Of a stretch of 64,000 nt of DNA, positions 1-64,000 are shown piece by piece. The stretch spans positions 64,001 through 128,000 of IMG/VR virus record IMGVR_UViG_3300017780_003104; one strand, 5' to 3'. A model generated the notes under the pieces. The model saw only the letters and a list, made by a program, of their open reading frames with translations, did not search any database and had not been told where the DNA came from. Position 1 is the stretch's first letter; every line of letters starts with the position of its first letter. This DNA comes from a virus (Duplodnaviria > Caudoviricetes). The translations under genes were made by a program, and so were the position numbers.

Positions 1-33
1 TGGTGATCGAGACTTAGATTTTGAAGAAATGGA

Positions 34-61
34 TTGACATTCACTCCTTTTATGATATTTT
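34..61 (+). promoter_or_regulatory. Sigma70-type promoter, no box
   Basis: TTGACA-N16-TATTTT-N6-ATG68. Confidence 0.55.
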
Positions 62-67
62 ATCTAG

Positions 68-523
68 ATGAAGACGTTTGTAAAACATAATTGGGTTAAT
101 ATATTGGTCGGAGTTATCGTAGCTGGCTGTGTTTCATATGGAATTAGTGGTTACGTCCCATATGATAAATCCTTAGCTTTATCAATCCCATTAATTTTAA
201 TGGGATTGTATTTCTTCGATAATAAAACCGTAGTTACTGAAGAATCGTCTAAATTACTTGAGATTTTAGATGAAACGGTTAAGGAACAAGCCACTATATT
301 AGACGAATACGAACAAATTTTCGATTCCCAATTGGTTAAATTGCCCTGTGTGTGCGGTGGAAATACCTTCGAAGGGTTATTTTCCCCAAATACCGAAAAT
401 GTGGTTGAATGTGAAAAATGTAAAAATATGTATCGAGTAAATATCAATTATGATACGGTATTAGTATCTAAGCCTTTGGATTTAAACCAAACCTTTGAGG
501 ATCTCGTTGGAAAAACTGATTAA
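68..523 (+). CDS. Hypothetical membrane protein with C-terminal Zn-ribbon
   Basis: Two N-terminal hydrophobic segments; CVC...CEKC cysteine pairs; preceded by TTGACA-N16-TATTTT-N6-ATG. Confidence 0.7.
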   Translation: MKTFVKHNWVNILVGVIVAGCVSYGISGYVPYDKSLALSIPLILMGLYFFDNKTVVTEESSKLLEILDETVKEQATILDEYEQIFDSQLVKLPCVCGGNTFEGLFSPNTENVVECEKCKNMYRVNINYDTVLVSKPLDLNQTFEDLVGKTD

Positions 524-541
524 TTAAAACCGAGTTATAAT
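520..541 (+). promoter_or_regulatory. Box promoter
   Basis: TTAATTAAAACCGAGT-TATAAT-N8-ATG550. Confidence 0.8.
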
Positions 542-549
542 AAGACCAT

Positions 550-780
550 ATGATAACGATAGAGAAGAAAAATGGTGAAGTTGTTGAGATGACAACAGAT
601 GAATTCAGCAGATGGATGTGTTTAGCTGAAGCATTCTACTTCATTGAAGAAAAAGCAAATGAACTTAAAATAGATGTATCAGATTTATTGAAACCTTTAG
701 CCATTGATGGATATATAAAGGAACGATTTGATGCAATGCGTCATGATATTGGTTGTGAGTTGGCACTTGGTAATCTATAA
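550..780 (+). CDS. Hypothetical protein
   Basis: 76-aa ORF directly downstream of a conserved box promoter. Confidence 0.7.
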   Translation: MITIEKKNGEVVEMTTDEFSRWMCLAEAFYFIEEKANELKIDVSDLLKPLAIDGYIKERFDAMRHDIGCELALGNL

Positions 781-1607
781 ATAGATTCCAATTCTAAATC
801 GATTGAACTTATGTAATCTTGTGTGATTACTGATTTAAACTCATTTAATAATTGGGTTTTATCTAAACCAAGCTCAGTAAACCCAATATAAAAGTTTCTA
901 AATCTTTCTTTTAAATTATTTGGATAAGTTGTACCATTCGGTCTTTCGAATTTATGCATCCATCGTAAAAATGGTAAGCATATTACTTTCTTACCATTTT
1001 TTCTATATTTTTCGTGGATATAGCCTTCCTCACCACCGAATCCTGTAAAATTCTTGTTGAAACCCAGCCAAGAATCAGTTCTACACGAAAAAAGACCCAT
1101 TCCTTGTGCTGGAATCTCAAATGGGGAGTCATCTATATTCATGCCCTTACCATCACTAGCCCATTTCCCCCACATATAACTCCCCCAATGACTTAAATCA
1201 AAATAAGTGCTGACGGTCTTATTATCATCGTATAATAATGGACCATGTAATAGATTTCCATCATCTTCACCAGATTCATAGTAATCTATTAATTTTTTCA
1301 AAGATCCCGGTTCAAGTAAAACGTGGGAATCGATACACATTGTATATGGAGTGTCTGATAATGCAAAAACTTTACCTTTTAGCATACTTGACTGGTAATT
1401 AACAAATGGAAGATACTGAATTGGCTCAGTTACCCAATTTAAAAGTTTTTTAACGGATTCGCCATGTTTACCAGTTGGATTATTATCAACTATTACAAAT
1501 TCGATATCATCCAACACTTCTTTATGATACATTCTAATCGATTGAATTGTAAAATAAAGTCCGTCAAAGTCATCGTGGGTTGCCACACCAATAGTAAGCT
1601 TTCTCAT
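741..1607 (-). CDS. Glycosyltransferase family 2 (GT-A fold)
   Basis: N-terminal LTIGVAT..D, FVIVDNN, DxH/DxD-like CIDSH, GMGLFS and GFGGEE motifs; TAAATA-N6-ATG upstream. Confidence 0.85.
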   Translation of the reverse strand: MRKLTIGVATHDDFDGLYFTIQSIRMYHKEVLDDIEFVIVDNNPTGKHGESVKKLLNWVTEPIQYLPFVNYQSSMLKGKVFALSDTPYTMCIDSHVLLEPGSLKKLIDYYESGEDDGNLLHGPLLYDDNKTVSTYFDLSHWGSYMWGKWASDGKGMNIDDSPFEIPAQGMGLFSCRTDSWLGFNKNFTGFGGEEGYIHEKYRKNGKKVICLPFLRWMHKFERPNGTTYPNNLKERFRNFYIGFTELGLDKTQLLNEFKSVITQDYISSIDLELESIYRLPSANSQPIS

Positions 1608-1619
1608 TGGTGATATTTA

Positions 1620-2483
1620 TTAAAATTTTAATGTTTTACAAGAATATAAACACACTGTGGTATTTGATGTAGTAGTGACCAGTGTTGGTGGTTGTGTGGT
1701 TGTTGTTTCTGGTGGTAATGTAGTGGTTACAGTTATATTTGAGAAATTATTCCCATCTCTCTCATTAGTATTGAATATTAAAGGTGTTGGAGAATTTGGT
1801 GATATCAGAATATTAGTTACATCATAGTTAGGCGAGACTATAAGCGTAGTTGGAACGGGCCAAGCACAACAATCCCTATCATCATCAATAGTCCCCCAGC
1901 TATCTTCACCTGATAATGGTATAGATGGGGTAGTAGTAGGACTATTAGGATCTATAGTTGTTGTAGTTGTTGTAGTGGGAGCTACAGTAGTAGTTGTAGT
2001 GGGAGCTACAGTAGTAGTTGTAGTGGGAGCTACAGTAGTAGTTGTAGTGGGAGCTACAGTAGTAGTTGTAGTGGGAGCTACAGTAGTAGTTGTAGTAGTT
2101 GTGGGTGAAGGAATCTTCAATACATTCCAAAGATCTATTAGATTTTTATCAAAGTCATATACAGAACTTAATGGGATTGCTGACCCCATTCCAAATGCTC
2201 CAAATTTAGTAATACTAAATTCGAGGGGGTAACGTCCACTCCTTCTTCCATTGCTCGCCATGAAATACATATTAGCAAGTGGAGGATCGAATATTGGAAC
2301 ATATGACGAACTTAATAATATATTACCACTGAGACTTGTACTTACATTATATACATAATGAGTGTCAGAATTAACTATGCTATTAATTACACCATCACTA
2401 CTAGATAATAAAGACGAAGCTGTTTGGGACCATCCAAAAGCTGATCCAGACGAAGTAGAAGTTTTGAATATACCAAATGCCAT
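1620..2483 (-). CDS. Thr/Pro-rich (mucin-like) putative virion protein
   Basis: (VAPTTTTT)x5 tract, CC pair, second Thr tract, C-terminal CLYSCKTLKF; located in tail-appendage operon. Confidence 0.7.
   Translation of the reverse strand: MAFGIFKTSTSSGSAFGWSQTASSLLSSSDGVINSIVNSDTHYVYNVSTSLSGNILLSSSYVPIFDPPLANMYFMASNGRRSGRYPLEFSITKFGAFGMGSAIPLSSVYDFDKNLIDLWNVLKIPSPTTTTTTTVAPTTTTTVAPTTTTTVAPTTTTTVAPTTTTTVAPTTTTTTTIDPNSPTTTPSIPLSGEDSWGTIDDDRDCCAWPVPTTLIVSPNYDVTNILISPNSPTPLIFNTNERDGNNFSNITVTTTLPPETTTTQPPTLVTTTSNTTVCLYSCKTLKF
1969..2088. repeat. Perfect 24-bp tandem repeat x5 (GTTGTAGTGGGAGCTACAGTAGTA)
   Basis: Read directly; encodes VAPTTTTT on the minus strand. Confidence 0.95.
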
Positions 2484-2486
2484 TAT

Positions 2487-3614
2487 TTAATATGGTGTTT
2501 CAACAAATAGTTGAGCCGTATTTTTAAATGATAGGACTTTATTTACTGGTATATTTACTGGTGTATCGTAATTAATCACATTGATAATTGAGGTTGTAGA
2601 ACCAGAAAAATATCCAAGTATTATTTGTGATATATCACTACCTCCAACAGTAACCAGTCCATATACGTTTGTATTAGCTGTTGAATTGTTGGTAATAGTT
2701 GGTAATCTATCAGATGTAATATCTAAAGCCGTAATGGTTTCAGTTGGGATATTACTGGCAGCTACGTATATAGTTGAGCTGTAAGGAATACCTGAAATTG
2801 ACGATACTTTGTTAGCATTATTCATTAGTAATATTCTATTTGGAATATTACTAGCTGTGCTTATATCTGTGGTTAAATGGAGAAATCTTTGGAGTGTTCC
2901 ACTCCCACTTAAACCTTGTATGTAATCATCATTTGTAAAGGGTCTAGGTATTCCAATGTCAATAGTAAATGTATTTTTAAAATCACGTATAATTAGAGAA
3001 TCTCCGATACTTAAAGTAATAGCTGGGGTTAGCATGATATAAGCACTAATACTTTGAGTCGGAGCGTATACGATAGTATTAATGGTTTGTGGGACAACTA
3101 CTGGGGCAAATAATCCAGATAACGATCTAGACACTGAACTAGGTGTTGTGGTTAGTGTATTTGAGAAAACTGCTGCTTGGTAAGAACCAGTAACCTCACC
3201 ACCATTAAATGGATTAGTTCCAGTTTTATTACGTATTAATTGTGATGGAGTTGTTACACTACCAGATAGAGATATCTGAATAGTGCTTAGATTTCTAACT
3301 AATACGTAAGCTTTTTCACCTGATGGGAATTGCACATGATCCCCAACATTCATACCAGATGCGCTATTGAATATCACATTACCAGTCTGTCTATATACTG
3401 TATTACCCGATAATGTATAAGTTCCAGTCAATAATTCACTTCCGAGTTGGTTGTGGGTCCAGAAGAGAGTATTATTGATACCCATATATATTTGGCGACC
3501 TGCATTAACTGCCCAACTAGACCATATATTATGTCTTTTACCATAATCAACTATAGTTCCATCCTTTTTTAATATCGCCAAATCGATAACTGCTCCTAAT
3601 ATTGGATCTTTCAT
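2487..3614 (-). CDS. Putative tail appendage/fibre protein (paralog A)
   Basis: Beta-rich S/T/G composition; N-terminus LGAVID..KKDGTIVDYGK.HN and C-terminus VETP shared with 3652-4803; TATAAATA-N7-ATG. Confidence 0.6.
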   Translation of the reverse strand: MKDPILGAVIDLAILKKDGTIVDYGKRHNIWSSWAVNAGRQIYMGINNTLFWTHNQLGSELLTGTYTLSGNTVYRQTGNVIFNSASGMNVGDHVQFPSGEKAYVLVRNLSTIQISLSGSVTTPSQLIRNKTGTNPFNGGEVTGSYQAAVFSNTLTTTPSSVSRSLSGLFAPVVVPQTINTIVYAPTQSISAYIMLTPAITLSIGDSLIIRDFKNTFTIDIGIPRPFTNDDYIQGLSGSGTLQRFLHLTTDISTASNIPNRILLMNNANKVSSISGIPYSSTIYVAASNIPTETITALDITSDRLPTITNNSTANTNVYGLVTVGGSDISQIILGYFSGSTTSIINVINYDTPVNIPVNKVLSFKNTAQLFVETPY

Positions 3615-3651
3615 ATATTCTTATTTATAATTAATGTTTATATAGTAAACC

Positions 3652-4803
3652 TTATGGAGTTTCAACGTCCAATTTTAAAGTTGAGTAAATAGTTAAGTTT
3701 CTACTACCCGCTGCTATTGCTATTGGTGTATCATATTCGATTATACATGATATTACGGGTGGTACTGATGCATCACCGACCAATATTTGTTTAATTGGAG
3801 TTGCATCAGATGTGAATGCTCCAAATGCACTTAATAGACTGGTTGCATTATAGTCAATATCAGCTAGGTTATTTCTGGTGGTTGTGCTTATTGTATATTT
3901 CGCAGTCACACTTGGTCTATATGTGGTGGATCGCATCGCTGATAAAAATGGTACTTTATTTGCATCAGTTAGTAGATAAATTCTAGTATTGACCCCAGTA
4001 TGTCCTGTGCCAAGAGAGTATTCATCTCTATCATATGGAATGGTTCGTTGCATTTTACCAGATCCCACCAATCCAGTTATGGGTGATACCGCAAATACTC
4101 TCGGAGCGTCTACATTAAATGTTATTGAATACTGGTAGTCTGGTATCACAAGAGCATCACCCACATCCAACCTTATAGGTGGAACGATATCTATATACCC
4201 TCCATGGAAACTAGTATCATGATATGTTATTCGATATATATCATATGTCGAGAATGTCGGTGGGAATTGGGCAGATAAATTTACACTATATATTCCAGAT
4301 GTGCTTAATGAGGTATAATATGGATCAGTAGTAATTACACCTAGGTTTGTTTGCTTCACTAAAGTATTCGATGTCATATTAATTCCATATCCAACGGATT
4401 CTGTTTTGTGTAATCGAACTATCGAACTTGGTTCAGATCCAGTTACACTAATAGGACAAGATGAGAATGTTGTCGTTCCAGTAGTTTTGTAACATTTAAA
4501 ACCAGATGGGAATTCGAACAACGACCCATTGGGGATAGTTAAAAGTGATACGGGGTTGATACCATATAATATTTTGCCTGTTACATAGTAAGTTCCAGAT
4601 AATGTCGAGGAACCATACCCAAGATCATCGGTGTTATCATATGTTGAGAAGGTTCTAGGGTCAGACATGTAAAGTCTTCTCCATGTTAAACCCTTATTCA
4701 CTAATCCCCCCAATACGTTATGGTATTTTCCATAATTCACCAATGATCCATCATTTTTTATGACAGATATATCTATAACCGCTCCTAATTTCGCATTATT
4801 CAT
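3652..4803 (-). CDS. Putative tail appendage/fibre protein (paralog B)
   Basis: N-terminus LGAVID..KNDGSLVNYGK.HN, C-terminus VETP; paralog of 2487-3614. Confidence 0.6.
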   Translation of the reverse strand: MNNAKLGAVIDISVIKNDGSLVNYGKYHNVLGGLVNKGLTWRRLYMSDPRTFSTYDNTDDLGYGSSTLSGTYYVTGKILYGINPVSLLTIPNGSLFEFPSGFKCYKTTGTTTFSSCPISVTGSEPSSIVRLHKTESVGYGINMTSNTLVKQTNLGVITTDPYYTSLSTSGIYSVNLSAQFPPTFSTYDIYRITYHDTSFHGGYIDIVPPIRLDVGDALVIPDYQYSITFNVDAPRVFAVSPITGLVGSGKMQRTIPYDRDEYSLGTGHTGVNTRIYLLTDANKVPFLSAMRSTTYRPSVTAKYTISTTTRNNLADIDYNATSLLSAFGAFTSDATPIKQILVGDASVPPVISCIIEYDTPIAIAAGSRNLTIYSTLKLDVETP

Positions 4804-4810
4804 CTTATAA

Positions 4811-5389
4811 TTATGTCAATCTTCCAGCTAAGTTCCATATTGCTCCAGTATTATCACTCAAGGAATCGAATATAACATCACCCATAATACCAGATAATCC
4901 ATATACCATACCAGAAGTATCAGTCTCTGTCACATCATATGTATTCCCCATAATACCAGATAATCCATATACCATACCAGAAGTATCAGTTAATATAATA
5001 TCGGATTCGTTTTGACCAACTCCATATAATGTCCCATTTTGCGGGGATTCTAAAACTAATGAAAATACATGAGTGCTACTAACTCCCAAATAGGCTGATG
5101 AGGATTTACCACTATCAAAGTATTGAGAAGACCCATTACCCATAACATACCCACTAATACTATGAGTTGCACTATTTGGATAAGACCCACTGGTACCAGT
5201 TTTTAAACATATCGAATTTGCAGTCGCATTTCCCCAAACTGGGAACCACATAAAGTTATGTAAAGACCATCTACCAGATACTTTCTCGGCAAAAATGAAA
5301 TAATCAATGGCACTTATTTTAAATTCTGGAACCGCTGATCCCATAGCACTTTCAATTGCAGCTACATATATGAGAGTTTCGGGTTCCAT
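4811..5389 (-). CDS. Putative virion protein, lectin-like N-terminal region plus duplicated C-terminal peptide
   Basis: FPVWGNATANSICLK..GNGSSQYFDSG resembles a beta-sandwich module recalled from aquatic phage tail proteins; TDTSGMVYGLSGIMG occurs twice. Confidence 0.55.
   Translation of the reverse strand: MEPETLIYVAAIESAMGSAVPEFKISAIDYFIFAEKVSGRWSLHNFMWFPVWGNATANSICLKTGTSGSYPNSATHSISGYVMGNGSSQYFDSGKSSSAYLGVSSTHVFSLVLESPQNGTLYGVGQNESDIILTDTSGMVYGLSGIMGNTYDVTETDTSGMVYGLSGIMGDVIFDSLSDNTGAIWNLAGRLT
4881..4990. repeat. 44-bp exact direct repeat, period 66 bp
   Basis: CCCATAATACCAGATAATCCATATACCATACCAGAAGTATCAGT at 4881-4924 and 4947-4990. Confidence 0.9.
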
Positions 5390-5391
5390 TT

Positions 5392-6591
5392 TTAGAATTT
5401 AAGTTTTTCACATCCATCATCACACTTTATTATAGTGGTTGTTGTGGTTGTAGTGGTTGTAGTGGTTGTAGTTGTCGTAGTTGTCGGTGCTAATGTAGTT
5501 ATGATAGGTTTAAACTTATCAATATTTAATGGTGGGTTGGTTGATATCAACTGAGGATTAGATAACTGGGATTTTGGTAATATATATTTTGGATATTCTG
5601 TATTATATTCTGGAACTCTTTTAGAGCATGGGCATGCTATATTAGTAGGTTCTGGTGTTGTTGTTGTAGTAGTAGTAGGTTCTGGTGTTGTTGTTATTGT
5701 TGTTATTGGTGTAGGATCTACTATACAAATTTTATTAATCCAAAGATTACCTTGTGGGACGTAATGAGTTCTCTGATATAGTCCCGTATAGGTCCATATA
5801 GCACTTATATGATTATTGGTGAAAACTTCGCTTTCACCATATAGAGTTTCATTGAAGGATGGTAATACTATAATGGTTGGTGTTGGTATTGGTGCTGGGT
5901 TAACGTTTTGTAACACATAGTCATAAGATATATTTGCTAATACGAACCCCACTCCAACAGTCCTTTCAATTAATTCATCCCCATAAGAAGGGTTATATAC
6001 ATCACCTTTATATAAGCTTATTGTAGGCCCCAAACTCCTATACCAAGTTTCATCTGGTTTTGGAAATCCTCCCTCAGTGTTTTCTGGTACGAATGTAATT
6101 TCAACATAGTGTGGAGATGAGATCACTCCACTAACAGATCTTGCATAGTACAATATCGGGTAATCATCTAGTATATTGACAGTAACTGGTAATCTAACTT
6201 CAATATAATTTGGGTTAAACACCTCCCAACCCAACCCAACCCCAACAGTTTGAGTGATGGTAACATCTCCTAAATTATAAGTGTGACCAGCAGTAACATG
6301 TATTGATGGATCTGTAGGTATAAGAAATTGATACTCATTATTAATACCATCAATATTAAGTAGATCGTATGTCCCATCGGCGCAATACTTAACACCTTCC
6401 ACTGTTATCGTTGTATTCTCAATGGTATCGTCATAACCAAGTGCAACTTGGCCATCTATAGCCACAGTCATGATAGACATTTCACCATTAAGATAGCTAA
6501 TATCTGTAGATATAAATGATCGAATAACCCCATAATTACAATAATGGTAATCTTTTGGATCTGGGTATTGTATACTAGGATCTGTTGGCAT
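5392..6591 (-). CDS. Thr/Pro-rich (mucin-like) putative virion protein
   Basis: Two Thr tracts, CPC motif, C-terminal CDDGCEKLKF; N-region similar to 6595-7773 (TTITVEGVKY..DG vs TTIDVVGTKY..DG). Confidence 0.7.
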   Translation of the reverse strand: MPTDPSIQYPDPKDYHYCNYGVIRSFISTDISYLNGEMSIMTVAIDGQVALGYDDTIENTTITVEGVKYCADGTYDLLNIDGINNEYQFLIPTDPSIHVTAGHTYNLGDVTITQTVGVGLGWEVFNPNYIEVRLPVTVNILDDYPILYYARSVSGVISSPHYVEITFVPENTEGGFPKPDETWYRSLGPTISLYKGDVYNPSYGDELIERTVGVGFVLANISYDYVLQNVNPAPIPTPTIIVLPSFNETLYGESEVFTNNHISAIWTYTGLYQRTHYVPQGNLWINKICIVDPTPITTITTTPEPTTTTTTTPEPTNIACPCSKRVPEYNTEYPKYILPKSQLSNPQLISTNPPLNIDKFKPIITTLAPTTTTTTTTTTTTTTTTTIIKCDDGCEKLKF

Positions 6592-6594
6592 AAT

Positions 6595-7773
6595 TTAAAA
6601 CTTTAAAACTTTACAATTATTTAAACATTCGGTAGTTGGTATTAGGGTTGTGGTGGTTGTGGTGGTTGTAGTGGTTGTAGTTGGCTTTAGTGTAGTTGTT
6701 ACGATTATACCCGTATATATCTGTTTCTGGGGAGGATTATTTAAATTTATAATGGGTTGATCAATATATATTGAGTTATCGAATTTAAAATTTGGATTTC
6801 CAGATGGTGTCGATGGAACCTCTGGTAAACATACCTCACAAGGACCAGATGATGGGGAGGGTGTAGTAGTGGTAGTAGTGGTAGTAGTAGTAGTTGGTAT
6901 TGGGGTGGTACCAATAGGCGGAATAACATCACAATTCACCGTCATATCACCAACCGAACATGCAAATCTTGAATGATTATATATTGGTAGCCCTTGTGGT
7001 GGTTGTACATCCCATCCAAGATCACCTTCACCATATACATGAATATATATGGTGTAAGGTAAGTATACTTGCTTAGTTAAATATCCATCGGGCCTAGCTC
7101 CTTCAATGTCTACTTGATTTGTATACGGTATAGTTACCCTAACTGTTGTATTAGTGGTTTCACATGGATGTAATGATTTTAGATTAATCGATTGTAAAGT
7201 TCCTTCGGGGTCATCTAGTAAACCCCCCGAATGGCTAAAAATTACAAAAGATGATGTTCCGCCTATTGTTGGGGTTATCGTCGCTTCCTCTACTAATTCT
7301 GCCGCATAATTATTGTAAGAACTACCAAATGTTGGATTATTATTATTAATATTTCCAGATATTGTCATGACAATATACACAAGATATTCAACTCTATCGT
7401 ATTTTGCACCACCATTGAATCCTTCGCCGAATTCATCGCCAAGGTAGTACTCGTAATCATGATCCGGTAGAGGTATACTGGTTGTGGTTGGCGGATTTAG
7501 TGGTGTATTTACACCATAATCTGTTTTATATATCCAGTAGTTAAATCCTCCGTATATAAGATTAAGAGAATTTATTAATCCATCCCTTATATATTTCGTA
7601 CCTACTACATCTATCGTGGTGTCGGTATGGGGGCCATATAAGGGATCACCGGGAGCTACACATGGTTCAGATGTGAATGCTGTGATGCGCTGGTCTATTA
7701 ATGCATTATAATTTCCATCAGTTGGGTGGAGCCAACTAACTTCGGGTCTATGCACTATAAATGTCGAAGGCAT
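6595..7773 (-). CDS. Thr/Pro-rich (mucin-like) putative virion protein
   Basis: Two Thr tracts, CEVC motif, C-terminal CLNNCKVLKF. Confidence 0.7.
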   Translation of the reverse strand: MPSTFIVHRPEVSWLHPTDGNYNALIDQRITAFTSEPCVAPGDPLYGPHTDTTIDVVGTKYIRDGLINSLNLIYGGFNYWIYKTDYGVNTPLNPPTTTSIPLPDHDYEYYLGDEFGEGFNGGAKYDRVEYLVYIVMTISGNINNNNPTFGSSYNNYAAELVEEATITPTIGGTSSFVIFSHSGGLLDDPEGTLQSINLKSLHPCETTNTTVRVTIPYTNQVDIEGARPDGYLTKQVYLPYTIYIHVYGEGDLGWDVQPPQGLPIYNHSRFACSVGDMTVNCDVIPPIGTTPIPTTTTTTTTTTTPSPSSGPCEVCLPEVPSTPSGNPNFKFDNSIYIDQPIINLNNPPQKQIYTGIIVTTTLKPTTTTTTTTTTTTLIPTTECLNNCKVLKF

Positions 7774-8472
7774 TTACACTGGATTTGCTGTTATACCAGA
7801 TATTGTGGTATATTGATTAATTATATACGAACTTAGCGGTATATATGGAATCGTCTCATACGTTGGGGCTATTATACCTCCTTGAGCATGGAAATCTTTA
7901 ACGAACATAGTCGATGGAGTTACAACAGTATTAATCGGGGAGCAGAATGTGAATCCGGGGTGAAGTGGAAGACTTAAATTTGGCGAAGTTAACGCCACAC
8001 TGGTCAATGTTATATAATTGGATGTTCCAACCCTATAATCGACAGATATTTTCTTTCCACCATTAGTATATCTAAATCTGAGAGTCTGGAATGTTTTATC
8101 TGGTTGTGTTAATATAAAATCTTTAGATAATGATGATAGAGACTCATTTAAAATGACTTCATTGCTAGAATTTCTTATAATTAAGGCATTTTGCTTAATT
8201 GCACTTAGAGCAACACCCGGATGCGGACCTATTGGTAGAGCAAACCTGCCAGTTGTATCAAAAGCAACTGCAAATATACCATTTGGCACGTTTGTATTAC
8301 TATAATAACCTAGTGAATCACCCCCAACGCACGATAATGCGGTGTTACTTAGACTTAAAAATGATGTAAATCCATGTTCCTCACCAGATAATGAGAATGT
8401 GAAACTCCATGCTATATCCCAATGTGGATTATAGTCGTATTTACTGTCTAAAAATCCATATAATTTATCCAT
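7774..8472 (-). CDS. L-type (legume/ConA-like) lectin domain protein
   Basis: HGFTSFL and FAVAFDTTG match the DG-F-F and AVEFDT motifs of legume-lectin folds. Confidence 0.6.
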   Translation of the reverse strand: MDKLYGFLDSKYDYNPHWDIAWSFTFSLSGEEHGFTSFLSLSNTALSCVGGDSLGYYSNTNVPNGIFAVAFDTTGRFALPIGPHPGVALSAIKQNALIIRNSSNEVILNESLSSLSKDFILTQPDKTFQTLRFRYTNGGKKISVDYRVGTSNYITLTSVALTSPNLSLPLHPGFTFCSPINTVVTPSTMFVKDFHAQGGIIAPTYETIPYIPLSSYIINQYTTISGITANPV

Positions 8473-8473
8473 T

Positions 8474-9559
8474 TTAGAAATCTATGGTTAGGCATATATT
8501 AGCATTTTTAGTCACACCAGAAGAATTTATAACTTTAATTTCACATGATGATAGATCTGTTGCCGTCACTCTGGCCGAACAATCCAAGGCATCAGAACCA
8601 ACTATAGTAGCCATTGGGATATAATTAGTAGTTATAGGGAGGAATGTGACTTTATAATGACCAGTGGCTAGTGTTGAGTAACTTATAACATGTCTACTAA
8701 ATACACCACCTCCAGATAATGCATTATACTTAAATAAAAGTTTACTACTACGAATGGTTACATTATTAGTTAATGTTGAGATTTCTGTCCCAGTTGATGT
8801 TAATCCGTTAACCAATGAATATAATCCATGTTCGATAGTGACAGTTTTATCTGATACGAGACTTGCAGGAATATTACCCAAAGCAATCTTCCCATTTTGG
8901 ATATATAACGGTGATGATAGAGCATCTTGGGATATACTATAAGAAGATAATGGATTTAGTGCTATTTTTCCACCAATAACTGATAGGGGTGAGGTTACTG
9001 CGCTATTCGATATATAACCAGCAGGAATACTACCCAATACTATCTTACCATTTTGGATATATAAAGGTGCTGAAAGGGCATCTTGTGATATGCTATAAGC
9101 CGATAATGGATTTAGTGCTATTCTTCCACCACTAACTGATAGGGGTGAGGTTAATAAATCCTGAGATATTGAATTGGCTGATAATGGATTTAAAACTATA
9201 GAATTAGCTGATGATATGGATATGAAACGAGAACCACTATATGATCCCCCAATTGATTTCCAATCACTGATAGTTGCACCATTATTAGCCGATAAAACAT
9301 ATAATGTATTATGTTGAGATGAAAATCCAAAGTCTCCAATAATTGCGGGTTGGATCGCAGAATCCGTTATCAATGGTGATATACCTTTGAACTTATTTCC
9401 TGCGATAACACCACCAACGGTGTAACCATTACCCACAAATAATCGTTCTTGATCTGTTGTAAACCCTAATTCCCCCGAATCTAGGGTAATTTGAGTTCGA
9501 TCAAAATTCGAACCTTGACGAACCTTTAATTTAATAATTGAATTGTTTAAAATTTCCAT
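8474..9559 (-). CDS. Tail fibre protein with Mtd_N/hyaluronidase-N-like domain
   Basis: IKLKVRQG...LDSGELGFTTDQERLFVGNG..GG; internal repeats of about 26/52 aa. Confidence 0.7.
   Translation of the reverse strand: MEILNNSIIKLKVRQGSNFDRTQITLDSGELGFTTDQERLFVGNGYTVGGVIAGNKFKGISPLITDSAIQPAIIGDFGFSSQHNTLYVLSANNGATISDWKSIGGSYSGSRFISISSANSIVLNPLSANSISQDLLTSPLSVSGGRIALNPLSAYSISQDALSAPLYIQNGKIVLGSIPAGYISNSAVTSPLSVIGGKIALNPLSSYSISQDALSSPLYIQNGKIALGNIPASLVSDKTVTIEHGLYSLVNGLTSTGTEISTLTNNVTIRSSKLLFKYNALSGGGVFSRHVISYSTLATGHYKVTFLPITTNYIPMATIVGSDALDCSARVTATDLSSCEIKVINSSGVTKNANICLTIDF
8850..9195. repeat. Degenerate internal repeat, period 156 bp (boundaries approximate)
   Basis: GATAATGGATTTAGTGCTAT(T/C)TTCCACCA starts at 8946 and 9102. 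Confidence 0.75.
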
Positions 9560-9565
9560 AATATA

Positions 9566-10864
9566 TTAGTAAGCGAATATTGGTATTGCAAATCTACCCA
9601 CTTGTTGACCGGATCTAGTTGTAGTATTTCCTTCAAATGTGATAAATCCAGCAGAAGATAATGTTATAACAGATCCATTTGATGATAACGCAGTAAATTG
9701 AGTTATCATCACACCAGTTAGAGGTCCATTTATAGTATGTGATGGACTACCATTAAATAATGCAGATAATGAGTTACTAGAATTGAATGAACTTAATGCG
9801 GAGTTACCGGACAGTGTTCCATATATAGAAGATACTTGAGATGTTACTCTACCAAACGTATCTACTACAATTTGTGGTAGCTGATTAGTTCCAGAAGAAT
9901 TTAAGGTACTTAAGCTTATAACACCAGCATCAGTTTTAACTATAGTATTATTATCTACGTTAGTTAGTGTAGTAGAAATCGAAGATGTGGTGGTGCTGTA
10001 AGTTAAACCACTTCCAAACCACGATGAACTTAAATCAGTGAATCTTAGACTATATGGTAATGGAATATCAGTTTTTAAGCTTATAACACCAGCATCAGTC
10101 TTTATTATAGTAGCATTATCTACGTTAGTTAGTGTGGTCGATAATGAAGATGTTGTTAAACTATAAGTTAAACCACTTCCAAACCACGATGAACTTAAAT
10201 CAGAGAATCTTAGACTATATGGTAAGGGAGTATCAGTTTTCAATGATATAAAATTACCATTAAACTTTAAGAAATTTGTATCTAGATCTACATTTACTAT
10301 ACTTCCAGATCCACCACTCAATCCAAGTCCAAAAGAAGACGATAACATCTCAACTTCTGTTACACCACCAGCTGCTAATTTTAATTTATTAGTGCTTATA
10401 GTGAAATCACCAGTGTCGTAATTCAGTTGTAATATATCTGAGTCTATTTTAATCCCATTACTGATTGTAGTTGGATCTAAATATTTAGATTTTATGGATG
10501 ATAAATTTATTACCAATTGATTGTTTGCATCATAACTAAAAATCGAAGGATCTGCCGATAATCGACCTATAATGGTCCAAGAATTTATATTACTATAATC
10601 TGGAGATGTTAATTGATATAATGTACCTTCAACCGGAACGACATCTCCGATTTCAGATTTAATTGCCAACATCGAAGAGACGGTATATCCATATGGGAAT
10701 ATTTTACTCCCGGTGGGTTTACCACCAAGAGTGACTCCATCACCAACATAAAGTCTGGTAGTGTCCAGTGTGTGTGCTAACTCGCCTTGATCAAATACTA
10801 TTAATTTTCTTTGATCATCGGTGCCTCTTCTGGCTTTTATCTTCGATATTTTAATTTCTGGCAT
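9566..10864 (-). CDS. Tail fibre protein with Mtd_N/hyaluronidase-N-like domain
   Basis: ISKIKARRG...FDQGELAHTLDTTRLYVGDG..GG; 55-aa internal duplication. Confidence 0.7.
   Translation of the reverse strand: MPEIKISKIKARRGTDDQRKLIVFDQGELAHTLDTTRLYVGDGVTLGGKPTGSKIFPYGYTVSSMLAIKSEIGDVVPVEGTLYQLTSPDYSNINSWTIIGRLSADPSIFSYDANNQLVINLSSIKSKYLDPTTISNGIKIDSDILQLNYDTGDFTISTNKLKLAAGGVTEVEMLSSSFGLGLSGGSGSIVNVDLDTNFLKFNGNFISLKTDTPLPYSLRFSDLSSSWFGSGLTYSLTTSSLSTTLTNVDNATIIKTDAGVISLKTDIPLPYSLRFTDLSSSWFGSGLTYSTTTSSISTTLTNVDNNTIVKTDAGVISLSTLNSSGTNQLPQIVVDTFGRVTSQVSSIYGTLSGNSALSSFNSSNSLSALFNGSPSHTINGPLTGVMITQFTALSSNGSVITLSSAGFITFEGNTTTRSGQQVGRFAIPIFAY
9911..10240. repeat. 165-bp near-identical tandem duplication
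   Basis: AAGCTTATAACACCAGCATCAGT starts at 9912 and 10077; encodes SLKTD.PLPYSLRF.DLSSSWFGSGLTYS...VDN.TI.KTDAGVI twice. Confidence 0.9.
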
Positions 10865-10879
10865 ATTGAATATATCTAA

Positions 10880-11542
10880 TTACGCTGTTCTCTTCCAAAT
10901 ATATAGACCAAATGATGGTGGCATGTTATTATGTGCGCCACTACCACCAGCACTTGGTAACACTCCCATATATCTTCCATCCTTTGAATCGTCCGGTCCA
11001 TCGCTTCTAAATCTCGACTCAGTGGTTGGACTTGATTCATTACGATCATTGAACAAATAGAACTGTTCTCCATCTGAAGCTTTAAGACTATGAGTGTGTG
11101 ATGGCATTTCCGATTCGGAAAGGGTGTGTCTATATTCTCCAGAATTTTCCCCCCCGGCTATAGTTACACTAACCCCATTAGAATCAACTCCAGTGCCAAT
11201 CCCTGCGACAAACATCCCCTCACTTATACGAACCCATGTTCCACCCATCGAGTAACCGGGATTTAAATCAACCGCTGTGAAATACACAGTATGGACTGGA
11301 AAAAAACGATTTAAAAGTGTCGTATACTCAGCCTCTGTGTCTACATTTTCGATAACTAACGATCCCACTGTTAATTGTCCACAAATTCTAGCCCCATTAC
11401 AAGTTCTACCTAGACTGAAGGAACTTTCGTTGCCAAGACCATCATACATGGGGGTAAGCCCAGTTTCAGGTAAAGGTTGACCCCCTGAATGTAATAAACC
11501 ATCGAAGGTATCTGCGATATATGTATCTGATAAAGAACTCAT
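10880..11542 (-). CDS. Baseplate/short-fibre protein with gp10 C-terminal-like domain
   Basis: FFPVHTVYFT...NPG..GGTWVRISEG, HTLSESEMPSHTH, HNNMPPSFGLYIWKRTA. Confidence 0.75.
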   Translation of the reverse strand: MSSLSDTYIADTFDGLLHSGGQPLPETGLTPMYDGLGNESSFSLGRTCNGARICGQLTVGSLVIENVDTEAEYTTLLNRFFPVHTVYFTAVDLNPGYSMGGTWVRISEGMFVAGIGTGVDSNGVSVTIAGGENSGEYRHTLSESEMPSHTHSLKASDGEQFYLFNDRNESSPTTESRFRSDGPDDSKDGRYMGVLPSAGGSGAHNNMPPSFGLYIWKRTA

Positions 11543-11571
11543 TGTTTTTATTTAGTTTAAGAACTGTTTTT

Positions 11572-13362
11572 TCAAGTTAATGGGATTGTTTTAGATTGTA
11601 AATTCGTAACAGATTGTGTTATTCTCTGAATTGCTGTGACATTAAAAGTTTCATTTCCATTAATATAAAAATCCTTAACATTATAATCCAAATCTGTGAT
11701 AGGTATTGTGGATACTTTAAATTCTTCAAATTTGAAAGACCCAGATGATTTATTGAAAATATTTAAAGTATCTTTCGTGTTATTTATAATAATTGTATTA
11801 AAATACACCCCCAGTGAACTATTACAGCATTTAACTGGATTTGTATATTTTATCAAGTCAATTGGAATATTTGTCATATATCTTTCAGATAATGGTTGGT
11901 GTAAAGTATATAATCTACCTATATTATGATGCAACATATACATTTTTCCATTTTTTACAGTTTCACAACTAATGATATTGTTGTAAGTATTCGACTCATG
12001 AATAGTAGATCCAAATATTATAGATGTTTGACTAAACTTTTCAAAGGCTTCATTCCATTTAAATGCGTCATGATATAACAATCTACCATTCTCCAGTCTT
12101 CCATATGGATATGATGGATGTGTTAAATATCTAGCTTGATATTCTTTACTATTATAAATATAAAAAATATTAGAATCTATTTCTGAAAATTTTATAACAT
12201 ACCAAGGCATATCCAACGATATACTTTCAAGGAGTGTATTTATTGGTGTATTATCACTTATGTTTTCAACATCTAATACCATTATATATAATTTATCAGA
12301 TATTTTATTTAATATTAAAATATTATCATCAACTGGATTGATGGATAACTCTAATATTTCCCCCACATCAAATAATGACAGATCTATGGTTTTATAAACT
12401 GTTGATGAGTATTTGACTATGATAGATAAGATACTTCCGTTAAGTGATGTTCTTATATTTTTTCCAAATTTTATAAATTTAGGATTATTATCATTGACTA
12501 TTGTATATCTATCGCCCCATTTTGCAGTAGTCCCCGAAAATTTAAAATTAACATTATTCCAAAAATATTCAGTCGTATCGGTTGGTATTAATTTTATTTT
12601 ATCTATTAATGGTAGATTATCACAATCATAAAAATTGGAAGAGTCATATATTTCTATAAAATCATCATTCACAAACACAACTTTGGAGTCTTCAACATCA
12701 TGATATATAGAATGTGTATAGTCGGGGGTTGTTGTGAAGTCTGGGTGTAGATATTTTGGATATCCATCCAAAATAGTTATTGGAGTGTCACCAATAAAAT
12801 CCCCTTTAATTATATAATTAACAAGACCTGTTGAGCATATATATTTAAATTTACCATCTCCATCCACTACAAATTCCCCAGATTTAATTCTATCTAGGAA
12901 TTCCCATTTTGTTGTATATGAAAATGGGATACTATCTGTTAATTGTGTATTAGTGTGTAAAGTCTCTAAGTCTACATCAGTGTCGGAAAATCCATAGAAA
13001 TGATTATTATTCCTCTCCATATTATAGAGATATGGATTTCCCATAATACCACCCCCAAACATTTTTAAATTATTATATTCTATAGATGTTGATAATCTAT
13101 CTATTTCTTGTTTGTTGATCAAATCAAAAACATTAGAGTAGTATGGGATTGTTTTGTTTATATTTTTATAAACATTATCTAGTTCTAATTTATTTGAGTA
13201 TACATCGGATAGTAATGTATGCTTTTTTACCAAAGGTTCCGATTTAATTGATGATAATTTCCCAGTAAACACGTTTTCATTTTCAACACTAAAAAACCCA
13301 TGATAATCGGTATCATTTAATGTAAAACTCTCACCAGATGTGTATTTATAGTATGATTTCAT
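11572..13362 (-). CDS. Putative virion structural protein
   Basis: 596-aa ORF in structural operon; no motif recognised. Confidence 0.5.
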   Translation of the reverse strand: MKSYYKYTSGESFTLNDTDYHGFFSVENENVFTGKLSSIKSEPLVKKHTLLSDVYSNKLELDNVYKNINKTIPYYSNVFDLINKQEIDRLSTSIEYNNLKMFGGGIMGNPYLYNMERNNNHFYGFSDTDVDLETLHTNTQLTDSIPFSYTTKWEFLDRIKSGEFVVDGDGKFKYICSTGLVNYIIKGDFIGDTPITILDGYPKYLHPDFTTTPDYTHSIYHDVEDSKVVFVNDDFIEIYDSSNFYDCDNLPLIDKIKLIPTDTTEYFWNNVNFKFSGTTAKWGDRYTIVNDNNPKFIKFGKNIRTSLNGSILSIIVKYSSTVYKTIDLSLFDVGEILELSINPVDDNILILNKISDKLYIMVLDVENISDNTPINTLLESISLDMPWYVIKFSEIDSNIFYIYNSKEYQARYLTHPSYPYGRLENGRLLYHDAFKWNEAFEKFSQTSIIFGSTIHESNTYNNIISCETVKNGKMYMLHHNIGRLYTLHQPLSERYMTNIPIDLIKYTNPVKCCNSSLGVYFNTIIINNTKDTLNIFNKSSGSFKFEEFKVSTIPITDLDYNVKDFYINGNETFNVTAIQRITQSVTNLQSKTIPLT

Positions 13363-15635
13363 TTATAATTTTCGAAAGTTACGGTATTTATGATAGTCGT
13401 TGATGGGAGAAATGATGCTTCATCATTTCTTATATGTTGTTCGATATTATTTTTCATATCGGGTGTTGCATTATATAGATTCTTCAATACTATATTTATA
13501 CTATTCGTTTTGAAGGTGGAATTACTACATATTTGTTGAATCGACTCAACATTATCAGTGCTATTTCTAGTACCAGATGGTAGAGTTAGGTATAATGCAT
13601 CAACTTTCGTATTACCGTTTAAAATTGGATATATTGCAGTCGCATCCAATGGAATATATGTATTCTTTAATACAATATTATCAAATCCGTCTGGTGTGTA
13701 TAATGTGATATTAATCGGTTTATCATCATTTTTATAATAATAGAAATCTCCATATAATATATTTTTATTTATATACTTATATGGCGTAACAGTGAATGTA
13801 TATATTAATGTAGTGTTTAAGTATACATACCCAATTCCATTATAACCATCAAATGAAATTGATATAAAATTAGTTTTTAGGGATTTTATAGATGCCGTAG
13901 TTGTGAATGTATCTATTTGTAAATCTGGATATAATGGATCGAATATAATATATTCAAATGATAATAACTCTCCATTTTTAATTATAGTTACACCACATGG
14001 TATTTCATTTCTATTACTTTGGACTTTCCATGATGTGTCATCTCCTTCAAAATAGAAAGATAGTGTGAATTTACTAGTATCATTAATTGATTCGAAAAAA
14101 TTACTAGGATATGTTAATTCATCCTCGGTCCTACAAATAGTATTTGGTATATTTGTTACGGAATTTTCAGATATTCTTTGATATTTATATTTTCTATTTG
14201 GTGAAAATGCTAAATCACTTCGTTTATCAAAAAATTTAGTTTGTGTTATACTGGATGAAATTCCTAAATTTCCATCTATTATAGATTCGATATAAGAATC
14301 TAATGGAGATTTAATATACATCGAGTATGCTTGCATAGCTTCTTCTTTTTCTATTAGATCTGGATAATAATATCTATCAACCCATGATATCTCTTTAGTA
14401 TCTGGATTTCTATATAGCCAAGTGCATAATAAGTGTTGATTATTATTTAAATGTGTTGAATTTTCATCTAATTTATATATTTTATCGGCATATTCTGGTG
14501 TATAATATGGGAATGCGCCAGCTTCTATAAATTTACAATCATTTATATTTATTTTAGAAAATGGATACATATTAGATGGAGTTTCAATTATATTATCACC
14601 TTCAAATATTTTATATGTTTGATTTGCGAAAGAATAATTCAATTCTAATTCATCGGATGCTTCCTTTTTAATATTTTGAAATATTGAAGTATAGTTTCTA
14701 AAGTTATCCACAAATGTAGTGTAAGTATTTCCAGATAATAATATATTTGAATTTGAAAAAGTGTCCAATGGAGTTAATTGATTTTTCAATACTATAATAT
14801 CAGTTAAATAACTATCATCTGAGTATTTCCTATGTAATAGATAGTTATTCTTTAGGTTAAATTCACTTTTATCTACATCGATGGTGTTATTATTATTATA
14901 TGTTATAAATGATGTATTGAGTAATGTATCTGGTGTCGTATATACATTTCTAGAGATTTGAAATGGATTTGAAATATAATCACTAGTATTTGAGACTAAT
15001 ATTAGTGTTGAATTATTTTTAATTAACGTGTAATTGCCTATGTTAGTCGATTTAAAAAATAATATTTTATTAGATGATTCAGAAAATAAATATGTGAAAT
15101 CTTGTGGATTTATATATTCTTCATCGAAAGATAATTTAAATTCATTTATGAAAATTATCTTGTTATCAATGTCGGAAGCCAAGTAATATGTAATATTATT
15201 TGAGGATTTATAGTATATTCTACATTTATTATCATCTAATAATTCTATATTAAATTTTATATCAGATGGGGTATTGGTGAAAATGGGTACCCCATAATTT
15301 TTAGAATCTCTAATATCCCCCTTTAATACATATGGAGTGATATCAATTTTGGAAAAATTTAAATAATAATTACCAATTATTATATCTGTGATTATATTTG
15401 TCGCTTTAAATCTTTCGGATAAAAGAGGAAATATATCGGAGAATAGGTAATTATTAGTTAGATAGAAATTACTATAGTTATTAACTTTAAAATCCTTTGA
15501 ATTGGATAAACATAATGGGAAATTCAAAGTGTAGTTTCCAAAATTTCTCTCAAATTGTAAAAAGTTAACGCCATCCACCGTAGATTGTAAAGTGGGTGAT
15601 GTTAATGCGGATAATGGATATTCTACGGAAGTCAC
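13359..15635 (-). CDS. Putative virion structural protein (possible LamG-like C-terminal half)
   Basis: 758 aa; GTG start with TAAATA-N5; beta-rich C-terminus (FTLSFYF...FISISFDG...VYLN). Confidence 0.5.
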   Translation of the reverse strand: MTSVEYPLSALTSPTLQSTVDGVNFLQFERNFGNYTLNFPLCLSNSKDFKVNNYSNFYLTNNYLFSDIFPLLSERFKATNIITDIIIGNYYLNFSKIDITPYVLKGDIRDSKNYGVPIFTNTPSDIKFNIELLDDNKCRIYYKSSNNITYYLASDIDNKIIFINEFKLSFDEEYINPQDFTYLFSESSNKILFFKSTNIGNYTLIKNNSTLILVSNTSDYISNPFQISRNVYTTPDTLLNTSFITYNNNNTIDVDKSEFNLKNNYLLHRKYSDDSYLTDIIVLKNQLTPLDTFSNSNILLSGNTYTTFVDNFRNYTSIFQNIKKEASDELELNYSFANQTYKIFEGDNIIETPSNMYPFSKININDCKFIEAGAFPYYTPEYADKIYKLDENSTHLNNNQHLLCTWLYRNPDTKEISWVDRYYYPDLIEKEEAMQAYSMYIKSPLDSYIESIIDGNLGISSSITQTKFFDKRSDLAFSPNRKYKYQRISENSVTNIPNTICRTEDELTYPSNFFESINDTSKFTLSFYFEGDDTSWKVQSNRNEIPCGVTIIKNGELLSFEYIIFDPLYPDLQIDTFTTTASIKSLKTNFISISFDGYNGIGYVYLNTTLIYTFTVTPYKYINKNILYGDFYYYKNDDKPINITLYTPDGFDNIVLKNTYIPLDATAIYPILNGNTKVDALYLTLPSGTRNSTDNVESIQQICSNSTFKTNSINIVLKNLYNATPDMKNNIEQHIRNDEASFLPSTTIINTVTFENYK

Positions 15636-15643
15636 AATATTAT

Positions 15644-16147
15644 TTAATTACCACTACGAAGTTCCAAGATTGTATTATCTACAAATGTTGATAATTGGTA
15701 TTCTTTTGGGTTCCCTTCCATTGGTAATATGTTGACATTATTCAATTGTAAATCACCAATGGACTCAAAGAAGTCATAAGTTCTAACTGATACTGGTAGT
15801 TTAAACCAAGAATAATCACCATTTGAATAACTTATATATAATTGCACATATAAATTTTTATATAATGATGTAGACGATGGATATATTTTTGTAGAATATA
15901 TTGTATTTAATACTGTATTATTATTCGCTATATTCACATTACTTGCTGTAGTCGTTGTATATACATCATTATCATAAAGTATTGGTAAACCATCTCCCCA
16001 ATCTATTTTGATAAAAATCGGAATTATATTAGAATATATACCTGAAATGTTCAATGATAATTCAGTGAAATCATCTAAATCTATTTGAGGTAGAGTTTGA
16101 ATAATATTCGAAGATGCCGAGGATATCGATACGGTGTAAGTATTCAT
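15644..16147 (-). CDS. Putative structural protein, PKD/Ig-like
   Basis: IKIDWGDG motif typical of PKD-like domains. Confidence 0.5.
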   Translation of the reverse strand: MNTYTVSISSASSNIIQTLPQIDLDDFTELSLNISGIYSNIIPIFIKIDWGDGLPILYDNDVYTTTTASNVNIANNNTVLNTIYSTKIYPSSTSLYKNLYVQLYISYSNGDYSWFKLPVSVRTYDFFESIGDLQLNNVNILPMEGNPKEYQLSTFVDNTILELRSGN

Positions 16148-18846
16148 AAAATTAATTCAGTATCTAAATAAGAAACCGATTGAGATAGAGTGGATTTTAT
16201 ATTTATTGGTATAATATTATCAAATATTGAGGTGAATGATACACCTCCGAAATTATAACTTTTTTTAGTGATGAATGTTGGATCTGGTGCTAGGTAATAA
16301 TCTAGAGTATGTAGTTGTGCTACAAAGTTTTGATCTTTCAATAAGTATGATATGCTATATACATCATTTTTACTATTATGAGTTAAGATAACATCTGATG
16401 CAGTTATATACCTAATATCCCCACCCGATACACCGAAAAAGTCAGTGATATTTTCGGGTGTTCTGGTATATATTATATTATTTGATAAATTTGCTGGATT
16501 GAATTTATAAATAATTGGGTATACATAGAAGTCGGTTGGGCTTTGTCCGGGAATGTATGCAATTTTGCAATAGGTTATTATATTATCAACCTTTAATCTA
16601 TTTGATATATGATCGAAGTCATTTTGATTATGTGTTATATAATTTAAACTGGTTTTTGGGTCTGCGTATACACCATTGCTATATATGATTTTATCAAATG
16701 TTAGATAATTATCAGTTTCGATCATCAGAATATCATTCACTATTTCAAATCGATTGATCGAAGTTTCCAATTCTGATTTTATATATTCTGAATATCTAGA
16801 ATTTAAAAATTCTAGAGAATCTAATAATGGTGCTATAGTTCTAGTTGTATTATTTCTAATCATCAGAACACTACCTTCTTGAAATTTCTCTAATGGTGAT
16901 AACTCAGTATATTCGACAAAACTATCATCATATGCATATTCTGAATAATAATCAACTGATGTATCGAATGGAACTCCAAATTTTTCACCATCTACATAAT
17001 TAATAATATCTCTATCATAATCAATAAAGGTTGCAGATAGTTGTGGGTATAGTGGATCTAATAATGCACGTTGGGTAGTGTTATATATACCACCTTCTAT
17101 TAAATCAGTATAGTAGAAGGTTCCAACAGACATTTCAAAAGCAGATAAATCCGAGGATATCGCATCTGGATATATATCATTGGTAGGGGTTGTTATAAAC
17201 CCACCTTCTAGTATTTCATATATCGTAACTAATTCATCAGATGTTGGGGTAATTGGTTGTGGATATTGTATAAATTCCGCTCCAGCAAAACTACCAAACT
17301 TTCCAAAAAATAAAGTATCAGTGGCAATAGATGATAGATTATACCCACTTACGGTAACACCAGTTCTTACAATTTCCGAATATGTGGAATAGTCCTCAAT
17401 ATCATAGTCAAACGAAAACCCACTATTATATAGATCATCATAAAATTTATATCCATCGAATATGATATTGGATTTTATTGTTGAAGATATATCGACATTG
17501 ATTGATTCCGGGGAATATATAACACCATGATCATCACTGTTTTTAAATAACCCATAGAGATTTCCATATACATCACATTTAGAATCTGAGATAATTCCGA
17601 AGTTACTCATACTATCTAAATATTTGTTATAATTTAAATCAATTTTAGATACATATCCGTAATATTTTGAATCATATTCGGATGTGGTAGGTTCATTTAT
17701 AGCATTTCCTGAAGAGGCATTCTTCTTCAGGTATGCATCATCGACATTGAATATTAGAACATCGCCATTAACTCCAATTATACTTGGATCTGGGAAGAAA
17801 TATAGAGAATTTGGTAGTAGATTATCGTAATTAAACTCAAAATTCTTTTGCAGCCCATCTAAAACGACAATTGATACTTTAGATGGTCTAAAAAATCCAT
17901 GATCTCTATGAGTTGTAAAATATTCGGTCTGTCCAGTAGATGCTGTTGTTGGATGATATCTATTTACAAAATTTAGAATCCCATTATCAACTTCAAATAA
18001 TTTACCAGATAATATATCAGTGACGGATGATCCGGTTGAAAGGAAATAATAATCAGTATATAGATATTTTTCTGTTAGTTTTCTCTTATTTTCAAATAAA
18101 AGATCAACTTCTTTAATACTCTTTAAAGTATCTGAAAATCCTGAAAATACATCTTCTATAAGATCAACATCATCTCTCAAGAAAATATTAAGTCCGTAGT
18201 CTAAATCTTTATTATCATTGATTGTATCATTTGATGGTTGATCGAAATATGTTGGATATGTGTCATATAATTCATCAATATCGACTGAGAATTTTGTCAA
18301 TACCTCGTCAAAATCGATCAACATTTTACTATCATCTAATGTTTTTAGGTATGCTAGTGATAGATCGTAAATTGTTTTAATCGACCCATAATTTGATCCA
18401 ATAAGTTTATTTCTAATATTACTAAATTTTATAGTAGATCTTCGTTCATTATAATAAGAACATAAATCAATCAACTTTTTACTATAAAACCCTAATATCA
18501 CATCCAGATCGAGGGGATCATTAAAATCTACATTGCTTAAGAATTTCTTTTCTTCTAGAGTAGAATATTGAATAATTATATCTTGTATAAATTCTCTATA
18601 TTTTTCAATTATTAAATCTTGCTCATTTACTTTTTTAGATAGATTTAAAGAATTCCAACTCTTCACATATGTATTGTAATAGTTTTGGAGGGTATCTGGA
18701 TCGAAGGATACAATTATCAATTTTATAAATTGTAAAAATGACATTGGAGATGCAACATCTAAAGCATTATGTCGATCAACACTAGGATTAGTTATTGATT
18801 TCGGAACATCTGGGAATCCTAATTGTAATGATAGTGACAATGCCAT
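16144..18846 (-). CDS. Large putative baseplate/virion protein
   Basis: 900 aa, first gene of the minus-strand structural operon; TAAATA-N7-ATG. Confidence 0.5.
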   Translation of the reverse strand: MALSLSLQLGFPDVPKSITNPSVDRHNALDVASPMSFLQFIKLIIVSFDPDTLQNYYNTYVKSWNSLNLSKKVNEQDLIIEKYREFIQDIIIQYSTLEEKKFLSNVDFNDPLDLDVILGFYSKKLIDLCSYYNERRSTIKFSNIRNKLIGSNYGSIKTIYDLSLAYLKTLDDSKMLIDFDEVLTKFSVDIDELYDTYPTYFDQPSNDTINDNKDLDYGLNIFLRDDVDLIEDVFSGFSDTLKSIKEVDLLFENKRKLTEKYLYTDYYFLSTGSSVTDILSGKLFEVDNGILNFVNRYHPTTASTGQTEYFTTHRDHGFFRPSKVSIVVLDGLQKNFEFNYDNLLPNSLYFFPDPSIIGVNGDVLIFNVDDAYLKKNASSGNAINEPTTSEYDSKYYGYVSKIDLNYNKYLDSMSNFGIISDSKCDVYGNLYGLFKNSDDHGVIYSPESINVDISSTIKSNIIFDGYKFYDDLYNSGFSFDYDIEDYSTYSEIVRTGVTVSGYNLSSIATDTLFFGKFGSFAGAEFIQYPQPITPTSDELVTIYEILEGGFITTPTNDIYPDAISSDLSAFEMSVGTFYYTDLIEGGIYNTTQRALLDPLYPQLSATFIDYDRDIINYVDGEKFGVPFDTSVDYYSEYAYDDSFVEYTELSPLEKFQEGSVLMIRNNTTRTIAPLLDSLEFLNSRYSEYIKSELETSINRFEIVNDILMIETDNYLTFDKIIYSNGVYADPKTSLNYITHNQNDFDHISNRLKVDNIITYCKIAYIPGQSPTDFYVYPIIYKFNPANLSNNIIYTRTPENITDFFGVSGGDIRYITASDVILTHNSKNDVYSISYLLKDQNFVAQLHTLDYYLAPDPTFITKKSYNFGGVSFTSIFDNIIPINIKSTLSQSVSYLDTELIL

Positions 18847-18933
18847 TTGATATTATTTATATCAAAGATCTGAATATCGTTTGGATATGAAATTATTTAG
18901 TTGAAAAACAACAATTTGGAGTAAATACGATAA

Positions 18934-19146
18934 ATGAATACTAAATTGTTTAAAAAGCTAAGGGATAAAGAGGAAAAATTATTAGACATCATCTATGAAA
19001 TTCAAGAATTACTGGATTCAACTGAAGATGAAGAGCTTTCTTCAATGGGGGTCGAATTTTGTGAAATAATGGTCGACTTCATACATTCCAATGATACAGT
19101 ATCTTTAAATGACATCAAAGAATTCATCGAAGAAAATATATCGTAA
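18934..19146 (+). CDS. Small acidic hypothetical protein
   Basis: 70-aa ORF; TAAATA-N6-ATG. Confidence 0.65.
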   Translation: MNTKLFKKLRDKEEKLLDIIYEIQELLDSTEDEELSSMGVEFCEIMVDFIHSNDTVSLNDIKEFIEENIS

Positions 19147-20020
19147 TATTTTAATATTAGGTAAGGGATATATAGGTGCTGAATTGGCTAACTTTTTATC
19201 AAAAGTCCAAGATATTAAAATATTCCATATTTCTAGGTCTGATATAGATTATCATAATATCGATATTATGAGAAAGTATATATTAAACAATGAAATCAGA
19301 TATGCAATAAATTGTTCGGGCTTTACTGGTAGACCTAATGTTGATGAAGGGGAAATTAAATCTGAAGAATGCTGGAATTTAAATGTGGTAGTCCCATTAA
19401 GACTCTCCATATTAATGGAGTCTATGGGTGTTAAATATACTCATATTAGCAGTGGCTGTATATATACTGGATATGAAAGGATTTATACGGAGACAGACGC
19501 TCCAAATTTTGGAATGTTTGATATCAGTAGCTTTTATAGTAAAAGTAAACACGCATTCGAAACCTTAGTTAAGGATATCAATATCAAAATATTAAGAATT
19601 AGAATGCCCATATGCTACAATTTAAATAATCCTAGAAATTATCTAAAGAAAATAATGGAATATCCAAATTTGATCGATTATAGAAATTCTAAAACTCTTA
19701 TACCTGAATTATGTATGTTCATTCAATCATTATTGACTGACCAAAAAACTGAGTGGTATAATGGATGTGACATTTACAATGTTGTCAATCCAGATCCATT
19801 GACAACTATGGAGGTTGTGGACCATTTAAATTATATGAACGAGGAAAATTGGAAGATGTTGAATCCTAATTGGGTAAAGATTGAAGATTTATCTATAGTG
19901 GCTCCTAGAAGTAACTGTATATTAGATAATACGAAAGCTGATAACATATTCAAACTTAGTCCAGAGAAAATAGCAATGAATAAAGTCTGCAACTATAACA
20001 ACGGGATTCAGGGAATATGA
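19109..20020 (+). CDS. NDP-4-keto-6-deoxyglucose reductase (RmlD-like; resembles bifunctional 3,5-epimerase/4-reductase)
   Basis: Rossmann GKGYIG, NCSGFTGRPNVDEGE, HISSGCIY and catalytic YSKSK motifs. Confidence 0.8.
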   Translation: MTSKNSSKKIYRNILILGKGYIGAELANFLSKVQDIKIFHISRSDIDYHNIDIMRKYILNNEIRYAINCSGFTGRPNVDEGEIKSEECWNLNVVVPLRLSILMESMGVKYTHISSGCIYTGYERIYTETDAPNFGMFDISSFYSKSKHAFETLVKDINIKILRIRMPICYNLNNPRNYLKKIMEYPNLIDYRNSKTLIPELCMFIQSLLTDQKTEWYNGCDIYNVVNPDPLTTMEVVDHLNYMNEENWKMLNPNWVKIEDLSIVAPRSNCILDNTKADNIFKLSPEKIAMNKVCNYNNGIQGI

Positions 20021-20751
20021 AAGGTATTATTCTTAGCGGTGGGCGTGGATCAAGGTTATTCCCATTAACATATGGGATTTCGAAGCAATTACTTCCGGTA
20101 TATAAACAACCCATGGTTTTTTATCCACTCAAAACTCTTATCGATATGGGTATCCATGAAGTTTTGATTATTGTCGCCTCAAAACTTCAAAAACAATTAT
20201 TTTTTGAATATTTGGGTGATGGATCTAAGTTTGGAGTTAAATTAGAGTATATCATACAAGAAAATCCAAATGGATTGGCCGAGGCATTTATAATAGGTGA
20301 AAAATTCATAGGTGGTGATGATGTCACTTTGATTTTGGGCGATAATGTATTTTTAACGAATAAAAAAATCGAAACTCAACAAAATGCTATCTTCACATAT
20401 AAAGTAAAAAACCCATCAGATTATGGTGTCATAAAACATGACGAACACGGAAACATTGAGAAGATCATCGAGAAGCCGACAGAATTTGTAAGTAATGACG
20501 CTGTAGTTGGGCTTTATGTGTTTTCAAACATGGCTATTAGCCTAGCCAAAAAGGTTAAACCATCTAAGCGTGGGGAATTGGAAATTGTAGATCTGATAAT
20601 GTTGATGGATATGTATGAGGGTGTATACTCTCAAGAATTTGATGGGGTGTGGTTTGATTGTGGAACACATGATGATTTATTAGAGTGTTCGGAGTTCGTT
20701 CGCGCTCTTGACAAGAGAACGACCCGTGATATATTTCTAAAAGAAATATGA
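20017..20751 (+). CDS. rmlA: Glucose-1-phosphate thymidylyltransferase
   Basis: MKGIILSGGRGSRLFPLT..SKQLLPVYKQPM, GLAEAF, LGDN, EKP, RGELEI and WFDCGT motifs. Confidence 0.95.
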   Translation: MKGIILSGGRGSRLFPLTYGISKQLLPVYKQPMVFYPLKTLIDMGIHEVLIIVASKLQKQLFFEYLGDGSKFGVKLEYIIQENPNGLAEAFIIGEKFIGGDDVTLILGDNVFLTNKKIETQQNAIFTYKVKNPSDYGVIKHDEHGNIEKIIEKPTEFVSNDAVVGLYVFSNMAISLAKKVKPSKRGELEIVDLIMLMDMYEGVYSQEFDGVWFDCGTHDDLLECSEFVRALDKRTTRDIFLKEI

Positions 20752-21662
20752 ATATCTGGGTAGAAAAATATAGACCACAAAAGTTAGACGATTTATGTAT
20801 TTCACCAGAAATACGGGAAATTATAGTCAATTTCAATACAAACATACCAAATCTATTATTTTGTGGTATTCAAGGGACGGGTAAAACTACATTAGCTAGA
20901 ATTATAGTTACTGATATTCTAAAGTGTGACTATTTGTATATAAATGCGTCTGATGAATCTGGTGTGGATACAATCCGAACAAAAGTTACTGGATTCTCCC
21001 AAACTAAAAGTCTAGATGGTAATATTAAAGTTGTTATACTTGATGAAGCAGACTTCTTAAGTGGCGCATCCCAAGCAGCACTTAGAAATTTAATGGAATC
21101 GTATTCAAATACTACCAGATTCATTCTTACTGGTAATTATAGACACAAAATAATTCCAGCACTACAATCAAGATGTCAAAGTTTGGATTTTAAACCATCT
21201 TTAAAGGATTCGTTTCTGAGATGTTTGAATATCCTTACTTCAGAAGGTATTCCCACAACATCTGAACAGAAAAAGCAGGTAGTAGCTCTAGTTAAAAGAT
21301 TCTCTCCTGATTTAAGGAAATGTATCAATGAGCTTCAGAAACAATGTATTGATGGAGTCTTGAAAATTAAAGAGATATCTGACAATACTGAAACTCTACA
21401 TAGAATTTGGGACAATATAATGTCAGAACAGGGATTAAAGACTAGAAAGTATCTAATTGAAAATGATGCAGTCTTTAATTCGGATTGGGATCAGTTATTG
21501 GTCGATATGTTGAATTACATATACGATGAACCTATTGATGAATCAATCAAAAAAATGATGATAATCACGATAGCTGAACACTTAGATAAAGCTACAAGAG
21601 TTAACGATAAAGAGATAAATTTCTCTGCGTGTATGCTCAAATTAGAGCAATGCTTACATTAA
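20748..21662 (+). CDS. gp44: Sliding-clamp loader AAA+ subunit (gp44/RFC-small-like)
   Basis: WVEKYRP, Walker A GIQGTGKTT, Walker B LDEAD, SRC motif. Confidence 0.93.
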   Translation: MNIWVEKYRPQKLDDLCISPEIREIIVNFNTNIPNLLFCGIQGTGKTTLARIIVTDILKCDYLYINASDESGVDTIRTKVTGFSQTKSLDGNIKVVILDEADFLSGASQAALRNLMESYSNTTRFILTGNYRHKIIPALQSRCQSLDFKPSLKDSFLRCLNILTSEGIPTTSEQKKQVVALVKRFSPDLRKCINELQKQCIDGVLKIKEISDNTETLHRIWDNIMSEQGLKTRKYLIENDAVFNSDWDQLLVDMLNYIYDEPIDESIKKMMIITIAEHLDKATRVNDKEINFSACMLKLEQCLH

Positions 21663-22306
21663 GCTGGTTGTCTAGCACCTTGGAATGCTTTCTTAGCAGC
21701 ACCACCAATTCCAGCAGTCACGCCTCGTTGTGCCGATGCAGCAGCATTACTAGCTGATACATCGCTTGATCCTTGTAGATATTCAATTAATTCAGAGATG
21801 CTCATATCTTCAAAGTTTTGACCACCTTGTAACACACCATCTTGTTCAGCTTGTTGAATGAAACCTCTCAATTGTTCAATTGCATTAAGACCTTTAGTGA
21901 GTGCTTGTGATTGTCTATGTTGGATTTGACCCTTTTGGTATATATCCCCCACATTACTAGCTACTTGTTGAACTCCTGCTTTCCCAGCAGCTACAGCACC
22001 TCTCCCAACATTTGCTGCGGATTGTGCTGCGTTCCCAACAGCAGACTTGGCGGCATTGCCAGCAGACTTCAAACCACCACCTACAGCAGACCCTACATTT
22101 TTAAGACCTGCCATCGCGCCTTGTCCCCAAAACTCATTAAGAATTCTGTCCATGACAGTGTTGATATAAGTTAATTCAGATTCTGACATCAAATGAATCC
22201 TTTTTTCTAATTGAGGAATTGTTAAATTTGGTGCCTGTTCTCTTAAAAGTCTTACATTGTAAGCCTCTTCTAAAAGAGACATATCTGATTTTGTGTATAC
22301 TGACAT
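21659..22306 (-). CDS. Gly/Ala-rich hypothetical late protein (possible internal virion protein)
   Basis: TAAATA-N5-ATG; L-x-E sites (ILNE) followed by a G/A-rich helical region. Confidence 0.6.
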   Translation of the reverse strand: MSVYTKSDMSLLEEAYNVRLLREQAPNLTIPQLEKRIHLMSESELTYINTVMDRILNEFWGQGAMAGLKNVGSAVGGGLKSAGNAAKSAVGNAAQSAANVGRGAVAAGKAGVQQVASNVGDIYQKGQIQHRQSQALTKGLNAIEQLRGFIQQAEQDGVLQGGQNFEDMSISELIEYLQGSSDVSASNAAASAQRGVTAGIGGAAKKAFQGARQPA

Positions 22307-22341
22307 ATTATTATTTAGTGGAGTTGTTTTAATATTTGAGA

Positions 22342-23145
22342 TTACAGTTTTTCAATGTAATCTAAAATGTATTTATAAATATTTTGAGCATGTGTTCTAT
22401 AGTCACCACCAAATGACTTACTAACATCTTTTCCAATTTCCAATGCTGATGATTGGGCAAAATGTTGGGCTTGTCCTTGTTTTTGGAGAGGATTTGATCT
22501 GAAACCTCCCGCGAATTTAGTTGCAATTCTACGAAGAAGACCTTCATCTAGTAATACTTTTTCGTATATTAGTGTGAAATCTATATCATTCACTTTTTCA
22601 TATAATGTAGCAATATTATCATTATCCATCTTCAATCTGGTTCCTTCACCAGCTAATTTTAGATCTGTTGGTGTATTCTTACCATTACCTTTATCGGTAA
22701 CTCTGGTGATGTTTTGTTGATCGGCTTTCCACTCTTCAGGTTTTCCATTTAAGTATTTCTCATCATCTCTATAAAATTGATCTGGAATGTCAGGAGTTGG
22801 ATTGCTAGCATCAGCGATATCAATCATCTCTGGTGAAACGGTGATAGAACCGAAATGACGCCCACCACCATGATCTCCTGCAATTGTAATTACAACATTA
22901 TCGGCTGTTTTATGATCATTAGCTGAAGATTGGTTATAAGTCTTCGATCCGACTTGAATAACTTTAATATTGAGTCCACTATTAGCTAAGTCATCGAGTT
23001 CCTTCTGCATTACTGAATGCATCGCCTTATAAGTTGGTGTAGATTTGTAGTTTGATCTAAATTTTACAATATCACCCGGAAGATAACCTCCGACTTGATA
23101 TCTAGAATTGACCGCTTCAAAAATTTTATCAAATTTCTTTCCCAT
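22342..23145 (-). CDS. Hypothetical late protein (start reassigned from 23346 to MGKKFDK)
   Basis: TAAATA-N5-ATG at 23145; the upstream extension overlaps the divergent gene. Confidence 0.65.
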   Translation of the reverse strand: MGKKFDKIFEAVNSRYQVGGYLPGDIVKFRSNYKSTPTYKAMHSVMQKELDDLANSGLNIKVIQVGSKTYNQSSANDHKTADNVVITIAGDHGGGRHFGSITVSPEMIDIADASNPTPDIPDQFYRDDEKYLNGKPEEWKADQQNITRVTDKGNGKNTPTDLKLAGEGTRLKMDNDNIATLYEKVNDIDFTLIYEKVLLDEGLLRRIATKFAGGFRSNPLQKQGQAQHFAQSSALEIGKDVSKSFGGDYRTHAQNIYKYILDYIEKL

Positions 23146-23179
23146 GATACTATTTATCGAATTAATAGTAAATATGTAT

Positions 23180-24823
23180 ATGAAGTTTGATAAACTCGTT
23201 AAAATTATTAAAGAATCACTTTCTTCACCTAAAAATAAAGGTGGGACCAGAGTATATGCGGCACAGCAATCAGCTGGTCCAAGTGGATATTCCTCTAGTC
23301 CAGTTGGTAAAACTGATGCATTAGAGTTAGCCAAACCTCTGGACAAGTGGGAGTTTAATCCAAATGAAGATATGGATAAGGGTGGTGTTAAAAAACAAGC
23401 AAAGGCTTGGAGAATACTATTTAATGCATTTTCTCTATTATCGAACGATAAAAACTTCCAAGATGAAGTTAAAACTATTTCAGATAATTTTGATAAACGT
23501 AGAGATAGTTATAAAAATATTTTGGGTATTGATGATGAGGAGGGTAATCGTGTTGGATATCAAAAATATGATGAGGAAAGTAGAGTCAATACCCTCCCAG
23601 CAACTTTAGATAAACAGAAGAGTCGAAGAACTGGATATGAAGCCGAGATATCCAAAAGACGAACCATTATCAACTATAGTAAGATGGGGCCAAGTGCTAA
23701 ATTTGATCTTGAAAGAAGTATAAAGTCGATGCAAGGTGAGAGACAGGCTATTTTAGATGAATTGAACAAAGATAAAATATCGAATATTAGAAAAACTAAA
23801 TTGGAAGGTGAACTACAAGGTATCAATAATCATATTGATAAATTGGAGACTAGATTGCAATATGCTAATATAGGAAGCACCGAATCTTTAAAATCCGACA
23901 TTGTGGATTATCAAGACAAGATAAAGGAACTTGATAAGAAAATCGAAAAGAATGAAGAGGAATTAATGATATTGACCGACAGAACAACTAAAATTCAGTC
24001 GAACAATGAGGAAAATAATGATAAAGCTATAGATGAACTGAAAGATCAGGTGAACATCAGTGCCAAAAAAATTAAAAATTCTATAATGGAGGATATTAAG
24101 GATTTGCAGCTAATGAATGATGTATCTGACATTAATTGGGATGATGTTCCTAAAGATTTCTCAACTAAAATAAAAATGTTGGAATCTCTTGAATCCACTG
24201 ATCCAAAAGTAAATCCAATATTTGGATATTTGGATTCTTTTAATAATTGGTATTACGAAACATTGGATGATAACACAAAGGGTAGAGTCAAAGACTTAGA
24301 CTCAAGAGAATTTAATCCTCAACTCAATATTACAAAAATTAGGGATTATATGTCATTGCCATTCGTTCGTGCAATGAGTATGTATGCTAGTTCAGCTATT
24401 CCAAAGATGTCACTCAAACCTGATGTGAATCTAGTTAGACACGAAGAGACATTTAATAATTTTATATCATATATTGATCAATTTCCATCTAGTAAAAATC
24501 CAGTTGATGTAGAAGCTTCGAGAAAAGCGTGGAACGACCCAGAAACTAAGGATATGCTTAGAAGTTTTATAGCTGGTATGGGTATTGAAAATAAAGATAC
24601 ACAATATAGCTTAGTCAATCGACCATTCAATATTTCAAGAAGCGGTGCCAATAACTTCTTACAGTTAAAATCATCAATAACTTCGGATATGAAGCGTTTT
24701 TATCCAAAAACAGAATCATTTGATAATATTTACAATAAAATTATAACTGAAAAGATGTGGTGTGAAGACGATTTCAAAATCGATACCATGGAACTACTAT
24801 CTTTAGTTAAACAGCGTAAATAA
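23180..24823 (+). CDS. Coiled-coil hypothetical late protein (start reassigned to MKFDKL)
   Basis: TAAATA-N5-ATG at 23180; long E/K-rich heptad region. Confidence 0.65.
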   Translation: MKFDKLVKIIKESLSSPKNKGGTRVYAAQQSAGPSGYSSSPVGKTDALELAKPLDKWEFNPNEDMDKGGVKKQAKAWRILFNAFSLLSNDKNFQDEVKTISDNFDKRRDSYKNILGIDDEEGNRVGYQKYDEESRVNTLPATLDKQKSRRTGYEAEISKRRTIINYSKMGPSAKFDLERSIKSMQGERQAILDELNKDKISNIRKTKLEGELQGINNHIDKLETRLQYANIGSTESLKSDIVDYQDKIKELDKKIEKNEEELMILTDRTTKIQSNNEENNDKAIDELKDQVNISAKKIKNSIMEDIKDLQLMNDVSDINWDDVPKDFSTKIKMLESLESTDPKVNPIFGYLDSFNNWYYETLDDNTKGRVKDLDSREFNPQLNITKIRDYMSLPFVRAMSMYASSAIPKMSLKPDVNLVRHEETFNNFISYIDQFPSSKNPVDVEASRKAWNDPETKDMLRSFIAGMGIENKDTQYSLVNRPFNISRSGANNFLQLKSSITSDMKRFYPKTESFDNIYNKIITEKMWCEDDFKIDTMELLSLVKQRK

Positions 24824-24828
24824 TAATA

Positions 24829-25314
24829 GTGAGTATTAAATTAAAATCTATTGAATCCGATTCTTTAACTAAAAAATCCCTAGATCGTGATTTTTTATAT
24901 AAGGATGTATCATTAGATTTACGTCCAACCGTTTATCTGAATAGACAATTAAATAAAAAGGAACCTTTAAAGGATATCGATGCTATATATGATGTTGAGG
25001 CAGTTAAAAATAGTATTATGACAGCTCTTACGACCTCTCCCGGTGATAAAATATTAACCCCTAAATATGGTATAGATTTGAGAAGGTATCTATTTGAACC
25101 AATAGATGATTTTATATTAGATATTATTAGAGATGATATTGAAATTCAATTACCAATAATGGAACCTAGAGTTCAGGTGGTTAATGTGGATGTTCAAGGT
25201 GAAGAGGATGCCAATGAGATCCATATAACAATGCAAATAAATATAGTTTCATTAAATGTATATGGATTGAGTATAAAATCCGTAATAAATTCCACTGGTT
25301 ATATGGTCCTCTAA
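24829..25314 (+). CDS. gp25: Baseplate wedge protein gp25-like
   Basis: AVKNSI..LTTSPGDKILTPKYGIDLRRYLFEP...EPRV motif. Confidence 0.88.
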   Translation: MSIKLKSIESDSLTKKSLDRDFLYKDVSLDLRPTVYLNRQLNKKEPLKDIDAIYDVEAVKNSIMTALTTSPGDKILTPKYGIDLRRYLFEPIDDFILDIIRDDIEIQLPIMEPRVQVVNVDVQGEEDANEIHITMQINIVSLNVYGLSIKSVINSTGYMVL

Positions 25315-25326
25315 TTAAATATAACT

Positions 25327-27135
25327 GTGGATAATAAAAGTATAGAATATAACTTACCCCAGAATGCTTACGTTAACTTTGATGCATTATCATTAAAGTC
25401 ATTCATGATTGATCAACTCAACCGAGGTGGTGTATTCGTTGATCAAAATTATAATGGAAGTAATATATCTGGAATATTGGAGATACTTGCATATTATACG
25501 CATGTTTTGATGTTTTACTTAAACCAAACATCATCTGAATCCATGTTTTCACAGACTACCGTTTATGAAAACATGAACCGAATTGTTAAACTAATAGATT
25601 ATAAACCAACTGGGAGGCAAACGTCATTAGCGTCATTGACATGTAATGCTACATCTGATCTTGTTATAGGTAGTTATAATATTAGAAAGTATAGTTATTT
25701 TCTATTGGATAATATCCAATATACATTTATCGATGATTATCCATTTGAAAAAAAACTTAGTGGGGATGAATTTATTGAGTCATTAAGCGAAACAGCAATT
25801 CTATACCAAGGAACAGTCGGTGAATATCCCACATATATATCAGAAGGATTAGATTATGAAACCATTCCAGTTGTTGTGGATAATCTAGTTTCCTCTAATG
25901 ACACTAGATTTATATCACATGGAACCATAAGTGTATATGTTAAAGAAGAAAATACAAACACTTGGTATGAATATGCTGAAGTTGAAAGTATTTTCCTAAC
26001 CACTCCAACAGATAGAATATATGATGTTAGGTTAAATGAAAATGGACATTATGAAGTTAAGTTTGGTAATGGAATTTTTGGTAGAAAATTGAATAAAGGT
26101 GATAGTGTTGCAATATATTACATATTAAGCGATGGTGATAGTGGTTTGATAAGTTCAAATGTGCTCAATGGTAAAAAATTAATGATATTCAATAGCACCA
26201 GATTCCAAGAGGTATATAGTGATGTAGTATCAAGTGACTTAACGTATACCATCACAAAATATAATAATTCATATTTAACTTTTGATAATCCTACAAATTC
26301 TACAACCATACATGATGGAGAGACGGTAGAACAGATACGAGAAAATTCACCAATATTTCTATCATCACAACTAAGATTAGTCACGGAATCTGATTATGAG
26401 AGATTTATCAAAAAAAGTGTTCCAAATATCATAAATGATGTTCGAGTTGTAGATAATAACACATATATTGGTGAATATATAAAATATTTCTACGATATTT
26501 GCGTAGATCCAAATAAAGTAAATAGAGTTATTATAAATCAAGTCAATTTCGCAGATTCTTGTGATTTTAATAATGTTAATATATTTTGTGTTCCTTCCTT
26601 CACTATAACCAAAGATGGACAATATCCAGATTTCTTAAATGATGCATTTAAGACTCTAATAAGAGATATAACTAAAGATAAGAAAATAATAAGCAATGAA
26701 GTTGTTCCGAGAGATCCCATATATATGGCACTAGATATAGGATTCACGAATGGTGTAGCTGCCAAAAGTATATCCTCTCAGTCTAAACTAGTAATAGTAA
26801 GAGATTCAAATAATAAAACAAATAAGGATAAATTAAAAAATAAGGTTGCATCTGCTATCATTGAATTCTTCGATCCATCGAATGTAAAACTTGGACATAA
26901 AATTGATTTAAATATCCTATCATCAAATATTCTAAAAATCGAAGGAATTAAGTATGTAAAGACTGTGAATGGTGATAGTTTTATTAACACCTTATCATTT
27001 GTTATGTGGAATCCAATGTTTGATGGAGTTGATGAGACGTTAGTATCTCAAACTATAACATTACCATTTTTCAAATACCCATATCTATATAATCCAGTTT
27101 CGTTGACAACAAAAATTGAAGTAATAGACGAATGA
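25327..27135 (+). CDS. gp6: Baseplate wedge protein gp6-like
   Basis: FDALSLKSFM..DQNYNGSNIS.LEILAY, YEVKFGNGIFGRK, RLVTESDYE; follows gp25. Confidence 0.88.
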   Translation: MDNKSIEYNLPQNAYVNFDALSLKSFMIDQLNRGGVFVDQNYNGSNISGILEILAYYTHVLMFYLNQTSSESMFSQTTVYENMNRIVKLIDYKPTGRQTSLASLTCNATSDLVIGSYNIRKYSYFLLDNIQYTFIDDYPFEKKLSGDEFIESLSETAILYQGTVGEYPTYISEGLDYETIPVVVDNLVSSNDTRFISHGTISVYVKEENTNTWYEYAEVESIFLTTPTDRIYDVRLNENGHYEVKFGNGIFGRKLNKGDSVAIYYILSDGDSGLISSNVLNGKKLMIFNSTRFQEVYSDVVSSDLTYTITKYNNSYLTFDNPTNSTTIHDGETVEQIRENSPIFLSSQLRLVTESDYERFIKKSVPNIINDVRVVDNNTYIGEYIKYFYDICVDPNKVNRVIINQVNFADSCDFNNVNIFCVPSFTITKDGQYPDFLNDAFKTLIRDITKDKKIISNEVVPRDPIYMALDIGFTNGVAAKSISSQSKLVIVRDSNNKTNKDKLKNKVASAIIEFFDPSNVKLGHKIDLNILSSNILKIEGIKYVKTVNGDSFINTLSFVMWNPMFDGVDETLVSQTITLPFFKYPYLYNPVSLTTKIEVIDE

Positions 27136-29189
27136 GCACACCACAAACTTATATAGATTATAGTATAATTGGATATAATGGAGTTGAGACATTATCAACT
27201 TATTCATTATCAGCAACTCCATTATTATTCGTTCCAGATATTAACCAAACAGTTGGGAATAATAATCGAGTGTTGTGGGAATTTGGAGATGGTACATCTT
27301 CTAGATCATTTTCAGCCTATAAGGTATATACAACTCCCGGTGTATATACCACTAGCATGATTATCACTGATTGTTTTAACAATGCGAAGGAATCAACATT
27401 TAAGAAAGATGTCACGGTATATGATTACATTCCAATGACATTTAGATTTTCCCTGAATGATTCCGATTATTTGAGTAGTATTGAGTTCAAATGTGGTGAA
27501 ATTTCTGGACCATTTAATATCGAATCATTCTACCCAAGTTACCAAGGGGCATCAGATATTTATTATAATATTCTTGGCAGTGCTAGTTACAATTACTGGG
27601 ATATAAACTCCAATAAATTTTCACACCTAGAGAATTATTATTCATTATATGATAAGATTTTCAATTTTGCAATTGGAGATTATCAATATCGAGAAATTGA
27701 TAAAATAACATTCACACCAGATAGATTATACGCTAAGATTCAAAACAATACAGTCATCAGATGTGGGGAGAAAGATAGTGGGGCATTTTATGTCGGATTA
27801 TCGGCTATAACACCCGTATATTTTAAAGATGATAGTTTAAGTGATATTATAGTTCTAAATTTATTTTTCGATAAACTTAACTATGATTTAAACTCTGATA
27901 ATTCAAAACCAAAATATATAAACAATTTAGGTTTATCATTATCCGCCATAGTTTTAAGAAATGACGCTAATGCATTATCCATAACATCAAATGGATTGGA
28001 CGGTGAAGGATTACTAATCGATTCTTTCAATATAAACAATTCAAAATTTGCAAAGACTTCTATACCTTTTGTTGTTAAAATAAAAGATGAAAATTGGTTT
28101 TCTGTTAAGAATTTTGAAAAAATTGAAATTGGTGATATCAATATATCTGTCCTACGCTTAAGTGGCGCAGTTCCCAGTTATACATTATCATCTATAAATT
28201 ATACACTATCATCTCAGGGTTCTGGTGGTGCATTTAGGGGTATATTATACTTTCCAAATACTACTGATGTTGTAATAGATAACTTGAAATTATCAGCTAG
28301 TGGAACATTCTCGAATGGATTGTCCACATACAATTTGAGTGGTGAATCTAATTATTTTAATATATATCCAATTGATTACTATGAGATGTATAAGAAAAAT
28401 GAAGATTTCAACGCATCTAACACATTGAGGGATATAACATTCCAAGAATCTATAGCATCTAATGATTCATTATATGATGATTTCTTTGGAGATTTATTAG
28501 GTAATGATGAATATAATCATGAGACTATTGGAGTTAAGATATATGAAAAAATTTCAAATTTCCTACAAAATACGCAAGATGTGGATACATGTGGTGTTGA
28601 TTTCTTAAATTCACTCGAAACATATTCAAATTTCAGTAATATAGATGAAGAAAACCATATATATCCAGAAACTATAAAGAGATTAGTAGATTTAGGTTCT
28701 ATAAGTCGATATAAATTATTTGGAACCCCGAATAAGTTTAAAGAAAATTTAGATATTAGAAGTAATTCCCATAAGGATGTGTATGGTAAAAATATAGGAA
28801 ATCAACTTGATACATTATCGTATCGTGTCAGTGCTGGTGTTGATATTGTTGCATTAGAAAAATTTAGCAATACATATTCTGTATTAAATACATGGCAACC
28901 CGTTTCAGCCGTAGAGACTACGATATATCCACTATCTGATTATTCTATAGATTGGGGTTGGCCGTTGGTATTGCCATTATCGATGGATTTTGGGGATATG
29001 TCGAAATATTATATATTCTTCGAATATGATTCCCAATACGATAATACACTATTGGATGGAGTTATAGATTTCGATAATGATAAAACCACAATAGCTTCCA
29101 ATCTATCATACTCAGAATTTTATTCAAATAATGGTGTATTGGATCAAATGTTTTTAAACACTCTATATAAATCGTTATCGATTATTTAA
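27132..29189 (+). CDS. PKD-domain baseplate protein (gp7-position)
   Basis: LWEFGDGT..YTTPGVYT PKD motif; follows gp6. Confidence 0.6.
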   Translation: MSTPQTYIDYSIIGYNGVETLSTYSLSATPLLFVPDINQTVGNNNRVLWEFGDGTSSRSFSAYKVYTTPGVYTTSMIITDCFNNAKESTFKKDVTVYDYIPMTFRFSLNDSDYLSSIEFKCGEISGPFNIESFYPSYQGASDIYYNILGSASYNYWDINSNKFSHLENYYSLYDKIFNFAIGDYQYREIDKITFTPDRLYAKIQNNTVIRCGEKDSGAFYVGLSAITPVYFKDDSLSDIIVLNLFFDKLNYDLNSDNSKPKYINNLGLSLSAIVLRNDANALSITSNGLDGEGLLIDSFNINNSKFAKTSIPFVVKIKDENWFSVKNFEKIEIGDINISVLRLSGAVPSYTLSSINYTLSSQGSGGAFRGILYFPNTTDVVIDNLKLSASGTFSNGLSTYNLSGESNYFNIYPIDYYEMYKKNEDFNASNTLRDITFQESIASNDSLYDDFFGDLLGNDEYNHETIGVKIYEKISNFLQNTQDVDTCGVDFLNSLETYSNFSNIDEENHIYPETIKRLVDLGSISRYKLFGTPNKFKENLDIRSNSHKDVYGKNIGNQLDTLSYRVSAGVDIVALEKFSNTYSVLNTWQPVSAVETTIYPLSDYSIDWGWPLVLPLSMDFGDMSKYYIFFEYDSQYDNTLLDGVIDFDNDKTTIASNLSYSEFYSNNGVLDQMFLNTLYKSLSII

Positions 29190-29968
29190 TAGTAATCTCC
29201 GTAAATATCATTACTCGTATTATCCATATTATATACAGTATCTTCACTAATCACATCGATATCAAATTGGTAAACCTTTGCATCGGTAGATATAGTTGGG
29301 AATAGTGTAGATTCGGACTTACCACTGAATTTATTGTCATATACTTGATCATTTCCAGATTCCATAGGTGCATTTGTCTCGTATGATGTTTCGTAACGTT
29401 TCGCTTTGAGTCTCCAGACATAATGTCCCATAACTGGATTGAGTCCATCTTGAACACTTTGATCTAATGCTTCAGTTATTCTAAAGATCTTCGATCCACG
29501 ATCTCCCGGTCTGTCACAGCCAAGTGCCGTGACTTCTATTAAATCATCTGATTTTGGTTCTATGCGTTGACCATTATCTGTAAATATAGATGCTGATTGT
29601 GAAAATATAGTAGTGAAGTCTTTAATTGCTATATATGCTGTGAGTTCATCATCCGAATTAATCCCAAATTGTGATAATGAAATACTCTCTTCCAATTCTA
29701 GATATATTTTGATAATGAATGGTCCATTATATACTTGAGTTGGATGCTCTCCATATAGCATATTCATAGCAGATAGGTTAAATCCATTTACATAATAATT
29801 AGCCTCAACTCCATAATTGTTGATCAATTCTTGAAACGCTGATCCCATTATACCTCTCTCAGCTTTAAATTTACTTGGGTCTGCAAATCCACCACAATGT
29901 GGATTATATACACCCGCAAATATATTAACGGGTTCTAGGCAAGATAGTGGTGTAGTTGGGCATCCCAT
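29186..29968 (-). CDS. gp14: Neck protein gp14-like (start reassigned to MGCPTT)
   Basis: ELINNYGVEANYY, LYGEH, SQFGI..DELTAYI, EPKSDDLI; TAAATA-N5-ATG. Confidence 0.78.
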   Translation of the reverse strand: MGCPTTPLSCLEPVNIFAGVYNPHCGGFADPSKFKAERGIMGSAFQELINNYGVEANYYVNGFNLSAMNMLYGEHPTQVYNGPFIIKIYLELEESISLSQFGINSDDELTAYIAIKDFTTIFSQSASIFTDNGQRIEPKSDDLIEVTALGCDRPGDRGSKIFRITEALDQSVQDGLNPVMGHYVWRLKAKRYETSYETNAPMESGNDQVYDNKFSGKSESTLFPTISTDAKVYQFDIDVISEDTVYNMDNTSNDIYGDYY

Positions 29969-29972
29969 ATAG

Positions 29973-30296
29973 TTATTTAATAGAAGATTTGAAAACTCTT
30001 CCAACTGGTTGTCCATTGATGCTAGTCATCTCTATACCCATCCCACTATTTTTAATATTGTTGAACACTTTACCATGCTCATATGTGATACCAAGATCTA
30101 ATAATTCATTTGGGGTTAATATACTTCCCGGAATATTCATCTTGGGGTTGGTTTTTTTATATGGTCCAACTGTATGAATATACTTCTTATCAAGTCTATT
30201 TGGGTTTTTACTATTATTCACCTGTATAGATTGGGATGGAGTATCGTCTCCTAGATTATGTCTATATTCTAAAAAGAATTGTAAGAATGATTTCAC
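29973..30296 (-). CDS. Hypothetical late protein with MKSFLQFFLE N-terminus
   Basis: TAAATA-N6-GTG; N-terminus resembles T4-type capsid-targeting peptides. Confidence 0.65.
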   Translation of the reverse strand: MKSFLQFFLEYRHNLGDDTPSQSIQVNNSKNPNRLDKKYIHTVGPYKKTNPKMNIPGSILTPNELLDLGITYEHGKVFNNIKNSGMGIEMTSINGQPVGRVFKSSIK

Positions 30297-30310
30297 TATA
30301 TCTATTTAAC

Positions 30311-30342
30311 AAAAAAGCCTATCGATTAAGATAGGCTTTTTT
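30311..30342. terminator. Intrinsic terminator (symmetric A/T tails)
   Basis: AAAAAAGCCTATC-GATTAA-GATAGGCTTTTTT, 13-bp stem, downstream of the 30366-31283 stop. Confidence 0.88.
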
Positions 30343-30365
30343 GGTTGAATTTTGTTATCTATATA

Positions 30366-31283
30366 TTACTTGAAGTAATCAGATGATTTCTTTAGAGTTG
30401 AACCGGGAACTTGGTTGTTCTTGCCTTGGAGGGCAGAGAAGTTTGGAGCACCATCTTTAGTTCCAGTTTCATCAGTCACATCTGTTTTGGCTTTCCCGCT
30501 TTTTGGTGCAGGATGACCGGAAACTTTATTTGACTTAGCTTGAAAGACTTTCTTCTTATCTGGTGCGACTTTAGTTCCTTCTTCTTCATCTTCATCAAAT
30601 GAGAAGTCATCACCTTCATCTTCGAATTCATCACCACCTTCGTCTCCGAAGTCTAGGTCATCACCTTCATCACCGAAGTCTTCTTCGCCACCTAGAGCAC
30701 CTTGAAGGACATCAATTAATTGTTGGGCAACATCTTTAGGTAATGTGAATGTTACTTCTCCTCCACCTTCTTCGTCTCCAACCTCATCATCACCAAAATC
30801 ATCTCCGAATTCGGAGTCTGGTGAGGCATCGTCTAGCCCAAGGGCATCGACATCGTTATTATCATCTTGACCGAAGTTCTCTTTGAGGACTTTATTGTAT
30901 AGTTTATCGAACACTGATTTGCTCATGGTATTATTTACCATCGAACGTATGTTTTTTTTGTTTTCTTTAATAAATTCTTCCTCTTCCGCTTCTTCTGCTG
31001 TCATTAATGATATTTGTCTTTTAATTTTTTTATTTTGATCATCTGACAAACTTCCACTATCTATTTTATCTTGAAGTTTTTTAACGGTTTTTTGACGTTT
31101 TGATTTAGGCTTACCTAAATCATCCTCTAATGCATCATTATAGCCATCTGTTTTTGGACCATTTCCTACTAATTCTGGGTGATCACCAAAAGCATTCTTA
31201 TTAGATTCTTTTAAGTTATATTTGAATGTATTCAACATTTTACCATACATATCACCTATAGATGTAGCGTCTTGTTTCTTCAT
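30366..31283 (-). CDS. Highly acidic late protein, possible prohead core/scaffold
   Basis: D/E/G/F-rich central tract, several L/I-x-E sites, TAAATA-N7-ATG, followed by a strong terminator. Confidence 0.55.
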   Translation of the reverse strand: MKKQDATSIGDMYGKMLNTFKYNLKESNKNAFGDHPELVGNGPKTDGYNDALEDDLGKPKSKRQKTVKKLQDKIDSGSLSDDQNKKIKRQISLMTAEEAEEEEFIKENKKNIRSMVNNTMSKSVFDKLYNKVLKENFGQDDNNDVDALGLDDASPDSEFGDDFGDDEVGDEEGGGEVTFTLPKDVAQQLIDVLQGALGGEEDFGDEGDDLDFGDEGGDEFEDEGDDFSFDEDEEEGTKVAPDKKKVFQAKSNKVSGHPAPKSGKAKTDVTDETGTKDGAPNFSALQGKNNQVPGSTLKKSSDYFK

Positions 31284-31316
31284 ATAATTATATTTATCCA
31301 TAAATAGTAATATATT

Positions 31317-33098
31317 ATGACCAAAGATAAAAAAGATAAGTTTTATATGGGTAATCCGAATGTCCCTGCAAGGGGAGCGGAATTCGTATACACCAGAGAA
31401 ATGGTGAGTGAACTTGAAAAATGTAAAAAAGATATTTTATACTTTGCTGAAAATTACTTCTTTATTTTAATTCCCGGTAAAGGTAAAGAGAAAATTAAAT
31501 TATATTCGGCACAGAAGAGAATTTTGAAAAAAATGAGAAAAGATAGATTTTTCATTTTGTTGGCGTCAAGACAAGTTGGTAAATCTACTCTTATGACCAT
31601 TTATCTATTGTGGACTGCATTATTCTTCAACGATGAGCGTATATTATTAGTAGCGAATAAAGAAGCAACAGCTATTGAAATTTTCGGAAGAATTAGAATG
31701 TCTTATGAATTAATGCCAAATTGGATTAAATCTCCAATTGCCGAAACGTATGGTAAGACTGGAATGGATTTAGAGAATGGTAGTAGAATCCAGATATCAA
31801 CCACAACTGGAACAGCCGCCCGTGGACAATCGGTTTCTATATTGGTTATTGATGAGTGTGCTTTCATTGAAGAACATTTAATGGACCCCTTCTGGGCATC
31901 TGTGTTTCCTATTGTATCAGCATCATCAACATCTAAAGTGTTCATATGTTCTACCGCGAACGGGACGGGAAATCTATTCCACACTTTATATACGGATTCG
32001 CTGGAAGGTAAGAATGGTTGGGTTAGCGACAAGATTTTATGGAATGAGGTTCCCGGTAGAACTCAATCATGGGCGGATAAAGTTAAAAGTGGATTAGCAT
32101 CTGATGAAAAATGGAGGCAGGAATATGGTTGCGAATTTATTAATTCGGGGACATCATCCTTGAATGAGCATCTTTACAATGAATTAAAGAAGCATATTAA
32201 ACCACCGATTGAAACATTGATGGATGGAAAATACCTCATATGGGAACATCCAAATCCAGAACGTATGTATGTTGTTGGTGTCGATGTGGCGGAAGGTGTA
32301 GGTGGTGATTATTCCGTTATTAAAGTTCTTGATATCACAGATCTAAGGGAGATAATTGAAGTTGCCGAATATTATGACAATATGATATCCGTTTCTGAAT
32401 TTTCTAATAAATTATATGAAATACTTCAACATTGGGGAAATCCTTTAGTTTGTATTGAACGTAATAATCAGGGAGGTCAAGTTGCAGATAGATTAGGTTT
32501 AGATTTTGGATATCCAAAAATGGTAAATTGGGGTTCTAAACTTGCAGGTAGGAAAAACTTAGAATTGTTCGGAATGGTATCGAGTAGAAATACAAAGTAT
32601 TACGCATGTTCCAATGCTCGCTATTATTATAGTGATAAACAATCGGTTATTTTTAGAAATGATCATTCCCTTGAGGAACTGTTTAAAGATTTCGTAAAAG
32701 TTAATGATACGTGGCAAGCTATGTCAGGAAAGCATGATGATAGGACTATGGCAATGATATGGGCATTAATGGTTCTAGATAAAGATTTATGCGAGAGATG
32801 GTTCACTATTGATGAATATGATGATTGTGGTAAACCATTAAGAATATCAACATTAGATTTCGGGATCAAATATTTCGAAAATCCAACATCTATATATACC
32901 AATGAACAAGTTGATAAGATCGAACACTCCCGACTTGCACCAATGGTGTTTGGTTCATTCGGAGAAGCTGATAATGAGTTGGCACAATTACAAAATGATG
33001 GATGGTCATTACTTGGTGGGGGTAGCATGCCTTATCAAGATCCTAGTAGGACATTATCAGATGATCAATATGCTGCAATGGGTAGGATATTTAGTTAA
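31317..33098 (+). CDS. gp17: Terminase large subunit
   Basis: Walker A SRQVGKST, Walker B ILVIDECAFI, STANG coupling motif, nuclease GVDVAEG.GGDYS and HDD. Confidence 0.96.
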   Translation: MTKDKKDKFYMGNPNVPARGAEFVYTREMVSELEKCKKDILYFAENYFFILIPGKGKEKIKLYSAQKRILKKMRKDRFFILLASRQVGKSTLMTIYLLWTALFFNDERILLVANKEATAIEIFGRIRMSYELMPNWIKSPIAETYGKTGMDLENGSRIQISTTTGTAARGQSVSILVIDECAFIEEHLMDPFWASVFPIVSASSTSKVFICSTANGTGNLFHTLYTDSLEGKNGWVSDKILWNEVPGRTQSWADKVKSGLASDEKWRQEYGCEFINSGTSSLNEHLYNELKKHIKPPIETLMDGKYLIWEHPNPERMYVVGVDVAEGVGGDYSVIKVLDITDLREIIEVAEYYDNMISVSEFSNKLYEILQHWGNPLVCIERNNQGGQVADRLGLDFGYPKMVNWGSKLAGRKNLELFGMVSSRNTKYYACSNARYYYSDKQSVIFRNDHSLEELFKDFVKVNDTWQAMSGKHDDRTMAMIWALMVLDKDLCERWFTIDEYDDCGKPLRISTLDFGIKYFENPTSIYTNEQVDKIEHSRLAPMVFGSFGEADNELAQLQNDGWSLLGGGSMPYQDPSRTLSDDQYAAMGRIFS

Positions 33099-33107
33099 AT
33101 ATAATAA

Positions 33108-33689
33108 ATGAACATCCAACAAAGCGTTTTAAACAAGGCCCGTCAGGACAAATTTATACTTGTGTTTGACTTACCTCCTATACTAAAGCCAATCGCCAAA
33201 AAATATGACAGGAATAATAGAACAATTATACCGGATAGTGTTCAATTTTCGGTGTTTGGAACTATTATACCAGAAGTAGCCGTAAAGGGTGTCGAGAATA
33301 GATATGCGGGTTCGACCTTATATATATCATCTTTTAGTAAGGATTCCCCACCACCAGTCAATATAAAGTTCAACGTTGACTCGATGTATAATAATTATTT
33401 CACTATATGGTCTTGGTTAAATTTATTACATGATCATAAAACTGGAATATATAATGAAAGAGGATTAATACCAGAAGATGCTAATTTTAATGATTATATG
33501 ACAGATTTATCAGTATATGGTCTTGATGAATTTGGTAAAAAGAGAATACACTTCAAATACATAAAAGCTTTCGTGACAAGTCTAGATGAAATAACTTATA
33601 ATCAAAAATCAGAGCAAGGTGAAGAGATCGAATCTGGTTTTACATTCCTTTATAGCCAGATGCACGTTGAAATTTTAAACGAAAATTGA
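33108..33689 (+). CDS. Tail terminator/completion protein (gp3-like, tube fold)
   Basis: IPEV...FNVD..NNYFTIWSWL..TDLSVYGLD..F..FVTSL pattern; position next to sheath. Confidence 0.6.
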   Translation: MNIQQSVLNKARQDKFILVFDLPPILKPIAKKYDRNNRTIIPDSVQFSVFGTIIPEVAVKGVENRYAGSTLYISSFSKDSPPPVNIKFNVDSMYNNYFTIWSWLNLLHDHKTGIYNERGLIPEDANFNDYMTDLSVYGLDEFGKKRIHFKYIKAFVTSLDEITYNQKSEQGEEIESGFTFLYSQMHVEILNEN

Positions 33690-33692
33690 ATT

Positions 33693-33738
33693 TGTTATTT
33701 ATCTTTTGGAAAGTTTATCAATTGAAAGATAAATAACA
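33693..33738. repeat. 14-bp perfect inverted repeat containing the sheath late promoter
   Basis: TGTTATTTATCTTT (33693-33706) / AAAGATAAATAACA (33725-33738), 18-nt spacer. Confidence 0.85.
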
Positions 33739-33740
33739 TT

Positions 33741-36164
33741 ATGGCAACTCGCACAATTTTAAGCCCCGGTGTTGAAATATTTGAAAGAGATTTATCTCTA
33801 ATAGCCCCACAAAATGTGGGAACGAATGTATTCATTGCTGGGTATGCAGCACAAGGACCAACTGATGAAGTGATTAAAATCACTACAAGAGCAGATTTGG
33901 ATCAAATTTATGGACCTCCAACTAATAGTGCTGAGAGATACTTTTACCATGGAGTTCGTGAACTTTTAAATTCACCAGCAAATATCTATACTTCAAGACT
34001 TCCATATGGATCTGGAAGTGGTGCTGGATTTGGATCTGAATATTCAGCACTGGTATATCCAGTTCAACACGTTAATGAAACTACTGTTGATAGTCTCAGT
34101 CTTGCTTCTGCATCGTTATCAGCAACTGCAATAGCTAGCTTATCTTCATCTGTTACCTCAGATCTAAATCAACTTTCTGGAACATATGTGCTAGGTGATC
34201 CAGTTCATGTAACACTTAGCGAAACTCAATATCAACTAATCCAAGAAGGTTCTCTATTTACTTGGAGTGCCAGTGCATGTGAACGAAGTCAATTAACAAC
34301 ATTTGATAATCTTGGTAGAGCTGGATTAATTATCCTTAATAAATCCCAAACAACTATCAATAGTCAATTTGAAGGTTATTATATTGGTATTGCTGATAAC
34401 ACTAATATCAACCCAGCATCTAATTATACATCGATTATTGGGGCTAAGACCGTTAGCGTATCTGCTACATATACACCAAACTTTACTAATATTCCTCTTG
34501 GAACTTTCCAATTTAGCTTAACATCTACACCAAATGGTAATTCTGGGAGTATCTCCCAAATCATGGAAAATCTTACGGATTACAACATTGATGGAAGAGA
34601 AGATGATGATTTACTTAACATTGGTATATTCAAACTTCGTAAGAGTTTCTACGCAACAGACGCTTATAAATTAGATTATGTCGTAGATAGTGCTATTGTT
34701 GGATCTATTGATAGCTTCAGAACCCGACCAAATCAATTAGGTGGTCCATTTGTATCATTTTACTTAGAGAATGAAGATAGTAACAATAGAAATGTTGAAG
34801 TCTTGGTTAATCCATATATATCTAATAAGTTTGGATCTACTGCTGTTGGTGTTGATGGAATTCCTAACAAAAAGGTTCGTATATTAACCCATGATTTGGT
34901 TAATGGTGTCAATGCTTTATACACAAACAGTGTTAATAGTTTAACAGCGACCAATCTATATGGTGTTCTTAATCCTCAAGTAGATGTATTAGTATCTAGA
35001 GTTAGTTACGCTGACAATATCTATCCAGTTGGATCATACAGTTCTGGTCAAATTACATCTAAAGTATTAGGATCGATTCCTTCTAAAATTGAGAGAGCAT
35101 TAGAAGCCGTCAAGAATGATGAGATTTATGATATAGATGTTGTCGTTGAAGCTGGTCTTGGAACCATTCATGTCATGACCAATATTCTTGGAACGGAGAA
35201 TCAATCTCTTTCAACTACATACTATGACGATACCAAATTTAGTGATGACTTAAGTAATGCCTTGGATACTATTAGAACCTCAAATCCATTAGATGAAATT
35301 GGTACAGATATTAGAAGTAATTATAGTGTGATTTTTAATGTGTTTGAAAATTTTTGTAATCTTCCATCCAATACTGGTGGTCGTGGTGACTGTATGTTTA
35401 TAGCAGACCCAATTCGTCATATCATGGTAACTGGTAAGAGTAATAAAGTTCTGTCAGATAGATCGAAGAATTTCCAAACTCATATATATTGGGCGATGAG
35501 ACATCAGTTCGAAAATGAAAATACTTCATACGCCGCAACTTATGGTAACTGGGCATTGGTTTATGATGAATTCTTAGGTGATAAAGTGTGGGTTCCATTC
35601 TCTTCAGTTGCTGGTGCAGCTTTTGCTCGTAATGATGCAGCGGAATTCCCATGGTCTGCTCCTGCTGGATACACTAGAGGTCTTGTGAGTGGAACCGTAG
35701 TTGACATTGCAATCACACCTAATCAAAAGCAACGCGATGAACTCTACAAGAGTAACATCAACCCCGTTCTTTTCTCACCATCACAAGGTATGGCAATCTT
35801 TGGTCAAAAGACTATGAGTAGAAAGCCAAGTGCCTTTGATAGAATTAATGTTCGTAGATGTTTCTTAGCTCTAGAACGTCCAACTAAAAAGGCATCTATC
35901 TTCTTCGTATTCGAACCAAACACTGAATATACTAGAACGAGATTTGTCAATACTATTAAACCAATATTTGAATATGCTAAAAATAATCAAGGAGTTTACG
36001 ACTATCTAATTGTTTGTGATGAAAGAAACAACACACCACAAGTTATTGATAGTAATGAGATGAGAGCAGATATTTATATCAAACCAGTTAGAACTGCCGA
36101 GTTTATCTTAGTATCCTTCATTGCAACTCGCACTGATGCGAATTTTGAAGAGTTGATTGGGTGA
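33741..36164 (+). CDS. gp18: Contractile tail sheath protein
   Basis: LSPGVEIFERD, FIAGYAAQGP, W.APAGYTRG, RDELYK..INP, GQKT..SAFDRINVRR, FEPNTEYTR, IKPVRTAEFI. Confidence 0.96.
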   Translation: MATRTILSPGVEIFERDLSLIAPQNVGTNVFIAGYAAQGPTDEVIKITTRADLDQIYGPPTNSAERYFYHGVRELLNSPANIYTSRLPYGSGSGAGFGSEYSALVYPVQHVNETTVDSLSLASASLSATAIASLSSSVTSDLNQLSGTYVLGDPVHVTLSETQYQLIQEGSLFTWSASACERSQLTTFDNLGRAGLIILNKSQTTINSQFEGYYIGIADNTNINPASNYTSIIGAKTVSVSATYTPNFTNIPLGTFQFSLTSTPNGNSGSISQIMENLTDYNIDGREDDDLLNIGIFKLRKSFYATDAYKLDYVVDSAIVGSIDSFRTRPNQLGGPFVSFYLENEDSNNRNVEVLVNPYISNKFGSTAVGVDGIPNKKVRILTHDLVNGVNALYTNSVNSLTATNLYGVLNPQVDVLVSRVSYADNIYPVGSYSSGQITSKVLGSIPSKIERALEAVKNDEIYDIDVVVEAGLGTIHVMTNILGTENQSLSTTYYDDTKFSDDLSNALDTIRTSNPLDEIGTDIRSNYSVIFNVFENFCNLPSNTGGRGDCMFIADPIRHIMVTGKSNKVLSDRSKNFQTHIYWAMRHQFENENTSYAATYGNWALVYDEFLGDKVWVPFSSVAGAAFARNDAAEFPWSAPAGYTRGLVSGTVVDIAITPNQKQRDELYKSNINPVLFSPSQGMAIFGQKTMSRKPSAFDRINVRRCFLALERPTKKASIFFVFEPNTEYTRTRFVNTIKPIFEYAKNNQGVYDYLIVCDERNNTPQVIDSNEMRADIYIKPVRTAEFILVSFIATRTDANFEELIG

Positions 36165-36191
36165 TAAATATAACATATACTAAATAATAAT

Positions 36192-36758
36192 ATGCCAACA
36201 AACATTAATACATTCTATAATCTTGCATCTCAAAGACAATTTGCTAGAGATTTCTTCCTGAGAGTTCACCACATTGAACTTCCCGGTATTTCACTATTCG
36301 GTGATACGGATTTAGTTTTCGCTAAAACCGCATCAATACCCGGAAGAAATATCGAGAATAAGATAGTTAATTACTCTGGACAACAATTCAATCTTAATGG
36401 TAAGTCTAGTTATCCGGGATCAGAGGCTTATAGCATTGAATTCTTTCATACTCAAGATTTAGATCTTCGTAAAAAATTAGAATATGCATCGAGACTTACA
36501 TTCGATAATGAGACTACAACGGGTCAACTTTGTATGCCGGGACCAGAATCATATATAATCCTTGATGTATTATCAGTTCCTTGTGGTCAAGGTAATCAAG
36601 GGGGTGAGGGAATGCAAGTAATTCAGCAAATCAAACTTGTTGGTGTTTCTATTAGAGAAATCGGAGAAGTCGCATATCAAATTGCTGATGGAACTGGTGA
36701 AGTTCTATCTATTCCATGCACATTCTCATATCATTGGTATGAGAATTTTTCATACTAA
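36192..36758 (+). CDS. gp19: Tail tube protein
   Basis: ARDF.F, KTASIPGR, Y.G..WT-like segment, C-terminal TFSYHWY; directly after sheath. Confidence 0.8.
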   Translation: MPTNINTFYNLASQRQFARDFFLRVHHIELPGISLFGDTDLVFAKTASIPGRNIENKIVNYSGQQFNLNGKSSYPGSEAYSIEFFHTQDLDLRKKLEYASRLTFDNETTTGQLCMPGPESYIILDVLSVPCGQGNQGGEGMQVIQQIKLVGVSIREIGEVAYQIADGTGEVLSIPCTFSYHWYENFSY

Positions 36759-36780
36759 TAGTTTAATAAATAAATCTTTT

Positions 36781-36810
36781 AAACCCAATTAATTCATTTT
36801 AATTGGGTTT
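36781..36810 (+). terminator. Intrinsic terminator after tail tube
   Basis: AAACCCAATTAA-TTCATT-TTAATTGGGTTT followed by ATTTGTTG. Confidence 0.8.
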
Positions 36811-36835
36811 ATTTGTTGTATGGGTAAATAATTAA

Positions 36836-37435
36836 GTGAATCCTAATATTTACGAATTTTTCGCTGCGTTCTCTTATGATCCCAAATTCTATTTACACTT
36901 ACCAGTTCTTTGGACTGTTTCAATTGATGGAGTAACGGAGAGATCAATTAATAATGTTTTACTTGATGCTGGGGAACAATGGATGGCTAAGACAGATCCA
37001 TGGAAAATGTCTAGAAGTGGAAATATATTAGTAGCACAGGAAGTATCACTACCACAAGAATCATCAAATTTCTCAGCATTAGAATTTGGTAGCGGGATGG
37101 GTGGATACTTACCGGGATATGCATTAAATAATAGAACTAATTTTTTAGATAGATCATTTTCAATTAATTTCATTGAAACTGAATTAGACATAGAACATAA
37201 TTTCTTCAGACCATGGTTAATTGCTCTTGGTGTTAAAGGGTTGATAGAATATGGACCATCACTAAAATCTAGTATAGAGATTAAACAATATACCAATGAT
37301 GGAATATTGATACGAGGATTCCGATTTAATAAAGCATTTCCAACTGCAATTGAAGGTTATACCCTTAATTATGAAAATACTGACATTCCAATTAAATCGG
37401 TAACATTTGGTTGTCAGAATTATGAACAAATATGA
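36836..37435 (+). CDS. Tube-fold baseplate protein (gp54/gp48-like)
   Basis: SINFIET...FFRPW...IEIKQY...FPT.I pattern of tube-initiator proteins; TAAATA-N5-GTG. Confidence 0.6.
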   Translation: MNPNIYEFFAAFSYDPKFYLHLPVLWTVSIDGVTERSINNVLLDAGEQWMAKTDPWKMSRSGNILVAQEVSLPQESSNFSALEFGSGMGGYLPGYALNNRTNFLDRSFSINFIETELDIEHNFFRPWLIALGVKGLIEYGPSLKSSIEIKQYTNDGILIRGFRFNKAFPTAIEGYTLNYENTDIPIKSVTFGCQNYEQI

Positions 37436-38220
37436 TATTATCAATTCCAAGCTTATCTGAAGAATGTAATATAAACGTATCGGAATTCACATTAGAGGAT
37501 TTCAGGAATATATCATTCCTGATCGAACAGAATAATGATAATGAATTATATAAGTTTCTAATATCTAAAATAGAGACTCCATGCAATGCATATGATAAAT
37601 TCTATGTTCTTTTTAAAATGAGAATATTATTAGTAAATGAAAATATATCATTTAATAATGGAAGAGCTAATATAAAAGTAAATTTAAAATCTTGGGATAA
37701 TACGATTTTAGATAACTATAAAGATATCAAAAAGGATATAATATTTGAGGATTTTATAGCAACAGTGAATTACCCAGAGCATATGATGTACGATAATTAT
37801 GATGATTGTGTAATGGGATGTATTGCAAAAATTTCATATAAAGGTAGAGACATTAAATTCTTCGGATTGGATAAAACTGAAAAGCTTTCAATTTTGGAGA
37901 GAATACCACCATCGTTATATATTTCAATTAAGGACTATATAACTGAACATCGCATGGATAGGTTAATTGTAATGGAGTCTAAATTAGATTTACCAGAAAT
38001 CGATATAAATATTTTCAATAATAATGCATACGAATTATTAAAAATATTATATAATTACTATAAGTATGACGATATATTAGAATTGATATTTATGCTAAGT
38101 CGAAAAATCAATGATATTGGGTATTTGAATAGTAGAAATCCAAGAGATTTGGACCTTTTAATACAAATATATTCAGAAGATGTTGAAAAAACCTCCCATG
38201 ATAGTAAATCATATATATGA
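37432..38220 (+). CDS. Putative baseplate hub/assembly protein
   Basis: Context and ATGA-type coupling only. Confidence 0.45.
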   Translation: MILSIPSLSEECNINVSEFTLEDFRNISFLIEQNNDNELYKFLISKIETPCNAYDKFYVLFKMRILLVNENISFNNGRANIKVNLKSWDNTILDNYKDIKKDIIFEDFIATVNYPEHMMYDNYDDCVMGCIAKISYKGRDIKFFGLDKTEKLSILERIPPSLYISIKDYITEHRMDRLIVMESKLDLPEIDINIFNNNAYELLKILYNYYKYDDILELIFMLSRKINDIGYLNSRNPRDLDLLIQIYSEDVEKTSHDSKSYI

Positions 38221-38939
38221 GTAAGAATCAATTACAAGACTTTCTTGATATTTTAGATAAATGTGAAGATAAATCCTTGAAGGTTAATGTATCATCTAAA
38301 GATCACGTATTAGTTTCACCCCTTTCCTTCAAACAACAAAAAACCTTAATAACAACTGGATTGGATGGTATAACTGGTGTTATGGTATTTGTTAAAAATT
38401 TAAATGATATCATTTTAAACAATTCGGATGATGAAAATCTGAAAATCTACGATAGGATTCCAATTGCATTAGCATTGAGAAAAAAATTATCAGATAAAAA
38501 AATAGAAAAAGATGAGATTAAAATAGATGTTGATGATTTAATTAATCAATTTAAAAAATTTGATCTAGATGAAACTAGACAAATAGAATTAGATGGTTAT
38601 TCTGTGAATCTTAGGATACCCACACTAAAACAAGAAAATAAATCATTATCGATATGTATTGAAGATCTGAAAAAAATGGACTCTGATAATATTGGTAAAA
38701 ATGTGGCATTGATCCTCTCCTACGAGCTTCCAAAATTTATCGATAGTATCATGTTCGGTGATAATGTGATAAAATTTGATGACATTCCAAATTCAGAAAA
38801 AATTAAAATAATGGATAAGTTGCCAGCAAATGTGACCAATAATATCACAGAATTCATCTTAAAAGTTAGAGAATATGATGAATCTCTCTTAACATGGTCT
38901 GGAATAACGGTAGATATTGATTCATCCTTCTTCGAATAA
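38217..38939 (+). CDS. Putative baseplate hub assembly protein (gp26-like)
   Basis: VSPLSFKQQKTLI, LRIPTL, C-terminal SSFF; position before tape-measure-like gene. Confidence 0.5.
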   Translation: MSKNQLQDFLDILDKCEDKSLKVNVSSKDHVLVSPLSFKQQKTLITTGLDGITGVMVFVKNLNDIILNNSDDENLKIYDRIPIALALRKKLSDKKIEKDEIKIDVDDLINQFKKFDLDETRQIELDGYSVNLRIPTLKQENKSLSICIEDLKKMDSDNIGKNVALILSYELPKFIDSIMFGDNVIKFDDIPNSEKIKIMDKLPANVTNNITEFILKVREYDESLLTWSGITVDIDSSFFE

Positions 38940-38961
38940 AGAATAAAGATTAAATACTAAT

Positions 38962-40740
38962 GTGGAATTAGTAGAACAATTTTTAGGAATTTTAGATAAA
39001 CAAACCAAACTCGTAGATGAACTTGCATCTATGAAGTCTGGTGGTAATACATTAGTATCTAAAAACATAATAAAATCAGATAATTCAACATTTGATTCGG
39101 ATAGTTCACAACCATCAAAACTGAATTCAAAGGAGAGAGCTAGAACCGCAGAGGCATCGTCTATCTTTATATCTAAATTCTTCAGTGAAGAAAAGAAACA
39201 TAGAAAAGATACAGCGGAGAAGACATCAATCTCTAAACTGGTAAAACCTACCCTTCAAACAAAAAGTAAATCATTAACAGGAATATCCGACAAAAAGGGT
39301 GGTGGTGGATTAATGGAAGCATTGATGGGTATGTTGGGTCTTGGATCACTTAGCAAACTAATAAAACCCGGAGCATTAATAAAATCATTATTCAAGAAAG
39401 GTCTAGCTACAATATCTAGTAAATTGAAGGGTGTTATATCTTCCATTTGGGGTGGCACTAAGAACTTAACATCAAAAATGATTACTAGTCTAAAAGATGT
39501 AACATCAAAAGCTTTAGATGGAGTTAAAGGTGTTTTTGGTTCAATTAAAGATAAAGCACTTGGAATGTTTGAAAAAGTTGGGACTAAAATATCTGGTCTA
39601 TGGGGAACTATAACTAATTCAAGTGCATATAAAACATTTTCTGGATTGATTGACGATGCTGCTTCTGCAATATCTAAAGTATTTCAAGGAGTTAAGAATA
39701 AAGTTGGAACCTTTATTGAGTCGGGTTCTAAACTAGTCTCTAAATACACACCAGAACCTATAAAGGCTGGTGCAGCTAAAGCTGGATCAGCTTTGAAGAC
39801 TGCTGGTAAAGCTACGAGTAGTTGGTTGGGTAGAGCTAGTGGATTTATTAAATCAACTGCTGGTGAAGCTGCTGGTGGTGCTGTTAAATATGGTAAGGCT
39901 GCTGGTGGTGCTGTTAAGGGTTTCAGTAAGGGTGCGGTTGATTCAGCTAAAGGATTAGTTGCATCGACATTTCAAAGTGCCATTAAGAAATCTGGTGGGA
40001 TGATAGGAATGATGGGAAAACTTACAGCCAAAAGTGCTAGAGGTGTAGCTAAAGTTCCAATTATAGGTCCAGCTATCGAAGCTGCATTTACAGCATATGA
40101 TATAGCTGAAATGAAAAAGAAAGGATTATCTGATTCTGAATTACAACAATTAGCTGGTAAACGAGTTATAAGTGGTGTAACTGGTATGATAGGTATGGCT
40201 AGTGGCTCCCTATTAGCTGGAGCATTGGGGAGTATTGTTCCCGGTGCTGGGACTGCATTAGGTGTTATTCTAGGTGGTATGGCTGGTGATGTAGCTGGGA
40301 GATTTTTAGGTGGTTTAGTGACCGATTATATAATCCCTAAAAAGTATACCAAAACTATCGGAGCTTTTGTGACAGGCACTCCACCACCCAGAGATGAAAT
40401 GCAAGACTTTATTATCAAGAATGGTAAAGTTCATAAATTTAGTAGTAAAGATGATGTCATGGGCATGAAAACAGGTGGGGCGATTGATGACTTCCTGAAA
40501 GGTGGTAGTGGTAATAATCAAACTATGCAGAAGATTGTCCAAGCTAATAATATATCCAATCAATATTTGAGAGCTATTGCTCATAATACCGCTATGATGG
40601 TTAATAAATTATCAAATAACTCATCAGGTGGGCGTCCAATTATAGTATCATCGCCACAATCGAAACCAGCACCTACAAAACAAATGGTGACAATTCCAAA
40701 TAATAGATCTGGTTACAGTGACAGTGCTTATGCATTATAA
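38962..40740 (+). CDS. Tape-measure/gp29-like protein
   Basis: G/A/K/S-rich helical repeats, GG..G hydrophobic segments, KVPIIGPAI. Confidence 0.65.
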   Translation: MELVEQFLGILDKQTKLVDELASMKSGGNTLVSKNIIKSDNSTFDSDSSQPSKLNSKERARTAEASSIFISKFFSEEKKHRKDTAEKTSISKLVKPTLQTKSKSLTGISDKKGGGGLMEALMGMLGLGSLSKLIKPGALIKSLFKKGLATISSKLKGVISSIWGGTKNLTSKMITSLKDVTSKALDGVKGVFGSIKDKALGMFEKVGTKISGLWGTITNSSAYKTFSGLIDDAASAISKVFQGVKNKVGTFIESGSKLVSKYTPEPIKAGAAKAGSALKTAGKATSSWLGRASGFIKSTAGEAAGGAVKYGKAAGGAVKGFSKGAVDSAKGLVASTFQSAIKKSGGMIGMMGKLTAKSARGVAKVPIIGPAIEAAFTAYDIAEMKKKGLSDSELQQLAGKRVISGVTGMIGMASGSLLAGALGSIVPGAGTALGVILGGMAGDVAGRFLGGLVTDYIIPKKYTKTIGAFVTGTPPPRDEMQDFIIKNGKVHKFSSKDDVMGMKTGGAIDDFLKGGSGNNQTMQKIVQANNISNQYLRAIAHNTAMMVNKLSNNSSGGRPIIVSSPQSKPAPTKQMVTIPNNRSGYSDSAYAL

Positions 40741-40751
40741 TAAATAAATAT

Positions 40752-41627
40752 ATGGCAATATATGATGTAGTAAAGAATTATGACTGGACCAGTGCTCCGA
40801 GAGGATCATATTACAGAAGTAATGCTCCAAAAATTTGGTTGAAATCGCATAAATTGATTTCAAATCAAATCATGTCAGCTATTAATGGATATATTGCGAT
40901 TGGTGTGAATGTTAATAAATCAGCTGAAGAATTCTACGATCAATTATATGGAGAATCTACAGAAAGGGAAGATGATTTTCTATTCCCATATTTCAGTGAT
41001 GGTGTGAGAGGTTTTGGTAATACTTTTGGTGATACTTTTCAGAGTGCTTTAGGTGGCTCTGGTGGGACATTAGCCGATGTAAATCAAGGATTTACCAAAT
41101 TCGTGGGAGGGGGTGCGGATGCGTATAATGTCGGGAAAGCTTCGTTTAATGCAGCGGGGAGTGCGGGTAAAGCATTAGGATCTATGGATTGGGGGGATGC
41201 TAAAATGCATATGTCACAAGCTCGTAGTGAATATAATGCGGGTGGGAGTCCCGGATCATATATCGAAACTCCGATGTTTTATCAATATGAAAAGAATGAT
41301 TCTACTGTTGATGTTTCTATGATTTTAGTAAACACTCTCAATGAGGATGCATACTTAGATAATATGGATTTGGTTAATAAATTAACCATTATTAATAGAC
41401 CACTAAGAAAAACCAGTATATCAGTTGAACCCCCAAGAATATATACTTTAAGAGTTCAAGGACTTCGATATATTAAATGGGCATACTGTAGTAATTTTAA
41501 TGTTAGTATGTTGGGAATGAAACGAGAAATCGATGGTGTTATAGTACCGGAAGCATATCAAATAGATATGTCATTCCAATCTCTAACAATGGAACATGCA
41601 GGATTCATGGATAGAATAATTAGTTAA
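40752..41627 (+). CDS. Baseplate tube-cap-like protein (gp48-like)
   Basis: YIETPMFY..PPRIYT..WAY.SNFNV..PEAYQIDMSF; after tape measure. Confidence 0.5.
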   Translation: MAIYDVVKNYDWTSAPRGSYYRSNAPKIWLKSHKLISNQIMSAINGYIAIGVNVNKSAEEFYDQLYGESTEREDDFLFPYFSDGVRGFGNTFGDTFQSALGGSGGTLADVNQGFTKFVGGGADAYNVGKASFNAAGSAGKALGSMDWGDAKMHMSQARSEYNAGGSPGSYIETPMFYQYEKNDSTVDVSMILVNTLNEDAYLDNMDLVNKLTIINRPLRKTSISVEPPRIYTLRVQGLRYIKWAYCSNFNVSMLGMKREIDGVIVPEAYQIDMSFQSLTMEHAGFMDRIIS

Positions 41628-41628
41628 T

Positions 41629-42027
41629 ATGATAGAGATTGGAACATACCAAAACGATATAACAGACTTGTCAATTTTAAGTATTGAGAATTATGAACGT
41701 ATATTCAAGATATTTAAATCATCAATTGATGATAGGGATTTTTATGTTTATAATATCTTGAAAACAATCGAATTCCCGTCTATAGATGAGAAGTATATAA
41801 ATTATCATACTGTAGATTCTAAAATATCATTAACAATATTGTCTTATAAATTATATGGTGATTTGAAAAGTTGGTGGATGCTTTATCTAATGAATAAAGA
41901 TGTATTTGAAGGTGCTCCATTTTACATTAATGGTGGTGTTAAAATAAAATATATCAAAGACGAAGTTAGAACTTTAATATACAATGATATAACTAACTCA
42001 ACCATATATGGAGGTAAACATTACTAA
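41629..42027 (+). CDS. gp53: Baseplate wedge protein gp53-like (LysM-like)
   Basis: LTILSYKLYGD..WWML..N motif. Confidence 0.78.
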   Translation: MIEIGTYQNDITDLSILSIENYERIFKIFKSSIDDRDFYVYNILKTIEFPSIDEKYINYHTVDSKISLTILSYKLYGDLKSWWMLYLMNKDVFEGAPFYINGGVKIKYIKDEVRTLIYNDITNSTIYGGKHY

Positions 42028-43337
42028 TGGCTAATGTTTTTAAAATAAATAATGTTGATTATGATTGTGAATTTAAACTGACTAATAAAGATAAGCAGGA
42101 AATAAAATTCACAAAATCAGCTATTCGTGGAATGACGATTGTTGATAATATATTTGAACCATTCATGTCAGGTTCGATATCTATTGCGAACCCTTATGAC
42201 TTTATCGAAAATGATTTATTCATACGAGGGGATGGGACTGATGAAATTCTCATTAAGTTTAAACCTAAAGAATCTAAAGGATTTGAGGATGAGGGATTTG
42301 AACAAACTTTTGTTATTGTAGATGATTCCGATATTGTAAATCCAGAAGTTCGATCAGAAAATGTTAAAGTTTTTGCATTAGTTGTGAAGGATGCAATCCC
42401 ATTTTCTGATAAAGTCCCATATAATAAAATATATACAGGTAAAGTTGGAGATATACTCAAAAAGATATTCCAAGAAGTTGGTGTGCCAACTGGAAGATGG
42501 GCATCTGGTGATTTTGAGGTAACATATATACCTCCAGCAACATTTAGATATATGGATGTTCTGAGATATCTATTAAGATTGTTTTATGCTAAATCGTCTG
42601 GTATTCACGTTAAAGGATTTATAGATTTTAATAAGAAAACTAAAGTATATGAATTTGATTTAATTTCTAATATATTTCAAAATAATAAAAAATTAACTAT
42701 GGAGGCTTTTATTGTTGGGGATATAACTTCGGATATAAGATTTAATAATCCAAACAACCCAATCAGTGGTCCTAAATTTGGAGAGTATATAGGTCAAGTT
42801 AAAAACTTAGGTTACTCAACCCCAATGTATTCATGGTCAACTGACTTTTTCTTAAATTCATTAGTTATGGGGTATGATCAGAAAATGGGTCAGATGAGAA
42901 TGGAAAAGATCAAATTTGAAGAATTTAAAAGTGCATGGAGTGGTGTATTCTCAGAACCATTTCAATCTATTGGTGGTGGTGGTAAAACATTTGCAATTGA
43001 GAGAAATAAAGATGTATTTAAAAGATTTAAATTCCCATATCCAGTAGAAGATGGAGTTGGAATGGTCGAATCCGAGATGGCTAATGCTCTAATATTCTAT
43101 AATTTACAATTATCATTTTCGAATATAGGTAATACCTCAAGAACTTCAAATAGATTTATCGATATAGTTTCACCTAGATCCGCAAAGGATAGGGAGAGGG
43201 AAAGTTTAAAGAGCGAAGAAAAGATATTAGGTCGTTGGTATGTTACGGAACTACACCACATCTTTAGTGGTGACTTATATACTAATAATATTTTAGCAAC
43301 TAAGACTTATATAGGTCCAACATCAACAGTGATATAA
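42027..43337 (+). CDS. Baseplate hub protein (gp27-like)
   Basis: MTIVDNIF..FMSGSI.I..D, GN..R....IDI, GRWYVTELHHIF. Confidence 0.65.
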   Translation: MANVFKINNVDYDCEFKLTNKDKQEIKFTKSAIRGMTIVDNIFEPFMSGSISIANPYDFIENDLFIRGDGTDEILIKFKPKESKGFEDEGFEQTFVIVDDSDIVNPEVRSENVKVFALVVKDAIPFSDKVPYNKIYTGKVGDILKKIFQEVGVPTGRWASGDFEVTYIPPATFRYMDVLRYLLRLFYAKSSGIHVKGFIDFNKKTKVYEFDLISNIFQNNKKLTMEAFIVGDITSDIRFNNPNNPISGPKFGEYIGQVKNLGYSTPMYSWSTDFFLNSLVMGYDQKMGQMRMEKIKFEEFKSAWSGVFSEPFQSIGGGGKTFAIERNKDVFKRFKFPYPVEDGVGMVESEMANALIFYNLQLSFSNIGNTSRTSNRFIDIVSPRSAKDRERESLKSEEKILGRWYVTELHHIFSGDLYTNNILATKTYIGPTSTVI

Positions 43338-43338
43338 G

Positions 43339-44235
43339 ATGAACAATAAAATAGAAACACTCAGAGCTACTTGGTTCACGAAAGATGAATCGCCTGAGAT
43401 ACAGGGATTTGATTTCAGCGAAGATGATAAGAAATTAGTAGAAGAGTTTAAAAAAATATATGAATTAGGCATACCCCAATTACAGAAATTTATATCTATA
43501 TTGGATCAATCGGACGATACATATAATATTCTATATTTTAAAAGTGTATTAAGAAATGGTCCATTCAAAGCACAAGTAGAACCATTGATAAAAGCTTCTA
43601 AAAAGCTTAAAGATTTAAGTGATAATATGGGTAATGTTGGAATACCAGTGTATAGTATGCAGAATGTAGTTGTATTCGAAGGGACAGAATGTGGTGAGTT
43701 GTCTAAGACAGTTAGTAGTAAATTACCTAAATTTATGGATGATGTATTCAAATCATCCATAAAAGTGGCTGAAGATGTATTTAGGGGTGGTGTGACCAGT
43801 TCAGCTTCTATAGATAATACATTACCAATAGAAGATAAGAGGAACCAAGCAAGATATGGAGCGGAACCATCTGGTGGATGGACCAGTGATCCAAATGCAA
43901 ATTACATGGTAAAGGATCGTTATTTCTATTTACAGATACAAAGTATCGAAAGCCAAATAAAGGGGAAAGTTGATGCATATATACAGGAGAGAACTAAGAT
44001 CCTTGAGGATATTAAAGATTATAATCCATTCGAGAAGGATAAGAATAAATCACTAGCAGCGACCCCAAAGAAAAATAAAATAACTGAAAAGGTTGATGGA
44101 GAAGAGATGGAATTAGATCTAATGGGTGATATTATGGTTACTAAAAAACAATTAAATAAAAAAGTTAAAATATCATCTAAAACATCCAATAAGCAAATTA
44201 ATCCAAATACAAATAAGGGACAATTGGATAGTTAA
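43339..44235 (+). CDS. Hypothetical protein
   Basis: 298-aa ORF in operon. Confidence 0.6.
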   Translation: MNNKIETLRATWFTKDESPEIQGFDFSEDDKKLVEEFKKIYELGIPQLQKFISILDQSDDTYNILYFKSVLRNGPFKAQVEPLIKASKKLKDLSDNMGNVGIPVYSMQNVVVFEGTECGELSKTVSSKLPKFMDDVFKSSIKVAEDVFRGGVTSSASIDNTLPIEDKRNQARYGAEPSGGWTSDPNANYMVKDRYFYLQIQSIESQIKGKVDAYIQERTKILEDIKDYNPFEKDKNKSLAATPKKNKITEKVDGEEMELDLMGDIMVTKKQLNKKVKISSKTSNKQINPNTNKGQLDS

Positions 44236-44254
44236 ATATATATATATATATATA
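44236..44254. repeat. (AT)9A dinucleotide microsatellite in lysozyme leader
   Basis: ATATATATATATATATATA between TAAATA (44233-44238) and ATG 44257. Confidence 0.9.
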
Positions 44255-44256
44255 CG

Positions 44257-44934
44257 ATGAACGAAGAACTTTTAAATGAAAAGGTTAGAGATATGGTTAT
44301 GGCGTTATTGTCAATGGCTGCTACCGCATATGAGGTTAATTACATTTCCAATTATCTAGATAGTAGACCTGAACCAATTGAACAGAAAATAGAGGCATTG
44401 AAACAAGCAGATCAGGAGATAGATAATCCAGAATTTGATAATGCTGCAAGTAAAATTTTAAAATATTATGTTAATAAAGGTAAAAAGAAGTTACAGCCAA
44501 TTGTCATAGGGCAACCATCTATAAATAATACATTAATCAATTTTATAAAAAAATATGAACAATTTTCATCAAAACCATATTGGGATTATAAGCAGTATTC
44601 AATCGGGTATGGAACGAAGGCTAAACCTAATGATAGGGTTATATCAAAGGCTGATGCAGTTAATAGATTGAATTCCGAAGTTGCAAAGCATAGAAAAAAG
44701 ACTATCGAAGATGGGAAAAGATGGGGATATAAGTGGACACCGAAACAAATCGACGCATTGACTAGTTTTAGTTACAATGTTGGAAGTTTAAGTGGTTTAA
44801 CCGATAATGGCAGTAGACCTAATAATGTCATATCTAAGAAAATATTAGAGTATAATAAAGCAGATGGTAAGCCATTACCCGGTTTAACTAAGCGTAGAGT
44901 TGCAGAACGTAATATGTTTATAGCAAAAAATTAA
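44257..44934 (+). CDS. Phage lysozyme (GH24) with N-terminal extension
   Basis: FIKKYE..(D)..SIGYGT, QIDALTSFSYNVG, YNKADGKPLPGLTKRRVAE. Confidence 0.9.
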   Translation: MNEELLNEKVRDMVMALLSMAATAYEVNYISNYLDSRPEPIEQKIEALKQADQEIDNPEFDNAASKILKYYVNKGKKKLQPIVIGQPSINNTLINFIKKYEQFSSKPYWDYKQYSIGYGTKAKPNDRVISKADAVNRLNSEVAKHRKKTIEDGKRWGYKWTPKQIDALTSFSYNVGSLSGLTDNGSRPNNVISKKILEYNKADGKPLPGLTKRRVAERNMFIAKN

Positions 44935-45407
44935 ATATCGATTGCTGCTGGTTCCACTGGTTCCACTACCGTATCATTCTTATCGAACAGACGTTTAACG
45001 ACTTCTTCTCTACTTAAATAGAACCCAACACCAGTGCTGTTCGATTCATTAGTAGATTTAGCATCAATATCCATTTGTTTTATTTCTTTTTGACCTTTAA
45101 TCTTATCATCAGATAATTTAAGTTTGGAGAGAGAGTCGATAGCACCTGTAACAGCTTTGACCAATTCTGCCGTAGATTCAATAATTTTAGAATCACCCCC
45201 AGCCATTACATCTAATTTTAAACTTTCAATCATTTCAATAGATGATGATACAACAGACACGGCATTATCTATAATGAATTTTTCCAAATCTTCTTTTTGG
45301 AGATCTGGTCGTTCTTTTTCGATATTTTTTAGAGATTTTCCTTGATTTTTGATTTGGGATATAATTGAATCTACATCCCGATCAATTTCAGCATCTTCGT
45401 ATTCCAT
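44931..45407 (-). CDS. Helical late protein (possible terminase small subunit); start reassigned to MEYED
   Basis: TAAATA-N5-ATG at 45407; all-helical pattern; function is inference only. Confidence 0.45.
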   Translation of the reverse strand: MEYEDAEIDRDVDSIISQIKNQGKSLKNIEKERPDLQKEDLEKFIIDNAVSVVSSSIEMIESLKLDVMAGGDSKIIESTAELVKAVTGAIDSLSKLKLSDDKIKGQKEIKQMDIDAKSTNESNSTGVGFYLSREEVVKRLFDKNDTVVEPVEPAAIDI

Positions 45408-45451
45408 AGGGATATTTACTCTTGACATGTCCACTATATTAAATAAAGTAG

Positions 45452-45676
45452 ATGTCAAATGCTAAAGACCATGTGAAATATAAGATTTCCAGACAGAATG
45501 ACGGCACTTATGCAATCTTAAAAAAAAGTATAAATGGAAAAAACGTTGACATCCATTCAACTCATGATACATATGATGAAGCGAAGGATGAATTGACTGA
45601 TATTCATCACAAACCCAATCAGGTGGAGACAATGATATTCTTAAATGACCTGAAAGATTCAATAAAAAATATATGA
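45452..45676 (+). CDS. Hypothetical protein
   Basis: TAAATA-N6-ATG; coupled to next gene. Confidence 0.6.
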   Translation: MSNAKDHVKYKISRQNDGTYAILKKSINGKNVDIHSTHDTYDEAKDELTDIHHKPNQVETMIFLNDLKDSIKNI

Positions 45677-46758
45677 ACGTAAAAGAGCAAGTAATACAGG
45701 CAAGACATAATGGTTATACATATAGTCAAATAACAGACCATTTTGGTATAGCTAAGTCAACAGCCCAAGGTTGGTATGGTAAGTATATAGAAGATCTAGG
45801 TGAAAATGTGACACAAGGATATTATGAACATAGTGCTCCCGTCGTTAATGCTTATGTCAACGACAATCTCCAAAGAGATAAGCCACAGCGATTTAAAAAA
45901 AGTGAAGATGAGGTTCTCGAATTTCTTTCCCAATTAGCACCTATTAAAGTTTCACCCCGTTATGAAAAAGAGTCAAAAATGACTTTAAATGATTATGCGG
46001 TTGTTGGATCTGATTTCCATTTTGGTTGTCATGATAATAAGGCTATTGATATCTTTCTAGAGACGATCTTTCAATTGAAACCAAAGACTATTATTCTCAA
46101 TGGCGATACCATGGATTTCCTAGCGATTTCAAAGTATCCCAAAGATATGAAGCATAATTGGTCCTTACAGACTGAACGTGTTGAATATCATGCATTCTTG
46201 GATGAATTGATTAATATTTCGGGCGGTGCTGAAATATTTGAAACTGTATCTAATCACTCCGGTCAAAGTATTGGTGGTAGATGGAGACGGTACTTAGCAG
46301 ATAGAATTGGCGAACTTGCATGTTTACCAGAAATCACTGAAACATTATCATACGAAAATGTGTTTATGGGCGATTACAAAAATAGAATTAAACATGTTGA
46401 TTACGTCGATTTGAATGGATTGATTGTTACACACGGGGAAACCGTTCGAAAAAATGGTGGAGCATCTGCCAGAGGAGAAATTGATAAGTGGCACACTTCT
46501 ATATTACATGGTCATACACACAGAATCGGGGCAACTTGCCAGAGAATTCCGACAATCGCTGGAAGAGAAGAAAAACAATTAATTGGAATTGAGGGTGGGT
46601 GTTTGTGTGATTTAAAGGCACTATATGGGTCTGCCATGAATTGGCAACAAGGATTCAATATTGTATCACTTGCAGAAGATACCTTCGGGGTAGAGCAAGT
46701 TTACATCAACAATGGGGTAGCGAATATTTCCACTCTTGGGGCAACTATTAAGTCTTGA
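45673..46758 (+). CDS. Calcineurin-like metallophosphoesterase with N-terminal HTH
   Basis: SDFH, NGDTMD, SNH, THG, HGHTHR motifs; YTYSQI..FGIAKSTAQGW HTH. Confidence 0.85.
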   Translation: MNVKEQVIQARHNGYTYSQITDHFGIAKSTAQGWYGKYIEDLGENVTQGYYEHSAPVVNAYVNDNLQRDKPQRFKKSEDEVLEFLSQLAPIKVSPRYEKESKMTLNDYAVVGSDFHFGCHDNKAIDIFLETIFQLKPKTIILNGDTMDFLAISKYPKDMKHNWSLQTERVEYHAFLDELINISGGAEIFETVSNHSGQSIGGRWRRYLADRIGELACLPEITETLSYENVFMGDYKNRIKHVDYVDLNGLIVTHGETVRKNGGASARGEIDKWHTSILHGHTHRIGATCQRIPTIAGREEKQLIGIEGGCLCDLKALYGSAMNWQQGFNIVSLAEDTFGVEQVYINNGVANISTLGATIKS

Positions 46759-46782
46759 CATTAATTAAAACCGAATCATGAT
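46755..46782 (+). promoter_or_regulatory. Box promoter with -35
   Basis: TTGACA-TTAATTAAAACCGAAT-CATGAT-N6-ATG46789. Confidence 0.85.
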
Positions 46783-46788
46783 CGAGAC

Positions 46789-47298
46789 ATGGAATTTTTA
46801 ATATCTAATATAGGCGAGGAGTGGATGGATCTGGTTAATGAGTTTCCAGAATTCATTCTGGAACTGTCTCCATACACCAATGAGTGGTATTGTGAACATG
46901 TATTATATGCCAAGAATTTTAATCGTATTCCACCATCAAAGGAACTTATATGTAATCTTAGATACGGATTCGAATGTGGTATTGGATGGAAAAATATTAT
47001 TCGTGACTATTTCTTTCAAATTAGAAATCTATTGAATACCGCCAAAGAGAACGGAGACGAGATTCATTATAAGACATTTATTTTTAAAGAAAAATTTGGA
47101 GAACTTCGGGATCAGGGGGATTTCTATGGACCCGCTAGGATAGAATATTGGGACGATTACGTTAAATTGGATAAAATCTTATTATCGAAGTCTGTATCGG
47201 TATGTGAAGTTTGTGGGGATGATGGTGCATTAATGAGAAGAGGTGGTCGGTTAAAAACTGTATGCCCTCAACATGCAGTTGAGAATGATTATAAATAA
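46789..47298 (+). CDS. Hypothetical protein with C-terminal Zn-ribbon-like CxxC
   Basis: FECGIGW, KEKFGELR, CEVCG..G..TVC; box promoter upstream. Confidence 0.7.
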   Translation: MEFLISNIGEEWMDLVNEFPEFILELSPYTNEWYCEHVLYAKNFNRIPPSKELICNLRYGFECGIGWKNIIRDYFFQIRNLLNTAKENGDEIHYKTFIFKEKFGELRDQGDFYGPARIEYWDDYVKLDKILLSKSVSVCEVCGDDGALMRRGGRLKTVCPQHAVENDYK

Positions 47299-47321
47299 TA
47301 TATTAAATATTAAATATATTA

Positions 47322-48215
47322 ATGATTCCATTTAATTTATTCTTAGAACGAAAACAAAGAAATCCTCTTAGGAAAGAGGAATTGGCTGCGTCTGGAAGCG
47401 AAGATATTATGTCACCGAAATTCTGGGAGACATATAGAACATATTATAGAAAATATCCAGTAGAATCTATGCCAGATCCTTCTGACCAAGTTATTAAGAG
47501 AAAATATGATGATTTATTTAAATCATCAGAAGCTTTAGCCGAAAAGTATTTGGATTCTGAGATAATGAAAATTATCAATAAACTCAAAAGACCAACCACT
47601 AAGGAATATAAAAAGGTATATGAGTATCAAGGAGTTCAAGTATTTGTAGATGAGGTAAATGTCGAAGATACTAATTATGCTCCGGGGTCATATAATTATA
47701 GAATGGTTAAACATAATGTATTAGTCATGTTGACATATGTTAGGGATATATTGCCAAATAGAAAACCTAGAATAGTTATAACTAGTTTAGCAAAAAACCC
47801 ACACACAAAAGATTCATATGATCCAAGCAATCCATCTGCTGGTATGGCATATAGTAAATTAATTTATATTGATGAGAACCATATGGATGATTCTGTATAT
47901 TATGTACATGAATATGCTCATTGGGTTGCTGATCTAATACCCGCACAAACACAAGAAATGCTAATTAAAGCATTTAAGAAATTTATCGATTTATATTATA
48001 AGAAACAAAATCTTAAAAAGTCTCAAGATAGACAAAAAGAATTAACGGATTCTCAGAGAATTAAGATTGCAGCAAAGTTAGGATTCCCCGAATACGGACT
48101 GACCAACCATGATGAATTCTTTGCAGTATTAATTGAAAATTGGAAACAATTACCTAATAATAAAATGACATATAAATTTAAATCTTTGGTTAAGAATGTA
48201 ATAACAAGGCTATAA
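47322..48215 (+). CDS. Zincin-like metallopeptidase domain late protein
   Basis: HEYAH plus downstream DEFFAV; TAAATA-N5-ATG. Confidence 0.65.
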   Translation: MIPFNLFLERKQRNPLRKEELAASGSEDIMSPKFWETYRTYYRKYPVESMPDPSDQVIKRKYDDLFKSSEALAEKYLDSEIMKIINKLKRPTTKEYKKVYEYQGVQVFVDEVNVEDTNYAPGSYNYRMVKHNVLVMLTYVRDILPNRKPRIVITSLAKNPHTKDSYDPSNPSAGMAYSKLIYIDENHMDDSVYYVHEYAHWVADLIPAQTQEMLIKAFKKFIDLYYKKQNLKKSQDRQKELTDSQRIKIAAKLGFPEYGLTNHDEFFAVLIENWKQLPNNKMTYKFKSLVKNVITRL

Positions 48216-48219
48216 TAGA

Positions 48220-48411
48220 ATGAAAGTAATACACGAAGGAGTAATTGGAAGTCATAGTTTCCAAATGGTAGATAATACAACGATTGAGGTTTGGAGTGAT
48301 TTTGATAACGATCAACCAGAATCTTACATATTTGTAAATGAGGGGGCTGTAAATGATGAAAAGTCATTTCATGCGGAAATTTCATATTGGTACATGAAAA
48401 ATGTGGGGTAA
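48220..48411 (+). CDS. Hypothetical protein
   Basis: 63-aa ORF. Confidence 0.55.
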   Translation: MKVIHEGVIGSHSFQMVDNTTIEVWSDFDNDQPESYIFVNEGAVNDEKSFHAEISYWYMKNVG

Positions 48412-48616
48412 ATCATCAACTGAATCTTGGTATATTGAGGAGAATGAAAAACTCCGAGAATATTTAAAATGGACACTTGAAATGTTGAAACATTTTCCCA
48501 TGGAAGCTTCTCATGAAGGTGGTTGCTCTCCACCAATGACTCCTTGCGATGGGGGATGTTCAGCCGCATACCATTTCCATAAAACTATTAATGAAATTGA
48601 GGATATGTTGAATTAA
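48401..48616 (+). CDS. Hypothetical protein
   Basis: 71-aa ORF; C..P..PC.GGC cluster. Confidence 0.55.
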   Translation: MWGKSSTESWYIEENEKLREYLKWTLEMLKHFPMEASHEGGCSPPMTPCDGGCSAAYHFHKTINEIEDMLN

Positions 48617-48634
48617 TTAAAACCGAAATATCGT
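48613..48634 (+). promoter_or_regulatory. Box promoter
   Basis: TTAATTAAAACCGAAA-TATCGT-N6-ATG48641. Confidence 0.85.
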
Positions 48635-48640
48635 AGGCCC

Positions 48641-49555
48641 ATGAACTTGGACCTAAAACAAACACCATTTATGAAGGTGTCGGATATTGTAATACCTGAC
48701 ACCTTCTATAATAGGCTTAAAACGGGCATAGATGCGCTTGATAACATATTTGGTATGGGATTACTTCCCGGATCAACAATCACGCTCAAGGCACTACCGG
48801 GAGTCGGAAAGAGTGTATTCTCTTTAACTCTATCTGAGATGCTTACCGATTGTGGTTATAAAGTTGGATATACTTCGGGCGAGGAGGATATTCGTCAACT
48901 TGCGTATAATTGTAAGAGACTTGGGATTGAAAATACTGAAATTAGCAATATCACTGATATTGACGAAATTTTAAGTATAATGCCAGATAAGGATTTCATG
49001 GTTATTGATTCATTTCAAACATTAACGACAACTAGAAAATTAAATTCTAGAGAAAGGATCAAATATTTCAATGACAATCTTGTAAGAGTCGCTAAGGAAC
49101 ACGAATGCACCATATTATTCGTCGTTCAAGAATTGGCCGATGGAACGATCAGAGGTGGCACTTCCCTATTATATGCGGTGGATGTCAATATGCAGATATT
49201 AAAAAACAAGGAAGATAAAAATTCTAGAATTTTTGATGTTTACAAGAATAGATTTGGTGCTACAATGCAACACGAAGCGAGATTCGGACCTTCAGGTTAT
49301 GAATTTGTGGGTGAATATAGCGAAACAGAAGATATGGAAGACGAAAAAACTAAGAAAGCCCCAGTAAAGGAGAGTCGAAAATCCGATATCCTTAGTATGG
49401 ATGAGCCACCATTAATTACCGTTAAACGTGTAATGGATGAATTAGATATCAAAGAACAAACTGCAAAATTGCTCCTATCTGAACTTGAGAATGATATGAA
49501 ACTTATCAAGTATGGTAGAGGGATGGATGCTATTTGGAAATTTTATAAACAATGA
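48641..49555 (+). CDS. RadA/Sms-like RecA-family ATPase (no Zn finger or Lon domain)
   Basis: ALPGVGKS, YTSGEE, VIDSFQ, GGTSLLYAVDV, KNRFG. Confidence 0.82.
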   Translation: MNLDLKQTPFMKVSDIVIPDTFYNRLKTGIDALDNIFGMGLLPGSTITLKALPGVGKSVFSLTLSEMLTDCGYKVGYTSGEEDIRQLAYNCKRLGIENTEISNITDIDEILSIMPDKDFMVIDSFQTLTTTRKLNSRERIKYFNDNLVRVAKEHECTILFVVQELADGTIRGGTSLLYAVDVNMQILKNKEDKNSRIFDVYKNRFGATMQHEARFGPSGYEFVGEYSETEDMEDEKTKKAPVKESRKSDILSMDEPPLITVKRVMDELDIKEQTAKLLLSELENDMKLIKYGRGMDAIWKFYKQ

Positions 49556-49773
49556 GTGATATAACACTACCAATAGAAATGGCTCAATTATCAGTTGAGG
49601 AAATTGGCTCAATTTTCTTAGTTATGGCTATGCCTAAGTTATCCGAGGAAACTAGAATCAGATTATCCAAGGATGAGGTTTTTACCAAAACACTAAAATC
49701 AATGATAGAGGAAGAAATTATAATCATCAATGAAGATGGTGGTGGTGTAGATATAGATTTAACTTGGTTATGA
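49552..49773 (+). CDS. Hypothetical protein
   Basis: 73-aa coupled ORF. Confidence 0.6.
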   Translation: MSDITLPIEMAQLSVEEIGSIFLVMAMPKLSEETRIRLSKDEVFTKTLKSMIEEEIIIINEDGGGVDIDLTWL

Positions 49774-50309
49774 GCAATGAATGGCACGGCGGTAAGGGTA
49801 GTAAATCTAGAGTGTCTGATATGAAGTCATATTGGAATAGTTCACTTTGGGATAAAAGTAATACAGAAAAAAAAGATATGACAGAAATAAAAAGATTCTT
49901 ATTTTTAGATGATGTGAGAGATGTGCCACATGCATATCTATGGGATGATAATATATCGTTATTATCTAAATCTGGAATTCCTGCTTATAAATGGGATATC
50001 GTAAGATCTTACGATGAATTTGTAAGTTATATTGATTTAAAGGGAATACCAGATGTTGTTAGTTTTGATAATGATTTGTGGGATGTTTCACATGAACTTG
50101 CTACAAATCCTAGTAGTGAAGAACTCACAAAACAATTCTTGATGGAAGGTTGGGAAGACTTTTCAATTAAAACCGGAGCACACTGCGCGGAGTATTTGGT
50201 GGCTGCGTGTAAATTAAAAAATACTCCAATACCAACTTACTATGTCCATTCTGCGAATGGAACTGCAAGACCAATAATTAGAAAGATTTTAGAAAATGGG
50301 AAATTATAA
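49770..50309 (+). CDS. Cyclic-phosphate-processing receiver-like (cREC) domain protein
   Basis: LFLDDVR, VRSYDEF, VSFDNDL, KTG..CA.YL, VHSAN..R motifs. Confidence 0.8.
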   Translation: MSNEWHGGKGSKSRVSDMKSYWNSSLWDKSNTEKKDMTEIKRFLFLDDVRDVPHAYLWDDNISLLSKSGIPAYKWDIVRSYDEFVSYIDLKGIPDVVSFDNDLWDVSHELATNPSSEELTKQFLMEGWEDFSIKTGAHCAEYLVAACKLKNTPIPTYYVHSANGTARPIIRKILENGKL

Positions 50310-51024
50310 ATTTAGATCAAATGAAATAATATTACTTGGGGATACTCATAGTACGAGTGTTGTTCGGGATATAATTGCAACAAGAATCCCAGATGGGAGC
50401 GATATCATTCATTTGGGTGATGTTGGTCTTGGATTTGGAGACTTGTCATATTCTATCGATAACGCACTATCATGGCTTGGTATTTTCAATAAGCTATGTA
50501 GTAAACTTAACATTAATCTATACCTAATTCGCGGTAATCATGATAATACATCATTGAAGATTTGGGACTCTAAGTGGTCTAATGTCTTTTTGATCCATAA
50601 CAATGCCTATGCAACTTTCCCGAATGGAAAGAAGGTATTGTTTCTTGGTGGTGGTATAAGTATTGATAGAATTATAAGAACTCTCGATAATGATTATTGG
50701 GTCGATGAAGCTACACATCCCATTGAGACTGTTGAAAAATGTGATATCATATTTTCTCATGATTGTCCAGAAATCTTCAATCACTCATCTCATACTATTC
50801 CAACTCATTGGAAGACATATAATGACAAAGATGTGACATTATATGATGATTGCGTTAATCAACGTAAAGTGATAGGTGATATAGTGAATAAATCGGAAGC
50901 GTCTACTATATTTTATGGACATTTCCATAACCGGATCAGACAACAAATAGACGGTGTATACGCTCGTTGTGTGGATATAAACGAATTGGAATTTTTTGAT
51001 GCTAACAAAACATACACGATATGA
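50296..51024 (+). CDS. Calcineurin-like metallophosphoesterase
   Basis: GDTH, GDVG, GNHD, SHD, GHFH. Confidence 0.88.
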   Translation: MGNYKFRSNEIILLGDTHSTSVVRDIIATRIPDGSDIIHLGDVGLGFGDLSYSIDNALSWLGIFNKLCSKLNINLYLIRGNHDNTSLKIWDSKWSNVFLIHNNAYATFPNGKKVLFLGGGISIDRIIRTLDNDYWVDEATHPIETVEKCDIIFSHDCPEIFNHSSHTIPTHWKTYNDKDVTLYDDCVNQRKVIGDIVNKSEASTIFYGHFHNRIRQQIDGVYARCVDINELEFFDANKTYTI

Positions 51025-51593
51025 AAAAGAAATTATTTTTAGATTTTGATAATACATTGGCACACTCGCTATATGCTTCCAATAAAAAACATGCAGATGA
51101 TTTAATTTACGAGTATGGTGAGGTGTTTGAAGGTGAAAAATTCCATCTTAGGGGTGATGGGTGGATGACTACATTTAAAAGATCATGGACTGACGAACTT
51201 CTAAGATTCTCTAGAGAATTATACGGTGAGGATAATGTATATATTTTAACAACTGGAACAGTAGACTACATCGGATGGTGTAATGTTGTATTAAAATTGG
51301 AATTTGATCCTAATACGAATATTTTCGGTAGAGAGGATATAGTCAGACAAGATATTCATCCAAAATTCGTAGATACATTCAATGTATTAGTCGATGATCT
51401 GTTATACTATGATCATAGTATAGGTGATAGGTGTAAGGTAAATTTCCTAAACAAGATACCACCAGAACAATTCATTAACGTGGAGTATTTTAGTGTGCAT
51501 CAAACATCAACCCTAATAAGTGATAAGGATTATATCAAAGAACTCAAATGTAGAATTGTAGAAGCATTCGAATCAATTAAAACCGAAATATAA
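51021..51593 (+). CDS. HAD-superfamily phosphatase (NIF/FCP1-like)
   Basis: LFLDFDNTL motif I; LVDD motif IV. Confidence 0.75.
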   Translation: MKKKLFLDFDNTLAHSLYASNKKHADDLIYEYGEVFEGEKFHLRGDGWMTTFKRSWTDELLRFSRELYGEDNVYILTTGTVDYIGWCNVVLKLEFDPNTNIFGREDIVRQDIHPKFVDTFNVLVDDLLYYDHSIGDRCKVNFLNKIPPEQFINVEYFSVHQTSTLISDKDYIKELKCRIVEAFESIKTEI

Positions 51594-51594
51594 T
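51573..51594 (+). promoter_or_regulatory. Box promoter
   Basis: TCAATTAAAACCGAAA-TATAAT-N6-ATG51601. Confidence 0.85.
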
Positions 51595-51600
51595 TGCGAC

Positions 51601-51789
51601 ATGATCAAAGAACTATTACGAGAAATTAAGGAAACTTGGGGATATGAGACTGAGGAGTTGAATGATATCCGAGAAAAAATGGAAGAAGTAGGACATTCAT
51701 ATTTTTGGATGGGTTATGGTGAACGAACAGAGGAAATGCGAGAAGCTTCTGTATTTACAGGATACGGAAAACCGGAAGACTTTGAATAA
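51601..51789 (+). CDS. Hypothetical protein
   Basis: 62 aa; box promoter N6-ATG. Confidence 0.65.
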   Translation: MIKELLREIKETWGYETEELNDIREKMEEVGHSYFWMGYGERTEEMREASVFTGYGKPEDFE

Positions 51790-52019
51790 TGAGTGCTAAG
51801 AAAAAAACCAAAACTATGGTTAACGAGGATTTATATGAACAGGATGAAACCTTGATAGCTTTGAAAGAGAGATATTTCAAACTTCTACGACAAGAGAATT
51901 ATCCAAAGACTAAGCAACTAACAAACACATTAGATAAATTGGAAGTCGCTATAAATTCAAGAAAATTAGAAATTGTCACAAACAAGGGAAAGGAAACAAT
52001 ACCAGATGAAATTACCTGA
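51789..52019 (+). CDS. Hypothetical protein
   Basis: 76-aa coupled ORF. Confidence 0.55.
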   Translation: MSAKKKTKTMVNEDLYEQDETLIALKERYFKLLRQENYPKTKQLTNTLDKLEVAINSRKLEIVTNKGKETIPDEIT

Positions 52020-52401
52020 ACTCACCGGAAGAATATATAAACCATTTGATATATACGGTTGGGTCATGTGTATTCTTGGATTATCACTACTCTGTAAATT
52101 TGGAGGGGTTGGTTGGTTATTCGGAACCGATAAAAATTGGTGGTTATTCGCCTTTACCTTCTTTATTTTTATGGAATTCGCACTCCGAGTCGCATTGGGG
52201 AGAATTTATAAATTTGTTTATTATGATACTATTTTAAATGACATGTATGAATTGGATATTTCCGGCGAGCAATTCTTCGTATGTGCGGCTGGTTTAGACG
52301 AACTGAATTTATATATGGAAACAATACATCCAACACTAGAATATAAGATTGTGAATGATACTTTAGTTGAATCATTCGTAAAAACAGAACAACACCAATG
52401 A
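52006..52401 (+). CDS. Hypothetical membrane protein
   Basis: Two hydrophobic segments; likely start MKLPEL. Confidence 0.6.
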   Translation: MKLPELTGRIYKPFDIYGWVMCILGLSLLCKFGGVGWLFGTDKNWWLFAFTFFIFMEFALRVALGRIYKFVYYDTILNDMYELDISGEQFFVCAAGLDELNLYMETIHPTLEYKIVNDTLVESFVKTEQHQ

Positions 52402-52943
52402 AAAATTTTAAAGGAGATTTATTAGAATCTAATTGTGATATGCTTGTACATTGTGCCAATTTATATCATACGTTTGGATCGGGAATCGCTTATTTCATTA
52501 AGAGGAAATTCCCAGAGGCTTATCAAGCTGACCTAGAAACTGAAAACGGCTGTGAAAGTAGATTAGGGACATATTCCAAAGCGAGTATATCCAATAACAG
52601 AGTTCTCTATAATTTGTATGCTATGGTTGGTATTGGTAACTCAGGACATCCAATAGATAGAAATCTATCATATGACCATTTTTATAATGGTTTATATAAT
52701 GTTTGTGTCGATGCTATGCATAGTTATAAAGGTATCACACCACTTGTAGTGGGAGTCCCAAAATATATAGGATGTGCTAGGGCTGGTGGTAATTGGACTA
52801 TTGTTGAAACTATTCTAAATGAAATCGAAAGTGAATTTGAAGATAAAATTGAGATTCATGTATATGAACTAGAGGAACCGGAGGTGAACCCTAAAAGCAC
52901 CTTGCCACAAAATTTTAATCCAAATCTTGGTATTTTTTACTAA
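52398..52943 (+). CDS. Macro domain protein (ADP-ribose binding/hydrolase)
   Basis: KGDLL, VHCANL.HTFGSGIA..I..KFP, PKYIGCARAGG.W. Confidence 0.88.
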   Translation: MKNFKGDLLESNCDMLVHCANLYHTFGSGIAYFIKRKFPEAYQADLETENGCESRLGTYSKASISNNRVLYNLYAMVGIGNSGHPIDRNLSYDHFYNGLYNVCVDAMHSYKGITPLVVGVPKYIGCARAGGNWTIVETILNEIESEFEDKIEIHVYELEEPEVNPKSTLPQNFNPNLGIFY

Positions 52944-52951
52944 GCCGAATT

Positions 52952-53221
52952 ATGAAAATTAACATAAGTCCGACTAGTGGTGATATAACTATATTTGCTG
53001 AATCTAGTGATTCCTTTAATAGTTTTGGTGGGGAGTATTGGGATGATATATCACATTATGCTGAATATGGCTTAGATTTAGGTGATATATCAATCAATAG
53101 CATATCACCTAAGCAATTTAAACAGTTGGCGATTTCTATGATCAATCATCTCATGATTAATGGTCATGATTTTTCAATTGGTGATGATGTAAATGGATCA
53201 TATATTAGATCCATTAATTAA
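52952..53221 (+). CDS. Hypothetical protein
   Basis: 89-aa ORF. Confidence 0.55.
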   Translation: MKINISPTSGDITIFAESSDSFNSFGGEYWDDISHYAEYGLDLGDISINSISPKQFKQLAISMINHLMINGHDFSIGDDVNGSYIRSIN

Positions 53222-53235
53222 AACCGAAGTATACT
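53214..53235 (+). promoter_or_regulatory. Box promoter
   Basis: TTAATTAAAACCGAAG-TATACT-N6-ATG53242. Confidence 0.85.
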
Positions 53236-53241
53236 ATACCC

Positions 53242-54345
53242 ATGAGATTACCCACACTTTATTCCCGAACAAATACCGGAGCAGTCCAAACATGGACAGT
53301 TGAAATCCAAGGCGACTCATATAGAACCATTCATGGTCAATTAGATGGTAAATTACAAATCACTGAGTGGACTGTTTGTATTGTCACTAATGAAGGTCGT
53401 GCTAATGAGAGAAATCCCGAGCAACAGAGTATATTCGAATCTACTGCGATGTTCACTAAAAAGAAAGATACTGGATACTTTGAAAGACTTGAAGATATCG
53501 ATACATCTTTTTATGTTGAACCCATGCTTGCTAAAAAGTGGGAAGATCGTAAAGACAAGGTAAAATTTCCTGTATATTGTCAACCAAAACTTGATGGTAT
53601 GCGAGCAGTTATCACTAGAAATGGTGCTAAGTCTCGTAATGGTAAACCTTGGGTGACTATTCCACACATTTTAGAAGCATTAGAACCTGTCTTTGACAAG
53701 TATCCAGACTTGGTATTGGATGGTGAACTATATAACCATGATTTGAAGTTTGACTTTAATAAGATTTCGTCTTTGATTAAGAAGACGAAACCAACGCCAC
53801 AGGATTTGGAAGAAAGTGCTAAACTTGTGCAATTCTGGTGGTATGATACAGCTAGTGATAAACACACATTTACTCAACGTGCTAGTTGGATTAATACTTT
53901 ACATGATCGTTATGAATTGGATGAGTGTATTCAAATGGTATGCACCCATAAAGTGAGAGATAATAGTGAACTTGATGCATGGTATGATACATATCTCGCA
54001 CATGGCTATGAAGGTCAAATGATTCGTCTTGATACACCTTATGAATTTAAGCGTTCTGCCAATCTTCTCAAGAGAAAAGAGTTTCAAGATGAAGAGTATA
54101 AGATTCTCGATATCGTGGAAGGTGTTGGTAATCGTGCGGGATTAGCTGGTGCTATGGTTTTTGAAAATGAACTAGGACACCAATTCAATTCCAATATTAA
54201 GGGGGATAGAAAATATCTAAAAGAATTGTTGGTATATGCAGATTCATATATTGGGAAATTGGCAACAGTTGTATTCTTTAATAAAACTCCCGATAGGCAA
54301 ATTCCACGTTTCCCATTCGTTCATAGTATCCGCGATTTTGAATAA
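53242..54345 (+). CDS. ATP-dependent DNA ligase
   Basis: Motif I QPKLDGMR, LDGELY, EGQMIR, RS..LLKRK, PRFP. Confidence 0.95.
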   Translation: MRLPTLYSRTNTGAVQTWTVEIQGDSYRTIHGQLDGKLQITEWTVCIVTNEGRANERNPEQQSIFESTAMFTKKKDTGYFERLEDIDTSFYVEPMLAKKWEDRKDKVKFPVYCQPKLDGMRAVITRNGAKSRNGKPWVTIPHILEALEPVFDKYPDLVLDGELYNHDLKFDFNKISSLIKKTKPTPQDLEESAKLVQFWWYDTASDKHTFTQRASWINTLHDRYELDECIQMVCTHKVRDNSELDAWYDTYLAHGYEGQMIRLDTPYEFKRSANLLKRKEFQDEEYKILDIVEGVGNRAGLAGAMVFENELGHQFNSNIKGDRKYLKELLVYADSYIGKLATVVFFNKTPDRQIPRFPFVHSIRDFE

Positions 54346-54354
54346 ATGTGGAAA

Positions 54355-54391
54355 TCTTGGTATCTGAGACTAAATAGTTTCATGGCCAAGA
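54355..54391 (+). promoter_or_regulatory. Hairpin with late promoter in the loop, sequestering the endonuclease start codon
   Basis: TCTTGG..TGAGACT-AAAT-AGTTTCA-TGG-CCAAGA; ATG 54382 lies in the 3' arm. Confidence 0.6.
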
Positions 54392-55104
54392 AAAAATATG
54401 ATCATATATTAATAGAAGACGTAATCAAAGAATATGTAGAAGACTTATACTCCACCATTCAACTAGCAGAGAAATATAATGTTAGTGAATGGTGGATAGC
54501 TGATAGGTTGAAAAAAGCTGGAGTAAAAATAAGAAACCGTGGAGGTGGAGTTCATATGGTGGATATATCTGGAGAACGATTCGGATATTATACAGTAATA
54601 AACAAATTAGAAAAGGAGAATAATAATAGAGGTGCAATATGGCAGGTAGTATGTGACTGTGGTAATGTTCGTGAGGTTCTTAGTTATCACCTAAGATCTG
54701 GAGAATCGAAATCATGTGGAGATTGTTTAGAACATCATAATTGGAAAGGTGTTGGTGAGATGAGTGGAAATGATTTCGCTAATATTCGAAGAGGCGCAGA
54801 GAAACGAAATATGATATTTGATATAAGTAAGGAATATGTATGGGACTTATATTTAAAACAAGATAAAAAATGCGCTTTAACTGGATTAGATATAAGATTT
54901 GTGAGAGGATATGAAAACCATAGGAAAGCAGCAAAAACAGCATCTCTAGATAGAATAAATTCAAAATTGGGATATGTCAAGGGTAATGTTCAATGGATTC
55001 ATAAAGTGGTGAATATTATGAAATGGCACTTGGATGAAGATTACTTTATAGAAATGTGTAGAAAAGTAGTAGAATATAACGAAAGTGAAATCTCTATTAA
55101 TTAA
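54382..55104 (+). mobile_element. Free-standing homing endonuclease (His-Me finger/HNH-like)
   Basis: HTH N-terminus, VCDCG..SCGDC, CALTG, SLDRINSKLGYVKGNVQWIH..N.MK; own TAAATA-N5-ATG. Confidence 0.82.
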
Positions 55105-55118
55105 AACCGAAATACAAT
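55097..55118 (+). promoter_or_regulatory. Box promoter
   Basis: TTAATTAAAACCGAAA-TACAAT-N6-ATG55125. Confidence 0.85.
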
Positions 55119-55124
55119 ATCGAT

Positions 55125-55751
55125 ATGGTAGAATACCCATCAATACAGAATAGTTCAAAAGCCCCCCGTAAAGAATGTATAGCATTCGATAAACTTGATG
55201 GGTCTAATTTTAGAGCTAAATGGACTAAGAAACAAGGATTCTCTACGTTTGGAACTAGAACACAGTTGATAGATGAAACTACACCTTTTTGGTGTGATAT
55301 GGTTTATCGATTTAAGAATAATCTTAGCGAAACTTTAGAGAAGCTTATTCTTAAGGAATATCAAAATGAAAGAGAAGTGATAGTATTCGGTGAATATTTC
55401 GGGGAAAATAGTTTCGCTGGGAGGCACGAAGAAGAAGACCATAAAATTGTAGTATTCGATGTTTTAGTAGGACATAAGAATCGAAAATTTATTAAACCTA
55501 GAGATTTTGTAAAATTACTTTCAGATAAGATTGAGATACCTAGAATAGTTTATGAGGGTAATCTAAATGATGATCTTATTAAGAGAGTCAGATCAGATGA
55601 ATTTAATACCTTTGAGGGAGTTATCTGTAAAGGAACACAATCGGTAGGCAATGCTATGGGTGGTATATGGATGGCTAAGATTAAAACACAAAAATACCTA
55701 GATAGTCTTAAAACTAGATTTGGAGAAGATTGGGTGAAATACGCAGAATAA
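55125..55751 (+). CDS. RNA ligase (Rnl2-like nucleotidyltransferase, minimal)
   Basis: KLDGSN, FGEYFG, FDV, EGVI, AKIK motifs. Confidence 0.8.
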   Translation: MVEYPSIQNSSKAPRKECIAFDKLDGSNFRAKWTKKQGFSTFGTRTQLIDETTPFWCDMVYRFKNNLSETLEKLILKEYQNEREVIVFGEYFGENSFAGRHEEEDHKIVVFDVLVGHKNRKFIKPRDFVKLLSDKIEIPRIVYEGNLNDDLIKRVRSDEFNTFEGVICKGTQSVGNAMGGIWMAKIKTQKYLDSLKTRFGEDWVKYAE

Positions 55752-55756
55752 AAAAT

Positions 55757-55972
55757 ATGAGAAAATTAGAAACGACTAAGATGGAGTGGATTTCTGTAGA
55801 AGATGGATTACCGCCAAATTATGAAAGAGGTGGTGGATTTAAATATTATCTAGTTAGACTTGATGAATATTATCCAAATTTTGATAGAGGAATTTTGATA
55901 GATGGTGAATGGTGTCCCGATTTCACTATGATCTTTAAAACTAAGGTTACTCATTGGTGTGATGTTCCATGA
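55757..55972 (+). CDS. DUF551-like small protein
   Basis: MEWISVEDGLP...VTHW. Confidence 0.65.
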   Translation: MRKLETTKMEWISVEDGLPPNYERGGGFKYYLVRLDEYYPNFDRGILIDGEWCPDFTMIFKTKVTHWCDVP

Positions 55973-56151
55973 TGGAAACCGATCCATACAAACTCAAAAG
56001 AATCTACGCAAAACGCTTGATGAATGCCAAGGGTTATGTTATGTTTTGGGAGATTCATGTCAAAAAGCATCCAGATACATTTGCACTTAATATGCTGGAA
56101 GTGGCTAAAAAAATATTACTAAAAACAGAAAAGGAAATAGATAAACTATGA
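55969..56151 (+). CDS. Hypothetical protein
   Basis: 60-aa coupled ORF. Confidence 0.55.
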   Translation: MMETDPYKLKRIYAKRLMNAKGYVMFWEIHVKKHPDTFALNMLEVAKKILLKTEKEIDKL

Positions 56152-56387
56152 TTATAAATTCAATATCAGGGGATGACAATATCAATAAAGTTTTAAACGC
56201 ATCTTTATATGCCACCTTAAAGACATTAACTGCCGAAAAATATATAACTCCCGAACAGTCGAAGGAATTTGGGGAAAATTACGTTGCGGTCTTTGTAAAG
56301 AAGGACGGAGGATTTGTTGAATGGATGAAAGCTAAATTTGGAAAAACTTCTGATATGGTTGTAGTGATGAAAACGTTTGTTGATTAA
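56148..56387 (+). CDS. Hypothetical protein
   Basis: 79-aa coupled ORF. Confidence 0.55.
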   Translation: MIINSISGDDNINKVLNASLYATLKTLTAEKYITPEQSKEFGENYVAVFVKKDGGFVEWMKAKFGKTSDMVVVMKTFVD

Positions 56388-56401
56388 AACCGAAATATAA
56401 T
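56380..56401 (+). promoter_or_regulatory. Box promoter
   Basis: TTGATTAAAACCGAAA-TATAAT-N6-ATG56408. Confidence 0.85.
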
Positions 56402-56407
56402 CGCACC

Positions 56408-56626
56408 ATGAAAAGAAGTTTTTGGTTCCATTATAATAAGCCTGAATCCCGTAAAGTGGGAAAGCCTCAGATTACCGTTCACTATATGGGTGCTTGTCAC
56501 ATAGTTGACAATTTAAAATGTAATGTTCCAATAGCTGGAAAGCTTAGAAAGACACAACCCTTTTGGGTTATAGCTGGGAAAACATCTTCCATCGAATTTG
56601 AAGATGGATTAGCAACTATTAATTAA
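56408..56626 (+). CDS. Hypothetical protein
   Basis: 72 aa; flanked by two box promoters. Confidence 0.7.
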   Translation: MKRSFWFHYNKPESRKVGKPQITVHYMGACHIVDNLKCNVPIAGKLRKTQPFWVIAGKTSSIEFEDGLATIN

Positions 56627-56640
56627 AACCGAAATATAAT
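56619..56640 (+). promoter_or_regulatory. Box promoter
   Basis: TTAATTAAAACCGAAA-TATAAT-N6-ATG56647. Confidence 0.85.
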
Positions 56641-56646
56641 CACACT

Positions 56647-58029
56647 ATGAAATTGAAAATCACAGAAGGAGCAGATCCAAATTATTTGGCAACTGTTGTA
56701 AAAGTTCCCACTATTAAGGAACATCCAAATGCTGATAAATTGGAAATTGTCGATGTTTTTGGTAATTCTATTATTATTGGTAAGGGTTCTTACACTGAAG
56801 GTGAACTCGTTGTTTACTTTCCAATCGAGAGTGCCATTTCTCTTAAGTTTTTGTCTTGGGCAAACCTAAGAGATAGTGCCGAAATGAATGCAGATGGTAA
56901 GACTAAGGGTTTCTTTGGAAAACATGGCCGAGTCAAGGCTATTAGTCTTAGAAGCATTCCATCACAAGGCTTTCTATTTAAAGTATCTGAACTAGTAAAA
57001 TATTATGAAATTGATGAAAACACGTTTAATCTTGGGGATACTTTTGATACTGTCGGTGATGATATCTTGGTTAAGAAATATATTAAAGGAACCGACAGAG
57101 GACAAGGTGAACAAAACGTAAAGAAGACCCGTGTTCCGAAATGGTTAGATAAGACCATTGGAGTTATGCCAAGACCTATTCGTAGAAATGCTTATATTTT
57201 TATTAATTCTTGGTATAATCGAAATAGCGAAGGTATTAAATCTCAAATCGTAGATGGAGAATTTAGATTCCACTACAAGACAGAACAACTTGGCCGAAAT
57301 ATTTTCATATTGAAGCCTGAAGATTCTATAACTATATCTAGTAAGATGCATGGAACTTCTGCAATCTTATCTAATATCGTTTGTAAGAAACCATTCAATC
57401 CAATTAGAAGTATTGGAAATAAATTTGGTGCGAAGATTCCATCGACTGAATATAAATTTGTGTATAGTTCAAGGTCTGTATTGAAAAATCGTCGTGATGG
57501 AAAATTTACAGACGATGTTTGGGGTATTATTGCGTCTGAATTAAAGGATGAAATTCCAGAAGGTTATACTGTATATGGCGAAATTGTGGGGTATACTCCC
57601 GGTGGTGCTATGGTTCAGAAGAATTACGATTATGGTATAACTAGGGGTAAGTGTGAATTTTTTGTATATCGAATCACATATAATCTATCCGATGGAAAGG
57701 TTAAGGAATTGGAATGGTATGAAATCGAAGAATTTTGTTATGAGCATGGTATGAGGAATGTTAAGGTTTATTACAATGGTTTGGCAAGTGATCTATTTGA
57801 TATTCCACTTGATAATGATTGGCATGAAACCTTTTTATCTAAACTCAAAGATAATCACCTTGATAATGTTTGTGAACAATGCACCACAGGTTCTATTAAT
57901 GAGGGTATTGTTCTTAGAATTGAAAGTAGTGAAAAGAAAACTGCATTAAAATTTAAAAGTCCTAAGTTCTTGATTCAAGAGTCGGCAGCAAGAGATAATA
58001 ACGAGGAAGACATGGAGGACGATAGTTAA
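56647..58029 (+). CDS. RNA ligase, DRB0094-like family
   Basis: N-terminal IKEHPNADKLE..G..VVYFP..S, KMHGTS motif I, YGEIVG, EGIVLR. Confidence 0.85.
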   Translation: MKLKITEGADPNYLATVVKVPTIKEHPNADKLEIVDVFGNSIIIGKGSYTEGELVVYFPIESAISLKFLSWANLRDSAEMNADGKTKGFFGKHGRVKAISLRSIPSQGFLFKVSELVKYYEIDENTFNLGDTFDTVGDDILVKKYIKGTDRGQGEQNVKKTRVPKWLDKTIGVMPRPIRRNAYIFINSWYNRNSEGIKSQIVDGEFRFHYKTEQLGRNIFILKPEDSITISSKMHGTSAILSNIVCKKPFNPIRSIGNKFGAKIPSTEYKFVYSSRSVLKNRRDGKFTDDVWGIIASELKDEIPEGYTVYGEIVGYTPGGAMVQKNYDYGITRGKCEFFVYRITYNLSDGKVKELEWYEIEEFCYEHGMRNVKVYYNGLASDLFDIPLDNDWHETFLSKLKDNHLDNVCEQCTTGSINEGIVLRIESSEKKTALKFKSPKFLIQESAARDNNEEDMEDDS

Positions 58030-58033
58030 AATT

Positions 58034-58147
58034 ATGATAGAACAAATTATTAGAGGATTATTTGGATGTATAGGTGCAACAATTACATTGTATTGCTTAT
58101 GTACAGTATATACAAAACATATAAAGAAAGAGGATGATGAAATCTGA
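58034..58147 (+). CDS. Small membrane protein (37 aa, not in ORF track)
   Basis: MIEQIIRGLFGCIGATITLYCLCTVYTKHIKKEDDEI; fills the gap between two genes. Confidence 0.5.
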   Translation: MIEQIIRGLFGCIGATITLYCLCTVYTKHIKKEDDEI

Positions 58148-58724
58148 AGATTACGGATATATAGTGAAGAATAACTTGTGCCTTTTTCAAAAAGGTCCAC
58201 TATCTCAATGGTGGGGCGGTTTTAAAGGACAGGATTCATCTTTTAAGGTTGATATAAATGAATTATATAGTTATTATACTGGTGACAATAGTGGATTACT
58301 AAGTAATATCTCAAGGGAATATAAACACTTATATTTTAATTGTTGTGAGCAATGGATGATGGCATGTAAGGCTATTTTATTTGATGATGTTGATACCTTT
58401 AAATTGATAATGGATGAAAAATCACCATCTAAACAGAAAAATTTAGGCAGAGTCGTATCAAACTATGATCAAGAAGTTTGGGAGATTTATAAATACAGTA
58501 TTGTTCTCCGAGGTAATGAACATAAATTTGAACAAAATCCAGAATTGAAAGAATTCTTAATGAGTTTCAATTATTTTACTATATTTGCCGAAGCTGCGCC
58601 ATGGGATAAAGTTTGGGGAATTGGTCTAGGTCCAGAAGACCCCAAATCATTAGATATTAATACATGGCAAGGTGAGAATCTTTTAGGTAAAGTATTAATG
58701 GATGTGAGACGTAGTATTGATTAA
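58134..58724 (+). CDS. NADAR family protein (YbiA-like)
   Basis: LSQW, EQWMM..KA.LF.D, KNLGR.V, GNEHKF.QN, EAAPWD.VWGIG, G.NLLG..LM. Confidence 0.92.
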   Translation: MMKSEDYGYIVKNNLCLFQKGPLSQWWGGFKGQDSSFKVDINELYSYYTGDNSGLLSNISREYKHLYFNCCEQWMMACKAILFDDVDTFKLIMDEKSPSKQKNLGRVVSNYDQEVWEIYKYSIVLRGNEHKFEQNPELKEFLMSFNYFTIFAEAAPWDKVWGIGLGPEDPKSLDINTWQGENLLGKVLMDVRRSID

Positions 58725-58738
58725 AACCGAATTATAAT
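58717..58738 (+). promoter_or_regulatory. Box promoter
   Basis: TTGATTAAAACCGAAT-TATAAT-N6-ATG58745. Confidence 0.85.
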
Positions 58739-58744
58739 AACGAT

Positions 58745-59434
58745 ATGAGTGAAGTATATCAAATAATTACAGACGAAGCAGCCCTTCGAGAATATATCGA
58801 ATGGTTGCCTGATTGTAAAGAAAACGAGCAGTTTTATTTGACACTGTTTTCCCGAAAGAAGTATTGTCCAGAGATGCCTTGGATCAAAAGTGACAAAGGA
58901 CAACTTGCTAGAAAGACTAGTTCTAAAGATTATCTTTATGATAAGATCGCTCAAATGGAGTGTAAGGTTGGTGCTTATAGAATGGAGGGCAATCCCGTTC
59001 CACAAAAAGCACTGGCTTGTTATGTATCAGTGAATCCGAGAGACTTGTGGAGAGCTACGCTTCGTAGTATCGGTAAGTTGGCTACGGTGCTGGAATGTGG
59101 TGGTAGGAACTCCAATCCCCATCAAGAAGTAATGTCTGAAATTCAGAAGAACACGGGTACACGTAAGTATATCGGATTTGATATCGATGATAAAGACGAA
59201 ACACTAATTCGGAATTGTATCGATACCGCTAGTGGTATGTGTGATGTGGTAGAAACCCGTGGTGGTTATCATCTATTTGTCCATAAGGATAAAGTTGATA
59301 AGATCAAGGGTAAGAACACTTGGTATCAGGAGTTGTCTAAACATTCTGATGTTCAAGGTGATATCATGTCACCTCCTTGTGGAACATACCAAGGTGGGCA
59401 TACGGTCAGGTTTAAATATAGGTGTAAAGACTAA
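58745..59434 (+). CDS. Putative AEP/PrimPol-like nucleotidyltransferase
   Basis: hhhDxD (IGFDIDD) and T.GG.H (ETRGGYH) motifs. Confidence 0.5.
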   Translation: MSEVYQIITDEAALREYIEWLPDCKENEQFYLTLFSRKKYCPEMPWIKSDKGQLARKTSSKDYLYDKIAQMECKVGAYRMEGNPVPQKALACYVSVNPRDLWRATLRSIGKLATVLECGGRNSNPHQEVMSEIQKNTGTRKYIGFDIDDKDETLIRNCIDTASGMCDVVETRGGYHLFVHKDKVDKIKGKNTWYQELSKHSDVQGDIMSPPCGTYQGGHTVRFKYRCKD

Positions 59435-59438
59435 AGTT

Positions 59439-59837
59439 ATGACCATTAAAGAACATTTAGAAAAAATCAAGAGTTTGTCCGAAGAAATAGACACTCTCAA
59501 AGATAAAATAGATTCCCATGTAGTAGATGTGGCCTATAGATTCTCTAGAGTGAATCCAAACGAGCATAATAGACCATCATCCAAGGAAAATTTTGGAGAT
59601 TGGTATATTGGGGAAAATACGGTTATATGTAATTGGATTAATTTTTGGTCTTATGGTGGGTATGATGAAGGGACTGTTAGTGTTCCGATTGATTATATCT
59701 ATGATAATGAGAGATTCGAAGAGTTTATACACCAGTGCGAAATCACTAAAAAAACTCAAAAATTACTATCAGAAAGACATGTGTTACAACAGAAAAGGTT
59801 GTTTTTTGATCAATTGAAAAGGGAGTTGGGTCAATAA
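59439..59837 (+). CDS. Hypothetical protein (start reassigned to MTIKE)
   Basis: ATG 4 nt after upstream stop. Confidence 0.6.
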   Translation: MTIKEHLEKIKSLSEEIDTLKDKIDSHVVDVAYRFSRVNPNEHNRPSSKENFGDWYIGENTVICNWINFWSYGGYDEGTVSVPIDYIYDNERFEEFIHQCEITKKTQKLLSERHVLQQKRLFFDQLKRELGQ

Positions 59838-59843
59838 TCTAGC

Positions 59844-59871
59844 TTGACATTAATTAAAACCAAATTACAAT
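59844..59871 (+). promoter_or_regulatory. Box promoter with -35
   Basis: TTGACA-TTAATTAAAACCAAAT-TACAAT-N13-ATG59885. Confidence 0.85.
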
Positions 59872-59884
59872 ACGAGTCATCCTT

Positions 59885-60226
59885 ATGAAAATATATGATA
59901 TTGAAGCTTATATGGCCCCACCTATCGATAAGTGGTCAAAACTTATAGGGTTTCAATATATGAGAAAATCATATGCTGAAGGTGCATGGGCTATGCTTAA
60001 ATCGCATTATAACCAAAGGACTGAACATCGTCTATTATGTGATGGTGTGGCTGTTGAACAGGTTGGTAAACAAACAGTAAAGGTTAATTCTGTGGTTGTT
60101 GATATCAAAGTTTGTGAAAATTGCTTTCAAAAAGTTAATATAGATGATAATACTGGACACGGTATGTATTGCGACTATGTATATGGGCGAAGAGGGTGGC
60201 GACAATTAGGGGCATACGACGGTTAA
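59885..60226 (+). CDS. Hypothetical protein
   Basis: 113 aa; TTGACA-box-TACAAT promoter upstream. Confidence 0.65.
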   Translation: MKIYDIEAYMAPPIDKWSKLIGFQYMRKSYAEGAWAMLKSHYNQRTEHRLLCDGVAVEQVGKQTVKVNSVVVDIKVCENCFQKVNIDDNTGHGMYCDYVYGRRGWRQLGAYDG

Positions 60227-60231
60227 TTTAT

Positions 60232-60672
60232 ATGAACACAAAACAGGTAATAGTAATTCGAAAAGACCTCAATATGAGGAAGGGTAAGATGTGTGCTCAA
60301 GCTAGTCACGCATCTATGTCATTTTTAACAAAAGATGGATACCCTAAACATGACGTTGAATATGGTTCTGGGCATGAAAATGATTTTCATGCATTCTACT
60401 TCGCCAATTATTCTCTTCAAATAGAAAAACATTTTTATGAAATTGATCATTGGATTAAAAACTCCTTCCGTAAAATCTGCGTCTATGTAAATTCTGAAGA
60501 GGAATTAGATGCCCTTCACCAAAAGGCTCTTGACAAAGGACTCATATCACATATGATTATTGATAATGGAGTGACTGAATTCAATGGAGTTGCAACAAAG
60601 ACTTGTCTAGCAATCGGTCCCCATGAAGACTCCAAGTTTATTGGTTTGACTGACCATCTTCCTCTTCTTTAG
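60232..60672 (+). CDS. pth2: Peptidyl-tRNA hydrolase, Pth2 family
   Basis: KQVIVIRKDL.M.KGK..AQ.SHA, RKI, I.DNG.TE, T.LAIGP, TDHLPLL. Confidence 0.92.
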   Translation: MNTKQVIVIRKDLNMRKGKMCAQASHASMSFLTKDGYPKHDVEYGSGHENDFHAFYFANYSLQIEKHFYEIDHWIKNSFRKICVYVNSEEELDALHQKALDKGLISHMIIDNGVTEFNGVATKTCLAIGPHEDSKFIGLTDHLPLL

Positions 60673-61342
60673 GTTTCCAACCTTTATGAGATTTATGTCT
60701 ATCGGGTTTGGTGAAGAGTCTATGTATTATTCGGGCATTTAAATGATATTTGCGTGCAAATTCACACATATTTTCTCCGACGATAATATCTCCAAAATCC
60801 TTATGGGTCAAAACTCTTGTTTTTCTATTAAATTCAGATTCTGGGTATGATATATTGGCCGAGCACCACCCCTTCATCTGTTTCTTTTTCCCTTTAAGTA
60901 TCTTAGACATGGAAGATCGATCAACTCCGATATAATTAGAAGCCTCTGTCATCGAAGCAAAACTTATAATCTCACCAGTCTGAATATTTTTAATAGCACA
61001 GGGAATTTTTAATAATTCTGAACATCTATATTCATTTCCGAGGGTCATGTTGAAATTGGGTTTAATATTTGCGTTATATCTTTTAATATAAACTTCTTCT
61101 TTCAAAGCAATTTCATTATCTGTCAAATATGATAATTCCTCTATTATAGTGTAAATAAAATCAGACTTCCCATATTTATTGTAATGATTTTGTAGATATG
61201 GATTTTTATGTTTGTTGGTTTTAAGATAATATCTATGATTGCTCCATCTAATTTTTATATTTGTGGAATATCCGATATAAATTCTTCCCGTCGATACACT
61301 TTTAATATGATAAATTCCTCGAATTTGGGGTCCAATAGCCAT
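60638..61342 (-). mobile_element. Free-standing GIY-YIG homing endonuclease
   Basis: GIYHI..GRIYIGYS, E..YI, FN motif, NUMOD-like C-terminus; TAAATA-N5-ATG; 3' end overlaps pth2 antisense. Confidence 0.88.
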
Positions 61343-61356
61343 ACATTTATTTAGTC

Positions 61357-61384
61357 TTGACACTCATTAAAACCATGATAAAAT
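61357..61384 (+). promoter_or_regulatory. Degenerate box promoter with -35 at the edge of the GIY-YIG insertion
   Basis: TTGACA-CTCATTAAAACCATGA-TAAAAT. Confidence 0.7.
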
Positions 61385-61428
61385 ATGAAAAATTTGAAGA
61401 AGTCACAGATCACTTACCACTATTATGA
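61375..61428 (+). pseudogene. Displaced duplicate pth2 3' end (KFEEVTDHLPLL*)
   Basis: 9/12 aa identical to the pth2 C-terminus KFIGLTDHLPLL; its TGA overlaps the ATG of the next gene. Confidence 0.8.
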
Positions 61429-61877
61429 GTATGTTCGACAAATATAAATTTCTACATGGATTACCATTAGAAGGTCAAAAAATAATCTTTAAAAGATGTC
61501 CTATGAGTTGGTTTACCAATGTAGTAGAGGATTCTAAAAGATTGGTAATTGATCAGGAATACACGGTCAGGAAAACCCAATTAAACTCTTCATCTACGTA
61601 TGTTTGGTTAGAGGAGTTTCCAAATATTTTTGATCCTAATGATCTTAATGATGGAAGGGATCAACCATTTTTTTGTATGAGTAGTTTTGAGTGGATTAAG
61701 CCCGAACCTAAATTAGAGGATTTAATAGGATTTAATGTTAGAGACTTAGCAACCATTAATAATATTTTTGGATGGGGTGTTGAACTAGATGGTAAAGTTT
61801 GGTTATGTGGTGATCCCATGTTAATAATTGAATATGGAATTCATAACACTGTTGTAACAGCTAAATTTAAAGAATAA
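61425..61877 (+). CDS. Hypothetical protein
   Basis: 150-aa ORF; ATGA overlap with the pth2 relic. Confidence 0.65.
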   Translation: MSMFDKYKFLHGLPLEGQKIIFKRCPMSWFTNVVEDSKRLVIDQEYTVRKTQLNSSSTYVWLEEFPNIFDPNDLNDGRDQPFFCMSSFEWIKPEPKLEDLIGFNVRDLATINNIFGWGVELDGKVWLCGDPMLIIEYGIHNTVVTAKFKE

Positions 61878-61881
61878 TAAT

Positions 61882-62076
61882 ATGAATATGATTAGTGAAA
61901 TGTGTGAAAATAGTAAACCAACACCGGAACAAATTTCGGAATATAAAAATGAGAGTGATCATGATAAGAGGATTGAATTAGCTTATGAATATCAAATCTC
62001 TAAAGCGGATTTGTGTTCGGAAGATTACATTGAAATCTTAGATGATATGTATAAAGCTTTAAATGAAACATTATAA
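61882..62076 (+). CDS. Hypothetical protein
   Basis: 64-aa ORF. Confidence 0.55.
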   Translation: MNMISEMCENSKPTPEQISEYKNESDHDKRIELAYEYQISKADLCSEDYIEILDDMYKALNETL

Positions 62077-62763
62077 ATCTAAATCCCTTTTTATTTCCAT
62101 GATTAATGATTGTATGTTGTCGATATTGATCCTATTACCTTTGGATATATTCTCTTTAGCCCACATGGGTTGTAGGTTTTTATAGTAAAAACATATTTTT
62201 TGATGATCATCTTTGGTGAAATCAAAAAAACTACAAGGGATAATGTGATCTATATGCCAACCATCATGACCATAATTATCCCATGACATTCCCATAGTAA
62301 ATTTAGACTCTAAATTTATTTTCAATTCTTCAAATGAGATACCAGTCATATTAAGAGTGGATTCCTTTTTACTTCTTCCCTTTAATGCAGATCTCATCCT
62401 ATCTCTCATATTTTTAGCGATTTTGTTGGTAGGATTTTTTAGCCAGTTATTTCTTTGTATTCTTGCTTTAATCTTATAATCTTCGGATGAAGATCTTTTC
62501 CTTTTTTCGATTAAAAATTTTTCTCTATATTCAGGATCAGTTGACATTCTTAGTTTAAAATATGCATTAGTTTTTTTAATTTCTTCTACGGTCTTTTTCT
62601 TTATTTTTTCTGGATGATTTGATCTATATTTCTTAATACTAAGTTGATTACAGGATTTACAATAACTCCTGATACCACTTTTTCCTAATTTTTGTTTGCT
62701 AAAATTATCCAACGTTTTCTCTATCTCACATTGACTACATCGCTTGACATTTACTTCACACAT
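62071..62763 (-). mobile_element. Free-standing HNH homing endonuclease
   Basis: CSQC..CKSC Zn finger, WHIDHIIP..F..C..Y.NLQPMW..EN..KGN; TAAATA-N5-ATG. Confidence 0.85.
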
Positions 62764-62813
62764 GCTATTATTTAATATATTCGGTTCGAAAACCGAAGGA
62801 AATACTCAAAATT

Positions 62814-63479
62814 ATGAACTTATTTATTATTCGTCACGGTGAGTCTGTTGGAAACAAGTCACCATCGGTTTATTTTGAAAAACTTGATTGTCAAATTGAG
62901 TTGACTGAAAAAGGAGAAGAAGATGCGGGAAGCGCATACAATTCTATATTAAGTATTTGTGATCAACTTTGGTTAGATAAATATCAAGACAATCCAATTT
63001 TACGAGAACCGATACATTTTAATATGTATTATAGTCCATATGTTAGATCACAGCAGACTGCTAATATCATTTGTAATAAGATTAGCACAACTCCGGGATA
63101 TACGGTAAATCAATATATAGAAAGTCCATTATGCAGAGAACGCGAATGGGGCGGTCTTAGAGATATTGTGAATATGGGTAAGAAAACGGAAGACCATTTT
63201 AATTTCTTCTATAGACCTACCAATGGAGAATCATTTGCTGATTGCTTTCAAAGAGTTGCGATATTTCACCAATGGCTATCGAGCAATACCAAATATGAAA
63301 ATAATATTATAGTAGCTCATGGGGAATTTAATAAATTATATTTGATGTATTTGCTTGGGTGGGATGTTGAAGAGTTTAATAAATGGAAGACCCCCAGAAA
63401 TGGCGAAGTGTATTTGATACGAGATGGGGTTCTGAGTAGTATAACACCGTTGACCCATAAATATATAAATGGAAAATAA
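62814..63479 (+). CDS. Histidine phosphatase (phosphoglycerate mutase superfamily)
   Basis: RHGES, SPY.R..QTA, EREWG, GES, VAHG. Confidence 0.9.
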   Translation: MNLFIIRHGESVGNKSPSVYFEKLDCQIELTEKGEEDAGSAYNSILSICDQLWLDKYQDNPILREPIHFNMYYSPYVRSQQTANIICNKISTTPGYTVNQYIESPLCREREWGGLRDIVNMGKKTEDHFNFFYRPTNGESFADCFQRVAIFHQWLSSNTKYENNIIVAHGEFNKLYLMYLLGWDVEEFNKWKTPRNGEVYLIRDGVLSSITPLTHKYINGK

Positions 63480-64000
63480 AAGATATTATGCTGGGATCGG
63501 GTCTAGATCGGCCCCAACAAATATTCAAAAGGTTATGACCGAATTAGCCAGTGAACTATGTGATATGGGATACTGGCTAAGATCTGGAAATGCCGATGGA
63601 AGTGATCAAGCTTTTGCTAAAGGTGTTTACGATAAAAAAGCTCAGATATGGCTACCGTGGAAAGATTTCAATTTTACATTTCAATTAGCTCATCCTAAAC
63701 ATACATATAAAGTTATTAGAGATGATGATTCGGACGCATTTAAATCGATAGAGAAGTTTCATCCCAAACCATCGAGATTAGGTGGTTTTGGTATTAAGCT
63801 TATGGCTAGAAATTATAGACAAATGATTGGAGAAAACGAACCCGATTCACAATTTGTTATATGTTGGACTACTGATGGAAATATGGTCGGTGGAACGGGA
63901 CAAGCATGGAGAATTGCTTTACATTCCAAAATTCCAGTGTATAATCTTCACGATATGTCGAAGGATCAAGTGATCAAAGAGATTCAAAAATTAAACTTAT
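63469..64000 (+). CDS. SLOG/DprA-like protein (partial, runs off window)
   Basis: Translated by hand: MENKRYYAGIGSRSAP...LRSGNADGSDQAFAKG...WT..G..GGTGQA. Confidence 0.75.
   Translation, partial: MENKRYYAGIGSRSAPTNIQKVMTELASELCDMGYWLRSGNADGSDQAFAKGVYDKKAQIWLPWKDFNFTFQLAHPKHTYKVIRDDDSDAFKSIEKFHPKPSRLGGFGIKLMARNYRQMIGENEPDSQFVICWTTDGNMVGGTGQAWRIALHSKIPVYNLHDMSKDQVIKEIQKLNL

Follow-up and report, generated by a model that had tools for sequence, protein, structure and literature searches.

In a tailed phage from fresh water, a free-standing GIY-YIG homing endonuclease very probably resides inside the coding sequence of pth2, as part of a cassette of about 760 bp (60622-61381). Judged from the sequence, the cassette opens with a foreign tail that completes the pth2 reading frame (the last 16 codons and the stop), continues with a GIY-YIG/NUMOD nuclease gene on the opposite strand and closes with a back-to-back control region that includes an outward promoter. 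The resident pth2 tail appears to have been displaced downstream, where an ATGA overlap still joins it to the next gene. The insertion point directly follows the conserved AIGP codons and is 16 codons away from the pth2 stop. Coordinates refer to the window, by which we mean the whole analyzed stretch of 64,000 nucleotides, which corresponds to bases 64001-128000 of an IMG/VR virus record; the record measures 211,724 bp and has direct terminal repeats. The virus is a myovirus by gene content, as it encodes a tail sheath, a large terminase and an RNA ligase.

The pth2 gene (60232-60672, plus strand) matches the Pfam family PTH2 with an E-value of 1e-28 up to the last position of the profile. 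Codons 1-130 up to the AIGP motif (60232-60621) represent the resident part according to Pfam and the comparison with a related locus (L113, see below). The remaining codons, HEDSKFIGLTDHLPLL with a TAG stop (60622-60672), form the cassette-borne replacement end, whose last part reads KFIGLTDHLPLL-TAG at 60634-60672. Beyond the nuclease gene lies the displaced native end, YEKFEEVTDHLPLL followed by its stop (61384-61428, plus strand); it contains a second in-frame copy, KFEEVTDHLPLL-TGA at 61390-61428, whose TGA overlaps the start codon (ATG at 61425) of a gene for a 150-aa protein of unknown function (61425-61877, plus strand). The first approximately 15 nt of this remnant may be carried by the cassette, and the remnant is now probably the 5' leader of the 61425 gene. 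The sequence thus holds all the features that the original prediction had described for two pth2 ends flanking an antisense GIY-YIG gene. Among seven tabulated loci, the proximal stop was TAG or TAA in all seven, and the remnant ended with a TGA overlapping the ATG of the next gene in six.

The nearest empty site was found in a relative rather than in the same phage. IMG/VR locus L001, on a 206.6-kb contig with a pth2 protein 78% identical to that of the window, has no nuclease; its pth2 ends with KFDGLTDHLPLL-TGA and shares an ATGA overlap with a homolog of the 61425 gene, just as had been foreseen for endonuclease-free relatives. A histidine-phosphatase gene follows this homolog directly, and its counterpart in the window starts at 62814. 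At the DNA level, the distal copy and the start region following it closely match the pth2/next-gene junctions of L001 and of a further locus, L006, from which the proximal copy with its CTT-rich sequence and TAG stop stands apart. A hand count over the 36 nt between F and the stop gave about 9 differences from L001 for the distal copy and about 13 for the proximal copy, on a piece of about 45 nt that is too short for a tree. The distal copy also has its TGA/ATGA junction in common with L001 and L006, in agreement with its earlier assignment as the likely original end of the gene.

A survey of 5.8 billion proteins yielded nine members of the nuclease family, all of which are convergent, i.e. 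tail-to-tail, with the 3' end of pth2. We counted pth2 ends by a motif scan of the loci and confirmed the absence of the family from endonuclease-free loci with tblastn. Two pth2 ends were present in 8/8 endonuclease-bearing contexts for which DNA was available and a single end in 20/20 endonuclease-free loci (Fisher p = 3e-7); endonuclease-free relatives with both ends, which would have spoken against the original prediction, numbered 0 of 20. The occurrence of a second end in every occupied locus and in none of the endonuclease-free ones argues that the similarity of the two ends is not due to chance. The nuclease therefore shows a presence/absence polymorphism at one fixed site, the 3' end of pth2, with 9/9 members located there and 20 related loci without it, and the genes downstream of the insert differ among the eight occupied contexts. 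In locus L033 (2760-2960), and likewise in L034 and L122, the outward promoter and the pth2 remnant are separated by a 66-aa open reading frame. Cassettes of the L033 type may carry a cargo gene.

The extent of the cassette was deduced from pairs of occupied loci. Between the window and L113, codons 1-130 of pth2 are only 66% identical in nucleotide sequence with synonymous sites saturated (pS 0.74), whereas codons 131-146 are 98% identical. Identity amounts to 93.7% between codon 131 (CAT, 60622) and approximately 61381, beyond which the sequences are unrelated, and the break at 60621/60622 is sharp. The L113 nuclease has the same 234-aa form as that of the window and is 92% identical to it. 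With a tail at 98% and a cassette at 93.7% against a gene body at 66%, the proximal tail shares the history of the nuclease and not that of the gene, which bears out the proposal that the element supplied the replacement 3' end. A converse pair is formed by loci L117 and L123. Here, the 3' half of the pth2 body is nearly identical, as are the promoter and the first approximately 40 nt of the remnant, whereas tail and nuclease have diverged to about 55-60% protein identity. Both pairs have their left break immediately behind the AIGP codons, and the right junctions lie at differing points within the remnant. Judging from the L117/L123 pair, different nuclease lineages apparently take each other's place at this one site.

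The nuclease gene (60638-61342, minus strand) encodes a protein of 234 aa with one NUMOD1-type module. Its match to the Pfam GIY-YIG family PF01541 reaches 25.1 bits at a cut-off of 22.6, and a NUMOD1/I-HmuI NUMOD-like module covers residues 116-159. In a phmmer search the protein matched the I-TevI domain (1MK0/1LN0) with an E-value of 6e-8 and with R27, H31 and E75 aligned. Residues G9, Y11, Y22, I23, G24, R32, H36, E82 and N98 are invariant in the nine family members. Full-length relatives comprise 286-291 aa, contain a second NUMOD1/HTH module at about 242-265 and share 6-9 nt with pth2. The nucleases of the window and L113 lack the approximately 65 C-terminal residues after HKGW, including this second module, and instead read on through antisense pth2 for 11 final codons and a stop, resulting in an overlap of 35 nt. 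The observation that the proximal copy doubles as the antisense strand of the last 11 nuclease codons is thereby confirmed as such, but the overlap seems to be incidental and a by-product of the C-terminal truncation of the nuclease. The sole change between window and L113 within the 35 nt is silent for pth2 and alters the nuclease, which indicates that pth2 sets the constraint there. Designed dual coding of the overlap was rejected because of this change and the overlaps of merely 6-9 nt in the full-length relatives. The dN/dS of the nuclease is 0.13 at a dS of 0.26 between the two truncated copies (window against P0001). From this low ratio and the invariant catalytic residues that align to I-TevI we predict that the enzyme is intact. 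Still, lacking the last DNA-binding module, the window nuclease might be inactive or of altered specificity.

The truncation by about 65 residues would also fit a fossil of one old event, in which the nuclease is immobile, i.e. decaying or domesticated, and the region has since been shuffled by ordinary recombination. The region is mosaic in general in these phages and the genes after pth2 vary, as such shuffling would have it. We nevertheless regard this explanation as unlikely. Even the truncated form is under a dN/dS of 0.13, and the cassette is much more recent than the flank on its left, as the nuclease dS of 0.26 compares with saturation in the pth2 body. Moreover, the sharp breakpoints at codon 130/131 are common to two independent comparisons, and the cassette occurs in eight contexts with different remnants.

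The relationship between the two ends bears on the question of how they came together. Proximal and distal copies agree in nine of 12 residues, but every one of the seven TDHLPLL codons is different, as is the stop, and there are 18 nucleotide differences over the 36 nt from F to the stop. These codon differences had been interpreted as a synonymous recoding of the replacement end. The differences themselves are real; however, copies from the same locus are 64% identical, which is the same as for random pairs of alleles from different phages. The apparent recoding need not be more than ordinary divergence between pth2 alleles, and a designed recoding is not required for it. Because same-locus copies resemble any two alleles, we infer that independent alleles were brought together, rather than that one was duplicated locally. 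A duplication of the pth2 end in place, with subsequent divergence of the copies and a nuclease that landed between them later, is accordingly very unlikely, even if the copies are direct repeats in the same frame that encode nearly the same peptide. Apart from the allele-like divergence of 64%, it would have to account for the 98% identity of the proximal copy between phages with synonymously saturated pth2 bodies, and for the finding that none of the endonuclease-free loci has two copies.

Many phage GIY-YIG nucleases are intron-encoded, and the distal copy retains an open frame as well as the ATGA junction, so that it could in principle be the real last exon behind an intron or another spliced element. 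However, the nuclease is encoded antisense to pth2, the proximal tail continues the pth2 frame to a stop and is conserved in all occupied loci, and the single change in the overlap is silent for pth2 and not for the nuclease. A permissive search (E up to 1) of 59500-63000 gave no match to a group I or group II intron or to any other Rfam family, after which the intron reading was dropped as highly improbable. Together with the conserved in-frame tail, this result is in line with the original view that the element invaded the gene without splicing.

Chance similarity or a chimeric assembly, suggested by the shortness of the repeat (12-15 codons) and the origin of the sequence from a metagenome assembly, can practically be dismissed given an independent contig that holds the whole structure and the eight contexts from separate samples (Fisher test above). 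The sequence is present in several freshwater metagenome studies, and the second contig, which comes from another study, covers 59000-61886 with 2 differences; the structure is therefore not an assembly artefact. Recurrence of the occupied allele across several freshwater studies points to its persistence. When contigs from four freshwater runs were compared with 59000-63600, three contained the occupied allele and one had a gap over the cassette region with coverage too thin to count; at this thin coverage none of the contigs skips the cassette. GenBank phages gave no match to 59800-62100 in a DNA search and none to the product of the 61425-61877 gene in a protein search, and their pth2 proteins are only distant matches (≤45% identity). 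An exact search of IMG/VR for 24 bases of the proximal tail found no match either.

The preferred reading, a cassette resident in pth2, includes a control region between the nuclease and the remnant. The outward promoter (61357-61384, plus strand) was recognized by its consensus match and consists of TTGACA at 61357-61362, the box ATTAAAACC at 61366-61374 and the -10 element TAAAAT at 61379-61384. As TTGACA-N16-TAAAAT it agrees with the consensus at 11 of 12 positions and has a TG before the -10 element; only 10 sites of equal quality exist in the 64 kb. A promoter at the 5' end of the nuclease gene is conserved in all cassettes, which supports the outward promoter that had been proposed at 61357. 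The -35 and -10 elements are kept with a spacing of 16 nt in the cassettes read and the spacer varies; L119 has TTAACA as -35 and an atypical -10 element. The spacers of the window, L113 and L119 contain ATTAAAA(C/T)C. The genome contains approximately 65 copies of the box in the arrangement ATTAAAACC-gaan-TATAAT. Almost all of them are plus-strand copies at 110-178 kb, and each precedes a TATAAT-like hexamer by 4 nt and lies shortly before the start of a gene. They seem to represent a phage-specific, possibly middle, promoter class, and the cassette promoter apparently belongs to the phage's own class. The box copies (window 46764-61366; genome 110-178 kb) end 5-7 nt before the ATG and a few of them also have TTGACA at -35. 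With such a distance to the ATG, mRNAs from box promoters would be leaderless or nearly so. For the cassette promoter, a plus-strand start at about 61390 would be predicted from its position, making the remnant the leader of the 61425 gene. The downstream gene could also be served by transcripts from upstream, so that the cassette promoter may not be needed for it. An origin of the -10 element from the codons at the beginning of the remnant (CAT GAT AAA) was also considered and rejected, since about 65 other genes share the spacing and sequence class of the box.

The nuclease leader (61343-61353, minus strand) contains a late-type TAAATA motif 5 nt upstream of the ATG, and this TAAATA-N5-ATG arrangement is conserved in the cassettes. 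Over the whole genome, TAAATA is located 3-10 nt upstream of 45 of 244 open reading frames, with 1.5 expected. It is probably a T4-like late promoter. Both features of the control region have been reported for T4. The set includes several large, likely structural open reading frames (e.g. window 33741, 31317 and 18846) and both antisense nuclease genes.

Further insertions and rearrangements were observed around pth2. The window contains at 61882-62763 a 64-aa open reading frame and an antisense HNH/endonuclease VII-like open reading frame (62071-62763; phrog_1035, E 2e-21), which separate the 61425 and histidine-phosphatase genes that adjoin in L001, L028 and L114. The 62071-62763 nuclease is also arranged tail-to-tail, with a 6-nt overlap and an outward TTGACA-N16-TATTAT at 62744, and the segment looks like a second nuclease insertion. 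No clear duplicate gene end was found around this nuclease or around the other GIY-YIG gene of the genome. In L121 (1050-1244), pth2 is reduced to its C-terminal 64 codons, which lack a proper start; they stand behind two genes with PEP-CTERM-like anchor ends and are directly followed by the 61425 homolog, so that this locus seems to represent a different kind of rearrangement. Proteins of 165-174 aa encoded after pth2 in L002 (4641-5138) and L003 (4405-4929) end with ELPLL before the stop, compared with LPLL in pth2, and overlap the next gene by ATGA. The resemblance may be coincidental, or these proteins may stem from another insertion that became joined to a displaced pth2 end. Opposite-strand LAGLIDADG-like open reading frames lie a few genes upstream of pth2 in L114 (6436-7233) and L117 (4451-5431). 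The more distant phage of L021 has a distantly related GIY-YIG domain (35% identity over 71 aa) immediately before pth2 (3531-3740); this domain belongs to another family and lies on the other side of pth2 than the cassette nuclease. As far as these predicted genes allow us to judge, the neighborhood of pth2 is rich in nuclease insertions.

We propose that the nuclease would cut endonuclease-free pth2 alleles near codon 130/131 in a mixed infection. The break would then be repaired from the occupied allele, and tail, nuclease and promoter would be copied along. The pth2 body would serve as the left homology, and the retained remnant together with whatever follows it as the right homology. Variable right junctions within the remnant fit crossovers that resolve in this short homology. 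Since both arms would lie in one conserved gene, the cassette could move between phages that differ in the order of genes after pth2. It is plausible that the foreign tail would confer immunity to the cassette's own nuclease. The late-type TAAATA motif would drive the nuclease, and the genes downstream would be transcribed anew from the early-type promoter of the phage box class, their leader being the remnant. The wider proposal joins several of these elements: the remnant as a portable right arm, homing into any phage that carries pth2, a promoter module that makes the insertion nearly free of cost, and a general lifestyle that has so far not been described. We consider this combination quite possible and put it forward tentatively.

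Gene-end replacement as such is known from fungal mitochondria, where mORFs form hybrid genes, as in atp6 of Allomyces macrogynus, atp6, atp9, cox2 and nad3 of Glomus sp., atp9 of Rhizopus and cox2 of Mortierella (PMC3630166). The similarities to our cassette are considerable: an endonuclease open reading frame enters the 3' part of a conserved gene, a foreign C-terminal piece completes the gene and the native piece stays downstream, with the two copies differing mostly at synonymous sites (PMC3630166). In contrast to the fungal cases, the host is a tailed phage and the nuclease is antisense and tail-to-tail instead of in phase with the gene. The phage cassette also has a back-to-back promoter module, its remnant remains joined to the beginning of the gene that follows, and a single nuclease family occupies a single site in eight genomic contexts. 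Among phages, a parallel is the "intronless homing" of the free-standing Seg (GIY-YIG) and Mob (HNH) nucleases of T4-like phages (PMC2988022). Seg and Mob share with the cassette an I-TevI-type GIY-YIG domain and NUMOD/HTH modules, presence or absence between related phages, flanking DNA that moves together with the nuclease, and nuclease promoters of the middle or late class (PMC2988022). The T4 examples are intergenic or split genes (Aeh1 nrdA, T4 39/60), and a duplication of gene ends is not mentioned in the review (PMC2988022). Unlike them, the cassette interrupts a coding sequence and makes it whole again by means of the gene end that it carries.

Replacement ends are also supplied by integrating elements. 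The element e14 and phage 21 in icd of E. coli, as well as many prophages in tRNA genes, integrate at the 3' end of the gene and provide it with a new one. As in the cassette, the incoming DNA brings a slightly different 3' end and the old end is found beyond the insert. However, these integrants depend on a site-specific recombinase and a short identical core, whereas a homing nuclease relies on homologous repair; the GIY-YIG nuclease is the only gene in the approximately 760 bp of the insert, which contains no recombinase. With the group I intron-encoded enzymes I-TevI and I-BmoI the cassette nuclease shares the catalytic domain and the placement of both homology arms in one conserved gene. 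In contrast to these, it operates without ribozyme or splicing, and a duplicate end restores the gene at the DNA level. Our literature searches found no description of gene-end replacement by a homing endonuclease in a phage; one may exist elsewhere.

Homing endonucleases are thought to persist within coding sequences only as parts of self-splicing introns or inteins, and otherwise to settle between genes. The cassette in pth2 would represent a third route in phages, in which the element carries a spare gene end and the gene is never broken. One nuclease family at one target gene in eight genomic contexts constitutes a clean data set, the sharp common breakpoints point to the likely cut site, and the promoter module would explain how the insertion is tolerated. 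Short "orphan" gene ends beside nucleases should be regarded as footprints of such events during annotation. If the wider proposal is true, the nuclease resembles an intron in that one conserved gene provides both of its homology arms, yet no splicing of RNA is involved, and its back-to-back promoters, a late one for itself and an early one for the downstream genes of the host phage, would render the insertion nearly cost-free. The system bears on how free-standing nucleases invade genes, how they move across different gene orders and how hybrid genes originate in phage populations.
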